NCBI GenBank assembly: GCA_027451965.1
Contig: DAIDHJ010000001.1
Span: 162,368 to 226,367, forward strand
Direction of reading: 5' to 3'
DNA length: 64,000 nt
DNA from: Candidatus Adlerbacteria bacterium
GTDB lineage: Bacteria > Patescibacteriota > Minisyncoccia > Phycocordibacterales > SBAW01
Numbering within the stretch: position 1 is the first letter of the stretch; each line of letters begins with the position of its first letter. The notes under the pieces are model-generated. The model did no database searches and was not told where the DNA came from. It saw only the letters and a program-made list of their open reading frames with translations. Both the position numbers and the translations under genes were made by a program. Positions 1 to 64,000 of this stretch are shown here, piece after piece.

Positions 1-190
1 ACAGTGTTTGCGGTGCAAATCCGTAATCAAACGGATAGGGAGCTGAAGAATAATTTGCCCGGTCCAACTTAATGAGCCCCGTTTTCTTATCGAGCTCATA
101 CTTATTGGAAGAGCCGCGCGGGATCTCAATAATAGTATTTATCTCTTGCGGAGCTGCATCTCCCAATGCAATGTCATGCCACAGATTCAT
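1..190 (-). CDS. ppa: Inorganic pyrophosphatase (family I). This is the N-terminal part; the gene runs off the window start.
   Basis: Reverse-strand translation from the ATG at 190 gives [63 protein letters not shown]. This matches the soluble PPase signature (IEIPxGSxNKYE...DYGFxPQT). The ORF is below the track length cut-off. Confidence 0.7.
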
Positions 191-199
191 ATGCAACGA

Positions 200-1375
200 T
201 TATACGGTACTATCAGTATCTTCTGCTAATTGACCGCTTTCCGTTGCTTCGACAATTTTCTCTCCGCCGATTGATTGGATATCAATACGCCAACCGGTAA
301 GTTTTGCCGCAAGGCGTACGTTCTGTCCTCCTCGTCCGATTGCAAGCGACTGCTGATCCTCCGATACTTTTACTTCTGCCTTATGCTCCTCCTCGTTAAT
401 TTCGACAGAAAGAATACGGGCAGGTGAGAGTGCTTCTTCGATAAAGACTTTTGGATCTTCAGACCATTCGATAATATCGATTTTCTCTCCACCGAGTTCC
501 GTAGTGACAGTTGAAACACGAACACCGCGCTGCCCTACCAGTGAACCGACGGGGTCAACATGCGGATCAGTTGAATATACGGCTACTTTGGAACGGCTCC
601 CTGCTTCTCGTGCAATGGATTTGAATACCACCGTGCCGTGCGCAACTTCAGGCACTTCTCCTTCAAAGAGTTTCGCAAGAAACTGCGGCTGTGCACGCGA
701 AAGGCGCAAATACATGCCGTGGGCACTCTCTTCTACTTCATACAACAGTGCGCGAATACGCTCTCCTTGGCGGTAGCGTTCCCCGGGAATTTGTTCATTA
801 TAAGGAAGGATGCCGGTAGCGCGGCCCAAGTCTACGTAGAGATTGCCGCGTTCCATTCGTTGCACGGTGCCGGTTACAATATCCCCTTGCCGTTTGCCAA
901 ATTCTGCAATGATAGATACTTTTTCCGCCTCACGGATTTTCTGAATGATGACCTGCTTTGCTGTTTGTGCTGCGATGCGTCCGTAATCACCTTTTGTCTC
1001 CAAGGGAAACACTAATTCATCACCTACCTGTGCATCGCGCTTTATGAGTTTGGCATCGGAAAGCAGGATATGCTGTTCGGGATTGAAATGAGGAAGCAGT
1101 TCTTCATCAGTGAGTTCCTGCGGTGCTTTTCCTGTTTCTTCAACAGCATCAAAGCGCACCGTAGATGCATCTACCACCACTTTTATCTGTGAGAATTCAG
1201 TCGTGCCGGTAGAAAGATCAAGATGTGCCCGAATGATCTGTCCTTTCTTGGCATATTCTTTTTTATATGCTGTTGCCAATGCAGCTTCAATCGCCTCAAT
1301 AACTTTTTCTCGCGGTATACCGCGCTCGCTCTCTAGCTCTCCGAGCACTGAGTTTATAACTTTCAGATCGAACAT
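200..1375 (-). CDS. nusA: Transcription termination/antitermination factor NusA
   Basis: 391 aa protein with an N-terminal NusA domain (MFDLKVINSVLGELESERGIPREKV...), an S1 region and tandem KH regions (GxxG motifs). The overall length fits NusA. Confidence 0.9.
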   Translation of the reverse strand: MFDLKVINSVLGELESERGIPREKVIEAIEAALATAYKKEYAKKGQIIRAHLDLSTGTTEFSQIKVVVDASTVRFDAVEETGKAPQELTDEELLPHFNPEQHILLSDAKLIKRDAQVGDELVFPLETKGDYGRIAAQTAKQVIIQKIREAEKVSIIAEFGKRQGDIVTGTVQRMERGNLYVDLGRATGILPYNEQIPGERYRQGERIRALLYEVEESAHGMYLRLSRAQPQFLAKLFEGEVPEVAHGTVVFKSIAREAGSRSKVAVYSTDPHVDPVGSLVGQRGVRVSTVTTELGGEKIDIIEWSEDPKVFIEEALSPARILSVEINEEEHKAEVKVSEDQQSLAIGRGGQNVRLAAKLTGWRIDIQSIGGEKIVEATESGQLAEDTDSTV

Positions 1376-1456
1376 ACGTAAAAATTGAAATTATGGGTAT
1401 TTCTGGCACAAAACAACCGCCCTCGGGGCGGTTTCCAGATATAAATATCGTAGTCC

Positions 1457-3211
1457 ATGAATTGTTGTTTGTCAATGTACGCTATACTAAAACGAGCTAT
1501 GCAGGTCGATGATGCACAACTGGGCGCTTTTCTGCTTGAAAGCGGTCTTCTATCGCGGCGTGATCTGCAAGATATCGAAACACATCGCACTACCACCGGC
1601 GTATCGTTACAAAAAGCAGTAACGCAAAGCGGCCTGTTATCGCAGGATGAATTTCGCCGAGCACTCGGTGCATTTCTTGGTATCCCATTCCTTGTATTGG
1701 ACGTGCATGCCATTCCAATTGATGTACTCACTACCATTCCAGAGCCGTTTGCACGTGCACATCATCTCATCGCGTTTGCTCGTTCCGGACAGACAGTGGA
1801 AATTGCAACACTCGAACCATCATTGCCTCCGTTGCCATTCTTATCTTCGCAGTTGCGTGTACTGGTTCGGCTCACTGATGCCGATAGTATGAAACGCGCA
1901 CTTCTTCGGTACCAAAAACATATCAAAGAAACGACGGGTGACTATATCGCGCGGCAGGTCCAGCATATTCCCTCCGGTCCCATTGCGGACATTGCACAGG
2001 CTGCAGAACGGCTTGCGGTTGCAGAAGTAGTTGACCTGGTGCTCAAGCATGCGCTCCTCTGTCATGCGAGCGACGTGCATATACAGCTTACTTCTGAGAA
2101 ATGCACGATTCGCTACCGCATACATGGTGTGTTATGTGATGCGTTTTTGCTGCCGTTGCACGTAGGTATGCATGTAAGCGCTCGGCTCAAACAGCTCGCA
2201 AAACTTTCTGTGCACACCAAACTGCCACAATACGGTCAATGCAAGGTGGAAGGCGATGTGCACGCGCGGCTCACTATTGCCAGCACCCCCACTCTTTTAG
2301 GAGAACAGCTCGTGGTACACATCATCCCGCACACGGCATCCAGAGGAGGATTCACACTCGAAGCATTGGGTTTTCATGGGCAATCGCTTGACCGCGTGCA
2401 TCGCGCACTGCAGCACCGTTCAGGATTGCTGTTAGTCTCTGGTCCAGCGGGTGCAGGAAAAACCACTACTCTGTATACATTGCTGGATGGACTTATTTCT
2501 CCTGAGAAACAGATTGTCACTGTAGAACAAGAGCGAAGTATCATGATTCCAGCAGTTGTGCAGTTGGAACGCACGCCGGACATATCACTGACAAACACTC
2601 TGCGCGCAGCACTGCGGCATGATCCTGACGTGCTCATGATAGACGCTATTGCCGATGAAGAAGTCGCAACACTTGCCTGCGCTGCGGCGAATCGAGGAGT
2701 GCTTGTATTGGCAGGCATAGAAGCGTATTCGGCGGGGGAGGGCGCTGCACTGCTGCAATCGCTCGTGCCTACCCTTCCTCTCGCTCCTATCCTTATCGGC
2801 AGTCTCGGTGTTTCTCAGGTACGGAAATTGTGTGACAAACGAGAAACGTACCGTCTTGCACGCGCACAAACGGAACAAATTGAATCTATTGCTGATCCGG
2901 TCCGCGTCCTCAATGCCCTCAAAAAGGAAGGCATGGTGGAAAAAAACGTTTCATGGAAAGAGCTGCTGTTTCCGCACGCGGTTTCCTGTGCACAGTGTGA
3001 TGCCGGATATAAAGGACGTATCGGTCTGCAGGAAGTGTTTCTCGTTTCACGTGCACTACAAGGTGCGTTGGAGAATCATGCAGATGCACTGACGATAGAA
3101 CGTATCGCATGGGAAGAGGGTATGCTTACCATTCCTGAAGATGGCATATACAAAACAGTAACCGGACTCACGACTCTTGCAGAGGTAGTGCGCGTGACAC
3201 AAGGAGAGTAG
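1457..3211 (+). CDS. GspE/PilB-family secretion ATPase homolog with degenerate catalytic motifs. It is an orphan, separate from the pilus operon.
   Basis: The N-terminal T2SE_Nter-like region (LLESGLLSRRDLQDIE...) and the Walker A motif LLLVSGPAGAGKTTTLYTLL are intact. The canonical Walker B motif DPDVIMVGEIRD reads DPDVLMIDAIADEE. The His box GHLVLSTLHTN reads NRGVLVLAGIEAY. Only one CxxC of the tetracysteine site is present (SCAQCDAGYKGRIGLQEV). The true start is probably an internal ATG (1475 or 1499). Confidence 0.75.
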   Translation: MNCCLSMYAILKRAMQVDDAQLGAFLLESGLLSRRDLQDIETHRTTTGVSLQKAVTQSGLLSQDEFRRALGAFLGIPFLVLDVHAIPIDVLTTIPEPFARAHHLIAFARSGQTVEIATLEPSLPPLPFLSSQLRVLVRLTDADSMKRALLRYQKHIKETTGDYIARQVQHIPSGPIADIAQAAERLAVAEVVDLVLKHALLCHASDVHIQLTSEKCTIRYRIHGVLCDAFLLPLHVGMHVSARLKQLAKLSVHTKLPQYGQCKVEGDVHARLTIASTPTLLGEQLVVHIIPHTASRGGFTLEALGFHGQSLDRVHRALQHRSGLLLVSGPAGAGKTTTLYTLLDGLISPEKQIVTVEQERSIMIPAVVQLERTPDISLTNTLRAALRHDPDVLMIDAIADEEVATLACAAANRGVLVLAGIEAYSAGEGAALLQSLVPTLPLAPILIGSLGVSQVRKLCDKRETYRLARAQTEQIESIADPVRVLNALKKEGMVEKNVSWKELLFPHAVSCAQCDAGYKGRIGLQEVFLVSRALQGALENHADALTIERIAWEEGMLTIPEDGIYKTVTGLTTLAEVVRVTQGE

Positions 3212-3221
3212 CGATTGTATA

Positions 3222-3989
3222 GTGAGTGATGTGAAGAAACTACTCGTTATTGCGAATTGGAAAATGTATCTATCGACTGGGGCGCAGGCAAAACACTTTG
3301 TCACCGCACTGCGCCGCAAAGATGCATTACTGCGCGCGGCCACGGTATGGATTGCAGCGCCATTCCCGCTCATCCCACAGTTCGCACAAGGAAAAAAATC
3401 GGTGATTAAATGGGGAGCGCAAACCGTTTCCAGTGCGACAGAGGGAGCGCATACGGGAGAAGTGTCTGCTCTAATGCTTAAGGATATCCGTGCATCGTTC
3501 GCCATTGTCGGTCACTCGGAGCGGCGTGCGGCAGGAGAAAGCGATACACAGATTGCAGCGGCGTTGCGCGCCACGGTAGTTGCAGGACTCACTGGGGTGC
3601 TGTGTGTTGGAGAGACACAACGTGATCAAGGCGGAGAACATTTTGAAACAATTGTAGAGCAACTCACGGCAGCACTCGCTTCGTTTCCGTCACAAGGAGT
3701 ATCGAAGCTCATCATTGCGTATGAACCAGTATGGGCAATTGGAAAAACCGCAGCGGACGCAATGAAACCAGGAGATCTTCAAGAGATGACCATCTTCATT
3801 CGCAAAACACTCACCGCGCTCCTTGATCGAGAAGCAGCACGTAAAATTCCCATCCTCTATGGAGGATCGGTGGAAGGAAGCAATGCGCGCTCCTTGCTTG
3901 AAGGAGGATACATTTCTGGATTTTTGGTAGGACATGCGAGCGCAGAGCTTGCATCGTTCACCGATATACTCGCTGCATGCAAAAAATAA
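3222..3989 (+). CDS. tpiA: Triosephosphate isomerase
   Basis: Motifs LVIANWKM, AIVGHSERR, IAYEPVWAIGKT and YGGSV are present. It begins with a GTG start. Confidence 0.9.
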   Translation: MSDVKKLLVIANWKMYLSTGAQAKHFVTALRRKDALLRAATVWIAAPFPLIPQFAQGKKSVIKWGAQTVSSATEGAHTGEVSALMLKDIRASFAIVGHSERRAAGESDTQIAAALRATVVAGLTGVLCVGETQRDQGGEHFETIVEQLTAALASFPSQGVSKLIIAYEPVWAIGKTAADAMKPGDLQEMTIFIRKTLTALLDREAARKIPILYGGSVEGSNARSLLEGGYISGFLVGHASAELASFTDILAACKK

Positions 3990-5104
3990 CATCGATCGCT
4001 GATGCACAGGTAGAAGGAAAGCGCGTGCTATTGCGCACATCGCTCAATGTGCCGATACGTGCAGATGGCACGGTAGGAGATCTGTTCCGTTTGCGTGCAG
4101 CCCTCCCGACTATCGAATGGCTCTCCCGGCATGGTGCATCCACCTGCGTACTGGCGCATTTGGGGCGCGATGGCGCATCTCTCAAACCGGTTGTAGAGAT
4201 ACTCGCATCTCTCACTACAGTACCTATACAATTTTTTGGAGGATCACTTGCTGAAGCACGTGCTCATCCCATTGCTCCGGGGAGCTGTGTAGTGCTCGAA
4301 AATATCCGCATACATCCAGAGGAAGAGGATAATGATCAGCAATTTGCCAATGCGCTCGCACAACTCGGCGATCTGTATGTCGACGATGCATTTGCGGATG
4401 CGCATCGCCGGCATGCATCTATCGTGAGCGTTCCGAAACTCCTTCCTTCCTACGCCGGCTTGCTTATGCTCAAAGAAATAGAACGCATTACGCCGGCCGT
4501 AACACCGCCCTCTCAATCGCTTGCGATCATTGGCGGCGCAAAATTTGAAACCAAAGAACCGCTTATCGCTCAACTGCTCACTCGTTATGAACGAGTGTTG
4601 CTCGGAGGGGCGCTCGCAAATGATTTGCTGAAGACACGAGGACTGCCGATCGGGAGTTCCCGCACCTCCGCCATCCCTATTCCAGTTGCTATTGCAGAAA
4701 ACGAACAGTTGGTAGCGCCCAAGGACGCCGTGCTCGTTGATGATGCATTGCACCGGCATCGTTGTGCTGGTATCAACGATGTACGCATAGCCGAACGAAT
4801 TGTTGATATTGGGCCTGAAACTGCAGGACTATGGGAATCATGCATTACGCAAGCGGCATTTGTGGTGTGGAATGGACCGATGGGAATTTATGAAGATGGA
4901 TTTGTTGACGGGACGGATGCTTTGGCAGAAGCGCTAAGTCGTGCAAATGTGCCTGCGGTGGTGGGAGGAGGTGATACGTTAGCCGCACTGCAAAAAATAG
5001 CATTTGATCCAGAAAAAATATTTCTCTCTACCGGAGGTGGAGCACTCCTGGAATTTCTTACTACGGGCACGCTTGCCGGTATCGAAGCACTCAAGCGTGT
5101 TTAA
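3977..5104 (+). CDS. pgk: Phosphoglycerate kinase
   Basis: N-terminal KRVLLRTSLNVP, together with glycine-rich nucleotide-binding segments (GGAKFETKEPLI, VVWNGPMGIYE, GGGDT). It overlaps the tpiA 3' end by 13 nt. Confidence 0.9.
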   Translation: MQKITSIADAQVEGKRVLLRTSLNVPIRADGTVGDLFRLRAALPTIEWLSRHGASTCVLAHLGRDGASLKPVVEILASLTTVPIQFFGGSLAEARAHPIAPGSCVVLENIRIHPEEEDNDQQFANALAQLGDLYVDDAFADAHRRHASIVSVPKLLPSYAGLLMLKEIERITPAVTPPSQSLAIIGGAKFETKEPLIAQLLTRYERVLLGGALANDLLKTRGLPIGSSRTSAIPIPVAIAENEQLVAPKDAVLVDDALHRHRCAGINDVRIAERIVDIGPETAGLWESCITQAAFVVWNGPMGIYEDGFVDGTDALAEALSRANVPAVVGGGDTLAALQKIAFDPEKIFLSTGGGALLEFLTTGTLAGIEALKRV

Positions 5105-5550
5105 GTAATTGCTGCTTTTATTTTCTCTGTAATACGTTCCGCTTCATCAGGCGGATAACTGTGTTGCGGCCAGTGTTTGTAGCCATCATGCAGAAATCGC
5201 GGAATGACATGCATGTGTGCATGAAAAATGATCTGCCCTGCAGCCTGGTCATTGTTCATACTGAGGTTAATGCCGTCAGCTTCCATTGCTTGTTTCACCG
5301 CTCTGGCCATTTTTTGCGTGGTATCCATGAGTGTATGCAGATCTGATGGAGCAATATCGTAAATATTGGCGGCGTGTGCTTTGGGAATCACCAAGGTATG
5401 CCCAGGGTTGTTGGGATGGATATCGAGAAATGCGAGCGTGTGTGCGTCCTCATAGAGCGTATATGCGGGAATAGAGCCTGATACGATACTGCAGAAGATG
5501 CATTCCATATTCCCTAGTATACTAAACGGCATGACGTATCGCGTGCGCAC
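5101..5550 (-). CDS. HIT-family (histidine triad) nucleotide hydrolase
   Basis: Contains CIFCSIV...HTLVIPKAHAANIYD...HAHMHVIPR (HxHxHxx triad). The likely true start is MECIFC at 5508. Confidence 0.8.
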   Translation of the reverse strand: MRTRYVMPFSILGNMECIFCSIVSGSIPAYTLYEDAHTLAFLDIHPNNPGHTLVIPKAHAANIYDIAPSDLHTLMDTTQKMARAVKQAMEADGINLSMNNDQAAGQIIFHAHMHVIPRFLHDGYKHWPQHSYPPDEAERITEKIKAAIT

Positions 5551-7180
5551 CCCATTTCACGAGGAATTACTCTATGATCTGTTGCACGCGAGAGGAATGA
5601 CCACAAAAGAGGAGCAGACAAAATTTCTTACGCCAGATTTTCTACGCGATTCACATGATCCGTTTCTGTTACCTGATCTCCCAAAAGCCGTAGAGCGGAT
5701 ACAGAGAGGAATAGCGAACCAGGAACCGATTGCCGTCTGGAGCGATTATGACTGTGACGGCATACCGGGCGGTGTCATGCTCGTCGAATTTTTTCGACTG
5801 ATCGGCTATCCCGTGCGGCACTACATTCCGCACCGGCACAAAGAAGGATATGGCCTCAACGAGGCGGGATTAACGCAGCTGGCCCAAGAAGGCGTACGTC
5901 TTATTATCACCGTCGATCTCGGTATCAGTGAACGGGATGCCGTAGAGTTCGCCAAAACGCTTGGCATCGATATCATCATCACTGATCATCATCTGGTATC
6001 GGGAAGAGTTCCCGATGCGCATGCGGTGATCAACCCCAAACGAGCTGACAATCAGTATCCGTTTGATGGATTGTGCGGCGCAGGAGTAGCATGGAAACTT
6101 GTACAAGGGATACTGAGCTGTAATCGATATGGTCTTAAGGAAGGTCAAGAGAAGTGGCTGCTCGATTTGGTAGGCATTGCGACGCTTGCTGATATGGTGC
6201 CGCTGCTCGATGAAAATCGTATGCTTGCTCGATACGGACTCATGGTAATGCGGCGCGCACGTCGACCGGGGATTGCCGCACTCCTCTCTTTGCTGCGTAT
6301 CCGTCCTTCAACGCTTACGGAAGATGATATTGGATTCATGATAGCGCCCCGTATCAATGCAGCATCGCGCATGGATGCACCTGAAACAGCCGCGCGATTG
6401 TTAGCAACGGGTGATACGGCGGAAGCGCGCACCCTTGCGCGCACCCTGCAGCAGCTCAATCAGCAGCGGAAAACACTTGTTGCTACCATTGCTAAAGAAG
6501 TAAATAAACGCCCCCTGGATCAGGAGGATGCGCCAGTCATCGTGATGGGTAATCCGAGCTGGCGTCCCGGCGTGCTCGGACTTGTCGCCAACTCATTGGC
6601 AGGAACGCATAAGAAACCGGTATTTCTCTGGGGAAGAGAGGGGGGAGATATGATCCGGGGATCCTGCCGCTCCGACGGCATACTCAATGTGGTGGAGCTC
6701 ATGCAGGGAGCGGGCGATGTATTTAGTGATTTTGGCGGCCACCATGCCTCCGGAGGTTTTTCACTCACACATGATCGTGTACCCGAACTAAGTAAGCGAC
6801 TCCAAGAATCATATCAGCGACTTCACGACGCATCCAGCGTTTTTCCAGATGCCATTGTGGAACGGGAGTTACCGCTGAGCGAAGTACTCCATGCGCATAA
6901 GGTATTGCTCCAGCTAGCGCCGTTCGGACAGGGGAATCCGAAACCACTATTTGTATTTCCGCGCGTCTCTATTGGAAATGTGCGCTCGTTCGGAAAGGGC
7001 GGTGAGCATGTGTCGCTACAGCTTTCAATGCATGACACTGCCATTCCTGCTATTTCATTTTTCATGACACCGGAAGCATTTCAGAAACCTCTGGAGGCGG
7101 GAATCACGGCGGACATCGTAGGGCACATAGAAACTGATTGGAAGGGTGCTTCAAGAATTCGCGTGGTTGATGTTATATAA
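5498..7180 (+). CDS. recJ: Single-stranded-DNA-specific exonuclease RecJ (DHH/DHHA1)
   Basis: DHH motifs DYDCDGI and ITDHH are present, with a C-terminal DHHA1 GGHxxAAG-like segment (FGGHHASGGF). The start is uncertain (5498 or the internal M at 5531). It is divergent with the HIT gene. Confidence 0.85.
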   Translation: MHSIFPSILNGMTYRVRTPFHEELLYDLLHARGMTTKEEQTKFLTPDFLRDSHDPFLLPDLPKAVERIQRGIANQEPIAVWSDYDCDGIPGGVMLVEFFRLIGYPVRHYIPHRHKEGYGLNEAGLTQLAQEGVRLIITVDLGISERDAVEFAKTLGIDIIITDHHLVSGRVPDAHAVINPKRADNQYPFDGLCGAGVAWKLVQGILSCNRYGLKEGQEKWLLDLVGIATLADMVPLLDENRMLARYGLMVMRRARRPGIAALLSLLRIRPSTLTEDDIGFMIAPRINAASRMDAPETAARLLATGDTAEARTLARTLQQLNQQRKTLVATIAKEVNKRPLDQEDAPVIVMGNPSWRPGVLGLVANSLAGTHKKPVFLWGREGGDMIRGSCRSDGILNVVELMQGAGDVFSDFGGHHASGGFSLTHDRVPELSKRLQESYQRLHDASSVFPDAIVERELPLSEVLHAHKVLLQLAPFGQGNPKPLFVFPRVSIGNVRSFGKGGEHVSLQLSMHDTAIPAISFFMTPEAFQKPLEAGITADIVGHIETDWKGASRIRVVDVI

Positions 7181-7616
7181 CAGGATGAAACAACTCACGA
7201 TTTATACCGATGGCGGCGCGAGAGGCAATCCCGGACCTGCGGGTATTGGAGCAGTATTGGTAGATGAGCAGGGAAAGGTGGTGAAGGAAATCTCCGAATA
7301 CCTGGGAGAAACAACGAACAATTTTGCTGAATATGAAGCATTGATCCATGCACTTACCGCAGCACGCGCACTCAGCGATCTGCATACGCATGTTGCGGTA
7401 TGCATGGATAGTGAACTGGCAGTGCGCCAGCTCAACGGCATGTATAAGGTAAAAGAGCCGACCCTCAAGCAGCAGTTTGCAAAAGTACAAGGGCTTCGCG
7501 ACTCCTTTTCGCACATTACGTTTACACATGTGCGCCGCGCACAGAATGCGCACGCAGATCGCCTGGTGAATCAGGCGATCGATGCGGCGTTAGGAAAGCG
7601 CCGCAAAGCGCTCTGA
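7146..7616 (+). CDS. rnhA: Ribonuclease HI
   Basis: Contains MKQLTIYTDGGARGNPGPAGIGAVL. The probable start is at 7185, just after the recJ stop. Confidence 0.8.
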   Translation: MLQEFAWLMLYNRMKQLTIYTDGGARGNPGPAGIGAVLVDEQGKVVKEISEYLGETTNNFAEYEALIHALTAARALSDLHTHVAVCMDSELAVRQLNGMYKVKEPTLKQQFAKVQGLRDSFSHITFTHVRRAQNAHADRLVNQAIDAALGKRRKAL

Positions 7617-8177
7617 CATCACCGACCAGTTAAGGTTTTTGAAAAATGCATCGATATAGGCACTGCGTCCGCCCGTGCCGAACTGGGCAAGGTATGCGTG
7701 TTCCCACACATCCAGTACGCAAATTGCCGGAAGCGATACAAGATGTCCTTGCATGTGCTCGTCCACCCATACATTGATGAATGCTTCTTGTGCTGGATCG
7801 TAGTACAGCACCGCCCATCCTACGCCGCGCATCATACCAACGGAGCGAAATTGCTGCTCCCACGCTGCAAAACTGCCAAACTGTTTTGTAAGGGCTTTAT
7901 GCAGTGGATCGTTGTCTGCAAGCTCCTTAGCGCCATGTTCCCATTGATCGAAATAGAGTTCATGCATGCGCATACCGTCCCATTCAAATGCGAAGCGTCG
8001 AACCGCTTCAGCAATAGCGGTGGTATGTTGCGCAGTATCTTTCCGCAAGTCTTCTAAAAGAGTGCTGAGGGCATTGGTATTCTTTACATATCCGCCATAC
8101 AGGCCGAGGTGTGCATCTACCAGTTCTTTTGAAATACCTTCAAGTGCTGGAAGGGAAAATTTTTTCTCTTGGTACAT
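7590..8177 (-). CDS. sod: Fe/Mn superoxide dismutase
   Basis: Contains LPALEGISKELVDAHLGLYGGYV...DVWEHAYLAQFGTGGRSAYIDAFFKNLNW, including the canonical DVWEHAYY-type metal-site motif. It overlaps rnhA convergently by 27 nt. Confidence 0.9.
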   Translation of the reverse strand: MYQEKKFSLPALEGISKELVDAHLGLYGGYVKNTNALSTLLEDLRKDTAQHTTAIAEAVRRFAFEWDGMRMHELYFDQWEHGAKELADNDPLHKALTKQFGSFAAWEQQFRSVGMMRGVGWAVLYYDPAQEAFINVWVDEHMQGHLVSLPAICVLDVWEHAYLAQFGTGGRSAYIDAFFKNLNWSVMSERFAALS

Positions 8178-8270
8178 ATCTAAATAAAATAAGACTTACC
8201 TACTAAGTTGTTATATGTGCTCAAGTATACCGCACCTGTCTCTATGTCTGGAGTGAATTGAAATGGGTGA

Positions 8271-8513
8271 TTATATAACCCCAGCCTTCTTGAGCGTTTT
8301 GTATGCGCCGTTTTTCACCAGCGTGCGGAATCCTTTCGTGGAAAGCGTGACGGTCACTGTGCGGTTGAGTTCAGGGATAAAGATTCGCTTTTTTTGGAGA
8401 TTTGCGTGCTTGCGAACGTTGCCGGTTGGGTTGAATTTGGTAGCACGAACACGATTGCTGTATCCACCAGCGACTTTCGAGCTTTTTTGGGTGACGGGAC
8501 AGATTTTTGCCAT
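8271..8513 (-). CDS. rpmB: 50S ribosomal protein L28
   Basis: MAKICPVTQKSSKVAGGYSNRVRATKFNPTGNVRKHAN... is comparable to the L28 consensus (CxVTGK...N.SHA.N.TKRRF.PNL). Confidence 0.8.
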   Translation of the reverse strand: MAKICPVTQKSSKVAGGYSNRVRATKFNPTGNVRKHANLQKKRIFIPELNRTVTVTLSTKGFRTLVKNGAYKTLKKAGVI

Positions 8514-8551
8514 ACAGAATATGTGACTGTGGTATCATACTTTTCTGAACT

Positions 8552-9190
8552 ATGCAAACTGATCTCATTATTTTTAGCCTTATTGTGCTCATTTTCTCTG
8601 CGATTTTGCATGAAGTGGCGCATGGGTACATGGCGGATTACCTGGGAGATCCGACTGCGCGGCTCATGGGAAGACTCACCCTCAACCCGCTCCCGCATCT
8701 CGATCCGGTCGGTTCTATCATCCTGCCGCTTCTTTTAAAGATAACCGGTTCTCCTATCTTGATCGGGTATGCCAAGCCCGTACCCTATAATCCCAATAAT
8801 CTGCCGGGCAAGTATGACGAAACACTTGTAGCCGCTGCGGGACCCGCTACTAATCTGGCCATTGCACTGGTATTTGGACTTATCGTGCGGTTCGGCGCTG
8901 CGGCAATGACGCCGACCCTCCTGCAAGCATTTGCTGTCATCGTGTACCTCAATCTGCTGCTCGGGTTTTTCAATCTCATCCCGATTCCTCCATTGGATGG
9001 TTCCAAGGTGCTCTCGGGCATTTTGCCTCGCCCCCTTGCCCATAGCTATGATCTGTTCCGTCGCAATTTCGAACGGCTAGGACTGCTCCCGCTCGTACTA
9101 CTCCTTCTGTTTTTCTTCTATGCGCTCAGCCCAGCCGTAACCCCCTTTCTTTCCTGGATATTTCAAGGGCTTACCGGGATGTCGTTATAG
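8552..9190 (+). CDS. Site-2-protease-family (peptidase M50-like) membrane zinc metalloprotease
   Basis: Polytopic membrane protein with the HExxH motif (ILHEVAHGYMADYLGDP), LNPLPHLDPVGS and a downstream LDGSKVL segment. Confidence 0.7.
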   Translation: MQTDLIIFSLIVLIFSAILHEVAHGYMADYLGDPTARLMGRLTLNPLPHLDPVGSIILPLLLKITGSPILIGYAKPVPYNPNNLPGKYDETLVAAAGPATNLAIALVFGLIVRFGAAAMTPTLLQAFAVIVYLNLLLGFFNLIPIPPLDGSKVLSGILPRPLAHSYDLFRRNFERLGLLPLVLLLLFFFYALSPAVTPFLSWIFQGLTGMSL

Positions 9191-9232
9191 CAGACTAGTT
9201 GCGAGCAACAAGCACCTGTAGTACAGTATCGG

Positions 9233-9252
9233 AGCCCACAGCGGGCTTTTTT
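9233..9252 (+). terminator. Hairpin plus T6, rho-independent terminator-like, immediately upstream of rpsL
   Basis: Sequence agccc-acagc-gggct followed by tttttt. It ends 8 nt before the rpsL ATG. Confidence 0.45.
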
Positions 9253-9259
9253 CTTAGAT

Positions 9260-9667
9260 ATGGCACGCATCTCACAATTGGTACGCAAAGGGCGCAAGCC
9301 GCTCCTTTCCAAATCCAAAGCACCAGCCTTGGCGCGCGGCTTTAATGCACTCAAAAATAAGCCGGTCTTCTATCCCTCTCCCTTCAAACGTGGCGTGTGC
9401 ACGAAAGTAACGACCAAGACGCCACGCAAACCAAACTCTGCTATTCGAAAAATTGCTCGTGTGCGCCTCACTAACGGTCAGGAAATCACTGCATACATTC
9501 CCGGAGAAACGCATAACCTCCAAGAGCACTCTGTGGTCATGGTGCGGGCCGGCCGTGTGAAGGATATTAACGTCCGCTATCAGGTAGTGCGCGGCCGATT
9601 GGATGCTGCAGGACTTGATAAACGCCGAGTATCTCGCAGCCGCTATGGTGCAAAGCGACCAAAATAA
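9260..9667 (+). CDS. rpsL: 30S ribosomal protein S12
   Basis: [13 protein letters not shown]...[60 protein letters not shown]...GAKRPK. It carries an ~11 aa insertion relative to E. coli S12. Confidence 0.95.
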
Positions 9668-9678
9668 TTTTTTAGCAT

Positions 9679-10149
9679 ATGCGACGACCAATAAAACGAA
9701 AACACGAACTGAAGCCGGATTTGAAGTACAATTCGCTTCGCGTTGAGAAATTTATTAACTCCGTCATGTGGGATGGAAAGAAATCAACCGCCCGCAAAGT
9801 GGTGTACGATGCTCTTGCTTTGATAAAAGAACAATCAGGTACTGATAATCCGATCGAACTGTTTGATGCAGCAATCCGAAACGTAAGCCCTGCTATGGAA
9901 ATTCGCTCACGCCGCGTCGGCGGCGCAAACTATCAGGTGCCGCGCGAAGTGCGCCCAGAGCGCAAACAAGCACTCGCATTTCGCTGGATTTTGACGGCCG
10001 CACGGTCCCGAAAAGGCATAGCCATGTCGAAGCGTCTTGCAGAAGAACTCTTGGCAGCGTCCCGCAATGAGGGTGCAGCAGTAAAGAAGCGCGAAGATAC
10101 GCACAAGATGGCAGAAGCAAACAAAGCGTTCGCACACTTTGCGTGGTAA
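9679..10149 (+). CDS. rpsG: 30S ribosomal protein S7
   Basis: Contains PDLKYNSLRVEKFINSVMWDGKKSTARKVVYDAL... Confidence 0.95.
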   Translation: MRRPIKRKHELKPDLKYNSLRVEKFINSVMWDGKKSTARKVVYDALALIKEQSGTDNPIELFDAAIRNVSPAMEIRSRRVGGANYQVPREVRPERKQALAFRWILTAARSRKGIAMSKRLAEELLAASRNEGAAVKKREDTHKMAEANKAFAHFAW

Positions 10150-10185
10150 CCCAGAGCGCTTCTGGCGCATTCTAGAGGTAAGTCC

Positions 10186-11175
10186 ATGACTGAACATCTC
10201 CTGCAGCGCCGCATTGTTACGATCGGAGGAGGAAGCGGCGGTTTTGTGGTAAATCGAGGACTGGTGCAATATCCGGTTGCCCCGACCGCCATCTGTACCG
10301 TATTTGATAACGGCGGCAGCACGGGGAAATTGCGTGACGAGTTTGGTTCGCTCCCGCAAGGTGATATTCGTCGCTGTATGCTCGCACTGGCCGACGGCGA
10401 ATATGATACGCTGCGCGCCATTTTCAATCACCGGTTTAACGGCAACGGAAAAGGGTTGTCCGAACATAATGTAGGGAACGTGCTCCTGCTTGCAGCAGAG
10501 CAGTTGTGGGGACCGATTGAAGGGATTCAGCGTGTCAGCAAGCTACTGGGTACCAAGGGGCAGATCCTCCCGATTTCCGTTGATGCAGCTGATTTAATCG
10601 CCGAACTATCCGACCGTTCATTGGTGCGCGGGGAAGCAGCGATCGATACCCGGCCGCTCTCTGACAAGCGCGGCATCGTGCGTGTGGCACTCGAACCTGA
10701 AGCGTTCATTGCACGCGAAGCAGCGGAAGCGATCAAGCAGGCGGAAGTGATTGTGCTTGGCCCAGGAGATCTCTACACCTCGCTCATCCCGAACTTTCTC
10801 GTGAAAGGGGTAGCGGAGTCGATCAGGCTCTCCGGAGCACGGGTTGTGTATGTCTGCAACATTATGACTAAGTATGCAGAGACAAACGGATTCGGTGTCA
10901 TTGATTTTGTAGAGACGCTTTTTCGATACCATATCGGCCGTGACCTGCTCGATGCCATCATCGTAAATAGCGCTCCTATTCCCGATGCGCTTCAGAAGGT
11001 ATATGCCGATACGGAAAAAGCCTTTCCGGTGCGGTACGAGCATACGATGGACGAACTGCTCTCCCTGCGAGCTAAACAGGTAGTCGTTGCTGACGTGCTG
11101 AGCGAGCCGGCACTCAACCAGTCGCTGGTTCGTCATGATTCAGCAAAGCTAGCACGGGTGATCATGGCACTCTAA
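10186..11175 (+). CDS. YvcK/CofD-family (UPF0052, gluconeogenesis-factor / 2-phospho-L-lactate-transferase-like) protein
   Basis: [17 protein letters not shown]...[16 protein letters not shown] is the characteristic GGGTG and DNGGSTG pair of the CofD/YvcK fold. Confidence 0.75.
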
Positions 11176-11242
11176 CGTTGCTTTTTTTATAGAATTTCGC
11201 TATGGTGAGCAGTACGCCTCGGGCGTTTTTCTTTTTGATTCT

Positions 11243-13387
<2,145 letters not shown>

Positions 13388-13437
13388 TTTGTTGATAACT
13401 GCCTCTGGTAGATTCTTGACACCCGTATAATAAAGGG

Positions 13438-14592
13438 GTGTTTCGTTCTACCAAAACATTTTTTGGATATAAAAATCTTGCTGCAAGCATTACTGCTCTG
13501 TTGGTAATAGCAGCTGGAGCCTATTTTGGATTTCTGCATCCCATCGCGCATGCGCAGCAAGCGGGAATTAGCGGTACGGGGTGGAGTAGCACTATTGGAT
13601 GGATCGATATTGGAAGTAATGGATACAATCCTGGTGTAACAGTAAATAATGGTGTTATTTCTGGCGCAGGTTGGAACAACCATATTGGGTGGGTAAGTTT
13701 CAACTCGAATGGCTGTGGTCCTCAAGGACAGGTAAATGCTTCAGGACAGGTAAGTGGTTGGGCGCAAGTGCTCTCGACTGGAGGGTGTATTGATCTGGGG
13801 AGCACTAATCATGGGGATGGACTTACTTTTAGTAACGGAACGCTTTCTGGAAATGCGTGGGGAGGAAACATAGTGGGATGGGTGCAATTCAGTGGTACTG
13901 CATCATGCACACCAAACTATACATGTAGCAATAGCAGCACCAGTGTGTATACCAATAGCCAGTGCCAACAAAGCAGCACCTCGTGCCCTGGTGGCTGCAA
14001 TGCACAAACCGGACAATGTAATAGCTGTACACCTAACTACACTTGCAGTGGTAACAGTAGTGTGTATACCAATGCGCAATGTCAAAAAACAACCACCAGC
14101 TGTCCAGGCAATGGTTCCTGCAGCGCGCAAACCGGTCAGTGTATCTGTACGCCGGGATACGTCTGTTTGGATGCGAATACGAGCGCTTATGTGAACAATC
14201 AATGTGGCCAATCCCAAATTACTCGATGTCAGCTTGGCTGCAATGCACAAACCGGCCAGTGCAACCCTCAGCAAATTGGACCATTGCAAAACAGCTGTTT
14301 GAGCGCTGGTACTCAATGGCCTGTATGTACAGCAAATGCTCGAGTGGATGCCGGTAACACTGAAACTCTGTATTGGCACACTGCGCTTCAGAACAAGATC
14401 ACGTGCAGTCTCGTAGGTACCAACGGTGATTCCTGGTCTCCAAGTACTGCCAATGGGTCGGTAACGACTTCAGCACTATTTACTGCAAACAATAATCCTG
14501 TCACCTACACCATGCACTGCAGCGATGGCGTTGGATATCATTTCGACGCGACGGTACTTATCACCGCAGTGCCGAAGGTGATAGAAAAATAA
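13438..14592 (+). CDS. Secreted/surface protein with N-terminal G/W-rich repeats and three to four ~40-aa six-Cys modules
   Basis: Signal peptide (…IAAGAYFGFLHPIAHA/QQ), repeats xSGxGWxxxIGWIxFxSNG, then modules CTPNYTC…QC…SCPG.C.AQTGQC. GTG start. Confidence 0.6.
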   Translation: MFRSTKTFFGYKNLAASITALLVIAAGAYFGFLHPIAHAQQAGISGTGWSSTIGWIDIGSNGYNPGVTVNNGVISGAGWNNHIGWVSFNSNGCGPQGQVNASGQVSGWAQVLSTGGCIDLGSTNHGDGLTFSNGTLSGNAWGGNIVGWVQFSGTASCTPNYTCSNSSTSVYTNSQCQQSSTSCPGGCNAQTGQCNSCTPNYTCSGNSSVYTNAQCQKTTTSCPGNGSCSAQTGQCICTPGYVCLDANTSAYVNNQCGQSQITRCQLGCNAQTGQCNPQQIGPLQNSCLSAGTQWPVCTANARVDAGNTETLYWHTALQNKITCSLVGTNGDSWSPSTANGSVTTSALFTANNNPVTYTMHCSDGVGYHFDATVLITAVPKVIEK

Positions 14593-14619
14593 TAGTTATT
14601 AATCAATTAACACGTATTT

Positions 14620-14850
14620 ATGCATAGCCTTATTAAAGATTCGTTTCGACAGTTCATCATCTTTTTCCTCGCACTAGGAGCAGTACTCTTAGTCGCAACA
14701 GTAGTGCGTGCGGCAAATTGGACCGGTCCAACTGCGGCATTCCCGGGCGGAAATGTATCTTGGCCAGTCAATTGTAGCGGAACACAAGTCGTGATGACTG
14801 ATGCAAGTGGGAATCTTACGTGCGGTACACCGGTCGCTACCTACAACTAG
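14620..14850 (+). CDS. Small secreted/TM-anchored hypothetical protein (76 aa)
   Basis: N-terminal hydrophobic segment FIIFFLALGAVLLVATVV, followed by two Cys residues. It lies in the same orientation within the island. Confidence 0.4.
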   Translation: MHSLIKDSFRQFIIFFLALGAVLLVATVVRAANWTGPTAAFPGGNVSWPVNCSGTQVVMTDASGNLTCGTPVATYN

Positions 14851-14871
14851 TACGCATACTTATTTGATTTT

Positions 14872-16194
14872 ATGAATGTACGAACTTTTCTCACCTCTCT
14901 TTTGTTTATAGGTGGTAGCATGCTTTACGGCGTGCTGCTTCCCATGACGGTACATGCCGCAACGGAGACCTATACAGCTACAACATCGCAACAGCTGCCA
15001 GTTGCAAATGTGTACATTCATAACGTTACGATTGTTAATCGAACCAGCAACTCATTTACCGTTTTTTTCTATATCGGTAATGGGCAAGGCGCTCAATCAG
15101 ATGTGAAATATGGTGTGCAATTGTTCCAAGCAGGTCCTAAGGGTTCACAGGTATTGGCAGATGAGTATATTGCCAATGACACACTCTCACTTACCTCAGG
15201 AGCGCCAATGGTAGGTCATACACTTACCTACACTGCTCCAGCCTTTTTCTCTGGTACCTATCAGGTATGGGTTACCGCAGAGAACTCGAATGGATTTCCG
15301 TATAGCGCGGTGCCTGCCGGTACAGTCACTTTTACCCCCTCAGTGAAGGGGTATATAGAAATTATCCAACCCACTTGCCTTCTTTCGGTGATGGGGGATC
15401 CTACGCACGCACAGTATTCATCGCAGCAGGGCGTTGATGTGCTTCCCACGGAAAAACTTATTGCTACCTGTCAGGCTACGAATCATTTCAGTACTTCCCA
15501 AGCAGTGCAACCTCACTTTGAGACACGATATCGTTCGCAATATGGTTCTGTTCTTCCATTCTTCCAATCTCCTGGTGCCACCACAACACTTGCTGCAAAC
15601 AAGACACAAACGATTTCATTTGTTCTGCCTAATGCACAGGTCCCGCAAGCGTATGAGGTTAGTGCTTGGTTGACCGATGGTACAGGAGCAACTATCTCTA
15701 ACAAGGCATCATTCCACTATGTGGTTGCCGGACCTTCCGGTACGATTCAAAATGCAATTTTGGATAAAAATCAGTATGGAATGGGAGATACAGCACACGC
15801 GACCATTACTTGGACGCCATCAGCAGATTCATTTCTGAACTCTCGCTACGGCAGTAGCACTACTGAGATGTTGAACATAGAAGCAGTACTATCTGCTGCA
15901 AGCTCAAGTGTGCCCTGCGGCGCTCCAGTAACTGTGCAAGTGCCTGCTTCAGGGCTTACTACCACAATTGCAATGCCGCTCACTGCATCATGTATAAATC
16001 CATCGTTACTGGTGACTCTCAAAGATGCAAATGGAAATGTACTTGATCAAAAAACGTTTACGGTCACTTCTCCTATTTCTTCTGCATCGCCGCGCATGTT
16101 TGAAATCGTATTAGCGGCAGTGATCATCCTTTTGATTCTGTACGGAGTGTTGCACACTGCGTATACGCATAAGAAAACCAGTCCGGTAGTATGA
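14872..16194 (+). CDS. Surface protein with signal peptide and C-terminal TM anchor (440 aa)
   Basis: N-terminal FLTSLLFIGGSMLYGVLLPMTVHA and C-terminal FEIVLAAVIILLILYGVL…HKK anchor. No recognisable catalytic motif. Confidence 0.55.
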   Translation: MNVRTFLTSLLFIGGSMLYGVLLPMTVHAATETYTATTSQQLPVANVYIHNVTIVNRTSNSFTVFFYIGNGQGAQSDVKYGVQLFQAGPKGSQVLADEYIANDTLSLTSGAPMVGHTLTYTAPAFFSGTYQVWVTAENSNGFPYSAVPAGTVTFTPSVKGYIEIIQPTCLLSVMGDPTHAQYSSQQGVDVLPTEKLIATCQATNHFSTSQAVQPHFETRYRSQYGSVLPFFQSPGATTTLAANKTQTISFVLPNAQVPQAYEVSAWLTDGTGATISNKASFHYVVAGPSGTIQNAILDKNQYGMGDTAHATITWTPSADSFLNSRYGSSTTEMLNIEAVLSAASSSVPCGAPVTVQVPASGLTTTIAMPLTASCINPSLLVTLKDANGNVLDQKTFTVTSPISSASPRMFEIVLAAVIILLILYGVLHTAYTHKKTSPVV

Positions 16195-17618
16195 TTAGAA
16201 CAGTAGTAAAAATGAGTATGCACCTATCTTATTCTCGATACGCTCAATATCTAGCAAGTTTTGTGATGTTCCTTGTTGTTGCGGCCGCATTTCCACACGC
16301 AGCTCGGGCGCTCACTATCACTCCTATTTTCTATGACCCAAGCAACTACAATCACACCTTCGTTGCTTCTACACTAACCGCAGATACAAATCAGAGCGCC
16401 TATTGTCCTGGACAACCGATAACCGTATCTGGTATACGGCCGTTTGGTGCCACCTGCGGCAATGGTAACTATGCCGATGTGGTGATGGTCGTTAATGGGT
16501 ACACATTACCGCAAACGAGCAATGTAACCTGTCCATATACCGGCGTTACCTTTTGTACTGCGTACACGGTGCAGAGTCAGCAGGTGTGCTATGACGTCTG
16601 CAAGCCAACGAAGTATCCTGATATACAAACTTGTACTACGAAATGCACTACTGAAAACGTAAAAGTTTGTAATTCAGGTGCTACTGCGAGTTACTCTGTT
16701 TGCAATGAAACAGATGTATCCAATATTGCTACAGCAAATCCTTCTTGGTATGTGCTTTCCATAAACGAAAATCCGCTTAACTGGCAATACTCCTTTACTG
16801 CCCCACCCACTCCTGGTACATACCAACTCCCTATCACCCTCTATCTCACTAACCTAGCTCCTCCTAATAACGTGAATTGGACGCAGGTGAACACCTCTCT
16901 CTCGTACACTGTTAACTCTTGTGCTAACGTCTGCTCCATTGCATCACTCCCTTGGACAAAAGGGCAGCGCCTAGCAGCTAGACAGCTGGTGTCTGCGAAC
17001 GATTTCAACACCCTTGAAGGTGGCGTGCAGACCATATGGGATAGTGCATATAACGCGGGACTTCTGCTTGGATCTTTTGTAAATAGTCCATTCTGGTCTT
17101 CCAATGCCAATCATGGAACTCCAATAAAAGCTCAACCGCTAGCTGAACTGGTATCAGCTCTTACAGTAATCAATAACAATTGTCCAAACGGCTCATCTTT
17201 GTCGAATCTTCCACAATTTGTTCCCGGTGCTCCAGTAAAAGCAGCAGATTTTAACGGTCTTCGCAGTGCTATCGAAGCATTTGCTCCAAAACCATCTACT
17301 GCTGATGATATAACCGTATTTAGTGTTGCAGGTGTTGATGCTGCGATATCAGGAACAAATATTTCTGCAACAGTGCCCTACAATACGAGCGTTACAGCAC
17401 TAACTCCTTCTATAACTGTCTCAAATGGAGCAACGGTAAGCCCTGCATCTGGTGTAGCACAGAACTTCACTAACCCTGTTTCTTACAAGGTAACCGCTGC
17501 GGACGGAGTAACTAGCAAAACCTACACAGTAACCATATCAATCGCCTCTGCGCCAACTGGCGGTGGCGGAGGAGGGGGCGGTGGCGGAGGAGGGGGCGGT
17601 GGCCACTTACTTAACTAA
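16191..17618 (+). CDS. Secreted Cys-rich protein with C-terminal Ig-like beta-sandwich region and terminal Gly15 tail
   Basis: Signal-like N-terminus, many Cys, a C-terminal TVFSVAGV…YKVTAADGVTSKTYTVTIS region, then GGGGGGGGGGGGGGGHLLN. Its ATGA start overlaps the upstream stop. Confidence 0.55.
   Translation: MIRTVVKMSMHLSYSRYAQYLASFVMFLVVAAAFPHAARALTITPIFYDPSNYNHTFVASTLTADTNQSAYCPGQPITVSGIRPFGATCGNGNYADVVMVVNGYTLPQTSNVTCPYTGVTFCTAYTVQSQQVCYDVCKPTKYPDIQTCTTKCTTENVKVCNSGATASYSVCNETDVSNIATANPSWYVLSINENPLNWQYSFTAPPTPGTYQLPITLYLTNLAPPNNVNWTQVNTSLSYTVNSCANVCSIASLPWTKGQRLAARQLVSANDFNTLEGGVQTIWDSAYNAGLLLGSFVNSPFWSSNANHGTPIKAQPLAELVSALTVINNNCPNGSSLSNLPQFVPGAPVKAADFNGLRSAIEAFAPKPSTADDITVFSVAGVDAAISGTNISATVPYNTSVTALTPSITVSNGATVSPASGVAQNFTNPVSYKVTAADGVTSKTYTVTISIASAPTGGGGGGGGGGGGGGGHLLN
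17559..17603 (+). repeat. Tandem 18-nt repeat (ggcggtggcggaggaggg x2.5) encoding poly-Gly
   Basis: The tract was read directly at the 3' end of the 16191..17618 CDS. Confidence 0.8.
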
Positions 17619-17630
17619 ATACAAAGCATA

Positions 17631-17666
17631 ATGCCCGGTATCAATCTTGATACCGGGCATTTTTTG
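17631..17666. terminator. Bidirectional rho-independent terminator between convergent genes
   Basis: 12-bp perfect stem atgcccggtatc/gataccgggcat with loop aatctt, followed by ttttt. It lies between the stop at 17618 (+) and the stop at 17678 (-). Confidence 0.7.
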
Positions 17667-17677
17667 CGATGAACGGA

Positions 17678-18871
17678 CTAGTTGGTAGCGCTATAGCACA
17701 CGATGCCGGGCTGGGCGAACCCTGTCGGCGGCGTGACGAGGCTCCAGGTCGTGCCATCCGTCGTGCTCAGGACTTGCGTTACGTCGAGCGGTGCAACCAG
17801 AGCTGCCGCGATTGATGATGACGCAAAGAGCTCGAGTTGACCGCAAGCCATTGTCATTGGTATTGGAATCCCCTCGAGATTACCCGCCGGGTAGTACGGG
17901 GGGTAGACAGTTGGCTCCGTGTTCGACGTTGTTTCCTGGAAGGGCATGTAGAACACGGGATTGGTGTTTTCCGTATTGGTCGGATCCAGACCACCACAGG
18001 AAGTTGCCGGCGGTTGATTCGTACAGAGTACGAATCGAACATTGTTGTTCAAAGCGCCGAACCCTTGCTGGGTGAGATCCATCCCGGTACCGAATTCCGG
18101 AAATGGCGATTGGACCAAGGGGTACACATGGCCGTTGCAGCACCCGTTGCTGTTGCTAGGTGCTTCATTGACGTAGAACGTCACAGGTTGGAACCCTTTT
18201 CCACTGGTGCCGATGTATTGCCACCCGCCGACCGTGAGTCCAAGACTTGTCACCGTCGGACAGTTGTTCGGCGCAGCACACGACGGTCCGATAATCTCAT
18301 TCGAGCTCGTGAGCACCTGAATGGTGCCTGTGGGGCTCGATGAGAGGGACACGTTTGCGCTGTTGAGATTCAGGAATGAAGCGGTACCGTTTTGGACGAC
18401 CGCCCAGATTCCTGCGTCACCGCCGTAGTCGTTGGTCAGCTGAAATGTCGCGGAAATGGACGATCCATTGTCCACGAGGTTGGTCGGTGCGGTCCAGTAG
18501 TTACCTTGCACGCCGGCGCGCTGTCCGGTACTGGCGACGTAGGGATGGTTGGGATCGCAGTAGTGCGAATCGGATTCCTGCGGAATCTGAGACGCACTCG
18601 TAATGTATCCGCCTCGGTAGGCGCATTGCACCACGCTGGTGATGCCGGCGTAGGCGCTTTTTTGCACCGTCACCGTCACGGTTTGCGAACCACCTTGTCC
18701 GGGGTAGGTTACCTGAACGGCCGCGCTCGGCGGCGGAGAGGTCGGAGGTGCGGTAGGGGGCATCGTGCTCGGGGGTGGCGGCAAAACGCTGCCTCCGCCT
18801 CCACTGCTGCCACCACCACCACACGCGGCAAGCGCTGCAACCAGCAGTGTGCCAATCAGTAGATTGCGCAT
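17678..18871 (-). CDS. Lipoprotein with Pro-rich linker (397 aa), function unknown
   Basis: Signal plus lipobox LVAALAAC, then GGGGSSGGGGS and PPPPSTMPPTAPPTSPPPS, followed by a Cys-containing globular region. Confidence 0.6.
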   Translation of the reverse strand: MRNLLIGTLLVAALAACGGGGSSGGGGSVLPPPPSTMPPTAPPTSPPPSAAVQVTYPGQGGSQTVTVTVQKSAYAGITSVVQCAYRGGYITSASQIPQESDSHYCDPNHPYVASTGQRAGVQGNYWTAPTNLVDNGSSISATFQLTNDYGGDAGIWAVVQNGTASFLNLNSANVSLSSSPTGTIQVLTSSNEIIGPSCAAPNNCPTVTSLGLTVGGWQYIGTSGKGFQPVTFYVNEAPSNSNGCCNGHVYPLVQSPFPEFGTGMDLTQQGFGALNNNVRFVLCTNQPPATSCGGLDPTNTENTNPVFYMPFQETTSNTEPTVYPPYYPAGNLEGIPIPMTMACGQLELFASSSIAAALVAPLDVTQVLSTTDGTTWSLVTPPTGFAQPGIVCYSATN

Positions 18872-19002
18872 GGTATTGCTATTCCTTTCTTCGGAAGGGA
18901 GGGGTGTAACTAGTCGTTCTCAAAGAACGAACAGTGATCTGGCGAAAGCATATATATAATTTCCTATTTTGTCAAGTAATGCCCGGAAATCAGCCTACTA
19001 CA

Positions 19003-19030
19003 TTGACTCACCTAGCGTGTCTGTTACAAT
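19003..19030 (+). promoter_or_regulatory. Sigma70-like promoter candidate for tuf (TTGACT-N16-TACAAT)
   Basis: The hexamers were read ~80 nt upstream of the tuf ATG. A mirror TTGACA-like element on the minus strand at ~18970 would serve the divergent lipoprotein gene. Confidence 0.35.
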
Positions 19031-19110
19031 GCCTATAACGCATTCGTGCGTGGTTTTTCTTTTGGCTCTAAAAAGCGCGTACTTATTAATCATTTATTCA
19101 CTTAGCATTT

Positions 19111-20316
19111 ATGGCAGCAGACACATTTGAACGAAATAAGCCGCACGTGAACGTTGGTACCATCGGTCACGTCGACCACGGTAAAACAACGCTTACCGCA
19201 TCCATCCTCCACACGCTCGACATGGCGAAGGATCAAGGATTCGGCGCACGCGTGGAAGGGGTAGAGGGTATTGATAACGCTCCTGAAGAAAAGGCACGTG
19301 GTATTACCATCGCACTCCACCACTCTGAGTACTGGACTCCAGAGCGCCATTACGCGCACATCGACGCTCCAGGCCACGCAGACTATATCAAGAACATGAT
19401 CACCGGTGCCGCACAAATGGACGGTGCGATTCTCGTCGTTGCAGCAACAGACGGTGTGATGCCGCAGACGCGTGAACACATCCTTCTTGCAAAGCAGGTA
19501 GGTGTGCCGCGTATCATCGTATTTCTCAACAAGGTAGACATGGTAGACGACAAGGATCTAGTTGATCTTGTCGAGGAAGAAGTGCGAGATCTCCTTACCA
19601 AGCAAGGATTTGACGGTGCAAATACTCCGGTCATCCGCGGTTCCGGTCTCAAAGCACTTGAAAGCAAGGACATCAACGACGAATGGTCTCAGAAGGTGCT
19701 TGAGCTCGTCAAAACGCTTGACTCATACATCCCGCAACCAACCCGCGAACTCGATAAGCCGTTCCTCATGCCGATCGAAGACATCTTCTCTATTGAAGGT
19801 CGCGGTACGGTAGTTACCGGAAGAATTGAACGCGGTCAGGTAAAAGTCGGTGAAGAAGTGGAAATCGTCGGTCTCCAGCCAACTACCAAAACGACTATCA
19901 CCGGTATCGAAATGTTCAACAAGCAGCTTGAATCAGGACAGGCCGGAGACAATGCCGGAATCTTGCTGCGCGGTACGAAGAAAGAAGACGTACATCGCGG
20001 TCAGGTGCTTGCAAAGACAGGTTCCGTAACCCCACACACTGAGTTTGAAGCAGAAGTATACGTGTTGAACAAGGATGAAGGAGGCCGTCACACACCATTC
20101 TTCAGCGGATACAAACCACAGTTCTACATCCGTACGACGGACGTAACCGGAGAGGTAACACTTGCAGCAGGAACAGAAATGGTCATGCCGGGAGACACCG
20201 TTACCTTCAAGGTAAAATTGACTGCCCCTGTTGCTCTTGAAGAGAAGCAGCGTTTCGCTGTTCGTGAAGGAGGTAAAACCGTAGGAGCCGGTGTGGTTAC
20301 CAAGATAGTTGCCTAA
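19111..20316 (+). CDS. tuf: Elongation factor Tu
   Basis: [17 protein letters not shown]…[13 protein letters not shown]…DAPGHADY…NKVDMVDD. Confidence 0.97.
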
Positions 20317-20722
20317 TACAAAAGTACCTATGCCGACGCGCGCAAAAACCACCACAGACACAGAAACAAAGAAAGCGGCACCTCGCCGCACGCGCGCAAA
20401 GGCAGCGGTTGCAGCACCACAGAAACTGCGCATCAAAGTACGTGCCTACGAACACAAGGTACTCGATATGTCGGTACGCCAAATCGTAGAAACCGCACTT
20501 CGCTATGATGCCGATATTGCCGGACCTATTCCGTTGCCGACTGAGATCAAAAAATACACGGTAAACCGTTCTACGTTCATCTATAAAGATGCACGTGAAC
20601 AGTTCGAGATGCGGGTGCATAAACGCCTCATCGATATTCTCAATCCTTCTCAAAAAGTTATTGAAGCGCTTACCAATCTCTCCTTACCATCAGGAGTGAC
20701 CATCGAAGTGAAGATGATCTAA
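20309..20722 (+). CDS. rpsJ: 30S ribosomal protein S10 with ~30-aa basic N-terminal extension
   Basis: The core [24 protein letters not shown]…[17 protein letters not shown]…[18 protein letters not shown] matches S10. The track ORF starts at a TTG overlapping tuf. The first ATG is at 20330 ([27 protein letters not shown]…). Confidence 0.9.
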
Positions 20723-20728
20723 TCCAGA

Positions 20729-21313
20729 ATGGAGCACTTGAAACGAGAAAAAACATTCGTTCTGATTAAACCAGACGGAGTCCGCAAGGGGCTCATTGGT
20801 GAAGTCATTCGTCGTTTTGAACAACGAGATCTCAAGATTGTTGCATTGGAAATGTTCCAACCCACGCGACAAATGATTGATGAGCACTATCCAAAAGATA
20901 CTGCATGGATTGAACGGGTGGGAGGAAAAACCCTAAGCACGTACGAAAAGTACAATGTTAATCCTGTAGAACAGCTTGGTACTGATGACCCGCTTACTAT
21001 TGGGAACATGGTACGAGAATGGCTTGTTGACTATATGGTATCAGCACCGTTGGTACGCATGGTGGTAGAAGGAGCACATGCTGTTGATGTGGTACGCAAA
21101 ATTGCTGGCCCTACACTTCCGTATGCCGCAGAAGTAGGTACCATTCGAGGTGATTTTTCCATTGATTCTCCTGCAATTGCCAATAGCGAAAAACGCGCGG
21201 TTGCCAACATTCTGCACGCTTCTGAAACACCCCAGGAAGCAGAACACGAAATCAAGCACTGGTTTGGGAATGCAGTTATTCACTCCTACAAGCGTTTCGG
21301 CATCGACGAGTAG
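20729..21313 (+). CDS. ndk: Nucleoside-diphosphate kinase, a long form with an internal insertion
   Basis: FVLIKPDGVRKGLIGEVIRRFEQRDLKIVALEM…ANILHASETPQEAEHEIKHWF (NDK His-loop). At 194 aa it is longer than the usual ~140 aa. Confidence 0.8.
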   Translation: MEHLKREKTFVLIKPDGVRKGLIGEVIRRFEQRDLKIVALEMFQPTRQMIDEHYPKDTAWIERVGGKTLSTYEKYNVNPVEQLGTDDPLTIGNMVREWLVDYMVSAPLVRMVVEGAHAVDVVRKIAGPTLPYAAEVGTIRGDFSIDSPAIANSEKRAVANILHASETPQEAEHEIKHWFGNAVIHSYKRFGIDE

Positions 21314-21461
21314 TGCTGTGCTACAATAGGCGCAGACTGCTCAGGCACATGTCCGTACGTGTTATCAGGGAATGCGTTGTCGCTGTATCACCGTGGTGAT
21401 ACACGTAGCATACCCACCTGGCATAAAAGCCGACACGTGCTTGCGCAGTCAAACAAAGTGT

Positions 21462-21486
21462 CCCGCATGAAGCGGGATATTTTGTT
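21462..21486 (+). terminator. Hairpin plus T-rich tract (cccgc-atgaa-gcggg atattttgtt) after ndk
   Basis: Read directly from the sequence. It abuts the next start codon. Confidence 0.35.
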
Positions 21487-22863
21487 ATGATACATACTAG
21501 TATGTCAGCAACCGTTACATTTTGCGGAGGAACCGATGAAGTGACTGGCTCCAATTTTTTACTTACTGCAGACGCCACACATGTACTTGTTGATTGCGGC
21601 CTCACGCAAGGCATTCCCGAAGCAGAGTTGCGCAATTGGGCCCCCTTTCCTTACGACCCGGCAGCTATACCATTCCTGATCGTTACTCATGCACACCTCG
21701 ATCATGTCGGGAAAATTCCAAAACTCGTAAAAGACGGATTTCGGGGACGTATTATTTCCACTGAAGCAACCAAAACGCTTGCAGAGCCGCTCCTGTATGA
21801 CGCACTAGAGCTCATCGAGCATCGAGCGCAACACCATGGAAGAGAAGCGCTGTATGGTAAGGAGGACATTGTCGCCACATTTCGCTTGTGGGAAGGCATA
21901 TCATACCATAAGGAACTCGTGCTCAGCGACAACATTTCGCTGACCTTATTCAATTCAGGGCATATTCTCGGTTCTTCCATGGCTCAGTTCAAAAGAGGAG
22001 AACGCAGCATTGTTTTTACCGGAGATCTCGGCGGCGGCAATTCTCCATTACTGTCTCTTGCTGATCCGCTTCCCCATGCGAACTACCTGGTTATGGAAAG
22101 TGTGTACGGAGATCGTACTCGTCCAGAAGATGATAATAGACTAAAGGAGCTGGAACAGGTGCTAAAGCATACTACTGAACGAGGCGGTACGTTACTTATC
22201 CCAGCGTTTTCTATGGAACGCACGCAAGATCTGCTCTTTGATATACGCTCTTTGTTGATAGAAAAACGTGTTCCTTCTATACCGGTATATCTCGACTCGC
22301 CATTGGCAGAAAAAATCACCACTGACTATATGCGGTATCCTGACTATTTCGCTCCTGCTATCGCTACTCGTATGCGCAATGGAGAAGCTATCTTTTCATT
22401 TCCGGAATTACACTGGATACAAGATATGAATGCCTCTCGTGCACTTTCTCATGCACCAAACCCTAAGATTATCATTGCTGGATCTGGTATGAGCAATGGC
22501 GGAAGAGCGCTATTGCATGAGACGTGGGTACTCCCTGATCCTTCCGCAACTCTGCTTATTGTCGGATACCAAGCTCCTGGAACGCTGGGAAGGGAACTCA
22601 TTGATGGTGCGCATCGCGTAGCAGTACAACATCAGCCAGTATCGGTACGCTGTCACATAGAGCACATTTTTGGTTATTCAGCGCACATGGATGGGAATGA
22701 GCTGCTTGCATTTGCACAGCAGGGAAAAGATACCTTGCAGCAGGTCTTTGTGGTAATGGGAGAACCCGCTTCTGCCGCATTTTTGGCCCAGCGCTTACAT
22801 GAATATGCCGGCATGGCGGCGGTTACTCCGTCACTTGGGGAAACAGTAACCATAGAACTGTAG
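21487..22863 (+). CDS. MBL-fold beta-CASP ribonuclease (RNase J / CPSF-like RNA-metabolising metallo-beta-lactamase)
   Basis: VDCGLTQG…LIVTHAHLDHVGKIP (HxHxDH), later GHILGSS and a C-terminal H. The domain order matches beta-CASP. Confidence 0.75.
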   Translation: MIHTSMSATVTFCGGTDEVTGSNFLLTADATHVLVDCGLTQGIPEAELRNWAPFPYDPAAIPFLIVTHAHLDHVGKIPKLVKDGFRGRIISTEATKTLAEPLLYDALELIEHRAQHHGREALYGKEDIVATFRLWEGISYHKELVLSDNISLTLFNSGHILGSSMAQFKRGERSIVFTGDLGGGNSPLLSLADPLPHANYLVMESVYGDRTRPEDDNRLKELEQVLKHTTERGGTLLIPAFSMERTQDLLFDIRSLLIEKRVPSIPVYLDSPLAEKITTDYMRYPDYFAPAIATRMRNGEAIFSFPELHWIQDMNASRALSHAPNPKIIIAGSGMSNGGRALLHETWVLPDPSATLLIVGYQAPGTLGRELIDGAHRVAVQHQPVSVRCHIEHIFGYSAHMDGNELLAFAQQGKDTLQQVFVVMGEPASAAFLAQRLHEYAGMAAVTPSLGETVTIEL

Positions 22864-22875
22864 TACACTACAAAA

Positions 22876-23529
22876 ATGGAACCGACGAATGAGCAATTGA
22901 AAATAAAATTAGGAATCTCAGGCGCTGCTGAAACCGGACATTGTGGCATTGATGCATATGACAAGGGGATTGCCCTGGGGGAAGAAATTGCTCGGCATGG
23001 TGGCGTGCTGGTAAATGGTGCCACGACCGGTTTCCCACTTTGGACAGCCATGGGAGCAAAGAAGGGAGGAGGGTTTACTATTGGTTTTTCTCCTGCGAGC
23101 TCTGAAAAAGAGCATATCGATTTTTACAATCTTCCGGTGGAATACATGGATCTTATTGTGTATACCGGCTTTGGCTACCCGGGGCGCGATCTTATTTTTA
23201 CGCGTTCGTGTGATGCCATGTTTTTTGGCTGTGGGAGAATCGGCACCATACATGAGTTCACGATTGCGTTTGAAGATCGTAAGCCGATTGGTATTTATGA
23301 AGGCGGCTGGGAAACCGATGAGGTGATTAAGGATATCTTGGCAAATGGCCATCGCCCTAACGATCATATTGTGTTTGATACCGATCCCAAGGCGCTCGTA
23401 GAGCGCGTGCTTGAGTTAGTGGAGAAGGATCGGATTAACCGCGCTTCCTTCCGGTTTGAGGCACCGGCAGAAGCCCCCTCCGAAGGAGGGGTGGCTCCTA
23501 TTTCAGAACCTCCTATGAAAGCTGCTTGA
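22876..23529 (+). CDS. LOG-like / TIGR00725-type Rossmann-fold protein
   Basis: IGISGAAETG…HGGVLVNGATTGFPLWTAMGAKKGGGFTIGFSP…CDAMFFGCGRIGTIHEF resembles the LOG PGGxGTxxE core. Acidic, low-complexity C-terminal tail. Confidence 0.5.
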   Translation: MEPTNEQLKIKLGISGAAETGHCGIDAYDKGIALGEEIARHGGVLVNGATTGFPLWTAMGAKKGGGFTIGFSPASSEKEHIDFYNLPVEYMDLIVYTGFGYPGRDLIFTRSCDAMFFGCGRIGTIHEFTIAFEDRKPIGIYEGGWETDEVIKDILANGHRPNDHIVFDTDPKALVERVLELVEKDRINRASFRFEAPAEAPSEGGVAPISEPPMKAA

Positions 23530-23863
23530 TGAGGCGAGAGAAGCTCTCCGGACGCTCTTCAGCGAGCTGTGCGAGCATCTTTCGATTTACGAGCACACCT
23601 TTTTTCTTGAGTGTACCAATGAGCTTGCTATAGGAGAGTGGTGAGGCGATTACATCCAGGGCGCCGTTGATACGGACATTCCAGAGTTTTCGAAAATCAT
23701 TTTTCTTGTCGCGTCGGTGGGCGAATGCGTATTTACCGGCATGGACGATAGCTTCCCGTGCTGCGCGTTCCTTTTTGCTGCGTGCAAACCGATACCCTTT
23801 TACCTGTTTGAGTACGTTGCGGCGGCGTTTCTGTGATGTAATTCCTCCTTTTACTCGTGCCAT
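23513..23863 (-). CDS. rplT: 50S ribosomal protein L20
   Basis: MARVKGGITSQKRRRNVLKQVKGYRFARSK…. Confidence 0.95.
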   Translation of the reverse strand: MARVKGGITSQKRRRNVLKQVKGYRFARSKKERAAREAIVHAGKYAFAHRRDKKNDFRKLWNVRINGALDVIASPLSYSKLIGTLKKKGVLVNRKMLAQLAEERPESFSRLIKQLS

Positions 23864-23867
23864 ATGT

Positions 23868-24056
23868 TTATTTCACTATGCTAATGTAGCGCTGGGTTAC
23901 TTTTTTGGAGAACGACACGTTTTGCGTGCGACGCCGATTCAGCTGAGAAATGCGGTTCTCTTTTGCATTAAAATGGTTCTGGCCCGGTTTACGAGCCACT
24001 ATTTTCCCGCGTCGCGTCAGTTTGAGGCGCTTGGTAAATGCTTTTGTCGTTTTCAT
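23868..24056 (-). CDS. rpmI: 50S ribosomal protein L35
   Basis: MKTTKAFTKRLKLTRRGKIVARKPGQNHF… is a 62 aa basic protein lying between infC and rplT. Confidence 0.85.
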   Translation of the reverse strand: MKTTKAFTKRLKLTRRGKIVARKPGQNHFNAKENRISQLNRRRTQNVSFSKKVTQRYISIVK

Positions 24057-24604
24057 TTTTTTGCGTCTTTTTCGATAACAACGGAAAGTCCTTTCGGGCT
24101 CTTCGCAATGGCATCTGCGAGCTTATAGGAGTGGGGGATCAGTTTTAAAAATCGCTCCAACCTTCCTTTCAAGAACTCAAATTCCATGTACTTGTACCTA
24201 CCCCACAAAAAGAGATCAATTTTCACTCGATGTCCTTCCTGGAGCCATTCGGCAGCTTTCTTTGCCTTGAGAGTCAAATCGTGGTCACCGGTACCTATCT
24301 TTACCTGTATATTCTTGGTTTCGGTGGCGTGCGATTTTGCCTTTATCTCACGGCGCTTTTTCTGCTGTTCGTAATGGAATTTACCATATTCCATTATTTT
24401 TGCAACCGGAGGATTGGCATTTGGAGATATTTCGATAAGGTCCATACCGGCATCCTCCGCCCGTTGCAGCGCGTCGCTCAATTCGAGCACGCCAAAATTC
24501 TCTCCTTGCGGACCGATGACGCGAAGTGTTTTTGAACGAATGTGATGGTTAATGCGCGTATCCAAAGTAAGTAAAAAAACTATACCACACATGGAAGCGG
24601 TCAC
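24053..24604 (-). CDS. infC: Translation initiation factor IF-3
   Basis: RINHHIRSKTLRVIGPQGENFGVLELSDALQRAEDAGMDLIEISPNANPPVAKIMEYGKF… parallels E. coli IF3. The track start is a GTG; the true, possibly non-canonical, start is unresolved. Confidence 0.9.
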   Translation of the reverse strand: MTASMCGIVFLLTLDTRINHHIRSKTLRVIGPQGENFGVLELSDALQRAEDAGMDLIEISPNANPPVAKIMEYGKFHYEQQKKRREIKAKSHATETKNIQVKIGTGDHDLTLKAKKAAEWLQEGHRVKIDLFLWGRYKYMEFEFLKGRLERFLKLIPHSYKLADAIAKSPKGLSVVIEKDAKK

Positions 24605-24658
24605 CTAGTGCCGCTTCTACTTGTTTTTTGAAGGGACTTTTTATGCTTGATTTGTGTA

Positions 24659-25156
24659 CTAGGGAGTTGCTACCCGGAAGCCATTCACACGATCTCCTTT
24701 TGTATCTCCCGATACAATATCTTTACTGTAGAAGTATAGCGGCATGCCGTTGTACGTGAGTTGGAGCGTACCGTCGTTTCTTTGATAAGTGCTGATAGTT
24801 CCAGTAATACCAGGTACTGCTATAAGAGAGGAGGAGGTAGAGATGGTATACGGGGGCCATAGGACTGCGCACGTACCGGTACAGTTACTGACCCCGTTGC
24901 TATCCTTCGTATACACGTAGAGTGTATTGCCATTTTCTGGAGCAGTAAGGTAGTTACCTGTTGTTGTACTCGTTGTAAGTGCTAATACTGCTGTTCTTCC
25001 TCCTATGTTGGTAGTTTGATCTACGGACGTGACGGGGGTATGTGGCGTTTGATGGAGTCCCCAGTAAATACCCAACAGTACGAGGATGATACTAATGGTA
25101 ATCCAAATAACCGTGGATGTTTTCATAACGCATGTAAAGGGTGGTAATAATACCAT
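24659..25156 (-). CDS. Secreted Yx(FWY)xxD-repeat protein (COG4315 / PF03640-like)
   Basis: Two repeats: LYVYTKDSNGVSNCTGTCAVLWPPY and LYFYSKDIVSGDTKGDRVNGF. TM/signal segment WITISIILVLLGIYWG. The probable start is the internal M at 25126. Confidence 0.6.
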   Translation of the reverse strand: MVLLPPFTCVMKTSTVIWITISIILVLLGIYWGLHQTPHTPVTSVDQTTNIGGRTAVLALTTSTTTGNYLTAPENGNTLYVYTKDSNGVSNCTGTCAVLWPPYTISTSSSLIAVPGITGTISTYQRNDGTLQLTYNGMPLYFYSKDIVSGDTKGDRVNGFRVATP

Positions 25157-25191
25157 TCATGATGCAGAGGAACGTCTGAAAGCAAGGTGAA

Positions 25192-27393
25192 CTATGCTTC
25201 CATTAATTTATTGAATACTGCCTCGAGTTCAGTAATGCTTACAGGTTTGGTGAGATGGTGTGAAAATCCAGCCTGTCGCGCTTTTAGTTTGTCTTGCTGT
25301 TGGCCGTATCCAGTGAGTGCGATCAGTGTGGGTGCATGGTATTGCGGGTCCTTTTGTATTTGTTTTGCAAGTTGGTATCCGTCCATGTCGGGTAGTCCAA
25401 TATCAAGTAGGACAATATCGGCACGAAACGTTTTCAATGTCTGTAACGCAGACGCAGCATCATGCGCCACCATGGTCGCATGCTCGTTATGTGCTAATAA
25501 TTTCTGCAGGCTCACTGCGGCCGCTGTGTTGTCATCGACGATGAGGATGCTGTACTTTTTGCCGCGTGATTTTCGCCGACGCTCTGTTTCCGGGGGTGTA
25601 TGGAATATCCGCGAGGTTATCATCGGCAGCTGCACGGAGGAAGACAAGGGGAGTGCAATCCAAAAGGTACTGCCATGACCGGCTCCCTTGCTTTCTGCCC
25701 AGATTTTTCCATGGTGCATTTCAACGAGCTGTTTGCTCAATGACAAGCCGATGCCGAGCCCCGTTCCGATCGGTGTGGCAATAGTGCCCTGTCGAAACGG
25801 TTCGAATATTTTTTTAAGGAGCTGTGGTTCAATACCCAGCCCGTTGTCCCGCAGAGCGATACGAAGTTCTTTGTTACTCTCTTGGGCACTCAGTTCAATA
25901 CGTCCCCCTGGATTCGTGTACTTTGCAGCATTGTACAGCAAGTTATTGATAATCTGTTCAAATCGGATCGGGTCTACCCGCATCCAAATAGGTTTTTCAG
26001 GCATGGATATGATGAGCGTATGGCGGCGCGATGTGTAAAAATCTTGCACGGTCTCTACACTATGTTCGATCAAGTCTTGTATCTGGGCACTTTCAATATT
26101 TAATTTTAATTTTTTTTCACTAATGCGGGAGATATCGAGCAAGTCTTCCAGTAATTTCACAATGGTGCGCAGATGTGATCCTATAGTATCGAGTGGTTCA
26201 AGAATAGTTTGCTGTTGTAAATCAACCGCACGCAGTTTCGCTATCTCCAATGAGCTTAGGATAGGTGCCAATGGATTACGCACTTCATGGGCAAGCGTGG
26301 CGATAAATTCGTTCTTTAACTTATCTTCCGCATTTAATCGCTGTACTGCGTCATCAAGTTGTTCCACAGTATGCGCTAGCGTACGGGAAAGCGTTTTCTG
26401 TTCTTCGGCAATGGAAGTAAATGAGATAAAGATAATGATAAGAAATCCTAGAAACAGTTCCAGCGAAAGAAGCCCTTCATAGGTTGATACGGTGACAAAG
26501 GCGCCCTTATGCAAGAATGCAGCGGTTAAAGTAATACCTGAGAGGAGGGTCAATGCGGCAGTAATACCACGCGGGCTACTGCGCAAAGCAGCCCACATAA
26601 GCGGAATGAAGATGAAGTAGATAATGGGAAACAGCTCTATTTCTTGTAAATTGGTCCAAAAAATGAGAAAGGAAAATCCGACCAACGTTGCAAACAGCAC
26701 TATGCTTTCTATTGCTTTTCTCCAAGAAGGTTTTACATAGGCAGGCGAGCACCACACTAAGATGAGCGGTGTGATAAGAAAGACACCAAGCAGATCCCCT
26801 ATCCACCACGTAATCCAGGTTTTGGAAAAAACGGCATGCGTGATGAGGCCCCCAAACAAAAGGCTGCCGGTTCCTATGCTTGCGCTGATCGTGGTCACGA
26901 ACAGTGCGACTACAAAAAAATAAAGCGCATCTCGCAGGCGTCCAAAACTCGGATCGATCGGCGTGTAGCGCCGCAAAAAATCAACACCTACTAGCGCTTC
27001 CAAGGTATTGCCGACTGTCATGCCAAAAGCGATCAGAAAAGGAGCACCAAGAGAAAGGGCAACAACCAATGCTCCTAGGGCAATTGCCGGCCATAGTTCC
27101 ATACCCCACAGAAACAGCGCAGCGAGTCCGATACCGGTTGGCATCCAGAGGAAAGTTGCGAAGGTGTGTACAGGAAACAAGGCAAGCCCGATACGAGCAG
27201 TGACAATGTACACAGTAAACAATAATACCGCTCGTACAATATATAAATGAGAAGTGAGGAAGGAGAATTCCGGAAAAAAGTGCCGTACTGGTTCTAGAAA
27301 AGGTATCGTTATTGCTGGACGATGAGTATCACCGGCAAATAGCTTTGTTTGTGCAGCGGATACATGTTTCTCTTTCCGCATAGTGTTCTTCAA
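25192..27393 (-). CDS. Hybrid sensor histidine kinase (polytopic N-terminal membrane domain, HisKA, HATPase_c, C-terminal receiver)
   Basis: H-box FIATLAHEVRNPLAPI, N/G boxes (LLYNAAKYT…GTGLGIGLSLSKQLVEMHHGKIWAES) and receiver ILIVDDNTAA…DIVLLDIGLPDMDGY…LTKP. Confidence 0.8.
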   Translation of the reverse strand: MKNTMRKEKHVSAAQTKLFAGDTHRPAITIPFLEPVRHFFPEFSFLTSHLYIVRAVLLFTVYIVTARIGLALFPVHTFATFLWMPTGIGLAALFLWGMELWPAIALGALVVALSLGAPFLIAFGMTVGNTLEALVGVDFLRRYTPIDPSFGRLRDALYFFVVALFVTTISASIGTGSLLFGGLITHAVFSKTWITWWIGDLLGVFLITPLILVWCSPAYVKPSWRKAIESIVLFATLVGFSFLIFWTNLQEIELFPIIYFIFIPLMWAALRSSPRGITAALTLLSGITLTAAFLHKGAFVTVSTYEGLLSLELFLGFLIIIFISFTSIAEEQKTLSRTLAHTVEQLDDAVQRLNAEDKLKNEFIATLAHEVRNPLAPILSSLEIAKLRAVDLQQQTILEPLDTIGSHLRTIVKLLEDLLDISRISEKKLKLNIESAQIQDLIEHSVETVQDFYTSRRHTLIISMPEKPIWMRVDPIRFEQIINNLLYNAAKYTNPGGRIELSAQESNKELRIALRDNGLGIEPQLLKKIFEPFRQGTIATPIGTGLGIGLSLSKQLVEMHHGKIWAESKGAGHGSTFWIALPLSSSVQLPMITSRIFHTPPETERRRKSRGKKYSILIVDDNTAAAVSLQKLLAHNEHATMVAHDAASALQTLKTFRADIVLLDIGLPDMDGYQLAKQIQKDPQYHAPTLIALTGYGQQQDKLKARQAGFSHHLTKPVSITELEAVFNKLMEA

Positions 27394-27650
27394 GAAGGAG
27401 TGTGCAATCGAATATGATCGAATTCCTGTAACAACACAATCGTGCGGTCCACCTGTTCTTCTAGAATATGCAGTTCTTGCTCATTAGTTCCGGTAAACCC
27501 TTCAAGTTTCAATAGTTCAATCGTATTTTTCATGATTGCGAGTGCATTGCGGGCATCATGAGAGAAAGTTTGCGCAGCTTTTTGCAATTCGGTGTCTGCT
27601 TTTATGTATCGCTGTTGTGACATGGTCTGCTTAGAGGATGCGCCGCTCAA
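27390..27650 (-). CDS. Small stand-alone DHp-like (HisKA-type helical) protein with conserved His, 86 aa
   Basis: FSHDARNALAIMKNTIELL resembles a kinase H-box, with no ATPase domain. Its stop overlaps the start of the hybrid kinase (ATGA). Confidence 0.45.
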   Translation of the reverse strand: MSGASSKQTMSQQRYIKADTELQKAAQTFSHDARNALAIMKNTIELLKLEGFTGTNEQELHILEEQVDRTIVLLQEFDHIRLHTPS

Positions 27651-27888
27651 ATGGTCAGTTGGCGTTCTAGTGCTTCTGTTGTCTCCCAGTGTAGTCGTGG
27701 GTGTTCCGTCTGTCTATGGTGCCACATATGGCAATGGGCAAGGTGCCTGTTCCCCGCCATTGTTATCTCATGGTATTTGCACAAAATGCAGGTGAGTACG
27801 TGTATTTTTATACTGTTCATACAGAGGTTCATGAATAGGCCGTGAAAGGACAGCGTATCTTGCAGCGGTTGAGCGCAAGGCGAAGTCA

Positions 27889-28914
27889 TTATCTTCTTTG
27901 CAATACCCGAAAAGGAATCATTTTTTGCAACAGCTCTCGTGCAGGAAGAATAGAATAAGAGGCAGCTGGTTTGGTATGTGCAGAAGGGAGATACACATTT
28001 ACGACGGTTCCCTTACCAAGGCTGCTTTGAATATGGATTTTTCCCTGATGCACTCGCACAATTTCACGCACAATGGTAAGTCCTAATCCACTTTTGTGCT
28101 GCATACTGCGCGTCCGGGATACATCAGATCGATAATACGGTTCTAGTATGTGCGGTAATTCTTCTTTTGCTATGCCAATTCCCGTATCGGTGATGGAAAA
28201 TCGTACTTGCCCATCTTCAACAGGGTGTACACGAAGTGTGACAATGCCGCGGTGATGCTTCGGTGTATAAATAAGCGCATTCTTCAACAGGTTCATAAGC
28301 ATTTGTTCAATTGCCGCAGTGTTTCCTCGCATAGTGCAACTAGTATCGATGCAGACCCGTATACGCACAGCACGTTCCTGCGCCAGGCGTCGGTAATATC
28401 TGGTGACTTTTTTAACGAGAGGAGAGAGTGCAATCATTTCAAATGAAATAGTTGCCGGTTGTGAAAGTGCGCTCAGTGTTAATCGATTATTGATGATTTC
28501 AGAAATACGTTCGGCTTCTATTTCTATAGATTTGAACTGTTTACGGGATGCGAGCGTAAGATCTGGAGCAAGAAGCGCTACTTCTGTACCGAGCATAATG
28601 GTGGAAAGTGGCGTACGAATTTCGTGTGATAGATTTCCGACAAATCGTTTTTGTTGTTCTAGTATCCTGTAAAAAGGTTCAAGGCATACTCGCAGGAGCA
28701 CTGTGGTGATAGCAATCATGGATACTACGCCTGCGATGCTTAGCGTGTATAGGTTGCGAGACAAGGCCAGTACACTCACCATACCCATTGCCGTTTCTGC
28801 GCTCAAAAGCAGAAGTATAGAAGTAGTGATTCGCAAGACAGCCTCGTGCCTATACCGTTTCTGCCAAGCGATACCCCACTCCACGCACTGTTTCAAATAC
28901 GGGTTCAGAGTCAT
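27889..28914 (-). CDS. Membrane sensor histidine kinase (2 TM, HisKA, HATPase_c)
   Basis: LSHEIRTPLSTIMLG H-box and LKNALIYTPK…ITDTGIGIAKEE…GLGLTIVREIV. It overlaps the upstream regulator by up to 65 nt, depending on start choice. Confidence 0.8.
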   Translation of the reverse strand: MTLNPYLKQCVEWGIAWQKRYRHEAVLRITTSILLLLSAETAMGMVSVLALSRNLYTLSIAGVVSMIAITTVLLRVCLEPFYRILEQQKRFVGNLSHEIRTPLSTIMLGTEVALLAPDLTLASRKQFKSIEIEAERISEIINNRLTLSALSQPATISFEMIALSPLVKKVTRYYRRLAQERAVRIRVCIDTSCTMRGNTAAIEQMLMNLLKNALIYTPKHHRGIVTLRVHPVEDGQVRFSITDTGIGIAKEELPHILEPYYRSDVSRTRSMQHKSGLGLTIVREIVRVHQGKIHIQSSLGKGTVVNVYLPSAHTKPAASYSILPARELLQKMIPFRVLQRR

Positions 28915-29527
28915 GAGCTAATTTTTTTCGCAAGTTTTTCATATGCACATCAAGCACGTTGCTCCAGGAGAGGGAATTGAAATCCCACACATGGTCGAAC
29001 AGTTTTTCTCGAGAAAGCACCGTCTGAGGCTCTCGCATAAAGCATTCTAGCAATGCGAATTCTTTGAGAGTCAGGGGAATTTCTGTTCCATCGCGTCGAA
29101 CCGTACGCGTAGATAGATCCATTTCCAATGTCCCTACTTTCAATATGACCGGTTGCGCTACTTTTGGACGGCGCAACACTGAGGTGATACGCGCTATCAA
29201 TTCCTCAAAGGAGAATGGTTTAACGAGATAGTCATCTGCGCCTTTGTTTAACAGTTCTACTTTATGTTCTGTTTCTCCGCGTGCGGTAAGGATAATAATA
29301 GGAGTACTTACTCCTTCCTTTCGAACATTCTCTGTAATCGCTGCACCGTCCATACCTGGAAGCATGAGATCCAGCAGAATAAGATCGTATTCATTTCGGT
29401 AGAGCAGAATACGATTACGGGCTTTTTCCGGATCCGCAAGCCAGTCTACCGCGTAACCGCGACTTTCCAGGCCGCGTTTTAGGGCTTTTGCCAGTTTCTC
29501 CTCGTCTTCAACAATAAGTAGATGCAT
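28850..29527 (-). CDS. OmpR/PhoB-family response regulator
   Basis: Receiver MHLLIVEDEEKLAKAL…LILLDLMLPGMDG…LTARGE…KGADDYLVKPF, plus a winged-helix C-terminus (…VWDFNSLSWSNVLDVHMKNLRKKL…VRGVGYRL). Confidence 0.9.
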   Translation of the reverse strand: MHLLIVEDEEKLAKALKRGLESRGYAVDWLADPEKARNRILLYRNEYDLILLDLMLPGMDGAAITENVRKEGVSTPIIILTARGETEHKVELLNKGADDYLVKPFSFEELIARITSVLRRPKVAQPVILKVGTLEMDLSTRTVRRDGTEIPLTLKEFALLECFMREPQTVLSREKLFDHVWDFNSLSWSNVLDVHMKNLRKKLAHDSEPVFETVRGVGYRLAETV

Positions 29528-29684
29528 ATATGGTTGAATGGTACACGTTGCAGGTGGCTAATATTCGCCTACCGAAGACCGTACCATGAAAAACATGAAC
29601 GATTAATGAAGTGAGATATATGTTGTAAATAAAGAACCTTTAGTACTTAGCAAAAATACAGGAAATCAGTGAAAAAATAATGAA

Positions 29685-30017
29685 CTACGAGTACAGGAGA
29701 ATACCCACCACTACTACATAGGAGAGGATACCCAGGAACAGGTTTGAGATTAGAATCTGCCCTTCTTTATGGAGCAGGCCATAGAAACTCCAAAAAAAGT
29801 TGATAGTTCCAAGCAGAAGCCAGGTAATGAGAGATAGGCCTTGCGCATTATGAGAAGTAAATAAAGAAAATACCTGTGGAAGTAAGGCTAGTGGTGCGAT
29901 AAGCGAGACACCATACATGAGAGAATCGAATAACCGTATAAATCGGTGTGGATGTGGGTACGGTTCCAATCCTTCAGAAGTTCGTTTTCTTTCAAGTAAA
30001 TGATGTATGCCGTCCAT
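29685..30017 (-). CDS. Hypothetical small membrane protein (3 predicted TM)
   Basis: Hydrophobic segments only. Confidence 0.4.
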   Translation of the reverse strand: MDGIHHLLERKRTSEGLEPYPHPHRFIRLFDSLMYGVSLIAPLALLPQVFSLFTSHNAQGLSLITWLLLGTINFFWSFYGLLHKEGQILISNLFLGILSYVVVVGILLYS

Positions 30018-30089
30018 ATGTTGCTAGTGTAGCAAAGTTTCACTCATAGTTTGAGGCCCCCGTGTTCATACGAACCCGAGGGCCTTTGA

Positions 30090-30302
30090 TTATCCAGAAA
30101 CTGGAATAGTGTGTTGATGAACGCACTCCTTCTTTTTTTCCTGACACAACGCGTCCAGTTTTTTATCGAATGTCTGGAGGGTCATGCCTAGGGTATGAGC
30201 TATAGCTCTGCGTTTTTCAGGATTTTCCAGTATTTCTCTGGCTCCTTTGGATTCTTGCAATACGCCAAATAACACGTCGGCTTCAAAACACATACCAAGC
30301 AC
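30090..30302 (-). CDS. Hypothetical small protein (70 aa)
   Basis: The ORF fits between the neighbouring genes. No recognisable motif. Confidence 0.25.
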   Translation of the reverse strand: MLGMCFEADVLFGVLQESKGAREILENPEKRRAIAHTLGMTLQTFDKKLDALCQEKKKECVHQHTIPVSG

Positions 30303-30425
30303 CCTTCAAAGAACAACCTCTTCTCCTTATGGAGAATGAGATCACCGTGCAAGGCGGTAATGTATATATTGTATGCATAAAATACGCATGATGCGAATGC
30401 GATACGCACCATTAAACATATTTCA

Positions 30426-32885
30426 CTATTGCGCAGAAGATACCTTTGTTACTGGTGATTCGTAGTGTGTATGCTGCCACATTTGTTTAACTACTTCAGC
30501 AATTTGCATAAAGCAAAATGTCCATATCCATACCAGAAGTGCTATTTGCCAAGAAATACTTCCAGACATAAGAAAACCAGTTATTGCTAATAGTGTCGCA
30601 ATACCTTGTGTAATAAGTGTCGCGTAGATAACTTGTGCGCTTGGAAGGTATCGATACCAGGGGGAATCAGTATGCGTCACATAAATGAGCATATGTCCTG
30701 ATACGGTGAGTTTGAGGAAAAACAATGTTTGTATGGCTGGCCATGGCAGATGGAGATATTCAAGGGCAAAGAAAAATAACAATACACTTTCTATAATACC
30801 TACCACTCCAAACAAACTTCCTTTTATAAACTGAGCGCGTGTATTTATTTTTGATGGTTTATGTACGACACGAACGCGATCAAATGCCAAAGAAACAATG
30901 GGAATGTCATTCAATAAGGCAATAAGAATAAGTTGTAACGGGGAGAGCGGGTAGGTGCCAGTCAGAAATCCAAGTATGGCAATCGTGATAATGAGGCGAA
31001 GGCTTTCTGAGATTCGGTATAACGCATATGAATTTAGACGGATAAAGATTTTTCTCCCTTCTATAAATGCATCACGCATAACCGAAATACCACTAGAGAG
31101 CAGCACAATGTCTGCAGTACCCTTAAGCGCATCAACAGCGTTTTTTACTGCGAATCCTACATTTGCTTCTTTTACTGCGGGTAAATCATTCACCCCGTCT
31201 CCATTTGCTGCGACGGTATAGAACTGTTTTGCTTTTTGTACCAATGCGTATTTATCTTCCGGTAAAATCTCGGCAAATGCTTGTGTTCTATGAAACGTAT
31301 CTGCAGTAAGCGTATCCCATCCTTGTGCCAATAGTTCTGTGCGTGTTGTCACAACTTCTCCTGGCATGGAGAGTTTTCCGGCAATTTCTTTTGCAATTGC
31401 TTTGTTATCTCCCGTGACCATAGCGACTTCAACGCCATTTTCTTTCAAAAATGCTATAGCTGTTTTCGCATCCTCTCTCAGCTCATCGGAAAGAGATAGT
31501 ACTCCGACTAGTTGCATATTCGTTTCCTGATCTCCCTGGGCTACTGCGAGTGCTAAGGTTCGATATCCGCGTTTGGCAAATGTTTCGATATCTTGTGTAA
31601 ATTGTTGTTGCAGGGAAGGAGATAGGTGACAAAGTGTTGCGATTATTTGTGGCGCGCCGAGCGCGGCGGTTTTGTGAACATTAGTATCCAAAAAAGTAAG
31701 CGTACTTCTTTTGCGGATAGAATCTGCGGGAACATAGGAGATAGTGGTACTTGGTGTTGGAGTAACATCACGCAATATTGCTTGATTGATAGTAATATCC
31801 GGTTCTTGTAATGCAACCAACTGAGCAATTCTCCGCACTTCTTCTACTGATGTTTCGTTGTAGGTATGTACGGTATCTACCGTGATCTTATTTTTCGTTA
31901 AGGTGCCTGTTTTATCAGTAAGAAGCAGATCGGTATTTGCAAGTTCTTCCAAAGAAGCAAGACGACGAACGACCACATTTTTTTTGGCAAGCGCAACAAC
32001 GCCAAATGCAATGATAAGTGTCATTACAGTAGGAAGACTGATTGGTATGCCGGCAATCAACAAACTCAGGTCCAATCGAAGGATTTCGGTAAATGCGGTG
32101 TTATGGAGCCACAGCACGATAGTGAGAAACAACATAGCGCCTATACTCAGTATTGAAAGTGAACGTGAAATACGTAAGATTTCTTTTTCAAGAGCACTTT
32201 TCTTATTAGTTGCTTCTACTTTGCTGAGTGTTTTACCAAAATAGGTATGATTACCTGTCGCAGTAATTTCTATCGTTGCTAATCCTGATGCTAAAAAGGA
32301 ACCAGAATACAGTGTCTCATTTTCTTTTCGGTCTTGTGGTAAGGATTCTCCGGTAATTGCAGCTTCGTTTACGCTTACATTATTTGCTTGTATGACTTTT
32401 GCATCGGCTGGTATCACATCACCTGCTTTCAGTTCTACGATATCGTGCGGTACCAATAAACGAGCATTAAGCATATGCCATGCATTGTCGCGTAATACTT
32501 TTACCGTAATAGCTAAATGCTCGTTAAGTTTTTCAATGGCAGTATCTGCTTTATGCTCTTGCCAGAGCATAATAATAATATTGAGTACCAGGAGGAATAC
32601 AATAAAGCCAGCATCAAAAATTTTATTACTAAAAAAAGAAAGTATTGATGCTGCCAAGAGCATAATACTAATAGGGGAGATAATCTGATGTATTGCTTTT
32701 TGTAACAATGACTCTGTTTTTTGAGTAATTTCATTGTATCCGTGTGCTTTCAGATATTCATTGGCGGCAGTACTCGTAAGATGAGAAGGCATTAATCCTA
32801 TTATGGTCTTATGTTTGTGTATTATCCAACCAAGATATATACAGAACTCACTGTGTATAGACTTATATTGTTTCCGTAAAATCAA
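30426..32885 (-). CDS. Cation-transporting P-type ATPase, compact P2/P3-like form, substrate unknown
   Basis: DKTGTLT phosphorylation motif, MVTGDNKAIAKEIA and GDGVNDLPAVKEANVGFAV hinge, about 10 TM. The true start is possibly the internal MPSHLTST (about 32792). Confidence 0.85.
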   Translation of the reverse strand: MILRKQYKSIHSEFCIYLGWIIHKHKTIIGLMPSHLTSTAANEYLKAHGYNEITQKTESLLQKAIHQIISPISIMLLAASILSFFSNKIFDAGFIVFLLVLNIIIMLWQEHKADTAIEKLNEHLAITVKVLRDNAWHMLNARLLVPHDIVELKAGDVIPADAKVIQANNVSVNEAAITGESLPQDRKENETLYSGSFLASGLATIEITATGNHTYFGKTLSKVEATNKKSALEKEILRISRSLSILSIGAMLFLTIVLWLHNTAFTEILRLDLSLLIAGIPISLPTVMTLIIAFGVVALAKKNVVVRRLASLEELANTDLLLTDKTGTLTKNKITVDTVHTYNETSVEEVRRIAQLVALQEPDITINQAILRDVTPTPSTTISYVPADSIRKRSTLTFLDTNVHKTAALGAPQIIATLCHLSPSLQQQFTQDIETFAKRGYRTLALAVAQGDQETNMQLVGVLSLSDELREDAKTAIAFLKENGVEVAMVTGDNKAIAKEIAGKLSMPGEVVTTRTELLAQGWDTLTADTFHRTQAFAEILPEDKYALVQKAKQFYTVAANGDGVNDLPAVKEANVGFAVKNAVDALKGTADIVLLSSGISVMRDAFIEGRKIFIRLNSYALYRISESLRLIITIAILGFLTGTYPLSPLQLILIALLNDIPIVSLAFDRVRVVHKPSKINTRAQFIKGSLFGVVGIIESVLLFFFALEYLHLPWPAIQTLFFLKLTVSGHMLIYVTHTDSPWYRYLPSAQVIYATLITQGIATLLAITGFLMSGSISWQIALLVWIWTFCFMQIAEVVKQMWQHTHYESPVTKVSSAQ

Positions 32886-32923
32886 GTAGACTGAAAGTAT
32901 ATTATCTATTCACTTTTTTATTT

Positions 32924-33343
32924 ATGAAACAGCATCCATTACAAGAGATTGCAAAGTTCGCGAGCGGTTTGGTAGTAGCAGATTTTTTCTCATTGCTGTG
33001 GTTTTCACAACAAGGATTACTTCCTATGCAATTTATGGGTGCCACTATTACTCCAGGCATGGTATTTCCTGGTCTGGTATTTGATATATGCTTATTCCTT
33101 ATTCTTATTCATTACGGATGGCATATAGGTACTTTACGTACACCACGAGAAAGGACCTATCTCCTTATCGCAGGCGTTATTTTCACCGTTGTAGGTGCTG
33201 CGCACCTCTGGCGCGTGTTTTCTACCGCTCCGCTAGTACTTCTGGGATGGAGTGTGCCGTTATGGCTTTCTTGGTTTGCTGTAGCCGTCACGGCATATCT
33301 GGCATATACCAGCTTCCATTTCGCGCTTCGTTTGAAGAAATAA
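32924..33343 (+). CDS. Hypothetical membrane protein (4 TM)
   Basis: Hydrophobicity only. Confidence 0.4.
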   Translation: MKQHPLQEIAKFASGLVVADFFSLLWFSQQGLLPMQFMGATITPGMVFPGLVFDICLFLILIHYGWHIGTLRTPRERTYLLIAGVIFTVVGAAHLWRVFSTAPLVLLGWSVPLWLSWFAVAVTAYLAYTSFHFALRLKK

Positions 33344-33349
33344 ACTCCC

Positions 33350-33715
33350 TTAATTAGGTACACAAATACCGCCTGTATCTGGTATGTGCGAGTTGAGCTG
33401 ACAGTGAGATCCTTCTGGACAGGTAGGTGCATTTTGTATAAATCCGCCGCAATGGATGTATCCGCTAGAGGTTGCGACAGTGGAGTGTGATGGTTGTGGA
33501 GTAATGACTATATTTTGTGAGGTAGTAGAAAGAAGAGAAGTAGTACTTGAGATGGATTGCGATCCTGTAATGCCTTGTAAGATGGGAGTGGAAGCAGTAT
33601 CAAGCACGCTTTGATACTGCATACCAAGTACGAACCCGACATATAACACTCCTATAAATAGAATTGCAGCGAGCAATTTTGAGTACCATGTCACTTTATT
33701 CCATTCGATATGCAT
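33350..33715 (-). CDS. Small TM-anchored, Ser/Thr-rich protein with C-terminal four-Cys knot
   Basis: MHIEWNKVTWYSKLLAAILFIGVLYVGFVLG… ending …HCGGFIQNAPTCPEGSHCQ…GGICVPN. Start chosen to avoid overlap with the adjacent pilin gene. Confidence 0.4.
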   Translation of the reverse strand: MHIEWNKVTWYSKLLAAILFIGVLYVGFVLGMQYQSVLDTASTPILQGITGSQSISSTTSLLSTTSQNIVITPQPSHSTVATSSGYIHCGGFIQNAPTCPEGSHCQLNSHIPDTGGICVPN

Positions 33716-33728
33716 GATGATGATGGGG

Positions 33729-34247
33729 TTAGTGATCTTCGTAAATTTGATTATTAGTGAAAGGGCACGATCCGTTACACCAACTAGAACAGTTGTACAC
33801 ATATGATTTCCATTGTTTTACTGCACATCTATTTGGACTATTGGGATCTTCAAGTTGTGCTATGAGGTCATAGTTTGAGCCATCCGAATTTGCCGCATAC
33901 GCGTATGAGTAACTCCCGTTTGACCAAGGATTTCCAGAGGTGTTGAGCGGGTCGGTAGGGAGCTGAGCCAGGTACGGAGCAAGCATAGTCTGCAGTGCGC
34001 CCCATTGAGTGGCATTATTACTTACACACCACCCGCTGGTGTATGCACAAGTGCCTTGAGGGTATGTCCCATGATCGTTCGCGTATTCTTCTAACGCCAA
34101 TTGAATAGTATGTAGATCGGATTCACGACGAGCGTCTCGCGCTTTAGCGCGAGCACTATTTAACGAAACAAGAATTATGGATGCCAAAATGCCAATGATG
34201 GCGATGACGACAAGTAATTCAATAAGGGTGAATCCTCTGTCTTTCAT
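33729..34247 (-). CDS. Type IV pilin (prepilin with class III signal)
   Basis: [39 protein letters not shown] carries the G/FTLIE cleavage and methylation motif. The C-terminus is Cys-rich. Confidence 0.8.
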   Translation of the reverse strand: MKDRGFTLIELLVVIAIIGILASIILVSLNSARAKARDARRESDLHTIQLALEEYANDHGTYPQGTCAYTSGWCVSNNATQWGALQTMLAPYLAQLPTDPLNTSGNPWSNGSYSYAYAANSDGSNYDLIAQLEDPNSPNRCAVKQWKSYVYNCSSWCNGSCPFTNNQIYEDH

Positions 34248-34508
34248 ACTAAATAAGTATAAGATAGATTTTTATCATACTCATATGATACAGGGTAAAA
34301 GTATGATTTTTACCTCAAAAGAGTACCTAGTCACGTATCCTGCCAGAGAGAACTGCATCAAGTTACTCAAATGCACAGCTTAAATTATCCAGAATCTCCT
34401 TGAAAACAATCAAATTCTGTTTTTTCTAGAGAAAGGGGATATTTAACAGGGAAAAATAATTACTCCTTGTTTATGCTATTTCTGGTTTATACTAAACAAT
34501 ATAAACCA

Positions 34509-35006
34509 ATGCGAAATCGAGGCTTTACGCTCATTGAACTTCTTGTCGTCATCGCCATCATTGGTATTCTCGCTTCAATTGTACTCGTATCTCTCAATTC
34601 AGCTCGTACTAAAGCACGAGATGCAAATCGAGTCGCTTCGCTACAAGAAATGGCGAAAGCAATCAGTCTTGCAGATACTGGTATACCAGTTCCGCTTGTC
34701 GGGTGCGTTAGTGGACCAACAGCAAACGTGAATACCTGTACGGGCCCTTCTCCCATCAATTTTAATAGCACGAACTACGGCGATCCATTGGTTGGAGGTG
34801 CCGGACCAAATTGTTTGTATAACAGTACGAAACCTTGCCAGTACACCATTTGGACGCAAGACGCTGCTTCTACTGGCGTGGGGGGTGCAACTACTGAAAA
34901 TTATGAAATTTGTGCTTTCCTTGAAGTCGGTTCTGGTCCGCTCCCTGCTGGATTAGTGCATGTGGGAAGTGATACAAGCGGTGCAGTAGAACCTGGATGT
35001 CCTTAA
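34509..35006 (+). CDS. Type IV pilin, paralog of the 55990..56481 pilin
   Basis: [52 protein letters not shown]…[38 protein letters not shown]. It is near-identical in layout to the 55990 product. Confidence 0.8.
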
Positions 35007-35433
35007 GTAAAATTACTCTATACTCAAAGATAAAATTCTATAGTCTGGTTCGAAGTATGCTGAGAAACAAGAAAATTTTACTTGTGAAGAGGTGAGCGAA
35101 GCTGGAACTTTTTTAGGAAAACAGAAGAAAAGCCCACCTAAGTAGTGGTGGGCTGGGTGAGTATATGGCCGATGCCGTATGAAAGAATGCCGAAAACGAA
35201 ACATATGATCGGCAGAAAAAGTTGCGGCCATTGCAGATGTTGCTGTACGCAGTGTGCAAGGACTACACAACCCCAGAAGTAGACCATTAGGCCGAGAACT
35301 TTGAATTTCATAAGAACCCCCTTATCTAAAACCATTTTACTATATTTAGTATACTTTGTCAAGTACTGCAAAAGCGGTTCCAATCATGCAGGATCTGGTC
35401 CAAAAAACCATTTAAAAACAAGCGAAATTTACG

Positions 35434-35810
35434 GGTGGAGATGGCGGGTAGCGAACCCGCGTGCAACAGAGATGTGAAAGCGCTTCTACAAAGTGTAGTC
35501 CATTTATATTTCGATGTAATGCGTAGAAAATGGACAAAACCGTCTTACATCAAAGCTCTATAAGATCTTTATTGGTAAGCAAGAGCGTACTTACCAATGC
35601 AACTCGCTATATAACATCTGGATTCATACCCGCGAGCGAGATATGACAGATGTCGAGTTAGGCCTTAGCGTAGGCGAACTCGAAATCATTCACCGAGAAA
35701 TACGGCGAAGTAACTGATTTTGCAGTTATTGGTTCCGGGAGTTTAAAGAAGTTCCGGACTTCTACTTCGCGCTGCATTCACGAACTTCTATTGTCGAGAC
35801 AATGCATCCC
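35434..35810 (-). ncRNA. ssrA: tmRNA (transfer-messenger RNA)
   Basis: 5' GGGGAUG pairs with 3' CAUCUCC-A-CC, including the G3·U identity pair. The T-arm GCGGGUUCGCUACCCGC is close to E. coli GCGGGUUCAACUCCCGC. An internal ORF starting at a GCA resume codon reads …NDFEFAYAKA-UAA. It lies immediately downstream of smpB. Confidence 0.7.
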
Positions 35811-35860
35811 CGAAAAAAGCACGACGCTACTTGCTCTCTTCGCGGTACACTATTCTCTTT

Positions 35861-36303
35861 CTATTGCTGTTTCAATGAACGATTGATATCCCGTTGTGCG
35901 TCTCGTTTCTTGAGCACTTCTCGTTTGTCGTACTGTTTTCTACCACGAGCAATTGCAATACGGACTTTCAATTTTCGATTTTTAGTATAAATCGAAAATG
36001 GCACTATTGTCAAGCCTTTTTGCGCTTCTGCATTGGTCAATGTTATGAGCTCCTTCTTATTGAGCAGTAATTTCCGTGTACGGTCAGGTTCATAGTCCTT
36101 CGGTGTATTGCTCGGTTGGTAGGGAGGTATATGCATACCGACCAGATATGCTTCTTTACCGCGCACAATAACGTGTGCACCTTCCAGTTTTCCGGTTTTT
36201 TGCCGCAATGCCTTCACTTCAAATCCATGCAGTTCGATGCCGGCTTCGAATTCTTCAATTACCGCAAAATTCAGGTGAGCCTTTTTATGCTCGATAAGTA
36301 TCA
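35861..36303 (-). CDS. smpB: SsrA-binding protein SmpB
   Basis: MILIEHKKAHLNFAVIEEFEAGIELHGFEVKALRQKTGKLEGAHVIV…, with a basic C-terminal tail. Start at the internal ATG, 36303. Confidence 0.85.
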
Positions 36304-36333
36304 TGTAAAAAGTGTAGCACTCACTGGGCATAA

Positions 36334-38274
36334 GTGATATATTTGCTTGCGATGGCGAACTCTCGAAAACAGCGCAAGGCGCCGCTTCCACAAGCGCCGC
36401 AAGGAGGGAATTTCTTTTTTAACTTACTTACCAGTATTTCGGCGCTTTTGGTGCTTGCAGGCGCATATGCGTACTTTTCCGGCGATATAAAAACACCGCC
36501 CCCAACTATCCCGATCTCGCAAGTCGCACAGGATATCAATGCAGGAAAAGTGACTTCCATCAGTGTTAATGGTGATGCCCTCGACATTATCTATACGGAC
36601 AAATCGGAAAAACTTTCTAAGAAAGAACCAGAGACCGCGCTGACTCAAACGCTCACCAACTACGGGGTAACAAAAGACGCACTTGATAAGGTAACGATTA
36701 CGATTGAGCAGCAAAGTGCATGGCAAGTATGGCTTACCGACGCATTGCCGTTTCTTGCACCAATCTTGCTCATTGTCATTTTTGTATGGTATCTCTCACG
36801 ACAAATGCGAGGCGCAGGCATGCAAGCCTTCTCCTTCGGCCAGTCAAAACCGCGAGTCATTGATCCGAACGATCAAATACAGCGTATTACCTTTAAGGAT
36901 GTTGCTGGAGCAAAAGAAGCGAAACAAGAGCTCATAGAAGTAGTTGATTTCTTGCGCAATCCAAAAAAGTTTCTTGATATTGGCGCGCGGATCCCCAAGG
37001 GTATTCTCCTCATGGGAGCACCGGGTACCGGAAAAACGCTGCTTGCTCGTGCGGTGGCTGGGGAAGCGGGTGTGCCGTTCTTCTCCATTTCCGGATCTGA
37101 GTTCGTAGAGATGTTCGTAGGAGTGGGAGCCAGCCGCGTGCGCGACTTGTTCCTGACAGCAAAGAAATCCTCGCCGGCCATTATCTTTGTCGATGAAATT
37201 GATGCGGTAGGACGCGTACGCGGTACTGGCGTCGGAGGGGGAAATGATGAACGAGAGCAAACACTCAATCAGATTCTCGTGGAAATGGATGGATTTGAAC
37301 CGAATGAAAAGGTGATTGTCATGGCAGCTACTAACCGTCCTGATGTACTTGATCCTGCACTTCTGCGCACTGGACGATTTGACCGCCGTGTCGTCATTGA
37401 TTTACCGGATCGGCAGGACCGTCTCGATATTCTCACAATTCATGCGCGCAAAAAGCCGTTTGCAGAAGATGTGAACTTGCAGGTGATAGCAGAGCGCACG
37501 CCTGGATTCTCTGGTGCAGATCTGTTCTCTCTTATGAACGAAGCAGCTATTCTCGCCGCACGCGAAAACCGCCGCACTATTTCTCAATACGATCTCATCC
37601 GTTCGATTGAAAAGGTGATGCTCGGCCCTGAACGGCGCAGTCATGTGCTCAATAAGAAAGAGAAAGAAATTACCGCATACCATGAAGCCGGCCACGCTCT
37701 GGTTGCTTCCGTGCTCCCGTATGCTGATCCGGTGCATAAAATTTCCATTATCAGTCGCGGACGCACGGGAGGATATACACTCAAACTTCCGTTTGAAGAT
37801 AAACGCATGCAGAGCAAGCGGGAATTTTTGGATGACATTGCAGTATCTTTGGGGGGTTATGTTGCGGAGAAAACAATCTTTGGCGATATCACCACTGGCC
37901 CATCAAATGATTTGCAGGTACTGACCGGTCTTGCACGCGATATGGTAACGCGCTACGGCATGAGTGACGCTATAGGGACCATTGCGCTCACTGGAGAAGG
38001 TGGACGCGCTATGTTCGGCACTGGCCCGGAAGGAAAAGAATATTCGGAAAAGGTATCTGCCGAGGTTGATGCGGAAGTGCATCGGATCATCGACGAGGCG
38101 TACAAAAAAGCTGAAAAGATTATTACGGAAAAGCGTCCTGCACTTGATGCGATCGCCCAGCGCCTTATGGAGGTAGAAACAATAGAACGAGAAGAATTCG
38201 AACAGCTGCTCACGCTTCACGGGATTACCCCCAAGAAAAAGCAGGAAGATATTGAGCACCAGCCACTCGCTTAA
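36334..38274 (+). CDS. ftsH: ATP-dependent zinc metalloprotease FtsH
   Basis: AAA Walker [17 protein letters not shown] region and HEAGHA zinc motif ([10 protein letters not shown]), with two N-terminal TM segments. Confidence 0.95.
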
Positions 38275-38696
38275 AGATCTGCAGTGCAGTATGCACACTT
38301 GGTAGCAGCAATAGGAATTTCGCTCAGGCAATACGAGCATTTTTTCGTAGTAGGGTCTGCCGGTTTCTGGAGACGCATGGTTGAAATGAGGGTATTGATG
38401 GGCAATACGACGAAGAAATAGATAGCAAAAGCAGTTATTAGAAAGGAAATAAGCGCATTCAGGAAATCGCCGTAGAGGATACTACTTCCGTGGACGCTGA
38501 TGGCGAGTTTAGAAAAGTCTGGTTGTCCTATTATCGCTGCAATGAGCGGGGTAAAAATATCTTTTACCAGCCCGTTCACCACTGCGTTGAATGAAGCGCC
38601 AATCATGACACCGACCGCTAGATCAACCACATTGCCCCGCAAAATGAATTGCTTAAAACCTTGGAATAGAGTTCCCATATGTAAAAAGTATACCAC
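38271..38696 (-). CDS. mscL: Large-conductance mechanosensitive channel MscL with C-terminal CxxC-x9-CxxC tail
   Basis: FKQFILRGNVVDLAVGVMIGASFNAVVNGLVKDIFTPLIAAIIG is the MscL TM1 signature. It ends [24 protein letters not shown]. Confidence 0.85.
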   Translation of the reverse strand: MVYFLHMGTLFQGFKQFILRGNVVDLAVGVMIGASFNAVVNGLVKDIFTPLIAAIIGQPDFSKLAISVHGSSILYGDFLNALISFLITAFAIYFFVVLPINTLISTMRLQKPADPTTKKCSYCLSEIPIAATKCAYCTADL

Positions 38697-38729
38697 TGGC
38701 TATATAACGAAACCGCACAAGTTTGAATG

Positions 38730-39146
38730 TCATTCTTGTGCGGTTTTTGGTTTATCCCTGTGTTGCGTCTTCTCTTTTATGTAGGCTATGAGTTCAGAAA
38801 AATGCATGGTGTTTATATCCTGTGCATGTCTTCTGTCTAACAGCTCATCGATACCGATGTAGGCGCCGATAATGATCAAAAAGAGAATCGGCAGGAACAC
38901 TCCTGTTACGTACCATGGCTGGCGTAGACACAGTAGAACTATTTCACTAAGTTCTATCAATGCTAATACCACAATGGTTATACCAAGATTCCACCCAAGA
39001 CACGTTTGCGATTTGTGCTTTGGGTACAGGAGATTGAATAGTTCTACAAAGAACAAGTACAGCGTTGTGGGCAGTGGGGCTAGTACAATGACTATGACAA
39101 TAAAGAGCATGCCAAGTACCTTGCTCCCGATATCTTTGGTATCCAA
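38730..39146 (-). CDS. Hypothetical membrane protein (138 aa)
   Basis: Hydrophobicity only. Confidence 0.4.
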   Translation of the reverse strand: MDTKDIGSKVLGMLFIVIVIVLAPLPTTLYLFFVELFNLLYPKHKSQTCLGWNLGITIVVLALIELSEIVLLCLRQPWYVTGVFLPILFLIIIGAYIGIDELLDRRHAQDINTMHFSELIAYIKEKTQHRDKPKTAQE

Positions 39147-39251
39147 ATGGACCTCCTTTCCTATACCAAGACTACTTGGTTTCTCGTAAAAAAACCACCT
39201 TTACAGGCAATCCTTCATACAGGATACTCTTTTATAGAAGGAGAGTATGTT

Positions 39252-39452
39252 ATGGATCGTTCGACCTTTCGGTATGAGTTGCGCGAATGTCGAGAAGGTA
39301 TGCGCAAGGCTCGGAACAATATCAAAAGTCTCAAACAAAGGATAAAAAGGCTTCAGGCACTTTGTGTGCCACATCCAAACGCAAAAAAGATACACGGTAT
39401 TCTTACTTGTCCCGATTGCGGGTTTCGAGGTGTCACTACAAAAAGAAAGTGA
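39252..39452 (+). CDS. Small coiled-coil / zinc-ribbon-like protein (66 aa)
   Basis: AGGAG 9 nt upstream of the ATG. The C-terminus ends C-x3-H…C-x2-C (LCVPH…TCPDCG). Confidence 0.35.
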   Translation: MDRSTFRYELRECREGMRKARNNIKSLKQRIKRLQALCVPHPNAKKIHGILTCPDCGFRGVTTKRK

Positions 39453-39466
39453 CACCTCTTTTTTTG

Positions 39467-39538
39467 TGCGCGAGCCTGGATTCGAACCAGGAACCATCCG
39501 TGTATAAGACGGACGCTCTACCGTTGAGCTACTCGCGC
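39467..39538 (-). tRNA. tRNA with anticodon UAU (AUA-decoding, Ile-type)
   Basis: Cloverleaf read by hand: acceptor GCGCGAG/CTCGCGC, D-arm GCTC-AACGGTA-GAGC, anticodon stem TCCGT/ACGGA with loop C-U-UAU-A-C, and T-arm CCTGG-TTCGAAT-CCAGG. CCA is not encoded. Confidence 0.7.
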
Positions 39539-39564
39539 AGAACTAGAAGGACTATATCGTATTC

Positions 39565-41712
39565 CTACTCCAAATGCATCGTCTGCGCACGATGGAGTAG
39601 TGCTCGTGCGAGAAGCGGATGTTTTTGCAGTGTTTCATCTTGCTCAACTAGTGTGAATGCTTCTGTACGAGCCGCTTCTACCAGTTTAAGATTTTTTAAT
39701 GCTTCCATACCGATATCTGAAATACCCCACTGCTTCCTGCCGGAAAGTTCTCCCGGACCTCTCTGTAGCAGATCTTGCTCAGCAAGGGCAAACCCATTTT
39801 TTGCTGTCACGAGATGTTTCAGGCGTGCTAATGGTAAGGCACTTTTTGTCTGCGGACAGATAAAACAATACGCTTGATGGGTACTCCGGATCACTCTGCC
39901 ACGCAACTGATGCAGTTGTGCAAGACCGAACCGTTCTGCTCCTTCGATAAGGATAATCGTTGCATTCGGTACATTTACGCCTACTTCCACTACTGACGTA
40001 GCTACGAGTATGTCGCTATCGTGATTAGCAAATGCCTGCATCACCGCATCTTTTTCTGCCGGCTTCATTTTTGAGTGGAGTATCGCAATGCGATATTCGG
40101 GAAACACTTCCTTTTGTAATCGTTTTGCTTCTTCTTTTACTGACTTAGTAAGCAATGCGAATGCTTTTTCTGGGTCCGGCTCATCAATGCGCGGACAAAT
40201 GACGTATGCTTGGCGCCCTGCTTGGAGTTCCGTACGGATAGTCTCGTACATCTTTTTTCGTTGCTCGGGCTTGATAATGTCTGTAATCACCGGCTTGCGT
40301 CCTGGCGGCATTTCATCAAGCAATGTCAGATCAAGGTCTCCGTAAATAGTAAGAGCGAGCGTGCGCGGAATTGGTGTGGCAGTCATGGAAAGCAAGTGAG
40401 GTATGCGTGTTTCCTTGCGCGCGAGTGCACGTCGTTGATTGGTGCCGAATCGATGCTGTTCATCAATAATCACGAGTGCCAAATGTTTCCACTGCACACT
40501 TTTTTGAATGAGCGCATGGGTGCCGATAAGGATCGGTATTTCCCCGTTTGCCACCCATTTCAGTAGTTGGGCACGAGAAATCGTGGTCGCCTTGTTTTTT
40601 GAAATCTTTGACGGGAATTTATAACATCCGCTTCCGGTAATAAGGCCGATATTGATGGGAAACGATCGAAAGTAGGAAATAAATGATTCAAAATGCTGCT
40701 TTGCAAGAATTTCGGTAGGAGCCATGTACGCCACCTGCAGCGTGCCGAATGTCTGTCCTTGCGGACGAGTAGTGACCGCGGCATAGGAAATGGTTGCTGC
40801 TACTGCAGTTTTTCCGCTTCCCACATCTCCTTCAAGTAATCGGGACATAGGATGTCCTTGTGCCATATCTTTGAGGATGGCAGCAATGGCATGTTTTTGT
40901 GCGCGGGTGGCAGAAAAAGGAAAATCGTTCATAAATGAATCCACCATTTCTTTACTGGGTTGTATGCGAAAACTTTGCTGATGGGATTGTTTCCGGCGTT
41001 CCTGTCCAAGATGTAATTGGATAAGGAATACCTCTTGAAATGCAAACCGTTTTCGGGCAGCTTCGGCATTTTTTAACTCTTTTGGCATATGAATCCATAG
41101 CAACGCTGTTTTCAGTGTCGGCAGGTGATAGCGACTTACGATATCCTCAGGTATAGGATCTTCTATTGTTTCAATCACTCCGCTGTGCGTGATTCGTTCA
41201 AATGCATGACGAAACCATAAGGAGGTGATGCCGCGGCTTTCTGGATAAATAGCAAAGAGCTCTTGTGCTTCTCCCTCCTGTGACGAAAACATGCCTGTGT
41301 CGGCAGGTGAGATGCGTTCAAGATTGGGGTTTGCCACATATAACTTATTTGCAGAGCCGGTTACTTTTCCTGTTACGCGCACATGCATGCCATCAACGTA
41401 CATTTTTGCAATGTAGGGTTGATGGAACCACATGAGCGCAATGCGCCCGGTTGCGTCACGAAGATATCCTTGTGAAATTGGAATCTTGTGCTTCCATGAT
41501 TTTTTGGTCTCAAGCTTTTCAAGCGTACCTACAAGGGATACGGATGCGCCAGGAGTAAGACTGTCTATTTGTGTTGCCGATCCGCTCTCCTCGTACCGGG
41601 AAGGAAAATGAAACAGTAGATCTTCTATCGTCTCGATACCAAGCGTGTGAAGCGCTTCTTTCTGGAGCGCAGTCAGGCGGAAATGATCGGAAAGCGGATC
41701 ACTGAGTTGCAT
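39565..41712 (-). CDS. recG: ATP-dependent DNA helicase RecG
   Basis: N-terminal wedge/OB region, helicase motif I DVGSGKT, motif II DEQHRFG, and later LSMTATPIPRTL and QLHQLRGRVIR. Confidence 0.9.
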   Translation of the reverse strand: MQLSDPLSDHFRLTALQKEALHTLGIETIEDLLFHFPSRYEESGSATQIDSLTPGASVSLVGTLEKLETKKSWKHKIPISQGYLRDATGRIALMWFHQPYIAKMYVDGMHVRVTGKVTGSANKLYVANPNLERISPADTGMFSSQEGEAQELFAIYPESRGITSLWFRHAFERITHSGVIETIEDPIPEDIVSRYHLPTLKTALLWIHMPKELKNAEAARKRFAFQEVFLIQLHLGQERRKQSHQQSFRIQPSKEMVDSFMNDFPFSATRAQKHAIAAILKDMAQGHPMSRLLEGDVGSGKTAVAATISYAAVTTRPQGQTFGTLQVAYMAPTEILAKQHFESFISYFRSFPINIGLITGSGCYKFPSKISKNKATTISRAQLLKWVANGEIPILIGTHALIQKSVQWKHLALVIIDEQHRFGTNQRRALARKETRIPHLLSMTATPIPRTLALTIYGDLDLTLLDEMPPGRKPVITDIIKPEQRKKMYETIRTELQAGRQAYVICPRIDEPDPEKAFALLTKSVKEEAKRLQKEVFPEYRIAILHSKMKPAEKDAVMQAFANHDSDILVATSVVEVGVNVPNATIILIEGAERFGLAQLHQLRGRVIRSTHQAYCFICPQTKSALPLARLKHLVTAKNGFALAEQDLLQRGPGELSGRKQWGISDIGMEALKNLKLVEAARTEAFTLVEQDETLQKHPLLARALLHRAQTMHLE

Positions 41713-41729
41713 CTCTCAATTATATTTCA

Positions 41730-42323
41730 TTGTTTTATCACAGGCGCGCGTGGTATATTTTTCCTATGACACCAGAACATAAGACGCCGCTCGGCGAATC
41801 AGACCATATTCCAGAAGTAGTATTTAAGACCCGGGAAGGGGATAAAGCAGTATGCGGAGATCATAGCGGACAGTGGAAGGATCTTGCTACTGCAGACATT
41901 GCCAGTGGAAAGAAAATCATTATTTTTGGACTACCTGGCGCATTTACTCCAACTTGTTCTAGTACGCACTTGCCCGGATATGAAGCAAAGTACGACACAT
42001 TTAAAGAACTTGGTATCGATGAAATTTACTGTACTTCTGTGAATGATGCTTTTGTCATGGAACAGTGGGGAAATAGTCTTCGAATAGAGAAAGTAAAAAT
42101 GCTTCCTGATGGGAATGCAGAATTTGCACAAAAAATGGGTCTTCTTGTCCAAAAAGAAAATCTTGGTTTTGGGTATCGATCATGGCGTTACAGCATGCTA
42201 GTGGAGGACGGCATAATCAAAAAGATCTTTATTGAGCCGGGTATGGCGGATAACTATCCGCAAGATCCGTTTGAGGTATCTGATGCAGATACTATGCTCG
42301 CGTATCTCAAAGGAAATCAATAA
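41730..42323 (+). CDS. Peroxiredoxin (Prx5-like, AhpC/TSA family)
   Basis: IIIFGLPGAFTPTCSSTHLPGY…IYCTSVNDAFVMEQW (peroxidatic Cys in PGAFTPTC). Likely start MTPEHK at 41766. Confidence 0.8.
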   Translation: MFYHRRAWYIFPMTPEHKTPLGESDHIPEVVFKTREGDKAVCGDHSGQWKDLATADIASGKKIIIFGLPGAFTPTCSSTHLPGYEAKYDTFKELGIDEIYCTSVNDAFVMEQWGNSLRIEKVKMLPDGNAEFAQKMGLLVQKENLGFGYRSWRYSMLVEDGIIKKIFIEPGMADNYPQDPFEVSDADTMLAYLKGNQ

Positions 42324-42365
42324 ATTTTTGGCGGCCACGCACTTTTGGTGTAGGGTATAGGACAC

Positions 42366-42452
42366 GGAGGCGTGGCTGAGCGGTCGAAAGCAGCAACCTG
42401 CTAAGTTGTTGAGGGGGAAACCTCTCCGAAGGTTCGAATCCTTCCGCCTCCG
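42366..42452 (+). tRNA. tRNA-Ser (anticodon GCU), class II with long variable arm
   Basis: GGAGGCG…anticodon loop CU-GCU-AA…long variable stem-loop…GGTTCGAATCC…CGCCTCC-G. Confidence 0.85.
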
Positions 42453-42545
42453 CTGACTAGTGAGCCCGTGTTTTAAGACCTTTTTCCATTGGCTTGTCGG
42501 GCCAAGGAACTCAGTCAGAGCACTAAAACAATTTATAATAATGTT

Positions 42546-43202
42546 ATGAAGAAATTCCTCTTCATCATTCTTTTGACAATTGTTGGAGTTGCTGTATTTG
42601 TTCTGATTCTCTATACAGCACTACTCGCCTATATTACCAACAAGGCAGAACAGGATACGAAAGTAAAATCTGAGGTCATCTTAGTTCTGGGTGGAGAAGC
42701 CATAAGTGGTATTTCCTGCTATGGTCCTATATGCCAACACGGCTTTGTCCCGCATCCTCAACTGAACCCGTGCCTGGTCGCACGAGTAGATCATGCAGTT
42801 TCTCTCTACAAAGGTGGTTATGCTCCAAAAATTCTTATGTCCGGCGGAACCGACGCGAATACCAATGTGAATGAGGCCGAGACCATGAAGAAAATTGCGA
42901 TTGATGCCGGTGTTCCCGAAGCGGATATTTTGATGGAAACAAAATCAACCTCAACATACGAAAACTTTCTATTTTCTCAAACAATACTTAATTCAGCTAA
43001 TTTACATTCTGTCATCATCGTTACCGATCCCTACCATAATGCGAGAGCCGCACTTGTGGCCTCAAAATTACACTATGACTATTCCTTGTCTCCAGATGTG
43101 GAAAGCACCTGTTGGGCTCAAGATAAAAATAATCCTTTCAATAGGGATTCTCTCAGAGAAGCTTCAGCGTTGATTGAATATAAACTCTTAAATGAAATAT
43201 AA
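42546..43202 (+). CDS. DUF218 (YdcF/SanA/ElyC-like) membrane-anchored protein
   Basis: N-terminal TM, then VILVLGG…ILMSGG…ETKSTSTYENF…VIIVTDPYHNARA, the DUF218 core. Confidence 0.6.
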   Translation: MKKFLFIILLTIVGVAVFVLILYTALLAYITNKAEQDTKVKSEVILVLGGEAISGISCYGPICQHGFVPHPQLNPCLVARVDHAVSLYKGGYAPKILMSGGTDANTNVNEAETMKKIAIDAGVPEADILMETKSTSTYENFLFSQTILNSANLHSVIIVTDPYHNARAALVASKLHYDYSLSPDVESTCWAQDKNNPFNRDSLREASALIEYKLLNEI

Positions 43203-43311
43203 AATAATCCCGCCGACGGTACGACGAGAGAGTTTTCGTATTCTTTTGCCTCCGCAGGAACGTGAGACCGTGTTTCGCGACCGTTTCCTTTGGACTTGCT
43301 ACAATCTCTCT

Positions 43312-43866
43312 ATGACCATCTACAGCAGCATTCTCGGCATCATCTGGGTCATATTCATTCTTGTATGGGTGATCGGTATGTTCTTTGCCAAGCGCACGGC
43401 ACGGCGCTCCTGGATGGGGATTTGGTGGCGACTCGCTATCATCATGAGCGTCATCGCGCTCGTTCATTTCTTACACGGCTCATCCTATCTCTCCGGCGCC
43501 GTGCACTCGCCCGCACTCAATAGTATCGGACTTATGCTTGCTGCACTCGGCGTCGCTCTCGCGATATGGGCGCGTTTCTATCTCGGATCCAACTGGGGCA
43601 TGCCGCTTACGGTCAAAGAAAATGCCGAGCTCGTGACGAGCGGCCCGTACGCTCACATCCGCCACCCGATCTACTCGGGCATTCTGCTCGCGCTCTTGGG
43701 CTCAAGCCTCGTCATTTGGTGGTGGGCTGTCATCTTTATCTGGTCATTCATATACTTCATCGCCTTCGCTACACACGGCGAAGAAGCGCTCATGTGTCAG
43801 GAATTCCCCGATACATATCCGACTTACAAAGCGAGAACCAAGCGCCTTATTCCCTGGGTGTATTAA
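43312..43866 (+). CDS. Isoprenylcysteine carboxyl methyltransferase (ICMT/PEMT)-family membrane methyltransferase
   Basis: LVTSGPYAHIRHPIYSGILL…HGEEALMCQEFPDTYPTYKARTKRLIPWVY. Confidence 0.65.
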   Translation: MTIYSSILGIIWVIFILVWVIGMFFAKRTARRSWMGIWWRLAIIMSVIALVHFLHGSSYLSGAVHSPALNSIGLMLAALGVALAIWARFYLGSNWGMPLTVKENAELVTSGPYAHIRHPIYSGILLALLGSSLVIWWWAVIFIWSFIYFIAFATHGEEALMCQEFPDTYPTYKARTKRLIPWVY

Positions 43867-43924
43867 GTTTAAATAATAGACTTTTTAAATCTATTTGATA
43901 TTAAGAGGATTGTAATCATAAAAA

Positions 43925-43953
43925 GACCTCGCCATTATGGGCGGGGTCTTTTT
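43925..43953 (+). terminator. Rho-independent terminator
   Basis: gacctcgcc-attatg-ggcggggtc followed by ttttt. Confidence 0.6.
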
Positions 43954-43974
43954 GAATGTTGAAGGTGTGCAGTT

Positions 43975-44126
43975 TTATCTGCCCATCTCTCTGTTTGCAG
44001 CTTGTGCTTTGAGGTTTGCCTCCATTTGTGATGTGCCAGTATGAACGACACCAGCATTGTCACCTGCGAAGAAGGATTTCTGTCCTTCAGCGTTTGGTTG
44101 AGTTTTCTCGGTTGCTGTCTCCATGC
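43975..44126 (-). CDS. Possible unlisted small ORF (49 aa, hydrophilic)
   Basis: AAGGTGG lies 7 nt upstream of the ATG. It reads METATEKTQPNAEGQKSFFAGDNAGVVHTGTSQMEANLKAQAANREMGR. It is below the track cut-off. Confidence 0.2.
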
Positions 44127-44357
44127 CCATTCCACCTTTCAGATCTTTTCTGCTGACATTCTTACGAACGTAAGGTATCTGTAAAGAAATATGCCATGAT
44201 ATATTTTTTATGTCAAAGCTACCCTGTATATTTCAAAAATAGCTTATAAATTCGCTCGACAATATCTTTATTGAATCTTACTAAAATATATATCCGCTAA
44301 CGGGAAGCTATACTAGATTCAGTTACTTATCGATATAATTTAAAACAGATAACAATA

Positions 44358-45254
44358 ATGAAAATAGCAATTACAGGGGGATCTGGTTTTGTTGGATCTA
44401 AATTAGCAAAGCTTCTAGTGCGAGATGGACACCAGATTCTCTCATTGGATCACGCTGCTCCTAAGAAGCAGATAGAACAGGTTCACTACATAAAAACAGA
44501 TCTTATACATGATCTGCCGATTGAGGAGTATCTATCATGTGATGCTGTTATACATTTAGCGGGAGTAAACATTTTTGGTCGGTGGACCCCAGCATATAAA
44601 AAACTCATAGTGAGTAGTCGAGTCGAAACCGCAAAAGCATTAATACAAGCTGTTAAAAATGCTGGTAAGGGGCCTGGCGTATTTGTAAGTGCTTCGGCTG
44701 TTGGTTATTACGGTGATGGGGGAGAAGAAGTCTTACTGGAAGGCTCTCCAAATGGTCGTGATTTTTTAGCACAAGTGTGTAAGGAATGGGAGCAAGTAGC
44801 AGCAGCATCACAGAATGCTGGTATGCGATGGGTCTCTATTCGTACGGGCATTGTACTTGGTCCAGGAGGTGGCATGTTAGCAAAATTATTACCCATATTC
44901 AGATGGGGATTAGGTGGATCTATAGGAAATGGTAAGCAGTGGTTTTCTTGGATTTTTATGGATGATCTCTTGCGAGTGTATAAGACGGTGACCCTCGATC
45001 CTAGTTTTTCTGGTCCGGTAAATGCAGTATCGCCCCATCCAGTGAGAAATAAGGAACTAACAAAAGCGTTAGGAAGGGTTCTTCATCGACCAGCATTTTT
45101 TTTAATTCCTAATTTTTTACTAAAACTTGTTATGGGTGAGCTAGGGAGCGTCATAACTATGAGTCAGAAAGTAGTACCAGAAATATTAGTTGCTCATCAT
45201 TTTGAATTTTTAACTCCTTCTATTGATCAAGCACTGCAAGAAAGTGTCTGCTAG
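44358..45254 (+). CDS. NAD(P)-binding epimerase-family protein, YfcH/SDR39U1-like (TIGR01777-type)
   Basis: MKIAITGGSGFVGSKLAKLL… Rossmann N-terminus, with a C-terminal DUF1731-like segment. Confidence 0.7.
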   Translation: MKIAITGGSGFVGSKLAKLLVRDGHQILSLDHAAPKKQIEQVHYIKTDLIHDLPIEEYLSCDAVIHLAGVNIFGRWTPAYKKLIVSSRVETAKALIQAVKNAGKGPGVFVSASAVGYYGDGGEEVLLEGSPNGRDFLAQVCKEWEQVAAASQNAGMRWVSIRTGIVLGPGGGMLAKLLPIFRWGLGGSIGNGKQWFSWIFMDDLLRVYKTVTLDPSFSGPVNAVSPHPVRNKELTKALGRVLHRPAFFLIPNFLLKLVMGELGSVITMSQKVVPEILVAHHFEFLTPSIDQALQESVC

Positions 45255-45314
45255 TAATAAAAATACAATCTTGTATTCCTCATAGAACGTATTGGTATGA
45301 AAAGTGCCGATGAA

Positions 45315-45863
45315 TCATCGGCACTTTCGAACATGTAACCCGCACTCTACTGTGGTTTTTTTGCCGGGGAATCCGGAAGGGTGTATCGGTAGGGCATGTT
45401 GAATAAGGTACAGAGCTGCTTCTGTTTGGGTCATACGCAGAAGGGGGTAGATGCATATACGACCATTTTCCGCTTCTGCGTGTTGAATTGTTGATCGGAA
45501 GCTGCTCTGGTCTCCACGAACTCCATACAGCACTGCTCGTGCATTGTATGTATCGAGTATGCGCTGCATCTCACCCGGTTTATCCTCTGCTTTATAACTG
45601 GGTATAGTAATACCAAACCAGTTAGACAGCGTTTCCTTGTACTGCCTATTTTCTGGTGTTACATCAGCAGACTCAAGATGAATGATAGGAATAGGGTGTT
45701 TGCTTTGCAGCACCATATGCAGCAGTATCGCCGAATTGGTGCCAAAACTTGTACTCATGACGAGTAGATTCCCAAATATCTTACAGGCACTCTGTATGAT
45801 TTCTTGGGGATTTTTCTGGAGCCAGTAAACGTGCAAGTCTGCAGCGTTCTCAGTGGTATTCAC
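45315..45863 (-). CDS. PAPS-reductase-family (PP-loop) protein, short form lacking the C-terminal Cys pair
   Basis: LVMSTSFGTNSAILLHMV…IPIIHLESADVTPE and …ICIYPLLRMTQTEAALYLIQHALPIHPS parallel the CysH SFG…S / …NPLxxWT… blocks. Confidence 0.55.
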   Translation of the reverse strand: MNTTENAADLHVYWLQKNPQEIIQSACKIFGNLLVMSTSFGTNSAILLHMVLQSKHPIPIIHLESADVTPENRQYKETLSNWFGITIPSYKAEDKPGEMQRILDTYNARAVLYGVRGDQSSFRSTIQHAEAENGRICIYPLLRMTQTEAALYLIQHALPIHPSGFPGKKTTVECGLHVRKCR

Positions 45864-45946
45864 GTAATCCTCCTGTTAGGAAGCGTCCTTCTGCATGATA
45901 ACGACCAGTAATTGTATTGGCAATACACTTTTTCAAAATAAAAATC

Positions 45947-46094
45947 TTGAAATTATACAATGTACACGTATGATGTAATTGGGCGAGGTAAGACTGTTAC
46001 TGTCCCTACAGATGCTCTGTCTGTTCTGGACCAAAGAGTAATTGTATGAACCTCGTCCGCCACTTTCCGGCGCACTGCATAGTGCGCCTTTTTA
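45947..46094 (+). ncRNA. Candidate small RNA: promoter-like TTGAAA-N16-TATGAT, then ~100 nt, then terminator ggcgcact-gcat-agtgcgcc plus tttttat
   Basis: Elements read from the sequence in an ORF-free 280-nt gap. There is no upstream + strand gene to terminate. Confidence 0.2.
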
Positions 46095-46142
46095 TATAGC
46101 TTCAAATCTTGCCATAGCAGGCAACAGTGGTACGATTCGTGT

Positions 46143-46427
46143 ATGTATACACCAATGCACTATGGATTTGGCATGTGGGACTGGATGGCAGTTCCTTTTA
46201 TCGGTCCATTGTTCGCAGTATTAGCAGTATGGAGTATTTTTTGGAAAGGTCTTGCACTATGGCATGCGGCACAACGCGATGAACCCTGGTGGTTTGTTAT
46301 TTTATTGGTTGTAAATACTGCCGGTATTCTGGATATTATTTACCTGTTTGCTTTCGCCAAGCTTACCTTCTCGACATTGTTCTCTTCAAGAATAAAAAAA
46401 CACACAGCAGTAAAAGATACACACTAA
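46143..46427 (+). CDS. Hypothetical small membrane protein
   Basis: Two hydrophobic segments, W-rich. Start ambiguous. Confidence 0.35.
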   Translation: MYTPMHYGFGMWDWMAVPFIGPLFAVLAVWSIFWKGLALWHAAQRDEPWWFVILLVVNTAGILDIIYLFAFAKLTFSTLFSSRIKKHTAVKDTH

Positions 46428-46443
46428 ATTTTTGTTCCAAAAA

Positions 46444-46471
46444 AAGACCTTGCCGCAGCAAGATCTCTTTT
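46444..46471 (+). terminator. Rho-independent terminator
   Basis: agaccttgc-cgca-gcaagatct followed by ctttta. Confidence 0.5.
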
Positions 46472-46708
46472 ACGAAGGTGGTGTTACTTGCTTTGGCTCT
46501 GTTGAGCCGCGGCCCGAAGAGATTTGAACGGTTCGTTTGTGCTGATGGGATATACCGTTCCTTGGCTATCCATTGCAAAACTCATAGACCGAAACCTCCA
46601 CCTGCAGTATATGTGCTAACTTCTTTTAAAACGGGGAAGTCTAACCGTATGCAGGAAAACATACCACAATACATAAGGATTGTGTAGTCCACTTATTTAC
46701 ACCTTCTA

Positions 46709-47383
46709 TTACTCTTTTGAGATACCAGGCGTATGTTCTGGAAGTATAGGAGCTGCTGGTGTAGTTGTTTTTGGAAGCACTAAATCAGGTACTGACAATA
46801 GCAATAGTCCGCTTGCGAATGATAAGAAGCCGGTAAGCACGAACACCATCTCAAATCCAAAAAATCGAGCAATCGTACCACCCACCAGTGCTGCAATACC
46901 AGAGAAAATACCTATAGTGGTGCTATCAAGAGACCAATCAAATGCATAATGATTTTTATCTAAATGACGAGAAAAAACTGCAGACCATGATGGAGTATAT
47001 AATCCATACGCGATACCTTGCACAATCATCAGGAGATATAATATGCCGATATTCGGCGCAAGCGGAAATGCCATAGCGGCAAATCCAGCAAGCATAAGAC
47101 CGGTGATAAGTGCATGCAGATCTAAATGGTCTTTGTCTTTCTTATCTAGATAGAGTGCTACGGGGATTTGAAAAAGGGCTTTAGTAATCCAATAAAACGC
47201 AGATGCAATACCAACGGTAAGTACCGTTGCACCAGCAATATGACCAATGACAAAGAGCGCAAAAATAGGGTTAATAAGACCCCATCCACCAAAAAAGAGA
47301 AGATCAGAAAGTACAAAGTATCGGATTACACGATTTACTTTCAAATCTGCAATATTGAAATGAATATCAACCTTTAGTCGCAT
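46709..47383 (-). CDS. Hypothetical 6-TM membrane protein (half-MFS-like)
   Basis: Hydrophobicity pattern only. Confidence 0.4.
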   Translation of the reverse strand: MRLKVDIHFNIADLKVNRVIRYFVLSDLLFFGGWGLINPIFALFVIGHIAGATVLTVGIASAFYWITKALFQIPVALYLDKKDKDHLDLHALITGLMLAGFAAMAFPLAPNIGILYLLMIVQGIAYGLYTPSWSAVFSRHLDKNHYAFDWSLDSTTIGIFSGIAALVGGTIARFFGFEMVFVLTGFLSFASGLLLLSVPDLVLPKTTTPAAPILPEHTPGISKE

Positions 47384-47387
47384 GAAT

Positions 47388-48131
47388 CTATCCTTGATAG
47401 CGTACCGGAATACTGGTGAATCCTTCCTTTGTCACAATTACATGATCAATAAGATCGATACCTAGAATGGCACCTGCATTAATGAGTTGTTTGGTAATTT
47501 CATAATCATTACCACTTGGCTCCGTAGATCCTGATGGATGATTATGTACCAGAATGACTGCAGCTGCAGAGTATTCAAGTGCTGGTTTAAATACTTCTCG
47601 TGGGTGTACGATGTTTGCATCTACCGTGCCAATTGAAATTGTTTCTGCGTGAATCACTTTATAGTGCGTATTGAGGTACAGTCCGCGCAAATGTTCTTTT
47701 GGTAGATCGCGCATATCTTGTACATACTCAAATACTTCCCGTGCAGTACGTATAACTGGAGTCGCGGCGCTATTCTTTTCAAAAAATCGTCGTCCGAGTT
47801 CTCCAACCGCCACGATTTGAATAGCCTTTCCAATAGGGATAGTAAGATCCTCAGATAATTTTTTTGGATCCTTTGCGTGCATGATACTCTGCTCGCTGTA
47901 CTCGTTTATGATTCGAGTCGACATTGCTAATACCTCTTCTTTTTTTGAGCCGGTATTTAAAATAGCAGCCAAAAGTTCTTTTGTAGAAAGTACGCCAGGT
48001 CCATGCAATAGCATCTTCTCGCGAGGTTTTTCTTCCGCTGGAAGGTCGCGTACTTTTAAGATGTATCGCCGCTCTGCGTTATCGAGGATTAAGTGGGATT
48101 CGGTCAACGTATATAGCGTATCGGGTTTCAT
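47388..48131 (-). CDS. radC: RadC-family (JAB/MPN) protein
   Basis: N-terminal HhH-like segment, and a C-terminal LVHNHPSGSTEPSGNDYEITKQL JAMM-like motif (HNHPSG…S). Confidence 0.8.
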   Translation of the reverse strand: MKPDTLYTLTESHLILDNAERRYILKVRDLPAEEKPREKMLLHGPGVLSTKELLAAILNTGSKKEEVLAMSTRIINEYSEQSIMHAKDPKKLSEDLTIPIGKAIQIVAVGELGRRFFEKNSAATPVIRTAREVFEYVQDMRDLPKEHLRGLYLNTHYKVIHAETISIGTVDANIVHPREVFKPALEYSAAAVILVHNHPSGSTEPSGNDYEITKQLINAGAILGIDLIDHVIVTKEGFTSIPVRYQG

Positions 48132-48182
48132 ATAACTGTTATTTTTATAGAAAGTATACCACTGATTTGGTACACTATACGT

Positions 48183-49058
48183 ATGAAAAAGCCTATTTTG
48201 CTCATTATTGGACTTCTCTTAATCGGTGCTGGAGTGTATCTAGTGGTTGCCAACCATCTGACACCAAATACCGCAGCCCCTTCGGCAAATATCGTCTCTT
48301 ATGCGTGTGATGGAGGTAAAACGATAGCGGCAACCTATGCCAGCAGCAGTGTTGCTATCGCGCTTTCCGACGGCAGATCTCTTACTCTTCCACAAACCGT
48401 TTCTGGATCAGGTATTCGATATGAACAAGGTGCGGGAACCAATCAGGACGTTGTGTTCTGGAGCAAAGGAGATAATGCGTTTCTTACTGAAAACAATGTC
48501 ACTACGTACGATAACTGCGTGGCAGGGACTACCACGACACAAGGAGGAACTGCTACATTTACTGATCAAGGGAAGACGTTTAGCTTTGCGTATCCGACTA
48601 TATTTACGGTGTCAGGAGGCGGAGTAGGGTATACCCAAAGTTGGATGCAGAACGCAACAACCTCAGGACTTATACTCGCACAGCTGCATATCCCTCGATC
48701 ATTCGAACCGAAAACAAATTTTGCCGAAGCGCTTTTCACCGTTGGTACCAGTGCTGATCCTGATGCAGTGAAAACCTGTCTTACTGCGCCGGGGGGTAGT
48801 ATGGTTACTTCATCGCAGATAACGATCAACGGTATTACCTATACAAAAATTACCTATGGCGATGCAGGAGCGGGGAATTTTTACGACACGACCAGTTATC
48901 GAGTAGTTCGTAACAACCAGTGCTACGCGATTGAATACACTATTCATTCAACTAACATAGGCAATTATTCACCCGACCAGGGTATCCTGCCGTTCGATAA
49001 GCAAAAAGTGCAGACCATACTCGAAAATATGGTGCATAGTTTCACTTTTTTGCAGTAA
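48183..49058 (+). CDS. Secreted protein with N-terminal MliC/PliC-like (lysozyme-inhibitor-fold) domain
   Basis: Signal peptide, then YACDGGKTIAATY…LSDGRSLTLPQTVSGSGIRYEQ…WSKGDNAFL resembles the MliC Y-C-D…SGSGA-Y…KG.EA.L pattern. Confidence 0.45.
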   Translation: MKKPILLIIGLLLIGAGVYLVVANHLTPNTAAPSANIVSYACDGGKTIAATYASSSVAIALSDGRSLTLPQTVSGSGIRYEQGAGTNQDVVFWSKGDNAFLTENNVTTYDNCVAGTTTTQGGTATFTDQGKTFSFAYPTIFTVSGGGVGYTQSWMQNATTSGLILAQLHIPRSFEPKTNFAEALFTVGTSADPDAVKTCLTAPGGSMVTSSQITINGITYTKITYGDAGAGNFYDTTSYRVVRNNQCYAIEYTIHSTNIGNYSPDQGILPFDKQKVQTILENMVHSFTFLQ

Positions 49059-49100
49059 CACACAAAAATCTTTTTAGAAGGTAATGGTATACTAACCTCG

Positions 49101-50180
49101 ATGGCGTTTTCTATTGGATCATTTTTCTCAAAAGAGCAAAAAAGCGTAGTGGGTATTGATATCGGCACTTCGGCCATAAAAGTGGTGCAGCTACGGCGCG
49201 ATCACGGCAAGGTCATTTTGGAAACGTACGGTGCTATTGCCTTGGGTCCTTATGCAGGATTGGAAGTCGGACGGGCCACCTCACTTCCTGTTGAAAAAAT
49301 TACCGAGGCGCTCAAGGATGTTATTCGGGAAGCACGAGTCACTACTACTGATGCGGCAGTTTCTATTCCCTATGCCTTGAGCCTTATTTCCATCATTAAA
49401 CTGCCGACATCAGTCGAAAAAAAGCTGGCACAAGTCGTGCCGCTTGAAGCCCGCAAATATATTCCCGTTCCCATCAACGAAGTGCAATTGGATTGGTTCG
49501 TGCTTTCGGGAGGAGGGAAGGAGGCAACGCCAGGAGGAAAACTGGAAGTGCTGATGGTGGCGATACATAACGATACGCTCACTAATTTCAAAAATATTAT
49601 CAGTGGCGCTGCGCTCACCCCCGCATTTTTTGAAATTGAAGTGTTTAGTACGGTTCGTTCAGGACTTGATCGAGGTATCGCGCCGCTTGCAGTGGTTGAT
49701 ATGGGAGCGGCTACCACCAAATTTTATGTGGTAGAGCGCGGCTTAATTCGAGAAAGCCACATCATCAATCATGGTGGACAAGATCTTACGCTCGCTGCCT
49801 CCCGCGCGCTTAATATCAGCGTGGCACAGGCAGAGGAACGAAAACGCAAATTCGGGCTTCTTCCAGAGGCAGGGCAAGAACTCAACCAGGCGCTCAGCCT
49901 TTCCTTGGAACCCCTCCTTTCAGAGCTTACGCGTACCGTTGCTGCATACGAACAGCGTATGAACGAGTCGCTTGAAGCAATGGTGATTACCGGAGGCGCA
50001 GCGACGATAAAAGGATTTAAAGAATTCGCACAGACGAGACTGCAGAATGAAATACGCCTCGCAGATCCGTTTGGAAAAACCCAAGCACCGGCGTTTTTGG
50101 AAGGAATACTCAAAGAGGCAGGACCGGAATTTTCTGTAGCGGTAGGATTGGCACTGCGTCGCCTCCAAGAACAGGGGTAA
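49101..50180 (+). CDS. pilM: Type IV pilus assembly protein PilM (actin-like ATPase fold)
   Basis: VVGIDIGTSAIKVVQL…, at the head of the pilus operon. Confidence 0.85.
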   Translation: MAFSIGSFFSKEQKSVVGIDIGTSAIKVVQLRRDHGKVILETYGAIALGPYAGLEVGRATSLPVEKITEALKDVIREARVTTTDAAVSIPYALSLISIIKLPTSVEKKLAQVVPLEARKYIPVPINEVQLDWFVLSGGGKEATPGGKLEVLMVAIHNDTLTNFKNIISGAALTPAFFEIEVFSTVRSGLDRGIAPLAVVDMGAATTKFYVVERGLIRESHIINHGGQDLTLAASRALNISVAQAEERKRKFGLLPEAGQELNQALSLSLEPLLSELTRTVAAYEQRMNESLEAMVITGGAATIKGFKEFAQTRLQNEIRLADPFGKTQAPAFLEGILKEAGPEFSVAVGLALRRLQEQG

Positions 50181-50231
50181 TTCTGTTGATAGAAATACCC
50201 TTGAAGAAATTTTTAACGCTATACTATATAT

Positions 50232-50906
50232 ATGGACTCTCCTGTTCCTTCTTCGTTCATACCTAAAAAGGCCTTTACTCCCACTCCACTACCTACTCCT
50301 TCGGTCGGAGGAAATGGCATTATATATGCCGTATGCCTCTTTTTGTTTGTTGTTTCGCTTTTGGCCGCAGGAGGAGTATTCGCCTACCAAGCCTATTTGA
50401 CACAAACGATTGCGGATAACGGCGCTATTTTAACAAAAGATCAAACAGCTCTTGATTTTCCAGCAATTGAGGATTTGGTACGCCTTGATTCTCGCATAAC
50501 ACAAGCAAAAACCCTCCTCGCACGGCATGTTGCCCCGTCCTCTATTTTTGCATTTCTCTCTCAAGAAACGCTGCAGAATGTACAATTCACCACGTTTAAG
50601 TACGATATCCAGCCGGACGGATCAGCAACTATAAAACTTGATGGAGTTGCTGATTCATTCTCTACCGTTGCCTTGCAGAGCGATCAGTTAAGCAACAGTA
50701 CCTTGCTCAAGGATATTCTGTTCACCAATCTCAATACGAATCCCAATGGGCAAGTTACGTTTACGGTACAAGCAACGGTAGTTCCTGCTCTATTCCTGTA
50801 TAGCTCAACACTGGGAACCCCGGTATCAACAACTCCTACAGTTTCAGCAACAACTACACCTGCAACTACAAGCGGAACATCCACCGCCACATCTTCACAC
50901 CCATAA
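50232..50906 (+). CDS. pilN: PilN-like bitopic pilus assembly protein
   Basis: Single TM (IIYAVCLFLFVVSLLAAGGVFAY), a periplasmic domain and a Thr/Ser-rich tail. Its position after pilM supports the call. Confidence 0.6.
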   Translation: MDSPVPSSFIPKKAFTPTPLPTPSVGGNGIIYAVCLFLFVVSLLAAGGVFAYQAYLTQTIADNGAILTKDQTALDFPAIEDLVRLDSRITQAKTLLARHVAPSSIFAFLSQETLQNVQFTTFKYDIQPDGSATIKLDGVADSFSTVALQSDQLSNSTLLKDILFTNLNTNPNGQVTFTVQATVVPALFLYSSTLGTPVSTTPTVSATTTPATTSGTSTATSSHP

Positions 50907-50908
50907 CT

Positions 50909-51451
50909 ATGATGCGTATTATTATGCCACTCCTTCTTCTCGCAGCCGCCATCGGGTTATTTGTGGTATATACCAACCCAACCTACCAGCAGGTACAAGC
51001 GCAAAGTGCCCAAGCTTCGCAGTTAAATGATGCGCTCCTCAAAGCGCAGCAGCTGCAAAGTTTGCGCGATCAGCTCATGGCAAAGCGCAATGCCTTTGCT
51101 GCAAGCGATCTCACGAAACTGCAAAACATTCTTCCAGATAATGTCGATAACATACGGCTTATTCTCGATATCAATAATGTTGCCTATCGGCATGGGTTGA
51201 CCTTGAGTAACCTGAAGTTAAATACCAGTTCTGATTCGCAAGGGAATAATACCGTTGTTGGTTCCACCGGTCCCATAGGTTCATTGCAAATAGGGTTTTC
51301 CGTTACCACTGACTACAACACATTCATTGCATTTCTTCAGGATCTTGAACACAGCGAGCGATTGATCGATATTACGGATATTTCATTTGTCACAGATACC
51401 AGTAGTCTTACTACGTATAACATTACCTTCCGCACCTATTGGCTTCATTAA
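50909..51451 (+). CDS. pilO: PilO-like pilus assembly protein
   Basis: TM plus coiled-coil (QQVQAQSAQASQLNDALLKAQQLQSLRDQL), then a beta-rich C-terminus. It follows pilN directly. Confidence 0.6.
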   Translation: MMRIIMPLLLLAAAIGLFVVYTNPTYQQVQAQSAQASQLNDALLKAQQLQSLRDQLMAKRNAFAASDLTKLQNILPDNVDNIRLILDINNVAYRHGLTLSNLKLNTSSDSQGNNTVVGSTGPIGSLQIGFSVTTDYNTFIAFLQDLEHSERLIDITDISFVTDTSSLTTYNITFRTYWLH

Positions 51452-51455
51452 TACT

Positions 51456-51776
51456 ATGAATTTTATTAAAAAAAATTTGCTATTTATTCTCGGAGCAGTG
51501 ATTGTATTGGGAGGATTGTTTTATTATATGTCTAACAGCGGTGCGCCAACGCCACTTCTCACATCGAGCGCTTCAAGTAACTCTCCAGTTACACAGCAAC
51601 TACTCGTCTCTCTTTCCAGTCTACATACGATCACGCTTGATAATGCAATCTTTTCTGATCCAGTATTCGTCTCTTTGACGGATTTCGGAGTACAAATTGC
51701 TCCTGAAAATGTTGGCCGAGGAAATCCATTCGCACCGTTTGGTACTGCAGTTCCGGCAAAACAGGGGCATTCATAG
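51456..51776 (+). CDS. Small TM-anchored pilus-operon protein (PilP-position), function unknown
   Basis: MNFIKKNLLFILGAVIVLGGLFYY… ending GRGNPFAPF. The internal start was chosen because the track ORF overlaps pilO. Confidence 0.45.
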   Translation: MNFIKKNLLFILGAVIVLGGLFYYMSNSGAPTPLLTSSASSNSPVTQQLLVSLSSLHTITLDNAIFSDPVFVSLTDFGVQIAPENVGRGNPFAPFGTAVPAKQGHS

Positions 51777-51784
51777 TATGTGTT

Positions 51785-53629
51785 ATGGATCTTATACATA
51801 TACTTCTTCAAAAAGGCATACTCCAACAAGAACAGCTTTCTGGGCTTGAGCAAGCTATAAAAAGTTCCGGTGCTTCACAGGAAGCACTTCTTGCAAATGC
51901 TGGCATCGCTCTAGAAGATATTCTGAAAGCAAAAGGGGAGTACTACAACATTCCCACCCGCATTTTAGGTAGTAAGACGCTTTCATTCCAAACACTTCGG
52001 TTAATACCGGAGGAATCCGCACGTCATTATGGATTCGTACCGCTCGGCATTGTTGATAGTGCGCTTGAAGTAGGTGTTACTGATCCAGACAATTTGGCAG
52101 CGCGTGATGCTCTCTCATTTATATCCGGGAAATTGGGCATGCCGTATAAGGTATTTCTTATTACGGAATCTGATTTTGAAAAAGTTCTTCAGCAATATAA
52201 AGGTCTCTCGGGAGAGGTGGGAACCGCACTCACCGAATTGGAAACAGATGCTGCGGAAGAAAAGAAGGGACAGCAAGGGAAGCGATTCACTTCCATAGAA
52301 GAGGAAACGATAACCGACACTTCGAGTGAAGCAGTTACCGAAGATGCGCCTATTACAAAAATTGTAGCAACCATTTTGCGCCACGCATCCGAACAGCGAG
52401 CATCCGACATTCACATAGAACCGTTCCCGGACGAAAGTCGTATTCGATTTCGTATTGACGGTGTTTTAATCACGAGCATCACGCTTCCTGCAAAAATACA
52501 CCCTGCGGTTGCCGCACGTATTAAAGTGCTTTCAAATATGCGTCTTGATGAAAAACGGCGTCCACAAGACGGTCGTTTTTCAGCGCGTATTTCTGGAGAA
52601 AAAGTAGATTTCCGTGTCTCCACGTTTCCGACTTATTACGGCGAAAAGGTTGAAATGCGTATTTTGGGAACATCTGCAATGGCAATCAAACTGGAGGATC
52701 TTGGTTTTTCAGACCACAATCGGGAAATGATTCGTGCGGCTATTAAAAAACCCTACGGCATGATCCTCATTTCCGGACCTACCGGTTCAGGAAAATCAAC
52801 CACTCTGTATGCTATTCTGAATGAAATTGACCGAGACAAACAAAATGTATTGTCTTTGGAAGATCCGGTCGAATATACCATTCCAGGCGTCTCACAATCG
52901 CAAGTACGTCCAGAAATAGGATATACCTTCGCTACCGGACTACGCACTACGCTTCGACAAGATCCAAACGTTATCATGGTGGGTGAGATCCGAGATGCAG
53001 AAACGGCAGATTTGGCCGTGCAAGCGGCACTTACCGGACACCTGGTGCTCTCTACCATTCACACTAATAATGCTATAGGTATTGTCCCTCGACTACTTGA
53101 TATGAAAATAGAACCGTACCTTATTCCGCCAGTACTTATTCTTGGTATGGCACAGCGTCTGGTACGGACACTTCCTCCAAATGGCGGAAAAAAGGTGCCG
53201 GTTGAAGGAAGTATACAAACGATGATTGAAAAAGAGTTTTCTGACCTGCCGGCACAATTCAAAGATGAGATACCCCCTATGAAAGAAATCTATCGTTTGC
53301 ATCCAACTCCAGAATTTCCCACTGGTACCAAAGGACGTGTTGCAGTATCAGAGCTCTATGAAATGACACCGGAACTCGAACGAGCCATCGTTGCAAACAA
53401 ACCTGAACAAGATTTATCAGCCATTGTGCGTAAATACGGTATGCTCACCATGAAAGAGGATGCTATCATTAAGGCTGCTCGAGGAATAATTCCTCTTGAA
53501 GAGATAAATACCTTAGGAGGTGGTTTTGATTTTTCCGATACAGATGCTGATCACATGCCGGCTCCTACACCCACCGTGCTTGGGGAAGATATTGCTTCCG
53601 AAGATCTTACAGACGAGGTACAGCTATGA
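51785..53629 (+). CDS. pilB: Type IV pilus extension ATPase PilB (GspE family), canonical motifs intact
   Basis: Walker A ISGPTGSGKSTTLYAIL, Asp box LEDPVEY, Walker B DPNVIMVGEIRD and His box GHLVLSTIHTNNA. Confidence 0.9.
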   Translation: MDLIHILLQKGILQQEQLSGLEQAIKSSGASQEALLANAGIALEDILKAKGEYYNIPTRILGSKTLSFQTLRLIPEESARHYGFVPLGIVDSALEVGVTDPDNLAARDALSFISGKLGMPYKVFLITESDFEKVLQQYKGLSGEVGTALTELETDAAEEKKGQQGKRFTSIEEETITDTSSEAVTEDAPITKIVATILRHASEQRASDIHIEPFPDESRIRFRIDGVLITSITLPAKIHPAVAARIKVLSNMRLDEKRRPQDGRFSARISGEKVDFRVSTFPTYYGEKVEMRILGTSAMAIKLEDLGFSDHNREMIRAAIKKPYGMILISGPTGSGKSTTLYAILNEIDRDKQNVLSLEDPVEYTIPGVSQSQVRPEIGYTFATGLRTTLRQDPNVIMVGEIRDAETADLAVQAALTGHLVLSTIHTNNAIGIVPRLLDMKIEPYLIPPVLILGMAQRLVRTLPPNGGKKVPVEGSIQTMIEKEFSDLPAQFKDEIPPMKEIYRLHPTPEFPTGTKGRVAVSELYEMTPELERAIVANKPEQDLSAIVRKYGMLTMKEDAIIKAARGIIPLEEINTLGGGFDFSDTDADHMPAPTPTVLGEDIASEDLTDEVQL

Positions 53630-54687
53630 ATTACGAACAACTACTCGCTTCGCTCATCAATCAGGTTATTGCGCAAGGAGCGTCTGACTTGCATTTAACA
53701 GTGGGAAGTCGCCCGATTATTCGTGTATCTGGTGTGCTTATTCCATTTTTCTCTGAAACGAAACTTACCAATGAAGATGTAAAAGGATTACTGGAGCGCA
53801 TGGTGCCTCCTGATCGCATGCAAAAATTTCTTGAAACGCAGGAAATGGATTTCTCATTCTCGTATGGGAACCAAGCCCGTTTTCGAGGAAATGCTTTCTT
53901 CGAACGAGGGACTATCGGTGTAGCACTTCGCTTCATCCCGAAGGTAATCAAAACAATTGGAGAACTTAATTTACCACAATCACTTGAGCAGTTTGCAGCG
54001 CTTCAGCATGGTTTCTTTCTGGTAGTTGGACCAGTAGGACAAGGGAAATCGACAACGCTAGCTTCACTTATCGAAAAGATCAATACTGAACGCACAGAAC
54101 ATATCATTACCATTGAAGATCCGATTGAATATCTGTTTGAAAATAAAAAATCAATCATTGATCAGCGTGAAGTGCATCTCGACACTCCTTCTTTTGAAAG
54201 TGCACTGGAATCCATGTTTCGTCAGGATGTAGACGTACTCATGATTGGGGAAATGCGTACGCCGGAAACTATTGCTACTGCGGTCACTGCTGCAGAAACC
54301 GGACATCTGGTGCTTTCTACGCTTCATACTAACAATGCATCGCAAACCATTGATCGCATCATCGATTCATTTCCTGCTACGCAACAGGATCAGATTCGCA
54401 TCCAGCTTGCTGGATCGCTCGCGGGAATCTTTTCGCAGCGCCTGATCCCTCGTATTTCAGGAGGACTTATTGTGGCATATGAATTGCTTATCAATACAAA
54501 AGCAGTGGCAAATTTGATTCGTGAAAAACGGACTCCTGAAATCGATGCGATTATCGAAACGTCTTCGCAAGAAGGAATGGTTGATATCAATCGATCGCTC
54601 GCCGATTTGGTTCGAGCGGGAGAAATTACTGCAGAAAATGCCTATGCGCAATCCTGGAATCCAAAGAATCTTGAGCGATTGCTGTAA
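53626..54687 (+). CDS. pilT: Type IV pilus retraction ATPase PilT
   Basis: GASDLHLTVGSRPIIRVSG…LVVGPVGQGKSTTLASLIEKIN…MIGEMR…GHLVLSTLHTNNA. The 353 aa length fits PilT. Confidence 0.85.
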   Translation: MNYEQLLASLINQVIAQGASDLHLTVGSRPIIRVSGVLIPFFSETKLTNEDVKGLLERMVPPDRMQKFLETQEMDFSFSYGNQARFRGNAFFERGTIGVALRFIPKVIKTIGELNLPQSLEQFAALQHGFFLVVGPVGQGKSTTLASLIEKINTERTEHIITIEDPIEYLFENKKSIIDQREVHLDTPSFESALESMFRQDVDVLMIGEMRTPETIATAVTAAETGHLVLSTLHTNNASQTIDRIIDSFPATQQDQIRIQLAGSLAGIFSQRLIPRISGGLIVAYELLINTKAVANLIREKRTPEIDAIIETSSQEGMVDINRSLADLVRAGEITAENAYAQSWNPKNLERLL

Positions 54688-54693
54688 ACATAT

Positions 54694-55908
54694 ATGGAAT
54701 ATCGATGGGAAGGATTAGATCAGGAGGGAAGAGCGCAAAGCGGTACTGAAAATGCCGCGAATGAGGAAGCGGCAATTGCGCTGCTCCAACGTCGTGGTCT
54801 TACGCTTACCGCATTTGGACCGAAAGAACAGCAGGGCATACTCGGCTCTTTAAAAACCCTTTCTTTTTTCAATACGGTAAGTAGCCGCAGTATCGTTGTG
54901 CTTTCTCGTCAGCTCGCCACGCTTTTTGAAGCGGGCGTATCTCCATTGCGCATCTTCCAATTGCTTGGGGAACAAGCGGAAACGCCGTATCTGCGCCAGG
55001 TGCTTACTGATATCAGTGATGAACTGCAGGCAGGTAAAAGTATTTCCCAGGCACTCAGCAAATATCCTAAGGTATTTTCTGATTTTTACGTCAATATGGT
55101 GCGCGCCGGAGAAGAAACAGGAAAACTCAATCAAACATTCCTCTTTCTCGCAGATCATATCGATAAGTCATATGAAGTGACCAGTAAAGTGCGCAATGCA
55201 CTCATTTATCCTGCCTTCGTGATTGTGACATTCGTTTCGGTGATGATCCTCATGATTACCTACATCATTCCGAAAATTGGAGACGTGCTCACGAGCTCCG
55301 GAGGGACGCTTCCTATATATACCCAATTTATTCTTGGCATGAGCGGCTTCTTCGTGAATTATGGAGTATTTCTCCTCATCATCTGTATTATTGGCGGTTA
55401 TTTTCTTGTGCGATATGCACGTACACCAGCGGGAAGGATGAATGTATCAAAACTGCAAATCACTGTTCCGTACGTAGGAAACTTGTATCAAAAATTGTAT
55501 CTCTCGCGCATTGCCGACAATATGCATGTCATGTTGGTAAGCGGCATTTCCACCGTGCGCGCACTGGAAATCACTGGCCAAGTAGTACAAAACGGAGTGT
55601 ATGAAAATATCATCCATGAGGCGGTGGAAGGAGTAAAGGCGGGACAGCCAATGCATGAAATATTCTCCCGTTATCCAAAAGAAATCCCTTCCATTATGGT
55701 TCAAATGTTGCAAATCGGTAATGAAACTGGAGAAACTGCCAATGTATTGGATCGGTTAGGTCATTTTTATGATCGGGAAGTAACTGCGGCAGTTGATACG
55801 CTTGTTTCTATGATTGAACCGGTAATGATCGTTATTTTGGGAGTTGGAGTCGCATTCTTACTGGCTTCCGTGCTGGTGCCGATTTACAATACTGCCAGCC
55901 AGCTCTAA
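54694..55908 (+). CDS. pilC: Type IV pilus platform protein PilC (GspF family)
   Basis: Two T2SSF repeats and three TM. 404 aa. Confidence 0.85.
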   Translation: MEYRWEGLDQEGRAQSGTENAANEEAAIALLQRRGLTLTAFGPKEQQGILGSLKTLSFFNTVSSRSIVVLSRQLATLFEAGVSPLRIFQLLGEQAETPYLRQVLTDISDELQAGKSISQALSKYPKVFSDFYVNMVRAGEETGKLNQTFLFLADHIDKSYEVTSKVRNALIYPAFVIVTFVSVMILMITYIIPKIGDVLTSSGGTLPIYTQFILGMSGFFVNYGVFLLIICIIGGYFLVRYARTPAGRMNVSKLQITVPYVGNLYQKLYLSRIADNMHVMLVSGISTVRALEITGQVVQNGVYENIIHEAVEGVKAGQPMHEIFSRYPKEIPSIMVQMLQIGNETGETANVLDRLGHFYDREVTAAVDTLVSMIEPVMIVILGVGVAFLLASVLVPIYNTASQL

Positions 55909-55989
55909 AGTGGCTTTTATCCACAGCGATCCTTTAAAAAGGATGTACTAACGGTATACTTAAAATATCTTACAAATCTGGCTTTATCC

Positions 55990-56481
55990 ATGTATACATC
56001 ACTAAAACGCGGCTTCACCCTCATCGAACTTCTGGTCGTTATCGCTATCATCGGCATTCTTGCTTCTATTGTGCTCGTTTCTCTCAATTCAGCACGCAGT
56101 AAAGGTCGCGATGCAAACCGTGTTGCGTCACTTCAGGAAATGTCCAAAGCAATTGAATTAGCTGACACTGGCGAACCAATAGCACTTGTAGGATGTACTG
56201 TAGCTGGAGCAAAAGCAAACACTTGTACTGGTCCTTCTCCTGTGAATTTTGCGAGCTATGCGGATCCGCTCGTTGGTTCTGCCGGAGCAGCTTGTACGCA
56301 TACGAGTGCCGCTGCGTGCCAGTATTCAATAGGAGTACAGGGTGCTATAGGAACAGGAGGGGCAACAACGGAAAATTATGAAATTTGTAGCTATCTTGAA
56401 GTCGGTTCAGGACCGCTTGCCGCAGGATTGGTGCATGTAGGAAGCGATACCGGAGGAGCTGTGGAAGCTGGATGTCTTTAA
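55990..56481 (+). CDS. Type IV pilin (major-pilin candidate)
   Basis: [45 protein letters not shown]…. Confidence 0.85.
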   Translation: MYTSLKRGFTLIELLVVIAIIGILASIVLVSLNSARSKGRDANRVASLQEMSKAIELADTGEPIALVGCTVAGAKANTCTGPSPVNFASYADPLVGSAGAACTHTSAAACQYSIGVQGAIGTGGATTENYEICSYLEVGSGPLAAGLVHVGSDTGGAVEAGCL

Positions 56482-56577
56482 TATAAATTAATAGAAAAAC
56501 TTCCCATCACACGGGAAGTTTTTCTTAGTTAGAACAAAGTCATTATGGTTAGTGTGTATTAAGGTACAATAGAATAT

Positions 56578-57102
56578 ATGAAGAAAAGAGGTTTTACCCT
56601 TATTGAACTATTGGTCGTTATCTCTATTATAGGTATTCTTGCCTCTATCATTACTGTTTCTTTGAGTACTGCACGTGCTAAGGGTCGTGATGCAAAACGT
56701 ATAGCTGATATTCGTTCCATACAGCTTTCGCTTGAAGAGTATTACAACGACAACGGCACATTTCCTATGCAGTTGAGTACGCTGGTACCGACCTACATTA
56801 ATCCGCTTCCCGTAGACCCCACTACTGGTTCATCCTATCTGTATGTGCCGCTTGGTGCTTCTGGTTGTAATGCAACAAGCGCTAATCCGGTTGCTGCATA
56901 TCATCTTGGTGCTGTACTTGAACAGCAAAATACAGCAGCACAACAAGATACCAATACCTGTCCCAAAGGCAGCTCCTGCACGTATGGAACATCTGCCACG
57001 TTGGCAGCATGTAGTGGAAGCGATTTTTATGGTTCTAGTCAAACGTGTAACGGAACAAATAGTAGTACCGATCTGTGCTACGACGTGACCAATACTAACT
57101 AA
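56578..57102 (+). CDS. Type IV pilin (second pilin)
   Basis: [47 protein letters not shown]…. Confidence 0.85.
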   Translation: MKKRGFTLIELLVVISIIGILASIITVSLSTARAKGRDAKRIADIRSIQLSLEEYYNDNGTFPMQLSTLVPTYINPLPVDPTTGSSYLYVPLGASGCNATSANPVAAYHLGAVLEQQNTAAQQDTNTCPKGSSCTYGTSATLAACSGSDFYGSSQTCNGTNSSTDLCYDVTNTN

Positions 57103-57107
57103 ATGAA

Positions 57108-57884
57108 ATGAACAGTGCATCACTCATCCTGGTCGCTCTTCTGGGAGCTATTGTAGGAAGTTTTATCAATGCACTCTCATTTCGATTCCATACGGGGAAT
57201 TCAATCATTCTCGGTCGTTCTAAATGTATGCGTTGCGGTCATATTCTGGCTGCGTACGATCTTATACCAATTATTTCTTATCTTATCTTGCGAGGAAGAT
57301 GTCGCTATTGCAGAGCACATATATCACTTCAATATCCATTAGTTGAAGGTATCGCAACATTTCTTGCTGTTGGCATATATACCATTACCTATACTGAACC
57401 ACTTTTATTTGCGTACTGGTTTGTTGTATGGATGATTCTGTTGTTCATCAGCATCTATGATATGAGGCATGCCATTATCCCTTCTGTATGTTCTGTCATA
57501 TTGGCAGTGTTAGCATTGAGCCACGCTGCATTTTTCAGTGTCTCTCTTACAGCCATCCTTGCTGGACCGCTGTTAGCATTACCGTTATTTTTACTATCTT
57601 TGATTTCAAAAGGTACGTGGATGGGATGGGGAGATAGCGCATTAGAATTATCTCTTGGGTGGTTGTTGGGAATATGGCCCGGGCTTACGGCGCTTTTATT
57701 TGGATTCTGGATCGGAGCTGGTGTCGGCGTGATACTGTTATTCGCATCACATCGATGGAATCGAATGCATTCTCGTTTTACAATGAAAAGTGAGATTCCC
57801 TTCGCACCGTTTCTGATTCTTGGGGTAGCAATAGTGTACTTTTTCCATGTCAATATTTTCTCATCAATACCGAGCATCCTCTAA
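57108..57884 (+). CDS. pilD: Prepilin peptidase PilD (A24 family)
   Basis: N-terminal CxxC…CxxC (CMRCGH…CRYCRA), 6-8 TM, with conserved Asp-containing loops. Confidence 0.85.
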   Translation: MNSASLILVALLGAIVGSFINALSFRFHTGNSIILGRSKCMRCGHILAAYDLIPIISYLILRGRCRYCRAHISLQYPLVEGIATFLAVGIYTITYTEPLLFAYWFVVWMILLFISIYDMRHAIIPSVCSVILAVLALSHAAFFSVSLTAILAGPLLALPLFLLSLISKGTWMGWGDSALELSLGWLLGIWPGLTALLFGFWIGAGVGVILLFASHRWNRMHSRFTMKSEIPFAPFLILGVAIVYFFHVNIFSSIPSIL

Positions 57885-58467
57885 ACGCGGATTTACGCTG
57901 ATCGAACTGCTTGTAGTTATTTCCATCATGATGATCATCAGTACGGTATTGTTGTTTCGCCAACAACAGTTCAACAGTTCAACTGTATTGCGTTCATTGG
58001 GATATAGTGTTGCGCTTTCCATTCATCAAGCGCAGGTATACGGTATTTCCATTAAACAGGATACCTCTGGTCAGTTTGCTCCTGCATACGGTATCTATTT
58101 CAATGCAAACAATCCATCTCAATACATCTTGTTTGCAGATGTTGGCGGAACGGGACAATATACCGGTTCATCTGAAAACGTACAAGTGTTTACCCTCAAT
58201 CAAGGGTATACGGTTAAAAATATTTGCGGAGGATCTACTGATTGCTCTGGTTCGGGAAGTATCACATGGATGACCATCATGTTTCGACGCCCTAATCCAG
58301 AAGCATGCATTGCAACTAGTATTCATCCAACCGCCTGTGCTATTTCTGGCGGAACACCAGCATATGCTTCCGCGTACGTGCAGCTCAGTTCTCAAGGAGG
58401 AAGTACGCGAGGTATTACTGTTTCTTCTACCGGAGAAATATCTGTTTCAAACAGCGCCGGATCATGA
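57847..58467 (+). CDS. Minor pilin / pseudopilin
   Basis: …[22 protein letters not shown]…, with a 15-aa leader. It overlaps the pilD 3' end by 38 nt. Confidence 0.7.
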   Translation: MSIFSHQYRASSKRGFTLIELLVVISIMMIISTVLLFRQQQFNSSTVLRSLGYSVALSIHQAQVYGISIKQDTSGQFAPAYGIYFNANNPSQYILFADVGGTGQYTGSSENVQVFTLNQGYTVKNICGGSTDCSGSGSITWMTIMFRRPNPEACIATSIHPTACAISGGTPAYASAYVQLSSQGGSTRGITVSSTGEISVSNSAGS

Positions 58468-59069
58468 AGAAGTATATGTATAGCAAAGGATTCACTCTTA
58501 TTGAAATGCTGGTGGCAGTTGGTCTGTTCACAGTCATCATGGTTATTGCGCTTGGTGCACTGCTCGTGTTGTCAGGAGCAGACCGCCGCGCAGAGGATCT
58601 CAAAACCTCTGTTGATAATCTGAATTTTGCGCTTGATAGCATGTCGCGCGCTATCCGCACTGGAACGAACTATCACTGCGGCGCTCCCGCAGTGACACTC
58701 AATAGTATAAAATCAGAACCGCAAAATTGTACGACTGGTGCAAATTACTTCGCATTCATCAACAGCGACGGAGCATTGGTGGAGTATCAATTGGACACTT
58801 CGTGTTCAACACAGGCATGTGCCGTCGACCAGCAGATTACTCCGCCTAATGGGCAACCGAGTGGTTTTCAACCACTGACCGCTCCTCAAGTTATTATCAA
58901 TGACACTAACCCTATTTTCTATGTAGTGGGCGCTCTTCCTAAATCGCAAGGGGATACCATTCAGCCTAAAGTCACCATGTTGCTTCATGGTAGTGTGACG
59001 GGAAGCACCTATCTCTCTTCAACATTCAATCTGCAAACATCGGTAACACAACGCCTTTATGATCAGTAA
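58464..59069 (+). CDS. Minor pilin / pseudopilin
   Basis: MKKYMYSKGFTLIEMLVAVGLFTVIMVIALGAL…. Confidence 0.75.
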   Translation: MKKYMYSKGFTLIEMLVAVGLFTVIMVIALGALLVLSGADRRAEDLKTSVDNLNFALDSMSRAIRTGTNYHCGAPAVTLNSIKSEPQNCTTGANYFAFINSDGALVEYQLDTSCSTQACAVDQQITPPNGQPSGFQPLTAPQVIINDTNPIFYVVGALPKSQGDTIQPKVTMLLHGSVTGSTYLSSTFNLQTSVTQRLYDQ

Positions 59070-59601
59070 AAAGCAACGTATTTCTCTAAAAGGGTTTACA
59101 CTCCTTGAAACATTGGTGGCAATACTCATTTTGACCATGGCTGTTGCTGCACCTATATATGTGGCAGGGAAGAGCTTACATGCCGCATTAATTGCTAAGG
59201 ACGAAATAACTGCATATTACTTAGCACAAGATGCCATGGAGTACATCCGGTTTGTCCGAGATAGTAATACTTTGGGAGGAAATCCGTGGTTGACCGGATT
59301 GGGAGCATGTACAAGTGCCAATGGAAACACTACTTGCACTGTTGATTCTTTCAATAATAGTGTAGCGGCGTGTAGCGGTGTTTGCCCACCACTCAATTAC
59401 GATGCAAAAGATAATGGAGGCTATTATACCTACGGTGCTGGTTCACCATCAATGTTTACTAGAACTGTTTCGATCGTATCTCCAGTCTCTACAATACCCA
59501 CTAGCGATGAAGGCTTCGTTACCGTAGTGGTGACCTGGAAAGATGAAGGTGGACTTTCTCATACCGTCCAGATAGAAGAAGATATGCTTAACTGGCAATA
59601 A
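59059..59601 (+). CDS. Minor pilin / pseudopilin (GspI/PilV-like)
   Basis: …SLKGFTLLETLVAILILTMAVAAPIYVA…. Confidence 0.75.
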   Translation: MISKKQRISLKGFTLLETLVAILILTMAVAAPIYVAGKSLHAALIAKDEITAYYLAQDAMEYIRFVRDSNTLGGNPWLTGLGACTSANGNTTCTVDSFNNSVAACSGVCPPLNYDAKDNGGYYTYGAGSPSMFTRTVSIVSPVSTIPTSDEGFVTVVVTWKDEGGLSHTVQIEEDMLNWQ

Positions 59602-59603
59602 AC

Positions 59604-60128
59604 ATGCATACGTATACACGCGGCTTTACCATATTTTTTGCATCACTGGTTGCGGCGCTTGCGCTTGCGGTCGGTGTTGCTATTTATGATATTACCGTGC
59701 GCGAACTCGCACTTTCTGTGATAGAGACGCAATCGCAGGAGGCGATTTATGCAGCAGACAGCGGCACGGAATGTGCATTGTATTGGGATACAAAAGTCAG
59801 TACTTCTACGAATACTACCGGAAGCGCGTTCGCCACTTCCAGTACTGATACAGAAATCGCGAAATCAGGACAAGCACTCTGCAATGGACAGGATATTGTC
59901 GCAGGAAGTGCACCACTCAGTGTCCCATGGTCTATTGTTTCGAACGGTTCCGCAGCAACCACTACCTTCGAGATATCATTGGGGAAATACCAATCAAGTC
60001 CATGTGTATTGGTGACTGTGGCAAAATCCGGCAACCCTTCTGCTACTGCTATTAACGCCTACGGTCACAACACCTGCAACCCAAATGATCCAAATCAGCT
60101 AGAACGGCAACTGCAAGTGACGTATTAA
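59604..60128 (+). CDS. Pilin-like protein lacking Glu5 (PilX/GspK-position)
   Basis: MHTYTRGFTIFFASLVAALALAVGVAIY… There is no Glu at +5 after the Gly. Confidence 0.6.
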   Translation: MHTYTRGFTIFFASLVAALALAVGVAIYDITVRELALSVIETQSQEAIYAADSGTECALYWDTKVSTSTNTTGSAFATSSTDTEIAKSGQALCNGQDIVAGSAPLSVPWSIVSNGSAATTTFEISLGKYQSSPCVLVTVAKSGNPSATAINAYGHNTCNPNDPNQLERQLQVTY

Positions 60129-62174
<2,046 letters not shown>

Positions 62175-62196
62175 TATTCTGTAGTGCCGTATTTTC

Positions 62197-62511
62197 GTGT
62201 ACTATACCTCTATGATATCGAAAGAGGATGTGCGGGCTCTGGCAGATCTGGCACGGCTCGCACTTTCTGATGCGGAAATAGAACGCCTTCAGGAGGACAT
62301 ATCCAATATTCTCGACTATGTCGGGCAAGTAAACACTGTGCCAACCGACAGTACGCAGACAGCAGCACTATTGCACAATGTGATGCGTGACGATGTGCCG
62401 TATACTCCTTCGCATCCGCTTGCAGAAAAGCAAGACGCACTCATAGAAGCATTCCCGCAACACAAAGATCGGTATGCGGTTGTTCGCAGAATCATTCCCA
62501 AACATGAGTAA
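62197..62511 (+). CDS. gatC: Glutamyl/aspartyl-tRNA amidotransferase subunit C
   Basis: MISKEDVRALADLARLALSDAEIERLQEDISNILDYVGQVNTV. Likely start at 62212. Confidence 0.85.
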   Translation: MYYTSMISKEDVRALADLARLALSDAEIERLQEDISNILDYVGQVNTVPTDSTQTAALLHNVMRDDVPYTPSHPLAEKQDALIEAFPQHKDRYAVVRRIIPKHE

Positions 62512-63928
62512 CGATCCAGCAACACTCTCTATTGCGCAAGCAGCACAGGAACTTGAAAACGGATCCCTCTCTTCCGCCGCGCTTGTTGCTGCCTGTGCAG
62601 CCCGTATCACCAAGGAGAATGAAACACTAAACGCATTTCTTGAAGTATTTTCAGATATAGATATCCAGGCCCGGCATGCTGATGAACAACGTGCCCGCGG
62701 TGTATCGCATCCGCTCCTAGGAATTCCGCTTGCCATTAAAGACAATATTTTAATAGAGGGTAAACATGCTTCTTCTGCATCAAAAATATTGGAACCGTAT
62801 GTGGCCAGCTATGATGCGACGGTAATCGCAAAACTCAAAGCGGCTGGTGCTGTATTGATGGGACGTACGAACATGGATGAATTCGCCATGGGAAGTTCTA
62901 CTGAAAATTCCGCCTATGGAGCCACCAAAAACCCTCATGATCTCTCTCGCGTGGCAGGCGGTTCATCCGGCGGCTCCGCCGTTGCTGTAGCGGCAGATAT
63001 GGCGCTTGGGGCGTTGGGTAGTGATACCGGAGGATCGGTTCGTGAACCGGCAAGTTTTTGTGGCATCGTTGGATTAAAGCCAACCTATGGAGCGCTATCA
63101 CGCCATGGCCTCATGGCAATGGGCTCATCGCTTGATCAGATCGGTACGTTTACCAAAACGGTAGGAGATACTGAAATACTTTTCACAGCTCTAGCAGGAA
63201 TCGATCCGCTCGACAGCACCTCAGCAGATCTTGCTCGCTATCCAGAACCTCCTATCCGGAAAACTATCGGGGTGCCCCGACACCTGCTTCGGGAGGGTAT
63301 TGACGCGGATGTGCTTGCATCTTTTGAACACACACTCCAAGAGCTTACAGAACAAGGATACACTGTTGTCGATATTGAACTGCCCTCTGCCGGACTGGCA
63401 CTTGCGGTGTATTACATTCTCATGCCTGCAGAAGTATCTGCGAATCTTGCTCGGTTCGATGGAGTACGGTACGGCCTTTCCTTACAAGGAGATTCTCTTT
63501 TTGCTGATTATGCACGTACGCGCGCAGAAGGGTTTGGCCCGGAAGTTCGCCGGCGTATCATGCTGGGCACCTATGTGCTTTCGGCCGGTTATTACGATGC
63601 ATATTATCGTAAGGCCATACATGTCCGGGATATGATCTCTAGCGAATTAGCAAAAACGCTTGCTCATGTGGATGTGATTGCCACGCCGACCGTTCCTTCT
63701 CCGGCGTTTAAGATAGGGGAGAAGTCAGATCCTATCGCCATGTATCTCGCCGATATCTTTACCGTTACGGCAAATCTTACAGGAAATCCAGCGCTTTCCG
63801 TACCAATGGGTTCAGTTGCTCGAGACGGATCCTCGCTGCCGGTCGGCATACAGTTTACGGCCGTGCACGGAGGAGAACCTCTATTGTTTTCAATTGGTAA
63901 AGAAGTGGAGCGTATACGCATACAGTAA
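62504..63928 (+). CDS. gatA: Glutamyl/aspartyl-tRNA amidotransferase subunit A (amidase signature)
   Basis: GGSSGGSAVAVAADMALGALGSDTGGSVREPASFCGIVGLKPTYG. Its ATG overlaps the gatC stop (catgagtaa). Confidence 0.9.
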   Translation: MSNDPATLSIAQAAQELENGSLSSAALVAACAARITKENETLNAFLEVFSDIDIQARHADEQRARGVSHPLLGIPLAIKDNILIEGKHASSASKILEPYVASYDATVIAKLKAAGAVLMGRTNMDEFAMGSSTENSAYGATKNPHDLSRVAGGSSGGSAVAVAADMALGALGSDTGGSVREPASFCGIVGLKPTYGALSRHGLMAMGSSLDQIGTFTKTVGDTEILFTALAGIDPLDSTSADLARYPEPPIRKTIGVPRHLLREGIDADVLASFEHTLQELTEQGYTVVDIELPSAGLALAVYYILMPAEVSANLARFDGVRYGLSLQGDSLFADYARTRAEGFGPEVRRRIMLGTYVLSAGYYDAYYRKAIHVRDMISSELAKTLAHVDVIATPTVPSPAFKIGEKSDPIAMYLADIFTVTANLTGNPALSVPMGSVARDGSSLPVGIQFTAVHGGEPLLFSIGKEVERIRIQ

Positions 63929-64000
63929 ATTGTTTCAAGGTACAATACAGAAGTATGTACACGGTGCATTACCTCGATCTTGAGTACATTTTAGTTCGAC

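What the first reader, a model, noticed from the sequence alone, without database searches (positions are those of the whole stretch)
1457..3211. Orphan PilB/GspE homolog with degenerate Walker B, His-box and Zn-site
It shares the overall architecture and an intact P-loop with the canonical PilB at 51785, but loses several catalytic motifs. The GEIRD Walker-B glutamate context reads IDAIAD. Both His of the His box are absent (RGVLVLAGIEAY). One CxxC of the tetracysteine site is missing. It is encoded 48 kb from the pilus operon, between nusA and tpiA.

This looks like a nucleotide-binding but probably non-hydrolysing paralog, a candidate regulatory or scaffolding pseudo-ATPase for the pilus machinery. 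A possible promoter (TATACT at 1484..1489) just upstream of the ATG at 1499 would make it leaderless.
Basis: partly seen in the sequence, partly recalled or inferred. Interest (0 to 1): 0.5.

Follow-up and report, generated by a model that had tools for sequence, protein, structure and literature searches.

The report
Conserved dead PilB-like pilus ATPase
This gene encodes a full-length, well-folded copy of the motor protein that normally pushes out type IV pili, but its ATP-splitting residues are gone; tiny-genome Paceibacterota bacteria have nevertheless kept it, after losing the second pilus system it once powered, so it probably does a non-motor job.

Summary
Window 1499..3211 (+) encodes a 570-aa PilB/GspE-family protein. 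Its P-loop is intact, but the catalytic Glu, both His-box histidines, both arginine fingers and most of the Asp box are replaced.

It is not a decaying pseudogene:
- dN/dS is about 0.13.
- At least 130 full-length relatives form one clade in an NJ tree.
- The AlphaFold model has pLDDT 93 and matches GspE, PilF and PilB.

It is also not a simple paralog of the operon PilB. It is the positional ortholog of a catalytically intact ATPase. In other Paceibacterota that ATPase sits at the same nusA|X|tpiA-pgk-HIT-recJ locus, followed by its own platform protein (T2SSF) and three prepilin-like genes. Those partner genes are absent next to all 11 degenerate or partly degenerate members examined, including the window.

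Constraint was lost mainly in the ATPase core (47 of 82 lost positions). The N-terminal docking domain kept its constraint.

The Walker A lysine is missing in 31% of the family, so nucleotide binding is not a conserved property of the family.

Best reading: a pseudo-ATPase left over from a lost second pilus system, probably a non-motor docking or regulatory part of the remaining pilus machine. That role is inferred, not shown. I found no description of such a protein in the literature searched. I class it as a new variant of a known kind.

The parts
1499..3211 (+). CDS of the degenerate PilB/GspE-like protein (570 aa plus stop). The longest ORF starts at 1457 and the database record starts at 1475.
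1483..1488 (+). TATACT, a -10-like box 10 nt upstream of ATG 1499. Its position is conserved in relatives.
1499..1924 (+). N1D (GSPII/MshEN-like domain, residues 1-142), including IPEPFAR at 1736..1756. Constraint is retained here.
2024..2368 (+). N2D (residues 176-290).
2219..2239 (+). Arginine-finger 1 region, KLPQYGQ in place of RLPQDGR.
2261..2284 (+). Arginine-finger 2 region, HARLTIAS. Thr259 stands where the conserved Arg of FRVS should be.
2369..3208 (+). C-terminal ATPase domain (residues 291-570). The fold is kept but the catalytic constraint is lost.
2441..2467 (+). Walker A / P-loop, GPAGAGKTT (intact).
2522..2542 (+). Asp box, VEQERSI in place of (L/I)EDP(V/I)EY. Only the Mg-coordinating Glu343 is kept.
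2627..2656 (+). Walker B, DVLMIDAIAD in place of D(V/I)IMVGEIRD. The catalytic Glu is replaced by Ala383.
2693..2734 (+). His-box position, RGVLVLAGIEAYSA in place of TGHLVLSTLHTNSA.
2828..2842 (+). LCDKR, the first half of the former Zn site (Cys445 kept, Arg448 at the second Cys position).
2987..2998 (+). CAQC, the second CxxC (Cys497, Cys500), invariant in the crown clade.
200..1375 (-). nusA, the divergent upstream synteny anchor.
3222..5104 (+). tpiA-pgk, starting 10 nt downstream in the same orientation. This is the downstream synteny anchor.
49101..60128 (+). The complete type IV pilus operon: pilM, pilN-like, pilO-like, catalytically intact pilB (51785..53629), pilT, pilC, pilins, pilD and minor pilins. 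It is the only pilus machine visible in the window and the presumed partner.

Best explanation
The gene encodes a pseudo-ATPase descended from the extension ATPase ('PilB2-like') of a second type IV pilus gene cluster. That cluster ancestrally sat between nusA and tpiA in Paceibacterota.

**Origin.** In the window's lineage the cluster's platform protein and prepilin-like genes were lost. The ATPase then lost its catalytic machinery: the catalytic Glu, the His box, the arginine fingers and most of the Asp box. The protein has still been kept at full length under purifying selection across a large radiation.

**What it retains.**
- The whole PilB/GspE fold.
- The N-terminal N1D domain, which in active relatives is thought to dock the motor onto the stator (PilM/GspL-type proteins).
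- The N2D-CTD linker.
- A three-cysteine cluster.

**Most likely role (inferred).** It no longer turns over ATP. This particular protein may still bind ATP, since its P-loop and Mg-Glu are intact and it has Ala at the catalytic Glu position, like the classic E->A trap mutant. It probably acts as a non-motor docking, scaffolding or gating component at the cytoplasmic base of the one remaining pilus machine (pilMNO-B-T-C at 49-60 kb). It could do this as its own ring or mixed with PilB.

**Shown versus inferred.** Shown here: family membership by sequence and fold, the loss of each catalytic residue, orthology by synteny and tree, purifying selection, and the domain pattern of constraint. Inferred: the partner and the role.
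For: **Family and fold.**
- Pfam T2SSE and MshEN match.
- The AF2 model has pLDDT 93.2.
- The top Foldseek PDB hits are GspE 4pht, PilF 5oiu and PilB 5tsh, with E-values of 1e-35 to 1e-30.

**Catalytic loss.**
- Alignments to solved PilF and PilB show each substitution.
- Across 137 degenerate members, the catalytic Glu is kept in 29, His1 in 5 and His2 in 0. Arginine finger 1 is kept in 87, arginine finger 2 in 73, the Walker A Lys in 95 and the Asp-box Mg-Glu in 133. All of these positions are at or near 100% in the 101 proteins classed as intact.
- The roles of these residues are defined in PMC5424180.
- M. xanthus PilB E391A binds ATP like wild type but has no ATPase activity and assembles no pili (PMC5544727).

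**Origin.**
- The synteny nusA(-)|ATPase|...|tpiA-pgk-HIT-recJ holds for both kinds of locus.
- Intact ATPase loci L003, L004, L005 and L006 carry T2SSF next to the ATPase. In L003 and L004 three prepilin-like genes follow.
- Clearly degenerate loci lack T2SSF: the window, L001, L002, L027, L085, L086, L087, L088 and the P0004 contig. L089 ends about 330 bp past the ATPase and shows only the nusA side.
- In the NJ tree the degenerate clade is monophyletic in 99% of bootstraps. It is nested in the intact nusA-tpiA lineage in 98%, and the operon PilB is excluded in 100%.
- With 239 sequences, 135 degenerate or partly degenerate proteins form one clade.

**Selection.**
- dN/dS is 0.14 against a near-identical strain (2 non-synonymous, 5 synonymous changes).
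- dN/dS is about 0.13 against a 61%-identical relative.
- The 33-member alignment has 29 invariant and about 65 near-invariant columns.

**Domain pattern of constraint.**
- Of 82 positions that are at least 90% conserved in intact sisters but not in the crown clade, 47 lie in CTD core residues 291-442 (p = 5e-4) and only 5 lie in N1D.
- Of 84 positions conserved in both groups, 25 lie in N1D (p = 8e-5).
- N1D is thought to interface with the stator (review PMC11656802).

**Co-occurrence with an intact operon PilB.** Matching values in the longest-contig column (774435, 424352, 420382 bp) suggest, but do not prove, that both proteins lie on the same contig.
Against: - There is no direct evidence for any partner or for binding to PilM, PilC or PilB.
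- The gene is never next to pilus genes in the crown clade. It sits in front of glycolytic tpiA-pgk.
- Only 64 kb of a roughly 548-kb genome is visible, so a second platform gene elsewhere cannot be excluded.
- The Walker A lysine is lost in 31% of the family and the P-loop is hypervariable. Any nucleotide-dependent mechanism therefore cannot be general.
- The protein evolves fast: 42% identity to the L001 relative, where the operon PilB ortholog (P0222) is 69% and NusA 79%. That is also compatible with a weakly selected function.
- The trees are neighbour-joining only, and long-branch effects are possible.
- Genomic context was examined for only 11 degenerate or partly degenerate members, the window included.
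Confidence: 0.6

Rival explanations
1. The protein has been repurposed for a function unrelated to pili. Examples would be a signalling or ligand-sensing protein using the MshEN-like N-terminus or the P-loop, or a factor tied to the tpiA-pgk operon or to DNA uptake and repair (recJ, rnhA and comEC lie nearby in relatives).
For: - In the crown clade the gene lies immediately or within a few kb upstream of tpiA-pgk, and never beside pilus genes.
- M. xanthus PilB has a signalling role separable from its motor function (PMC5544727).
- There is a weak, sub-threshold match to the MshE c-di-GMP motif model (20 bits against a cut-off of 38).
Against: - The position upstream of tpiA-pgk is inherited synteny shared with the intact ATPase clusters. 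It therefore carries no functional signal.
- The c-di-GMP motif is not met: the first copy has Gln for the key Arg (QLG for RLG) and the second copy lacks RLG altogether (SLQ) (read from the sequence).
- The domain that keeps its constraint is the one used for stator docking in the family.
Confidence: 0.22
2. The protein forms mixed hexamers with the catalytically active operon PilB (or PilT). It would act as non-catalytic subunits that tune motor output, as alpha subunits do in F1-ATPase. This is a special case of the best explanation.
For: - The fold, the N2D-CTD linker GFTLExLG and the Asp-box Glu are conserved. In PilB that Glu makes an inter-subunit salt bridge with an arginine finger.
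- Matching longest-contig values suggest that it shares a contig with an intact PilB.
- Interactions between different pilus ATPases have been reported, and PilB-TfpB hetero-oligomers have been proposed (PMC11656802).
Against: - It is only 27% identical to the operon PilB.
- The arginine fingers and the QRLVR region are not conserved in the clade.
- No multimer prediction was possible with these tools.
Confidence: 0.12
3. It is a functionless relic, slowly decaying and kept open only by chance or because its DNA carries signals for tpiA-pgk expression.
For: - Its partner genes are gone and the catalytic site is eroded in different ways in different members.
- Its evolution is accelerated: root-to-tip distance 1.86 against 1.15.
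- A promoter-like site for tpiA lies inside its 3' end.
Against: - dN/dS is about 0.13-0.14.
- At least 130 mostly full-length relatives exist at 30-60% identity, in genomes of 0.4-0.8 Mb, with dozens of invariant residues.
- The AF2 model is highly confident.
- A role at the DNA level would not preserve the protein sequence.
Confidence: 0.05
4. It is still an active ATPase that uses non-canonical residues. For example, Asp382 recreates a classical hhhhD Walker B.
For: - VLMID reads as a canonical Walker B aspartate.
- The P-loop and the Mg-Glu343 are intact.
Against: - No acidic residue follows Asp382 (Ala383).
- Both histidines and both arginine fingers are lost.
- No alternative residue is conserved across the clade at these sites.
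- An E->A change at this position abolishes PilB ATPase activity.
Confidence: 0.04

Closest known systems
PilB / GspE / PilF extension ATPases of type IV pili and type II secretion (Pfam T2SSE; PDB 5TSH, 5OIU, 4PHT)
   Same: It has the same three-domain architecture (N1D, N2D, CTD) and the same predicted fold. The P-loop, the Mg-coordinating Asp-box Glu, the N2D-CTD linker and most N1D signature residues are shared.
   Different: - The catalytic Glu, both His-box histidines, both arginine fingers and two Asp-box acids are replaced.
- It scores less than 40% of the PilB equivalog cut-off.
- No platform (T2SSF) gene lies beside it.
The catalytically intact ATPase of the nusA-tpiA pilus cluster in other Paceibacterota (for example P0046 in L003). 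It is comparable to PilB2 of the second pilus system of Saccharibacteria TM7x (PMC11623550).
   Same: - It occupies the same chromosomal position.
- It belongs to the same lineage in the NJ tree, at 36-40% identity.
- The WK...F...C..GY region and the two-to-three-cysteine pattern are shared.
   Different: - The intact proteins keep every catalytic residue and are followed by T2SSF and prepilin-like genes.
- The window protein has lost both features and evolves faster.
- Equivalence to TM7x PilB2 itself was not tested.
TfpB of Acinetobacter baylyi, a second extension ATPase that cooperates with PilB in one pilus system (review PMC11656802)
   Same: It is an additional PilB-family protein encoded away from the main pilus operon, and may act on the same machine.
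   Different: TfpB is catalytically competent. The window protein scores 222 bits against the TfpB model, whose cut-off is 850.
Engineered Walker B mutant PilB(E391A) of Myxococcus xanthus, and the signalling role of PilB (PMC5544727)
   Same: It has Ala at the catalytic Glu position. The mutant binds ATP but neither hydrolyses it nor assembles pili, and PilB can act independently of motor activity.
   Different: That is a laboratory point mutant. Here many further catalytic residues are lost naturally, and the state is fixed in a whole clade.
FlaH (ArlH) of the archaellum, an ATP-binding, essentially non-hydrolysing partner of the motor ATPase FlaI (own knowledge; paper PMC6011876 listed)
   Same: The concept is the same: a nucleotide-binding but non-motor P-loop protein associated with a type IV filament motor.
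   Different: FlaH is a KaiC/RecA-like protein and is not homologous to the motor itself. The protein here is a dead copy of the motor.

Membership tests
PilT-like / T2SSE secretion ATPase superfamily (structural membership) | Significant match to Pfam PF00437 over the N2D and CTD domains | tested here: met
   E 1.9e-59, 201.7 bits against a cut-off of 24.9, residues 170-565. The operon PilB scores 376 bits and the intact sister 428 bits.
PilT-like / T2SSE secretion ATPase superfamily (structural membership) | PilB/GspE fold | tested here: met
   AF2 pLDDT 93.2. Foldseek top hits are 4pht, 5oiu, 5tsh and 1p9r, with E-values of 1e-35 to 1e-32.
Functional type IV pilus extension ATPase (PilB equivalog) | Score above the TIGR02538 equivalog cut-off | tested here: not met
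   254.5 bits against a cut-off of 675.65.
Functional type IV pilus extension ATPase (PilB equivalog) | Walker A GxxGxGK[ST] | tested here: met
   GPAGAGKTT, residues 315-323. However, the Lys is lost in 42 of 137 family members.
Functional type IV pilus extension ATPase (PilB equivalog) | Atypical Walker B hhhhG followed by the catalytic Glu (GE[IM]RD) | tested here: not met
   IDAIAD: Gly->Asp382, Glu->Ala383, Arg->Ala385.
Functional type IV pilus extension ATPase (PilB equivalog) | His box with two histidines (TGHxxxSTxHT) | tested here: not met
   RGVLVLAGIEAY: His->Val401, His->Glu408.
Functional type IV pilus extension ATPase (PilB equivalog) | Two arginine fingers in N2D | tested here: not met
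   Gln247 and Thr259 stand at the two positions.
Functional type IV pilus extension ATPase (PilB equivalog) | Asp box ED..E, with the Mg-coordinating Glu | tested here: inconclusive
   Glu343 is kept (133 of 137 in the family). The following Asp is replaced by Gln, and the second Glu by Ser.
Functional type IV pilus extension ATPase (PilB equivalog) | Tetracysteine Zn site | tested here: not met
   Three of four cysteines are present (C445, C497, C500; Arg448). This is not diagnostic here, because the intact relatives have two cysteines and the operon PilB has none.
Functional type IV pilus extension ATPase (PilB equivalog) | Encoded with a cognate platform protein (T2SSF/PilC) | tested here: not met
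   There is no T2SSF next to it. The only one in the window is pilC at 54694. The same holds for the ten other degenerate or partly degenerate contexts examined; a further locus, L089, ends too close to the gene to tell. The rest of the genome was not visible.
Functional type IV pilus extension ATPase (PilB equivalog) | ATP hydrolysis and pilus assembly activity | not testable with these tools
   This needs biochemistry or genetics.
MshE-type c-di-GMP receptor N-domain (MshEN) | Tandem RLGxx(L/V/I)(L/V/I)xxG(L/V/I)(L/V/I)xxxxLxxxLxxQ motifs | tested here: not met
   The first copy is QLGAFLLESGLLSRRDLQDIETHR (Arg->Gln, terminal Gln->Arg). The second copy, SLQKAVTQSGLL..., lacks RLG. The NF053729 model scores 20.4 bits against a cut-off of 38. 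The motif definition is from own knowledge.
TfpB accessory extension ATPase | Score above the NF053534 cut-off | tested here: not met
   222 bits against a cut-off of 850.
Pseudogene | Frame disruption, dN/dS near 1, or patchy retention | tested here: not met
   The ORF is intact. dN/dS is 0.13-0.14. At least 130 mostly full-length relatives exist.

The most novel reading that the evidence does not exclude
The crown clade would be the first natural pseudo-ATPase component of a type IV filament machine. It would be a dead PilB2 that survived the loss of its own pilus system because its conserved N1D docks on the stator of the remaining pilus (PilM/PilC). There it would gate or prime access of the live motors PilB and PilT, or enter mixed hexamers with them. 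This would add a previously unrecognised, widely conserved regulatory layer to the pili on which ultra-small episymbiotic CPR bacteria depend.
Probability: 0.3. Interest if true: 0.7.

Novelty: new variant of a known kind. Interest (0 to 1): 0.55.

Why it matters
- **What databases call these proteins.** Type IV pili are among the few elaborate machines that CPR/Patescibacteria keep, and they are needed for host attachment and motility in the cultivated members (PMC11623550). Public databases label these proteins simply 'PilB' or 'GspE family'. Pilus-system counts and metabolic reconstructions for Paceibacterota therefore over-count active extension motors.
- **Why retention is notable.** A 1.7-kb gene for a dead enzyme is kept under purifying selection in genomes of about 0.5 Mb, across more than a hundred clusters at the 50% identity level. 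That argues for a non-catalytic function worth testing.
- **What it offers the field.** It is a natural separation-of-function allele of PilB, with docking kept and the motor lost. That bears on open questions raised in the PilB review: what N1D binds, and whether different pilus ATPases cooperate or co-assemble (PMC11656802).
- **An evolutionary record.** It also documents how a pilus system is dismantled. A partly degenerate member (L090, Walker B Glu and second His still present) already lacks its neighbouring platform gene, which hints that the partner genes went before the catalytic site finished eroding. This rests on one locus and a ladder-like NJ tree.

Tried and rejected
1. **Genome-contig scan with the degenerate-clade alignment.** Only L005, L006, L007 and L027 were useful. 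The window's own genome and most clade members were not retrieved, so context had to come from exact-protein look-ups.
2. **Search for decayed remnants of T2SSF or pilin genes.** I looked between the ATPase and tpiA in L002, L085 and L027. There was no similarity and no prepilin motifs, only variable small ORFs. I cannot say whether these are remnants.
3. **c-di-GMP-binding MshEN reading of the N-terminus.** Rejected, because the key Arg/Gly positions are not met and the model score is below threshold.
4. **The ~1000-aa hits in the representative search.** I considered them as possible dead-plus-live fusion proteins. Both halves have intact motifs, so they are a different family.
5. **First tree attempt.** It timed out and was redone with my own distance code.
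6. **Literature searches.** I searched for a naturally degenerate PilB/GspE paralog and for pilus pseudo-ATPases and found none. This covers only the open-access library held here.
7. **Taxonomic name of the window's genome.** It could not be obtained. The cluster look-up gives no names for it. Related proteins are labelled Paceibacterota or Adlerbacteria.
8. **The -35 candidate.** The TTGTCA upstream of TATACT is only 8 nt away, so it is not a -35 for this gene. Read on the other strand, it is the -35 of a nusA-directed promoter-like site.
Full report
**1. What is at the coordinates.**

The ORF list shows a 584-aa ORF at 1457..3211 (+). It lies between nusA (200..1375, minus strand) and tpiA-pgk (3222..5104, plus strand).

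Three in-frame ATGs are possible starts: 1457, 1475 (used by the database record P0001) and 1499. I take ATG 1499, giving 570 aa, for two reasons:
- Thirty-two relatives begin with the equivalent of MQVD at ATG 1499.
- A TATACT/TATAAT box lies 7-10 nt upstream of that ATG in the window, L088, L089, L085, L027 and L001.

Such a spacing would give a transcript with a leader of about 0-4 nt, so the leaderless idea is plausible but unproven.

**2.

- The protein matches Pfam T2SSE (E 1.9e-59) and MshEN.
- It reaches only 254 bits on the PilB equivalog model, whose cut-off is 675.
- It is 27% identical to the operon PilB at 51785..53629.

HMMER alignments to solved PilF and PilB structures, and profile alignment of 246 relatives, fix the register:

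| Motif | Canonical | This protein |
|---|---|---|
| Walker A | GxxGxGK[ST] | GPAGAGKTT, intact |
| Asp box | EDPVEY | EQERSI, only the Mg-coordinating Glu343 kept |
| Walker B | VGEIRD | IDAIAD, catalytic Glu -> Ala383 |
| His box | TGHLVLSTLHTN | RGVLVLAGIEAY |
| Arginine fingers | two Arg | Gln247 and Thr259 |

McCallum et al. (PMC5424180) assign these residues to Mg coordination, water activation, gamma-phosphate sensing with inter-chain coupling, and phosphate binding. They report them as essentially invariant in the whole PilT-like family. In M. xanthus PilB, E391A alone abolishes ATPase activity and pilus assembly while leaving ATP affinity unchanged (PMC5544727). ATP hydrolysis by this protein is therefore very unlikely.

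The zinc-site remark needs correction. The protein keeps three cysteines (C445, C497, C500) and has Arg448 at the fourth position. For comparison:
- The window's own, otherwise canonical, operon PilB has none of the four.
- Most of its orthologs have two.
- The catalytically intact sister ATPases have two.
- The crown degenerate clade keeps three invariant cysteines, with His (13) or Arg (12) at the fourth position.

The cysteine pattern is thus a lineage trait and not part of the degeneration.

**3. It is a conserved family, not a one-off.**

- A search of 5.8 billion proteins gave more than 1,100 hits. The top 120 split into about 32 proteins with the same degenerate signature and about 86 fully intact 583-aa proteins. 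All are from Paceibacterota/Patescibacteria.
- A profile search of 1.84 billion 50%-identity representatives added about 100 more degenerate cluster representatives.
- In NJ trees the degenerate proteins form one clade: 99% bootstrap with 86 taxa, and 135 of 138 together with 239 taxa.
- That clade is nested in the intact 583-aa lineage (98%). The window's operon PilB lies outside (100%).
- Branches are long, with a root-to-tip distance of 1.86 against 1.15.

**4. Where it came from.**

Exact-protein look-ups show that intact and degenerate proteins occupy the same chromosomal slot: nusA(-) | ATPase(+) | ... | tpiA-pgk-(HIT)-recJ.

- **Intact ATPase loci (L003, L004, L005, L006).**
  - A T2SSF platform protein follows the ATPase in all four loci.
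  - In L003 and L004 three large proteins with prepilin-type N-termini come next.
  - One of the three matches N_methyl and one matches PilX_N weakly.
  - In L005 and L006 the 3-4 kb beyond T2SSF was not annotated.
- **L007.** The same cluster continues into pilM.
- **Clearly degenerate members.**
  - No T2SSF is nearby in any of them: the window, L001, L002, L027, L085, L086, L087, L088 and the P0004 contig.
  - tpiA follows directly, or after a short stretch of variable small ORFs. L089 is too short to show what follows the gene.
- **Partly degenerate, early-branching members.**
  - L090 still has the Walker B Glu and the second His, yet it is already an orphan between nusA and tpiA.
  - In L091 the ATPase is followed by distant pilM/pilN-like genes.

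The simplest history is this. An ancestral second pilus cluster at this locus lost its platform and pilins in this lineage, and the ATPase then eroded at its active site. Saccharibacteria TM7x offers a comparison, with two systems whose PilB1 and PilB2 are both intact (PMC11623550).

The window contains only one pilC and one pilM. The rest of the roughly 548-kb genome could not be inspected.

**5. It is maintained by selection.**

- Against a near-identical strain (L088) there are 5 synonymous and 2 non-synonymous differences, giving dN/dS 0.14.
- Against the 61%-identical relative (L089), dN is 0.30 with saturated dS of about 2.3, a ratio of about 0.13.
- The 33-member alignment has 29 invariant and about 65 near-invariant columns.
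- In the window-versus-L001 genome pair the protein is 42% identical. NusA is 79%, the operon PilB ortholog (P0222) 69%, RecJ 64%, TpiA 53% and HIT 45%. It is fast-evolving but far from neutral.
- AlphaFold gives pLDDT 93.2 with the full N1D-N2D-CTD architecture. Foldseek returns GspE, PilF and PilB as top hits.

**6. What is constrained and what is not.**

I compared the crown degenerate clade (82 sequences) with 100 intact sisters.
- 82 positions that are at least 90% conserved in the intact proteins are no longer conserved. Of these, 47 lie in the CTD nucleotide-binding core (residues 291-442; odds ratio 3.2, p = 5e-4) and only 5 lie in N1D.
- 84 positions are conserved in both groups, and 25 of them lie in N1D (p = 8e-5).

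N1D is the domain thought to connect PilB/GspE to the stator (PilM/GspL-type proteins) (PMC11656802). The GspE-GspL complex 4PHT is the best full-length structural match.

Within the family the P-loop is hypervariable. The Walker A Lys is lost in 42 of 137 members, and the closest relative has GAPGTVKT. The Asp-box Glu is kept in 133 of 137. In PilB that Glu also makes an inter-subunit salt bridge.

Nucleotide binding is therefore plausible for this protein but cannot be the conserved function. Fold, docking domain and perhaps ring assembly are what selection preserves.

**7. Mechanism: best estimate and rivals.**

| Reading | Confidence |
|---|---|
| Non-motor docking, scaffolding or gating component of the surviving pilus machine (operon at 49-60 kb, with catalytically intact PilB and PilT). 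The 'dead, conserved, derived from a lost second system' part is about 0.85-0.9. The pilus-associated role alone is about 0.45. | about 0.6 |
| Repurposing to a non-pilus role | 0.22 |
| Mixed hexamers with PilB (a sub-case of the first) | 0.12 |
| Functionless relic | 0.05 |
| Cryptic activity | 0.04 |

None of the partner claims is shown. They rest on the domain pattern of constraint and on knowledge of the family.

**8. Comparison with known systems, and novelty.**

- By sequence and fold it belongs to the T2SSE/PilB-GspE family. By catalytic criteria it fails membership as a functional extension ATPase.
- The closest functional analogies are TfpB, FlaH and the engineered PilB E391A.
  - TfpB is a second, active extension ATPase acting on one machine.
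  - FlaH is a non-homologous ATP-binding partner of the archaellum motor.
- The 2024 review section on multiple PilB homologs mentions no catalytically dead homolog. Five full-text searches found none.
- Databases annotate these proteins simply as PilB or GspE.
- I class it as a new variant of a known kind, with moderate interest (0.55).

**9. Limits.**

- The trees are neighbour-joining only.
- Genomic context was examined for 11 degenerate or partly degenerate members (window included) and 5 intact members, counting L007.
- Only 64 kb of the genome is visible.
- No multimer modelling and no experiments were possible.

Noticed in passing
window 1415..1475 (minus strand), upstream of nusA: A promoter-like TTGACA-17-TACGAT (1475..1447) is followed by a GC-rich hairpin (1433..1415) and GTTTTGTG, about 40 nt before the nusA start. 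The hairpin is conserved in L088, L089 and L002, with a variant in L085. It looks like a leader attenuator, possibly for NusA autoregulation.
   Followed up: partly
window 51785..53629 (operon PilB), residues about 455-525: The otherwise canonical, catalytically intact operon PilB has none of the four Zn-site cysteines that are described as essential in PilB/GspE. Of its 120 orthologs, 108 have only two. The intact nusA-tpiA sister ATPases also have only two.
   Followed up: partly
window 33948..34247 (-) and 34515..35000 (+): Two additional type IV pilin genes lie far from the pilus operon. One is 75% identical to the pilin at 55990..56481.
   Followed up: partly
database proteins P0264, P0271, P0276, P0278, P0282 and others (about 980-1020 aa): These are tandem fusions of two complete PilB ATPase cores in one polypeptide. 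Both halves have intact Walker A, Walker B and His-box motifs. They form a separate, apparently undescribed architecture.
   Followed up: partly
window 5498..8177: The gene order here is recJ - rnhA - sodA(-). Relatives (L001, L086, L087 and the P0004 contig) have comEC between rnhA and sodA. No ComEC match exists anywhere in the 64-kb window.
   Followed up: partly
window 3194..3223: A promoter-like GTGACA-18-TATAGT lies inside the 3' end of the ATPase gene. Its -10 box overlaps the tpiA GTG at 3222. This suggests that tpiA may also have a very short leader or none.
   Followed up: no
L002:9669-13798, L085:9681-11452, L027:11648-17838: In some relatives the slot between the degenerate ATPase and tpiA holds variable small ORFs, several with predicted membrane segments. 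They have no Pfam hits and no similarity to the lost platform or pilin genes.
   Followed up: partly
L091:848-6599: An early-branching, only partly degenerate family member (P0369) has Walker B Gly->Ser and second His->Cys. It is followed directly by distant pilM/pilN-like genes rather than by tpiA. This is a different stage or route of cluster rearrangement.
   Followed up: partly

Follow-up and report, generated by a model that had tools for sequence, protein, structure and literature searches.

Two loci, the S-layer cassette of Clostridioides difficile (slpA-secA2-cwp genes) and the cps locus of pneumococci (dexB-aliA), specify the outermost layer of the cell, which is exposed to phages or to immunity. 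Both occur as discrete alleles that lineages swap by recombination in the conserved genes flanking them. In the streamlined genome of SAR11, the surface-related hypervariable region HVR2 lies between the 23S and 5S rRNA genes. The diversity of SAR11 islands has been discussed elsewhere (PMC11796062). The cell-wall-associated island of Haloquadratum walsbyi is a replacement-type flexible ("metagenomic") genomic island for surface structures (PMC4535781). A hypervariable module of Ig-domain proteins in the Thermococcales is reported to serve in conflict or self/non-self recognition, as its authors interpret it (PMC8416519). In Gammaproteobacteria, lineage-specific multigene insertions are found between concatenated translation operons (PMC6735719).

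We analyzed a window of 64,000 nucleotides from an ultra-small Candidatus Adlerbacteria bacterium (Patescibacteriota), in which five genes, P1 to P5, separate fusA from tuf. This interval is probably a cassette of cell-envelope genes that keeps a fixed position and comes in deeply diverged alleles. The cassette is hypervariable, of the replacement type, and probably exchangeable at its site; it is not a one-off insertion. It resembles the C. difficile and pneumococcal loci in having discrete alleles and, probably, recombination in conserved flanking genes, but neither SlpA/Cwp nor capsule enzymes are homologous to P1 to P5, and here the cassette is flanked by essential translation genes. Like SAR11 HVR2, it is a hypervariable surface island within a conserved, highly expressed information-processing gene cluster; however, that cluster is the rRNA operon in SAR11 and fusA-tuf here, and the content is mostly glycosylation and envelope biosynthesis there and secreted proteins here. 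The H. walsbyi island shares with it a fixed chromosomal position, surface-protein content, conspecific strains with functionally equivalent but very divergent versions, and diversity ascribed to homologous recombination with genes under purifying selection. Unlike that island, our cassette is small (5.3 kb, five genes) and protein-only, without glycosyltransferases, lies inside a translation-factor cluster of a patescibacterium, and is represented by two alleles for which we infer recombination. The Thermococcales module is likewise a hypervariable locus built around secreted Ig-domain proteins, although it is archaeal and has other proteins, another gene order, and no translation-gene anchor. 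The gammaproteobacterial insertions also place accessory or foreign genes among the operons of the transcription-translation supercluster, but between operons, whereas here the classical str unit itself is split, phylum-wide, and what the split contains is allelic.

The first-pass annotation had described four genes in one direction and a fifth convergent to them between the end of fusA and the start of tuf, and the coordinates and open reading frames confirm this arrangement (Table 1). It had also found a signal peptide or lipobox in all five products and no enzyme motifs, which agrees with the N-termini as we read them and with searches of P1 to P5 that matched no enzymatic Pfam or NCBIfam family. 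The genes are real; homologues of all five occur in other assemblies under purifying constraint. The spacers between fusA and P1, P1 and P2, P2 and P3, and P3 and P4 are 50, 27, 21, and -4 nt, the P4 start overlapping the P3 stop, and we found no strong terminator-like hairpin between fusA and the hairpin that follows P4. That hairpin, a perfect 15-bp inverted repeat with T6 behind it on the + strand, scored as terminator-like; in line with the earlier proposal of a terminator at this point, it is likely the terminator for both P4 and P5. A new insertion into an otherwise intact operon is not supported; the str cluster is already split into units, each with a promoter-like site and a leader hairpin of its own. 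A CofD/YvcK-family gene is a second break in the classical str order; L031, L082, and L134 share its position, and L006 does so in part.

Table 1. Features of the fusA-tuf interval and its surroundings (positions in the window)
Feature	Position	Strand	Evidence or remark
CofD/YvcK-family gene, between rpsG and fusA	10186..11175	+	PF01933 1.5e-73
fusA (EF-G), conserved left anchor	11243..13387	+	full EF-G Pfam domain set
Hypervariable segment	13400..18727		DNA in which allele A (this window) and allele B (L082/L089/L090) differ
P1, secreted, 384 aa, 24 Cys	13438..14592	+	signal-like N-terminus, AXA-type site AHA|QQ
P2, small, secreted, 76 aa	14620..14850	+	signal-like N-terminus, AXA-type site VRA|AN
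P3, 440 aa	14872..16194	+	signal peptide, site VHA|AT; C-terminal TM helix
P4, secreted, Cys-rich, 475 aa, ends G15-HLLN	16191..17618	+	signal-like N-terminus, site ARA|LT
Gly15 run of P4	17559..17603	+	perfect 18-nt x 2.5 repeat
Hairpin between P4 and P5	17630..17661		perfect inverted repeat 17630-17644 / 17647-17661
P5, Pro/Gly-rich lipoprotein, 397 aa	17678..18871	-	lipobox LAAC; convergent to P1-P4
P5 5' end (signal peptide, lipobox, Gly/Ser and Pro linker)	18728..18871	-	part of conserved right flank
Divergent control region	18872..19110		P5 and tuf promoter-like sites, tuf leader hairpin
P5 promoter-like site	18975..18947	-	
tuf promoter-like site	19003-19030		TTGACT-16-TACAAT
tuf leader hairpin with U-tract	19038-19051 plus T-run		
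tuf (EF-Tu), conserved right anchor	19111..20316	+	full Pfam domain set
rpsJ	20309-20722		follows tuf

Given export signals read from the sequences (a hydrophobic N-terminus with an AXA-type site, or a lipobox) together with AF2 models, P1 to P5 are predicted to be exported or envelope-anchored. Charged residues (K+R+D+E) make up 5 to 9% of the cassette proteins versus about 20% elsewhere, and S, T, N, and G are enriched. P1 consists of a signal/anchor helix, a Gly/Trp beta-repeat domain of the "GYAWSxNIGWISF" type (about residues 40 to 200), three Cys modules of ~40 aa with six Cys each, and a C-terminal Ig-like domain; the fold predictions agree in pairing a beta-rich domain with an Ig-like one. 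P2 has homologues at the matching position in L082 (87 aa) and L031. In P3, a signal peptide is followed by three Ig/FnIII-like beta-sandwiches, a TM helix predicted at residues 407 to 436, and a basic tail. With the AF2 model of P3 (pLDDT 78.7, pTM 0.67), Foldseek matched RbmA, the FN domains of contactin, and macroglobulin domains, with E about 1e-7. The C-terminal DUF5018-type Ig-like domain of P4 (PF16410, 4.9e-10; 39.2 bits against a cut-off of 38.2) is the sole above-cut-off Pfam or NCBIfam match among the five, and the PDB matches of P4 are Bacteroides DUF4960/SGBP-type proteins (8e-10). The family alignments show 4 invariant Cys in P3 and many invariant Cys, Gly, and Trp in P5. Tandem Ig/FnIII sandwiches carried by a TM stalk, along with Cys-rich modules and Ig-like domains, give the set an adhesin-like architecture, and adhesion is a putative function.

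The products might instead be accessory or tip-associated components of type IV pili rather than general surface or host-recognition proteins. P3-family genes lie directly upstream of pilB-pilC in L084 and L124 and near pilins or pilT-pilC in L096, L117, and L131, the window holds a large pilus cluster, and pilin genes sit in the fusA-tuf gap of L056 and L061. We regard this as unlikely: pilus genes are neighbors at only about 5 of 45 P3-family loci, none of P1 to P5 has the class III (pilin) signal of the window's true pilins, and the pilus cluster is 30 kb from the cassette. The P3 family has 41 further loci, and because its members occur in many other contexts, the cassette proteins are not tied to the fusA-tuf site.

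Between strains that are otherwise nearly identical (about 98%), the cassette as a whole is replaced by a deeply diverged allele; the first-pass annotation overlooked this, the most informative property of the locus. Besides the window, cassette genes were present in four assemblies of the species (L082, L089, L090, and L134). The species has at least two alleles; only two were recovered, and both were found again in independent data sets. Allele B is a composite of three contigs, two of them (L082 and L089) from a single sample and the third (L090) from a different assembly. On the left, L082 is 98.36% identical to the window over 8,351 bp ending at position 13445, and identity drops sharply at about 13400-13445, shortly behind the stop codon of fusA. 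On the right, L089 returns to high identity at 18728-18746, about 45 codons into P5 (98.76% over 18728-21391; the blastn block begins at 18728, and the P5 5' end is near-identical from about 18746 on). Between these boundaries, the amino acid identities to L082 are 55 to 57% for P1, 42 to 50% for P2, and 59 to 60% for P3, P5 is 44% identical to its L089 counterpart, and L090 carries the same P5 allele as L089 and a P4 at 47% identity. Overall, the alleles share about 44 to 60% amino acid identity, whereas their flanks are 98.4 to 98.8% identical. In allele B, P4 ends with Gly9 and a 25-aa Cys-containing tail in place of Gly15, and a different hairpin occupies the convergent P4-P5 position. The anchors are nearly invariant: the fusA product is 99.4% identical in L082 (dS 0.047), and EF-Tu is 99.75% identical in L089 and identical in L087 and L088. 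By the Nei-Gojobori method, flank dS is 0.02 to 0.11, compared with a saturated pS of 0.76 to 0.86 and a dN of 0.34 to 0.44 in the island.

Accelerated evolution in place, by local hypermutation or strong positive selection and with no exchange of alleles, could in principle generate such divergence. Surface proteins frequently evolve fast, diversity-generating retroelements are common in this radiation, and the cassette proteins share only 32 to 42% identity with their L031 counterparts, against 87% for EF-G. We nevertheless consider it quite improbable. Synonymous sites are saturated beside flanks, including intergenic DNA, that differ by 1 to 2%; therefore, protein-level selection cannot be the source. 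L134 has diverged similarly in the flank (98.67% identity), yet it keeps allele A, and its P1 is 99.57% identical; the divergence is thus bimodal rather than that of a fast clock. A search of the island for a template/variable repeat pair of the retroelement type found none, and the changes extend beyond any short variable region. Under the preferred reading of a cassette with deeply diverged alleles, these would be exchanged by homologous recombination, with fusA, which is nearly invariant, and the region reaching from the P5 leader across tuf as candidate homology arms. The polymorphism may be kept by selection on the surface, where phage receptors, partner-cell recognition, or both are speculative agents.

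Recent horizontal insertion of a lineage-specific adhesin island into an otherwise canonical str operon, close to what the first-pass annotation had proposed, is very improbable. In its favor, none of the non-Patescibacteria loci is split, the relative L001 (EF-G 83% identical) has an unsplit gap of 125 bp, and P5 deviates in GC content (58.9%, z = +3.1). However, L031, the nearest sampled species, shows the same five-gene layout: three of its genes resemble P1, P2, and P3, one encodes a secreted protein of 303 aa, and the P5 position is taken by a lipoprotein gene, again convergent. This synteny largely refutes insertion. Because relatives carry the same genes at the same place, the island reading fails on grounds that the annotation itself had named; the surface-module part of its claim stands as predicted export and adhesin-like architecture in a member of the Patescibacteria, a group generally regarded as episymbiotic. 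GC, GC3, and codon usage of P1 to P4 are typical of the genome, leaving P5 as the only deviant gene, and we found no integrase, tRNA, or flanking repeats at the island and no mobile-element, phage, or defense signatures. Contrary to the premise, contiguity of fusA and tuf is not the rule in Patescibacteria: the median gap is 973 bp, and 23 of 37 loci have a gap of 700 bp or more, compared with 0 of 10 loci in other phyla. ORFs with signal or anchor sequences account for 23 of 54 in the gaps and 35 of 352 in the flanks (p = 2.5e-8), a contrast based on crude ORF calling and inflated by flanks full of cytoplasmic ribosomal proteins; window-wide, about 24% of ORFs have N-termini of this type. Because the junction repeatedly hosts other exported-protein genes, it behaves as what may be a preferred site for such cargo across the phylum.

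There is only a minimal chance that the island or allele B is a chimeric join of different organisms' DNA: every sequence is a metagenome assembly and contigs end within the island in L082, L087, L088, L092, L134, and L135, but strain co-assembly is expected to break contigs inside a polymorphic region, and each junction is present in at least one further independent assembly, since L134 and L135 cross the fusA-P1 junction and L092 spans P4, the hairpin, P5, and the tuf start for allele A, while L082 spans fusA, P1', P2', and P3', L089 spans the P4' end, P5', tuf, rpsJ, and ndk, and L090 spans P4'-P5' for allele B.

Judging from spacing and the lack of a detected terminator, P1 to P4 would be transcribed together with fusA. 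P5 and tuf would be transcribed from a divergent promoter region in which promoter elements of both genes are conserved. This control region is about 99% identical in the allele-B strain, with one 2-nt indel. Across the region, promoter-like sites are not more common than in shuffled sequences (9 versus 8.2). Still, tuf needs its own promoter and appears to have one. The promoter candidate noted previously at 19003 is present, and its -35 element, TTGACT, is invariant in two other genomes in which the intergenic DNA is otherwise unalignable: L031 retains the -35, the -10, and the leader hairpin, and L006 retains the -35 and -10.

The first-pass annotation had placed five exported-type genes without enzymatic motifs between fusA and tuf. 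Both statements were borne out: the ORF list, Pfam, and the N-terminal segments recover the genes P1 to P5, and no enzyme family occurs among their Pfam and NCBIfam matches. The CofD/YvcK-family gene between rpsG and fusA is a second break in the classical str order; it is common to the window, L031 (the nearest sampled species), and the comparison contigs L082 and L134, and is shared in part by L006, a further relative. Downstream, at 20309-22863, rpsJ (S10) overlaps the end of tuf, and the genes after it are ndk and one for a beta-CASP/RMMBL RNase rather than rplC; the S10 operon is therefore uncoupled here too. The rpsJ-ndk-RNase order is identical in L031.

Genes and leader elements around the fusA-tuf interval (window coordinates)
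Feature	Position	Strand	Basis or length
M50 peptidase gene	8552-9190		ORF list + Pfam
rpsL leader GC hairpin	9231-9249
rpsL	9260-9667		ORF list + Pfam
rpsG	9679-10149		ORF list + Pfam
CofD/YvcK-family gene	10186-11175		PF01933, 1.5e-73
fusA promoter-like site	11178-11206
fusA leader GC hairpin	11214-11226
fusA	11243-13387		ORF list + Pfam
P1	13438-14592		384 aa
P2	14620-14850		76 aa
P3	14872-16194		440 aa
P4	16191-17618		475 aa
P5	17678-18871	minus	397 aa
tuf promoter-like site	19003-19030
tuf leader GC hairpin	19038-19051
tuf	19111-20316		ORF list + Pfam
rpsJ	20309-20722		ORF list + Pfam
ndk	20729-21313		ORF list + Pfam
beta-CASP RNase gene	21487-22863

A homologue search with P3 recovered L082 (ENA ERZ27236853), which matches the window at 98.36% identity over 8351 bp (window 5095-13445). 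The matching stretch spans the RecJ, SOD, L28, and M50 genes, rpsL, rpsG, the CofD gene, and fusA, together with their spacers, and the collapse of identity begins approximately 13 nt past the fusA stop codon. We refer to the cassette version in the window as allele A and to that in L082 as allele B, the genes of which carry primes. P1', P2', and P3' are intact in L082, and their protein identities to the window are only 55 to 57%, 42 to 50%, and 59 to 60%, respectively. A broken P1 in L082 was rejected: automatic gene calls gave fragments, yet an intact 440-aa ORF is present. Searching with P5 led to L089, from the same sample as L082, and to L090 (GCA_021780835.1). L089 is 98.76% identical to the window over 18728-21391 (the P5 leader, the spacer, tuf, rpsJ, and ndk), and beyond the leader its P5' is 44% identical to P5 of the window; L090 carries the same P5' allele plus P4' at 47% identity. 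The right boundary, sharp like the left one, lies at approximately 18728-18746, about 45 codons into P5, so the signal peptide, lipobox, and linker of P5 belong to the conserved flank. Between alleles, the five cassette proteins are 44 to 60% identical, and the flanks have 98.4 to 98.8% nucleotide identity. By the Nei-Gojobori method, flank genes have a dS of 0.02 to 0.11, and P1 to P3 have a pS of 0.76 to 0.86 (saturated) and a dN of 0.34 to 0.44. Because pN is well below pS, the P1 to P3 proteins are under purifying selection; this, together with conserved Cys, Gly, and Trp columns in homologues, rules out pseudogenes or non-coding ORFs.

As a control, we examined L134 (GCA_021825025.1), whose flank is 98.67% identical to the window and thus as distant as that of L082. 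P1 in L134 is 99.57% identical to P1 of the window, with 5 mismatches in 1155 nt and one amino acid change, compared to 73 mismatches in 5499 nt of flank (comparison region 7889-14599). That P1 is closer than the flank within allele A would fit a recent spread of this allele across strain backgrounds. Divergence of the island is therefore bimodal, at either ~0.4% or ~40%, a pattern that neither a fast local clock nor positive selection explains and that is best explained by exchange of pre-existing, anciently diverged alleles. A DGR was rejected, as the island has no TR/VR pair and the divergence spans the whole island (all five genes); long near-repeats in 13200-19300 are limited to the internal 120-nt modules of P1. 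As far as the aligned sequences tell, the whole cassette appears to be swapped as anciently diverged alleles between near-identical strains. In L031, used here as a scaling reference, EF-G is 13% and P3 67% diverged; on this scale, the donor of allele B looks as if it was several per cent diverged in EF-G. By this scaling, allele B may have been imported from a related species, or the polymorphism may be old and balanced.

Each of the two alleles recurs independently, in two or more data sets: allele A in the window, GCA_021825025.1, and three ENA samples, and allele B in one ENA sample and GCA_021780835.1. Six short contigs break off within the island, as expected when assemblers meet coexisting alleles. 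The site has the same bounds (fusA on the left, the P5 leader and tuf on the right) in the window, L082/L089, L134, L092 (another allele A locus), and L031. A conserved 25-mer of the P5-tuf spacer had no exact DNA match in the JGI metagenomes scanned. The poly-Gly end of P4 differs between the alleles: it reads Gly15-HLLN in allele A (window 17559-17618) and Gly9 plus a 25-aa tail with two Cys in allele B (L090 1270-1400). A perfect 18-nt x 2.5 repeat encodes the Gly15 tail of allele A, and this repeat could be slippage-prone.

The island had been read as a cell-surface/adhesin module inserted into the str operon, a reading that a counterpart in related genomes would turn into an ancestral arrangement. 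The predicted surface nature of the proteins and the separate tuf promoter candidate stand; recent insertion and uniqueness do not. A counterpart five-gene layout lies between fusA and tuf in L031. Three of its products are counterparts of P1 (353 aa, Cys-rich and secreted, 32% identity), P2 (small and secreted, 42%), and P3 (455 aa, with a signal and a TM segment at the C terminus, 33%, E = 3e-63); the other two are a secreted protein of 303 aa, weakly similar to P4, and a convergent lipoprotein with the Gly/Pro-rich start of P5. By that criterion, the arrangement was inherited, not newly inserted. A comparison of composition, also proposed in the first-pass annotation, gave a divided result: GC, GC3, and codon usage of P1 to P4 are typical of the window, and P5 alone deviates (GC 58.9%, z = +3.1). 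The GC content of P5 is above that of every neighbouring gene, and its GC3 is 66%. A prophage or integrative element was rejected: there are no integrase, transposase, or phage genes near the island among the Pfam matches, no PHROG matches for P1 to P5, no tRNA near the island, and no direct repeats flanking it. A PADLOC search of P1 to P5 returned zero defence-system matches. On the JGI contig L091 (63-10282), a P5-family lipoprotein with 40% identity adjoins an integrase fragment, a DDE transposase-SIR2, and a SEC-C protein, a mobile-element-like context unlike the window locus.

We scanned for EF-G over one genome per species and then mapped the window proteins onto 80 loci. Among these genomes, the best EF-G matches of the window were L031 ('Candidatus Adlerbacteria palsa_1324', 87%) and L001 (83%). 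At the level of sequence similarity, the comparison shows the window genome to be a member of the Patescibacteria of Kaiser-/Adlerbacteria type. In Patescibacteria, the median fusA-tuf gap was 973 bp, and 23 of the 37 loci with tuf in range had gaps of at least 700 bp; the corresponding values for other phyla were 107 bp and 0 of 10 loci. The rpsL-rpsG gap was tight throughout the Patescibacteria loci (median 52 bp) and likewise tight in other phyla. In approximately 15 more Patescibacteria loci, tuf was absent from the 3 to 10 kb available downstream of fusA, and 12 of 53 loci had a gap of at least 700 bp between rpsG and fusA as well. The assumption that almost all bacteria keep fusA and tuf side by side consequently fails for Patescibacteria, where contiguity should not be taken for granted, and MAG assemblies are prone to break at the fusA-tuf cassette. 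Searches of the literature gave no account of split fusA and tuf genes in CPR bacteria.

The cargo of the gap varies between genomes. Among ORFs of 100 aa or more, a signal or anchor at the N terminus was enriched in the gaps, being present in 23 of 54 gap ORFs versus 35 of 352 flank ORFs (Fisher p = 2.5e-8). The estimate is a crude ORF-based one, and ribosomal proteins abound in the flanks. Two genomes (L056 and L061) have type IV pilin genes inside the gap. Relatives of P3 or P1 also occur among translation genes in other Patescibacteria (L083 7415-9930, L097 and L101, L081 4175-5389): between L25 and L31/RF1/S2, right after S10, and between EF-P and S18/SSB. This neighbourhood may be due to chance, the genomes being dense in translation genes.

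All five cassette proteins have a hydrophobic N-terminal segment, with an AXA-type site in P1 to P4 and the lipobox LAAC in P5. The class III (type IV pilin) signal, sought as a short basic leader, a G-F junction followed by T-L-I/L-E, and a hydrophobic helix, is absent from the N termini of P1 to P5 but occurs in seven true pilins encoded elsewhere in the window. At its C terminus, P3 has a TM helix and then a basic tail (...SPISSASPRMFEIVLAAVIILLILYGVLHTAYTHKKTSPVV) and despite these features lacks LPXTG there, so it was not classed as a sortase substrate. The residues K, R, D, and E together make up 5 to 9% of the cassette proteins versus ~20% in the rest of the window; the proteins are rich in S, T, N, and G, and P1 also in Cys. 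The HMM and structure searches proposed earlier gave Ig-like or beta folds for P1, P3, and P4 and no enzyme. The only informative match for P1 to P5 in Pfam, NCBIfam, PHROGs, PADLOC, or PDB sequences is the Ig-like DUF5018 in P4, and no SLH or other S-layer domain was matched in Pfam or NCBIfam. Matches to EGF_2, Big_9, CUB_2, fusolisin, and RlmG were weak and below cut-off and were disregarded. These features fit the prediction that P1 to P5 are exposed envelope proteins.

A word-indexed homologue search with P1 gave one relative, and an exhaustive HMMER search revealed a family of 667 representative clusters (50% identity) at E<1e-3, 74 of them at E<1e-10. The family consensus runs from a signal through repeated 'GYAWSxNIGWISF' hairpins and CTPxxxC...six-Cys modules to a C-terminal Ig-like domain, and some members add PKD, Ig, or chitin-binding domains. 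The family is recognised by an N-terminal signal plus three to four Gly/Trp hairpin repeats, a description that P1 fits; its nearly invariant columns include G46, W49, S50, G54, W55, G76, W79, S80, G84, and W85, and no Pfam or NCBIfam model matches the repeat domain. By this motif, P1 is assigned to a large unnamed 'GYAWSxNIGWISF' repeat family; literature searches found no description of the motif in CPR bacteria. An AlphaFold prediction for P1 (79 sequences) has high confidence at residues ~40-200 (beta-rich) and ~300-380 (Ig-like) and low confidence for the Cys modules. The predicted fold of P3 comprises three Ig/FnIII sandwiches and a TM helix (pLDDT 78.7), with structure matches to RbmA, contactin FN domains, adhesin repeats, and macroglobulin domains. 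The P3 module (~400 aa) occurs in 41 further metagenome loci, usually as the N-terminal part of 600- to 1760-aa proteins with other exported proteins as neighbours. In two of these loci, the P3 family lies directly upstream of pilB-pilC, in three near pilins or pilT-pilC, in two directly after rpsJ, and in one between L25 and L31. Residues 400-451 of P4 match PF16410 (DUF5018) at 39.2 bits versus a cut-off of 38.2, the sole match above a curated cut-off. The Ig-like domain of P4 also matches PDB 8a9y, 3hbz, and 3s30 (8e-10 to 4e-8), a likeness to Bacteroides surface glycan-binding proteins that is confined to this domain and does not extend to the rest of the family architecture. P5 is a member of a small Cys-rich lipoprotein family.

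The spacer between fusA and P1 is 50 nt, and those that follow are 27, 21, and -4 nt. A hairpin at 17630-17661 is formed by a 15-bp inverted repeat without mismatches, with T6 after it on the plus strand, and no strong terminator-like hairpin lies between fusA and this point; allele B has a different hairpin in the same place. Because P5 is convergent, tuf should receive no read-through and would need its own promoter. The separate tuf promoter candidate noted previously is upheld as a putative site (TTGACT-16-TACAAT, 19003-19030): its -35 is invariant in the window, L031, and L006, and the surrounding spacer is unalignable. The minus-strand TTGACA of P5 is kept in L031. We infer that the likely transcription units are [rpsL-rpsG-cofD], [fusA-P1-P2-P3-P4], [P5], and [tuf-rpsJ-ndk...]. 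Most genes here have no Shine-Dalgarno sequence. Immediately upstream of the P1 GTG start is TTGACA-cccg-TATAAT (13416-13440), whose TATAAT stops 6 nt short of the GTG and recurs in the allele B strain L082; it could be the -10 of a leaderless P1 transcript or a coincidence. rpsL, fusA, and tuf share an arrangement of a promoter-like site, a short GC hairpin ~7 nt after the -10, a U-rich tract, and the start codon; this arrangement is kept in full in L031 and in part in L001 and L006. The terminator scan labels these hairpins 'terminators'. The tuf hairpin lies downstream of a divergent promoter and is thus a leader element, not a terminator, possibly an mRNA 5' stabiliser or attenuator.

The best-supported reading of the sequence comparisons is that the island represents a hypervariable envelope cassette of the replacement type that occupies a fixed site. 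As in replacement islands, the site lies between core genes, and the genes are far more divergent than the >95%-identical flanks. The conserved translation genes would act as recombination anchors for cassette exchange. The C. difficile S-layer cassette, pneumococcal cps, and SAR11 HVR2 are among the closest analogues. The cell-wall island of Haloquadratum is likewise a closest analogue (PMC4535781). The cassette described here differs from all of these in being small, protein-only, and inside the str cluster of a CPR bacterium, and literature searches found no paper on a replacement-type envelope cassette at fusA-tuf in CPR bacteria. More speculatively, and rather improbably in our estimation, the fusA-tuf junction and neighbouring ribosomal-supercluster joints in Patescibacteria might form a dedicated slot for strain-specific envelope proteins (maybe an S-layer or host-recognition apparatus), driven by transcription of the translation genes, with whole cassettes swapped via the near-universal homology arms of EF-G and EF-Tu and the slot setting the host or phage specificity of each strain. 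A large share of bacterial diversity belongs to the Patescibacteria (CPR), and to our knowledge the determinants of their interactions with hosts and phages are almost unknown. If the cassette reading is true, discrete, deeply diverged five-protein envelope alleles in a compact locus between universal markers would be a candidate for strain-level surface specificity, the fusA-to-tuf interval would be a practical typing locus by PCR or read-mapping, and testable families are named: the GYAWS-NIGWI repeat protein, the triple-Ig TM stalk, and the Cys-rich lipoprotein.

Elsewhere in the window, type IV pilus machinery is abundant (1457-3211, 33729-35006, and 49101-60128), with genes for two PilB-like ATPases and for PilT- and PilC-like proteins, plus at least seven pilin-like genes bearing the GFTLIELL motif. 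A tRNA-Ile at 39466-39538 has the anticodon UAU, which is uncommon in bacteria; AUA is usually read in bacteria by a lysidine-modified CAU tRNA. In addition, the window holds a tmRNA gene on the minus strand at 35433-35811 (Rfam RF00023, 112.6 bits).

What the first reader, a model, noticed from the sequence alone, without database searches (positions are those of the whole stretch)
39467..39538. tRNA with anticodon UAU (AUA-reading Ile-type tRNA)
Hand folding gives a clean cloverleaf with anticodon loop C-U-U-A-U-A-C, i.e. U34-A35-U36. Most bacteria decode AUA with a CAU-anticodon tRNA modified to lysidine by TilS. A genomically encoded UAU anticodon is a minority solution and implies an altered decoding and modification strategy. 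The gene sits 14 nt from a small zinc-ribbon ORF and 26 nt from recG.
Basis: partly seen in the sequence, partly recalled or inferred. Interest (0 to 1): 0.5.

Follow-up and report, generated by a model that had tools for sequence, protein, structure and literature searches.

The report
Isoleucine tRNA that reads AUA directly
This is a real transfer-RNA gene with anticodon UAU that lets an ultra-small (CPR/Paceibacteria) bacterium read the isoleucine codon AUA directly, apparently in place of the lysidine-modified tRNA that almost all other bacteria use, and the same gene sits next to ftsH across a whole clade of relatives.

Summary
A canonical 72-nt tRNA with anticodon UAU lies at 39467-39538 on the minus strand (ARAGORN tRNA-Ile(tat); Rfam 74.8 bits).

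It is not a one-off. I recovered 41 distinct orthologues from Patescibacteria (Paceibacteria/Parcubacteria) genomes and metagenomes. All share the loop C32-U33-U34-A35-U36-A37 and A73. Covariation is very strong: 99.5% of cells paired and 17 of 21 pairs with compensatory changes.

The conserved neighbour is ftsH (median 355 nt downstream). It is not the orphan "zinc-ribbon" ORF.

AUA is frequent (about 15 per 1000 codons, 21% of Ile codons). It aligns with Ile/Val/Leu in relatives, not Met.

In an FtsH tree the UAU-bearing loci form one large clade. Outside that clade, nine loci carry the classic tilS-ftsH operon, and none of them has the UAU tRNA. No UAU locus (0.66 Mb in total) and no part of the window contains tilS.

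Published annotation tables of two cultured Paceibacteria show a type-2 (eukaryote-like) IleRS architecture. Their stored parts have no K04075 (tilS) and no mnmE/mnmG.

Most likely this is the sole AUA decoder of a lysidine-free lineage, as in Mycoplasma mobile and Bifidobacterium. Genome-wide absence of tilS could not be tested here.

The parts
39467..39538 (-). tRNA-Ile(UAU) gene, positions 1-73. Acceptor GCGCGAG/CUCGCGC, D-arm GCUC-AACGGUA-GAGC, anticodon arm UCCGU-CUUAUAC-ACGGA, variable loop UGGUU, T-arm CCUGG-UUCGAAU-CCAGG, discriminator A73. Only C74 is encoded (39466), so CCA must be added after transcription.
   Evidence: ARAGORN; Rfam 74.8 bits; MFE cloverleaf; covariation across 41 orthologues
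39565..41712 (-). recG. It lies immediately upstream of the tRNA on the same strand with a 26-nt spacer, so co-transcription is the probable source of the tRNA precursor in this genome.
   Evidence: Pfam RecG_wedge/DEAD/Helicase_C/RecG_dom3_C. No sigma-70-like promoter on the minus strand in 39100-39900. recG lies near the tRNA in many but not all relatives.
36334..38274 (+). ftsH, the conserved linkage partner of the tRNA across the clade. In this window it is separated from the tRNA by 1.2 kb of genome-specific insert. It is preceded by smpB/tmRNA rather than tilS.
   Evidence: Pfam Peptidase_M41/AAA. The tRNA lies downstream of ftsH in 39 loci, median 355 nt, 28 on the same strand, 16 within 150 nt.
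38271..39452 (.).
   Evidence: Pfam MscL for the first ORF and no family for the other two. None of the three has a tblastn homologue in any of the roughly 100 related loci.
39427..39465 (+). 11-bp hairpin (39427-39458) followed by U7 (39459-39465). It is an intrinsic-terminator-like element for the convergent orphan ORF and abuts the tRNA 3' end. On the minus strand the same hairpin follows the tRNA but has no U-run.
   Evidence: strand folding: -18.5 kcal/mol, z=-4.6, 0 of 200 shuffles as good; sequence
35433..36391 (-). tmRNA (35433-35811) and smpB (35861-36391), divergent from ftsH. They occupy the position where tilS sits in outgroup loci.
   Evidence: Rfam RF00023 112.6 bits; Pfam SmpB; smpB next to ftsH in 23 related loci

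Best explanation
This is the functional, single-copy tRNA-Ile(UAU) gene ('tRNA-Ile3' in tRNAscan-SE terms) of a Paceibacteria/Parcubacteria (CPR, Patescibacteria) bacterium.

Shown: it is a canonical tRNA under strong purifying and compensatory selection. It is conserved next to ftsH throughout a large clade. AUA is a frequent codon in this genome and means Ile.

Inferred mechanism: the gene is transcribed on the minus strand, probably as a read-through of recG. The precursor is processed at both ends and receives CCA after transcription. IleRS then charges it with isoleucine. In cultured Paceibacteria the IleRS has the type-2, eukaryote/archaeal-like architecture, and that enzyme type recognises the O4 carbonyl of U34 through a conserved arginine. 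The charged tRNA reads AUA through a U34-A Watson-Crick pair. U34 is most likely unmodified, because no MnmE/MnmG is seen in a relative, and A37 most likely carries t6A, because TsaD/TsaE are present. AUG misreading would be limited by weak U-G pairing of unmodified U34 and by competition with tRNA-Met.

Inferred evolutionary reading: in this clade the tRNA has replaced the TilS + tRNA-Ile2(CAU->lysidine) system, which in neighbouring lineages is encoded as a tilS-ftsH operon at the same locus.

Confidence by step: functional AUA-reading tRNA-Ile about 0.95; sole AUA decoder in a tilS-less genome about 0.65.
For: Gene and fold.

Family: 13 orthologues beside recG in genome-derived relatives, 41 in all. 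Invariant positions are U8, U12-A23, C32, U33, U34-A35-U36, A37 and A73. 99.5% of cells are paired, 17 of 21 pairs have double-sided changes, and 0 of 500 shuffles reach the observed values.

Codon meaning: window ATA codons align with I 36%, V 21%, L 18%, M 3.4%, like ATT/ATC and unlike ATG.

Codon usage: ATA is 15.5 per 1000 codons and 21% of Ile codons, but only 5 of 77 Ile codons in tufA/fusA/rpsG. The median in UAU loci is 15.6 per 1000.

tilS: no PP-loop ORF and no tblastn hit with E. coli TilS or with 8 metagenomic TilS proteins in the window or in 0.66 Mb of UAU loci. A genuine tilS (TIGR02432, 148-189 bits) abuts ftsH in 8 loci plus one at a contig edge, none of which has tRNA-Ile(UAU). 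The 2x2 table is 28/0/4/16. UAU loci form one clade in the FtsH tree and tilS loci lie outside it.

Cultured Paceibacteria: IleRS lists PF00133+PF08264+PF19302 without the Zn finger PF06827, while the E. coli type-1 control shows PF06827 and no PF19302. There is no K04075 in the near-complete PMX_810_sub table or in the stored half of the M. archaeiphilus table. There is no mnmE, mnmG or tadA, but tsaD is present.

Mechanistic precedent: PMC3575796 (M. mobile has unmodified UAU; tilS-less Bifidobacterium and Neorickettsia have eukaryote-type IleRS), PMC3919564 (unmodified U34 binds AUA strongly and AUG weakly), PMC11685878 (Arg999 of type-2 IleRS hydrogen-bonds U34 O4; C32 stacks on U33).
Against: Only 64 kb of this genome and +/-10 kb around ftsH/recG in relatives were visible, so tilS and a tRNA-Ile2(CAU) could lie elsewhere. 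Sixteen non-UAU loci also lack tilS beside ftsH, so adjacency is not universal and its absence does not prove loss.

The association test (Fisher p=0.025) ignores phylogenetic non-independence. The FtsH tree is a neighbour-joining tree without support values and has one UAU outlier, L069. The taxonomy of the tilS-bearing metagenomic loci is unknown, and four of them are GC-rich and probably not CPR.

The IleRS of this genome was never seen. The IleRS-type and modification-enzyme evidence comes from other authors' annotation tables, which are truncated or from an incomplete bin (PMX_810_sub lacks ftsH), and it is not established that those two organisms carry the UAU tRNA. Modification status and aminoacylation cannot be read from DNA.
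Confidence: 0.65

Rival explanations
1. Redundant decoder. The genome also encodes TilS and tRNA-Ile2(CAU) elsewhere, and tRNA-Ile(UAU) is a supplementary AUA reader, as in Lactobacillus casei/plantarum, Cyanothece PCC 7424 or Ferrimonas balearica.
For: Such coexistence is documented in several bacteria (PMC3575796, read). Whole-genome absence of tilS was not testable here. tilS is not always beside ftsH: 16 non-UAU loci lack it there.
Against: Redundant UAU genes are sporadic in the known cases, whereas this one is fixed and syntenic across a deep clade (RecG down to 48% identity, FtsH down to 52%) in very small genomes. tilS-ftsH and the UAU tRNA never co-occur, 0 of 28 against 4 of 20. There is no K04075 in the near-complete Paceibacterales table, which lists only two CAU tRNAs. 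AUA usage is high.
Confidence: 0.27
2. Different identity or recoding. The UAU tRNA is charged with another amino acid (for example Met, as for AUA in many mitochondria), so AUA is reassigned.
For: CPR lineages are known for code changes (UGA in Gracilibacteria/Absconditabacteria; my own knowledge). The anticodon alone does not prove which amino acid is attached.
Against: ATA positions align with I>V>L, with M at only 3.4%. This mirrors ATT/ATC and differs from ATG, where M is 58%. A73, U12-A23 and A37 are invariant, and C4-G69 and C29-G41 are present in the window's copy; these are Ile identity elements in E. coli (Nureki et al. 1994, from my own knowledge).
Confidence: 0.03
3. Non-functional or accidental: a pseudogene, a chance cloverleaf, or a recently acquired mobile-element or phage tRNA.
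For: Phages and islands often carry rare-codon tRNAs. The immediate neighbours (mscL and two orphan ORFs) are genome-specific.
Against: There are 41 orthologues with perfect compensatory covariation and an invariant anticodon loop. Synteny with ftsH/smpB/recG looks vertical and the loci form a single FtsH clade. No integrase or phage genes are nearby. The Rfam score is high.
Confidence: 0.02

Closest known systems
Mycoplasma mobile tRNA-Ile2(UAU) system (Taniguchi et al. 2013, PMC3575796)
   Same: A bacterial, genomically encoded UAU anticodon that reads AUA without lysidine. tilS is absent there, and absent from all sequence visible here. U34 is probably unmodified with t6A37. The genome is small.
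   Different: M. mobile uses a type-1 IleRS adapted by Trp->Arg865 in the Zn-binding domain, whereas cultured Paceibacteria show a type-2 IleRS architecture. M. mobile is a single species within Mollicutes, whereas here the trait spans a large CPR clade and has a fixed position beside ftsH. Nothing has been verified biochemically here.
Bifidobacterium and Neorickettsia: tilS-less, tRNA-Ile(UAU), eukaryote-type IleRS (PMC3575796; PMC8450103)
   Same: The combination of a UAU tRNA with a type-2 IleRS and no tilS. This is probably the closest mechanistic match.
   Different: The phyla are unrelated, so the origin is independent. The IleRS type is inferred here from relatives' annotation, not from this genome. 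The ftsH linkage and the locus-level exclusivity with tilS-ftsH have not been described for those genera.
Lactobacillus casei/plantarum, Cyanothece, Ferrimonas: tRNA-Ile(UAU) coexisting with tilS (PMC3575796)
   Same: A bacterial tRNA-Ile(TAT) gene.
   Different: Those genomes keep tilS and tRNA-Ile2, and the UAU gene occurs sporadically. Here no tilS is seen and the gene is conserved clade-wide.
Eukaryotic cytosolic tRNA-Ile(UAU -> PsiAPsi) and archaeal tRNA-Ile3(UAU) of Nanoarchaeum/Korarchaeum (PMC11685878; PMC8450103)
   Same: A UAU-anticodon AUA decoder charged by a type-2 IleRS. C32-U33 are invariant, as in the yeast complex where C32 stacks on U33.
   Different: Eukaryotes modify U34/U36 to pseudouridine in an intron-dependent way. 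This gene has no intron, and truA was not found in a relative's table. The domain of life differs.
Bacillus subtilis delta-tilS suppressor tRNA-Ile1(G34U) (PMC3919564)
   Same: It shows that an unmodified U34 tRNA-Ile can sustain near-normal growth, binding AUA strongly and AUG weakly.
   Different: That is a laboratory mutation of tRNA-Ile1. Here the gene is natural and ancient, and its ancestry (Ile1, Ile2 or other) could not be resolved.

Membership tests
Canonical elongator tRNA (Rfam RF00005) | Cloverleaf with 7/4/5/5-bp stems, U8, A14, G18-G19, T-loop GTTCRANYC, 7-nt anticodon loop with U33 | tested here: met
   74.8 bits, full-length, no non-canonical pairs; MFE cloverleaf; invariant U8, A14, G18G19, U33, T-loop
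Canonical elongator tRNA (Rfam RF00005) | Structure maintained by compensatory substitutions in orthologues | tested here: met
   41 sequences: 99.5% paired, 17 of 21 pairs changed on both sides, 0 of 500 shuffles; slid controls 25-47% paired
tRNA-Ile reading AUA with anticodon UAU ('tRNA-Ile3') | Anticodon U34-A35-U36 with A37 | tested here: met
   ARAGORN (tat); loop CUUAUA invariant in 41 of 41
tRNA-Ile reading AUA with anticodon UAU ('tRNA-Ile3') | The cognate codon AUA is used and specifies isoleucine | tested here: met
   ATA 15.5 per 1000 codons; aligned residues I 36%, V 21%, L 18%, M 3.4%
tRNA-Ile reading AUA with anticodon UAU ('tRNA-Ile3') | Ile identity elements outside the anticodon (E. 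coli set: A73, U12-A23, C4-G69, C29-G41, A38; from my own knowledge of Nureki et al. 1994) | tested here: inconclusive
   The window copy has A73, U12-A23, C4-G69 and C29-G41, but C38. Across the family A73 and U12-A23 are 41 of 41, C4-G69 35 of 41, C29-G41 12 of 41, A38 7 of 41. The E. coli rules may not apply to a type-2 IleRS.
tRNA-Ile reading AUA with anticodon UAU ('tRNA-Ile3') | Aminoacylation with isoleucine by IleRS | not testable with these tools
   Needs biochemistry. IleRS was not found in the window or in 1.3 Mb of loci.
Lysidine-independent AUA decoding system (M. mobile / Bifidobacterium type) | No tilS in the genome | tested here: inconclusive
   Absent from the window and from all 41 UAU loci. 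Never co-occurs with tilS-ftsH. No K04075 in the stored annotation of two cultured Paceibacteria. The whole source genome is not available.
Lysidine-independent AUA decoding system (M. mobile / Bifidobacterium type) | No tRNA-Ile2(CAU) gene | tested here: inconclusive
   No CAU tRNA in the window or in any UAU locus. PMX_810_sub lists only two tRNA-Met(cat). Genome-wide status is unknown.
Lysidine-independent AUA decoding system (M. mobile / Bifidobacterium type) | IleRS able to accept U34 (Arg/Lys in place of the wobble-stacking Trp in type 1, or a type-2 enzyme) | tested here: inconclusive
   Not testable for this genome. Two cultured Paceibacteria IleRSs list PF19302 and no PF06827. The E. 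coli control is the reverse.
Lysidine-independent AUA decoding system (M. mobile / Bifidobacterium type) | U34 left unmodified (or modified so as to exclude G) and AUG not misread | not testable with these tools
   Only indirect evidence: mnmE/mnmG absent and tsaD present in the PMX_810_sub table.
Canonical TilS / tRNA-Ile2(LAU) system | tilS gene (PP-loop SGGxDS, TIGR02432), commonly in a tilS-ftsH operon | tested here: not met
   In the window ftsH is preceded by smpB/tmRNA. There is no TilS hit in the window. Positive controls were found in 9 outgroup loci. This applies only to the sequence available.

The most novel reading that the evidence does not exclude
A whole class-level CPR lineage (Paceibacteria/Parcubacteria, comprising many species) has abandoned lysidine. 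Under this reading, the tilS (+ CAU tRNA) module upstream of ftsH was replaced by a tRNA-Ile(UAU) gene just downstream of ftsH. The tRNA is charged by a type-2 IleRS and used with an unmodified wobble U in a genome that also lacks MnmE/MnmG and TadA. That would make Paceibacteria by far the largest lysidine-independent bacterial group. Because CPR is a deep branch, it would also provide a natural test of Taniguchi et al.'s proposal that unmodified UAU was the ancestral AUA decoder.
Probability: 0.55. Interest if true: 0.6.

Novelty: new member of a known kind. Interest (0 to 1): 0.45.

Why it matters
AUA/AUG discrimination is the classic weak point of the genetic code, and TilS is regarded as essential and nearly universal in bacteria. 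Known exceptions are a handful of genera: nine species in three clades in 2013, and 17 genomes in 2021.

If the clade-wide pattern seen here reflects true loss of tilS, a major and very diverse bacterial radiation decodes AUA with a plain UAU anticodon. That would have four consequences. It would show that minimal translation systems converge on modification-free decoding. It would predict that TilS-targeted antibacterials and TilS-based marker sets do not apply to these organisms. It would affect how tRNA-Ile2 and tRNA-Met are annotated in CPR MAGs. And it would offer the culturable M. archaeiphilus as a system for studying how ribosomes avoid AUG misreading by U34.

In the open-access library searched, no paper connects lysidine or tilS with CPR, Patescibacteria or Parcubacteria.

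Tried and rejected
(1) Locating the source contig. Exact-protein look-ups found nothing for RecG and only two contigs of about 2.5 kb for EF-Tu, so the rest of the genome could not be reached.

(2) Searching for tilS in the same genome. Only the 64-kb window and +/-10 kb flanks of relatives are available.

(3) Finding IleRS. tblastn with E. coli IleS found nothing in 1.3 Mb of loci, so the Trp905/Arg865 position could not be examined.

(4) The AUA meaning test against E. coli EF-Tu, EF-G and S7. There were only 5 ATA codons, too few to judge. It was replaced by the test against relatives.

(5) Origin of the tRNA (Ile2 C34->U, Ile1 G34->U, or other). An anticodon-masked profile scores Val, elongator-type CAU, Asn and Arg tRNAs about equally, so this is unresolved.

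(6) ATA usage as a discriminator. UAU loci have high ATA usage, but so do the few moderate-GC tilS loci, so it is not diagnostic.

(7) A promoter for the tRNA. No sigma-70-like site was found on the minus strand, so co-transcription with recG is inferred, not shown.

(8) Supplements of the Patescibacteria tRNA-intron preprint and of Taniguchi 2013 are not held.

(9) Table S4 of PMC10936435 is only a selected gene list and says nothing about tilS. The Prokka 'tRNA(Ile)-lysidine synthase' PMX_810_sub_00091 was rejected as a misannotation: its best UniRef match is an N-acetyl-sugar amidotransferase, it has no KO, and it has no PF01171.

Full report
OBSERVATION. The window holds two tRNA genes. 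One of them is tRNA-Ile with anticodon tat at 39466-39538 on the minus strand (ARAGORN). Rfam's tRNA model matches 39538->39467 end to end at 74.8 bits (gathering score 29, E=1.5e-14) with every stem position paired. The thermodynamic fold of the strand alone is the cloverleaf (-31 kcal/mol, z=-3.8). After A73 only a C is encoded, so CCA is added post-transcriptionally. The stated distances are correct: 14 nt to ORF 39147-39452 and 26 nt to recG.

ORGANISM AND CONTEXT. The window encodes NusA, TIM, PGK, RecJ, S7, EF-G, EF-Tu, S10, NDK, IF3, a P-type ATPase, tmRNA/SmpB, FtsH, MscL, RecG, a peroxiredoxin, LigA, GatC/A and a large type IV pilus cluster. It has no TilS, IleRS or wobble-U modification enzyme. 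RecG's closest relatives among species-representative genomes (no more than 61% identity) are MAGs labelled Candidatus Paceibacterota, Minisyncoccia or Patescibacteria group (taxonomy). This places the organism in CPR bacteria of the Parcubacteria/Paceibacteria type.

THE tRNA IS A CONSERVED FAMILY. Twelve of the RecG-centred genome loci carry a tRNA-Ile(tat) near recG. A metagenome scan with the window's FtsH returned 80 more loci with FtsH identity of 77-49%, and ARAGORN finds tRNA-Ile(tat) in 28 of them. In total there are 41 distinct sequences. In their alignment, U8, U12-A23, C32, U33, U34-A35-U36, A37 and A73 are invariant. Position 38 is C in 27, U in 7 and A in 7. All four stems vary by compensatory change: 99.5% of 861 cells are paired, 17 of 21 pairs change on both sides, no shuffle of 500 reaches any observed measure, and slid controls are 25-47% paired (13-sequence version). 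This excludes a chance fold or a pseudogene.

WHAT IT IS LINKED TO. The conserved neighbour is ftsH, not the small ORF. In 39 loci the tRNA lies downstream of ftsH at a median of 355 nt. It is on the same strand in 28 loci and within 150 nt in 16. In the more distant members it heads a tRNA cluster, Ile(tat)-Val(gac)-Leu(gag)-Val(tac)-Phe-Gly. Here the tRNA is co-oriented with recG across a 26-nt spacer, and no sigma-70-like promoter was found, so I infer co-transcription with recG. An 11-bp hairpin followed by U7 (39427-39465, + strand; -18.5 kcal/mol, z=-4.6) terminates the convergent ORF right at the tRNA's 3' end.

WHAT AUA MEANS AND HOW MUCH IT IS USED. ATA accounts for 15.5 per 1000 codons and 21% of Ile codons in the window's 63 long ORFs. 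It drops to 5 of 77 Ile codons in tufA/fusA/rpsG, as expected for a codon served by one minor tRNA. At positions where relatives use a non-ATA codon, window ATA codons align with I 36%, V 21%, L 18% and M 3.4%. That is the ATT/ATC profile and not the ATG profile, where M is 58%. AUA is therefore Ile. Across UAU-bearing loci ATA is common, with a median of 15.6 per 1000.

IS TilS GONE? Within the reachable sequence, yes. There is no SGGxDS ORF and no tblastn hit with E. coli TilS in the window or the first 20 loci. With E. coli TilS and then eight metagenomic TilS proteins as queries, hits occur only in nine loci (L065, L074, L084 at a contig edge, L085, L088, L089, L097, L100, L103). In those loci tilS abuts or overlaps the start of ftsH. 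Six of these ORFs were scanned and all pass NCBIfam's TilS N-domain model (148-189 bits against a cutoff of 93.6). Three of those loci also carry an initiator tRNA and an elongator-type CAU tRNA just upstream of tilS. None of the nine has tRNA-Ile(UAU), and none of the 41 UAU loci (0.66 Mb) has tilS or any CAU tRNA. Among loci with at least 1.5 kb on both sides of ftsH the counts are UAU only 28, both 0, tilS only 4, neither 16. Fisher p is 0.025 and is not corrected for phylogeny. In a neighbour-joining FtsH tree rooted on E. coli, the UAU loci form one large, almost contiguous clade. Every member with enough flank has the tRNA, L069 is the one stray, and the tilS loci fall in neighbouring clades. 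L065 is instructive: it has tilS-ftsH-(1 kb)-tRNA-Val(gac), which is the synteny of the distant UAU sub-clade with tilS added and Ile(tat) removed. The limits are plain. tilS could have moved elsewhere in the genome, and 16 non-UAU loci also lack it next to ftsH.

EVIDENCE FROM CULTURED PACEIBACTERIA (other authors' annotation tables). In Table S2 of PMC10936435 (Ca. Yanofskyibacterium parasiticum PMX_810_sub, order Paceibacterales; stored to at least gene 819 of about 854) there is no K04075. The only 'tRNA(Ile)-lysidine synthase' is a Prokka label on an ORF whose best UniRef match is an N-acetyl-sugar amidotransferase with no KO and no PF01171. The tRNAs listed include Ile(gat) once and Met(cat) twice. 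The bin lacks ftsH, which is exactly the region where the UAU tRNA would be expected. The same table has no mnmE, mnmG, tadA or truA, but it has tsaD. In the stored part of the Minisyncoccus archaeiphilus table (PMC12281837; the genome is complete, 1.54 Mb with 44 tRNAs, accession AP038758) there is no K04075 or PF01171, although the stored part ends before ftsH. Both organisms' IleRSs list PF00133, PF08264 and PF19302 (DUF5915) and no Zn finger. One has its best eggNOG match in Treponema, and the other is fused to a histidine-phosphatase domain. The E. coli type-1 control gives PF06827 and no PF19302. From my own knowledge, PF19302 is the C-terminal domain of type-2 (eukaryote/archaeal-like) IleRS. 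It is not established that these two organisms carry the UAU tRNA, nor that the window's genome has the same IleRS.

MECHANISM. Type-2 IleRS recognises G34, I34, U34 and pseudouridine-34 through one conserved arginine that hydrogen-bonds the base carbonyl. It rejects C34, and it buries a stacked C32-U33 (PMC11685878). C32 and U33 are invariant in this family. Taniguchi et al. noted that the tilS-less Bifidobacterium and Neorickettsia have exactly this enzyme type, whereas M. mobile adapted a type-1 enzyme by Trp->Arg865. They also showed that M. mobile's U34 is unmodified and that its ribosome discriminates AUA from AUG. In B. subtilis lacking tilS, an unmodified-U34 tRNA-Ile binds AUA strongly and AUG weakly and supports normal growth. 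The most economical reading has four parts: tRNA-Ile(UAU), IleRS2, unmodified U34 with t6A37, and reading of AUA only. Steps shown here are the gene, its selection, its synteny, the codon meaning and usage, and the local absence of tilS with locus-level exclusivity. Steps inferred are charging, modification state, AUG avoidance and genome-wide loss of tilS.

COMPARISON WITH WHAT IS KNOWN, AND NOVELTY. Bacterial tRNA-Ile(UAU) is a known kind. Reports include 19 species with TAT genes in tRNADB-CE, nine tilS-less species in three clades, and 17 genomes in Bifidobacterium, Mycoplasma and Neorickettsia. I found no paper in the searchable library that links lysidine or tilS with Patescibacteria, Parcubacteria or CPR. 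The item is therefore a new member of a known kind. The added findings are that it is clade-wide in a CPR lineage, fixed beside ftsH, and mutually exclusive with the tilS-ftsH operon.

VERDICT. Interest is moderate (0.45). A specialist would not be astonished by one more UAU tRNA, but the clade-scale pattern is new and directly testable on complete genomes.

Noticed in passing
L003:6319-6406, L006:967-1052, L007:6615-6702, L008:5464-5551, L010:1369-1460, L020:675-760, L041:20411-20501: Seven relatives carry a tRNA-Ser with anticodon ACU (loop U-U-A-C-U-A-A) and compensatory stem changes, often beside tRNA-Ser(GCU). A34 tRNAs other than Arg(ACG) are very rare in bacteria (tRNADB-CE counts 3 for Ser), and no tadA was found in a Paceibacterales annotation table. 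The window itself has only tRNA-Ser(GCU), at 42366-42453.
   Followed up: partly
L074:5376-7293, L085:5972-8110, L097:8495-9909: In outgroup loci the tilS-ftsH operon is immediately preceded by an initiator tRNA-fMet and one or two elongator-type CAU tRNAs (candidate tRNA-Ile2). The enzyme and its probable substrate gene are therefore clustered at the ftsH locus.
   Followed up: partly
L059:14050 and L017:9871 (tRNA-Arg gcg): tRNA-Arg has anticodon GCG instead of the usual bacterial ACG(->ICG). This fits an organism without TadA and the general picture of modification-poor anticodons in these lineages.
   Followed up: no
window 35433-35811 (-) and 35861-36391 (-): tmRNA (Rfam 112.6 bits) lies directly beside smpB, divergent from ftsH. 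The smpB-ftsH pairing is conserved in 23 related loci.
   Followed up: partly
window 49101-60128, plus 1457-3211, 33729-34247, 34467-35006: There is a large type IV pilus/pseudopilin cluster (PilM, PilB, PilT, PilC, several prepilin-like ORFs with the [10 protein letters not shown] motif, and a prepilin peptidase by position). A second PilB-like ATPase and two more pilin genes lie elsewhere in the window. This is typical of episymbiotic CPR.
   Followed up: no
window 13438-18871: Four consecutive large ORFs (384-475 aa) have no Pfam family, apart from a weak DUF5018 segment. They have signal-peptide-like N-termini and are possibly surface or secreted proteins.
   Followed up: no
window 38271-39452: mscL and two orphan ORFs are inserted between ftsH and the tRNA in this genome only. 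This suggests a local insertion or rearrangement that also flipped the tRNA relative to ftsH.
   Followed up: yes
PMC10936435 Table S2, PMX_810_sub_00382 (literature, not window): The IleRS of Ca. Yanofskyibacterium is annotated as a 3504-nt gene that combines IleRS domains with a histidine-phosphatase (phosphoglycerate-mutase-like) domain. In M. archaeiphilus a gpmB-like gene sits directly before ileS. This may be a lineage-specific fusion.
   Followed up: no
window 45315-45863 (-): A short PAPS-reductase-family ORF (182 aa) with no SGGxDS PP-loop motif was detected. It is not TilS (no tblastn similarity), and its role in a genome with little sulfur metabolism is unclear.
   Followed up: no
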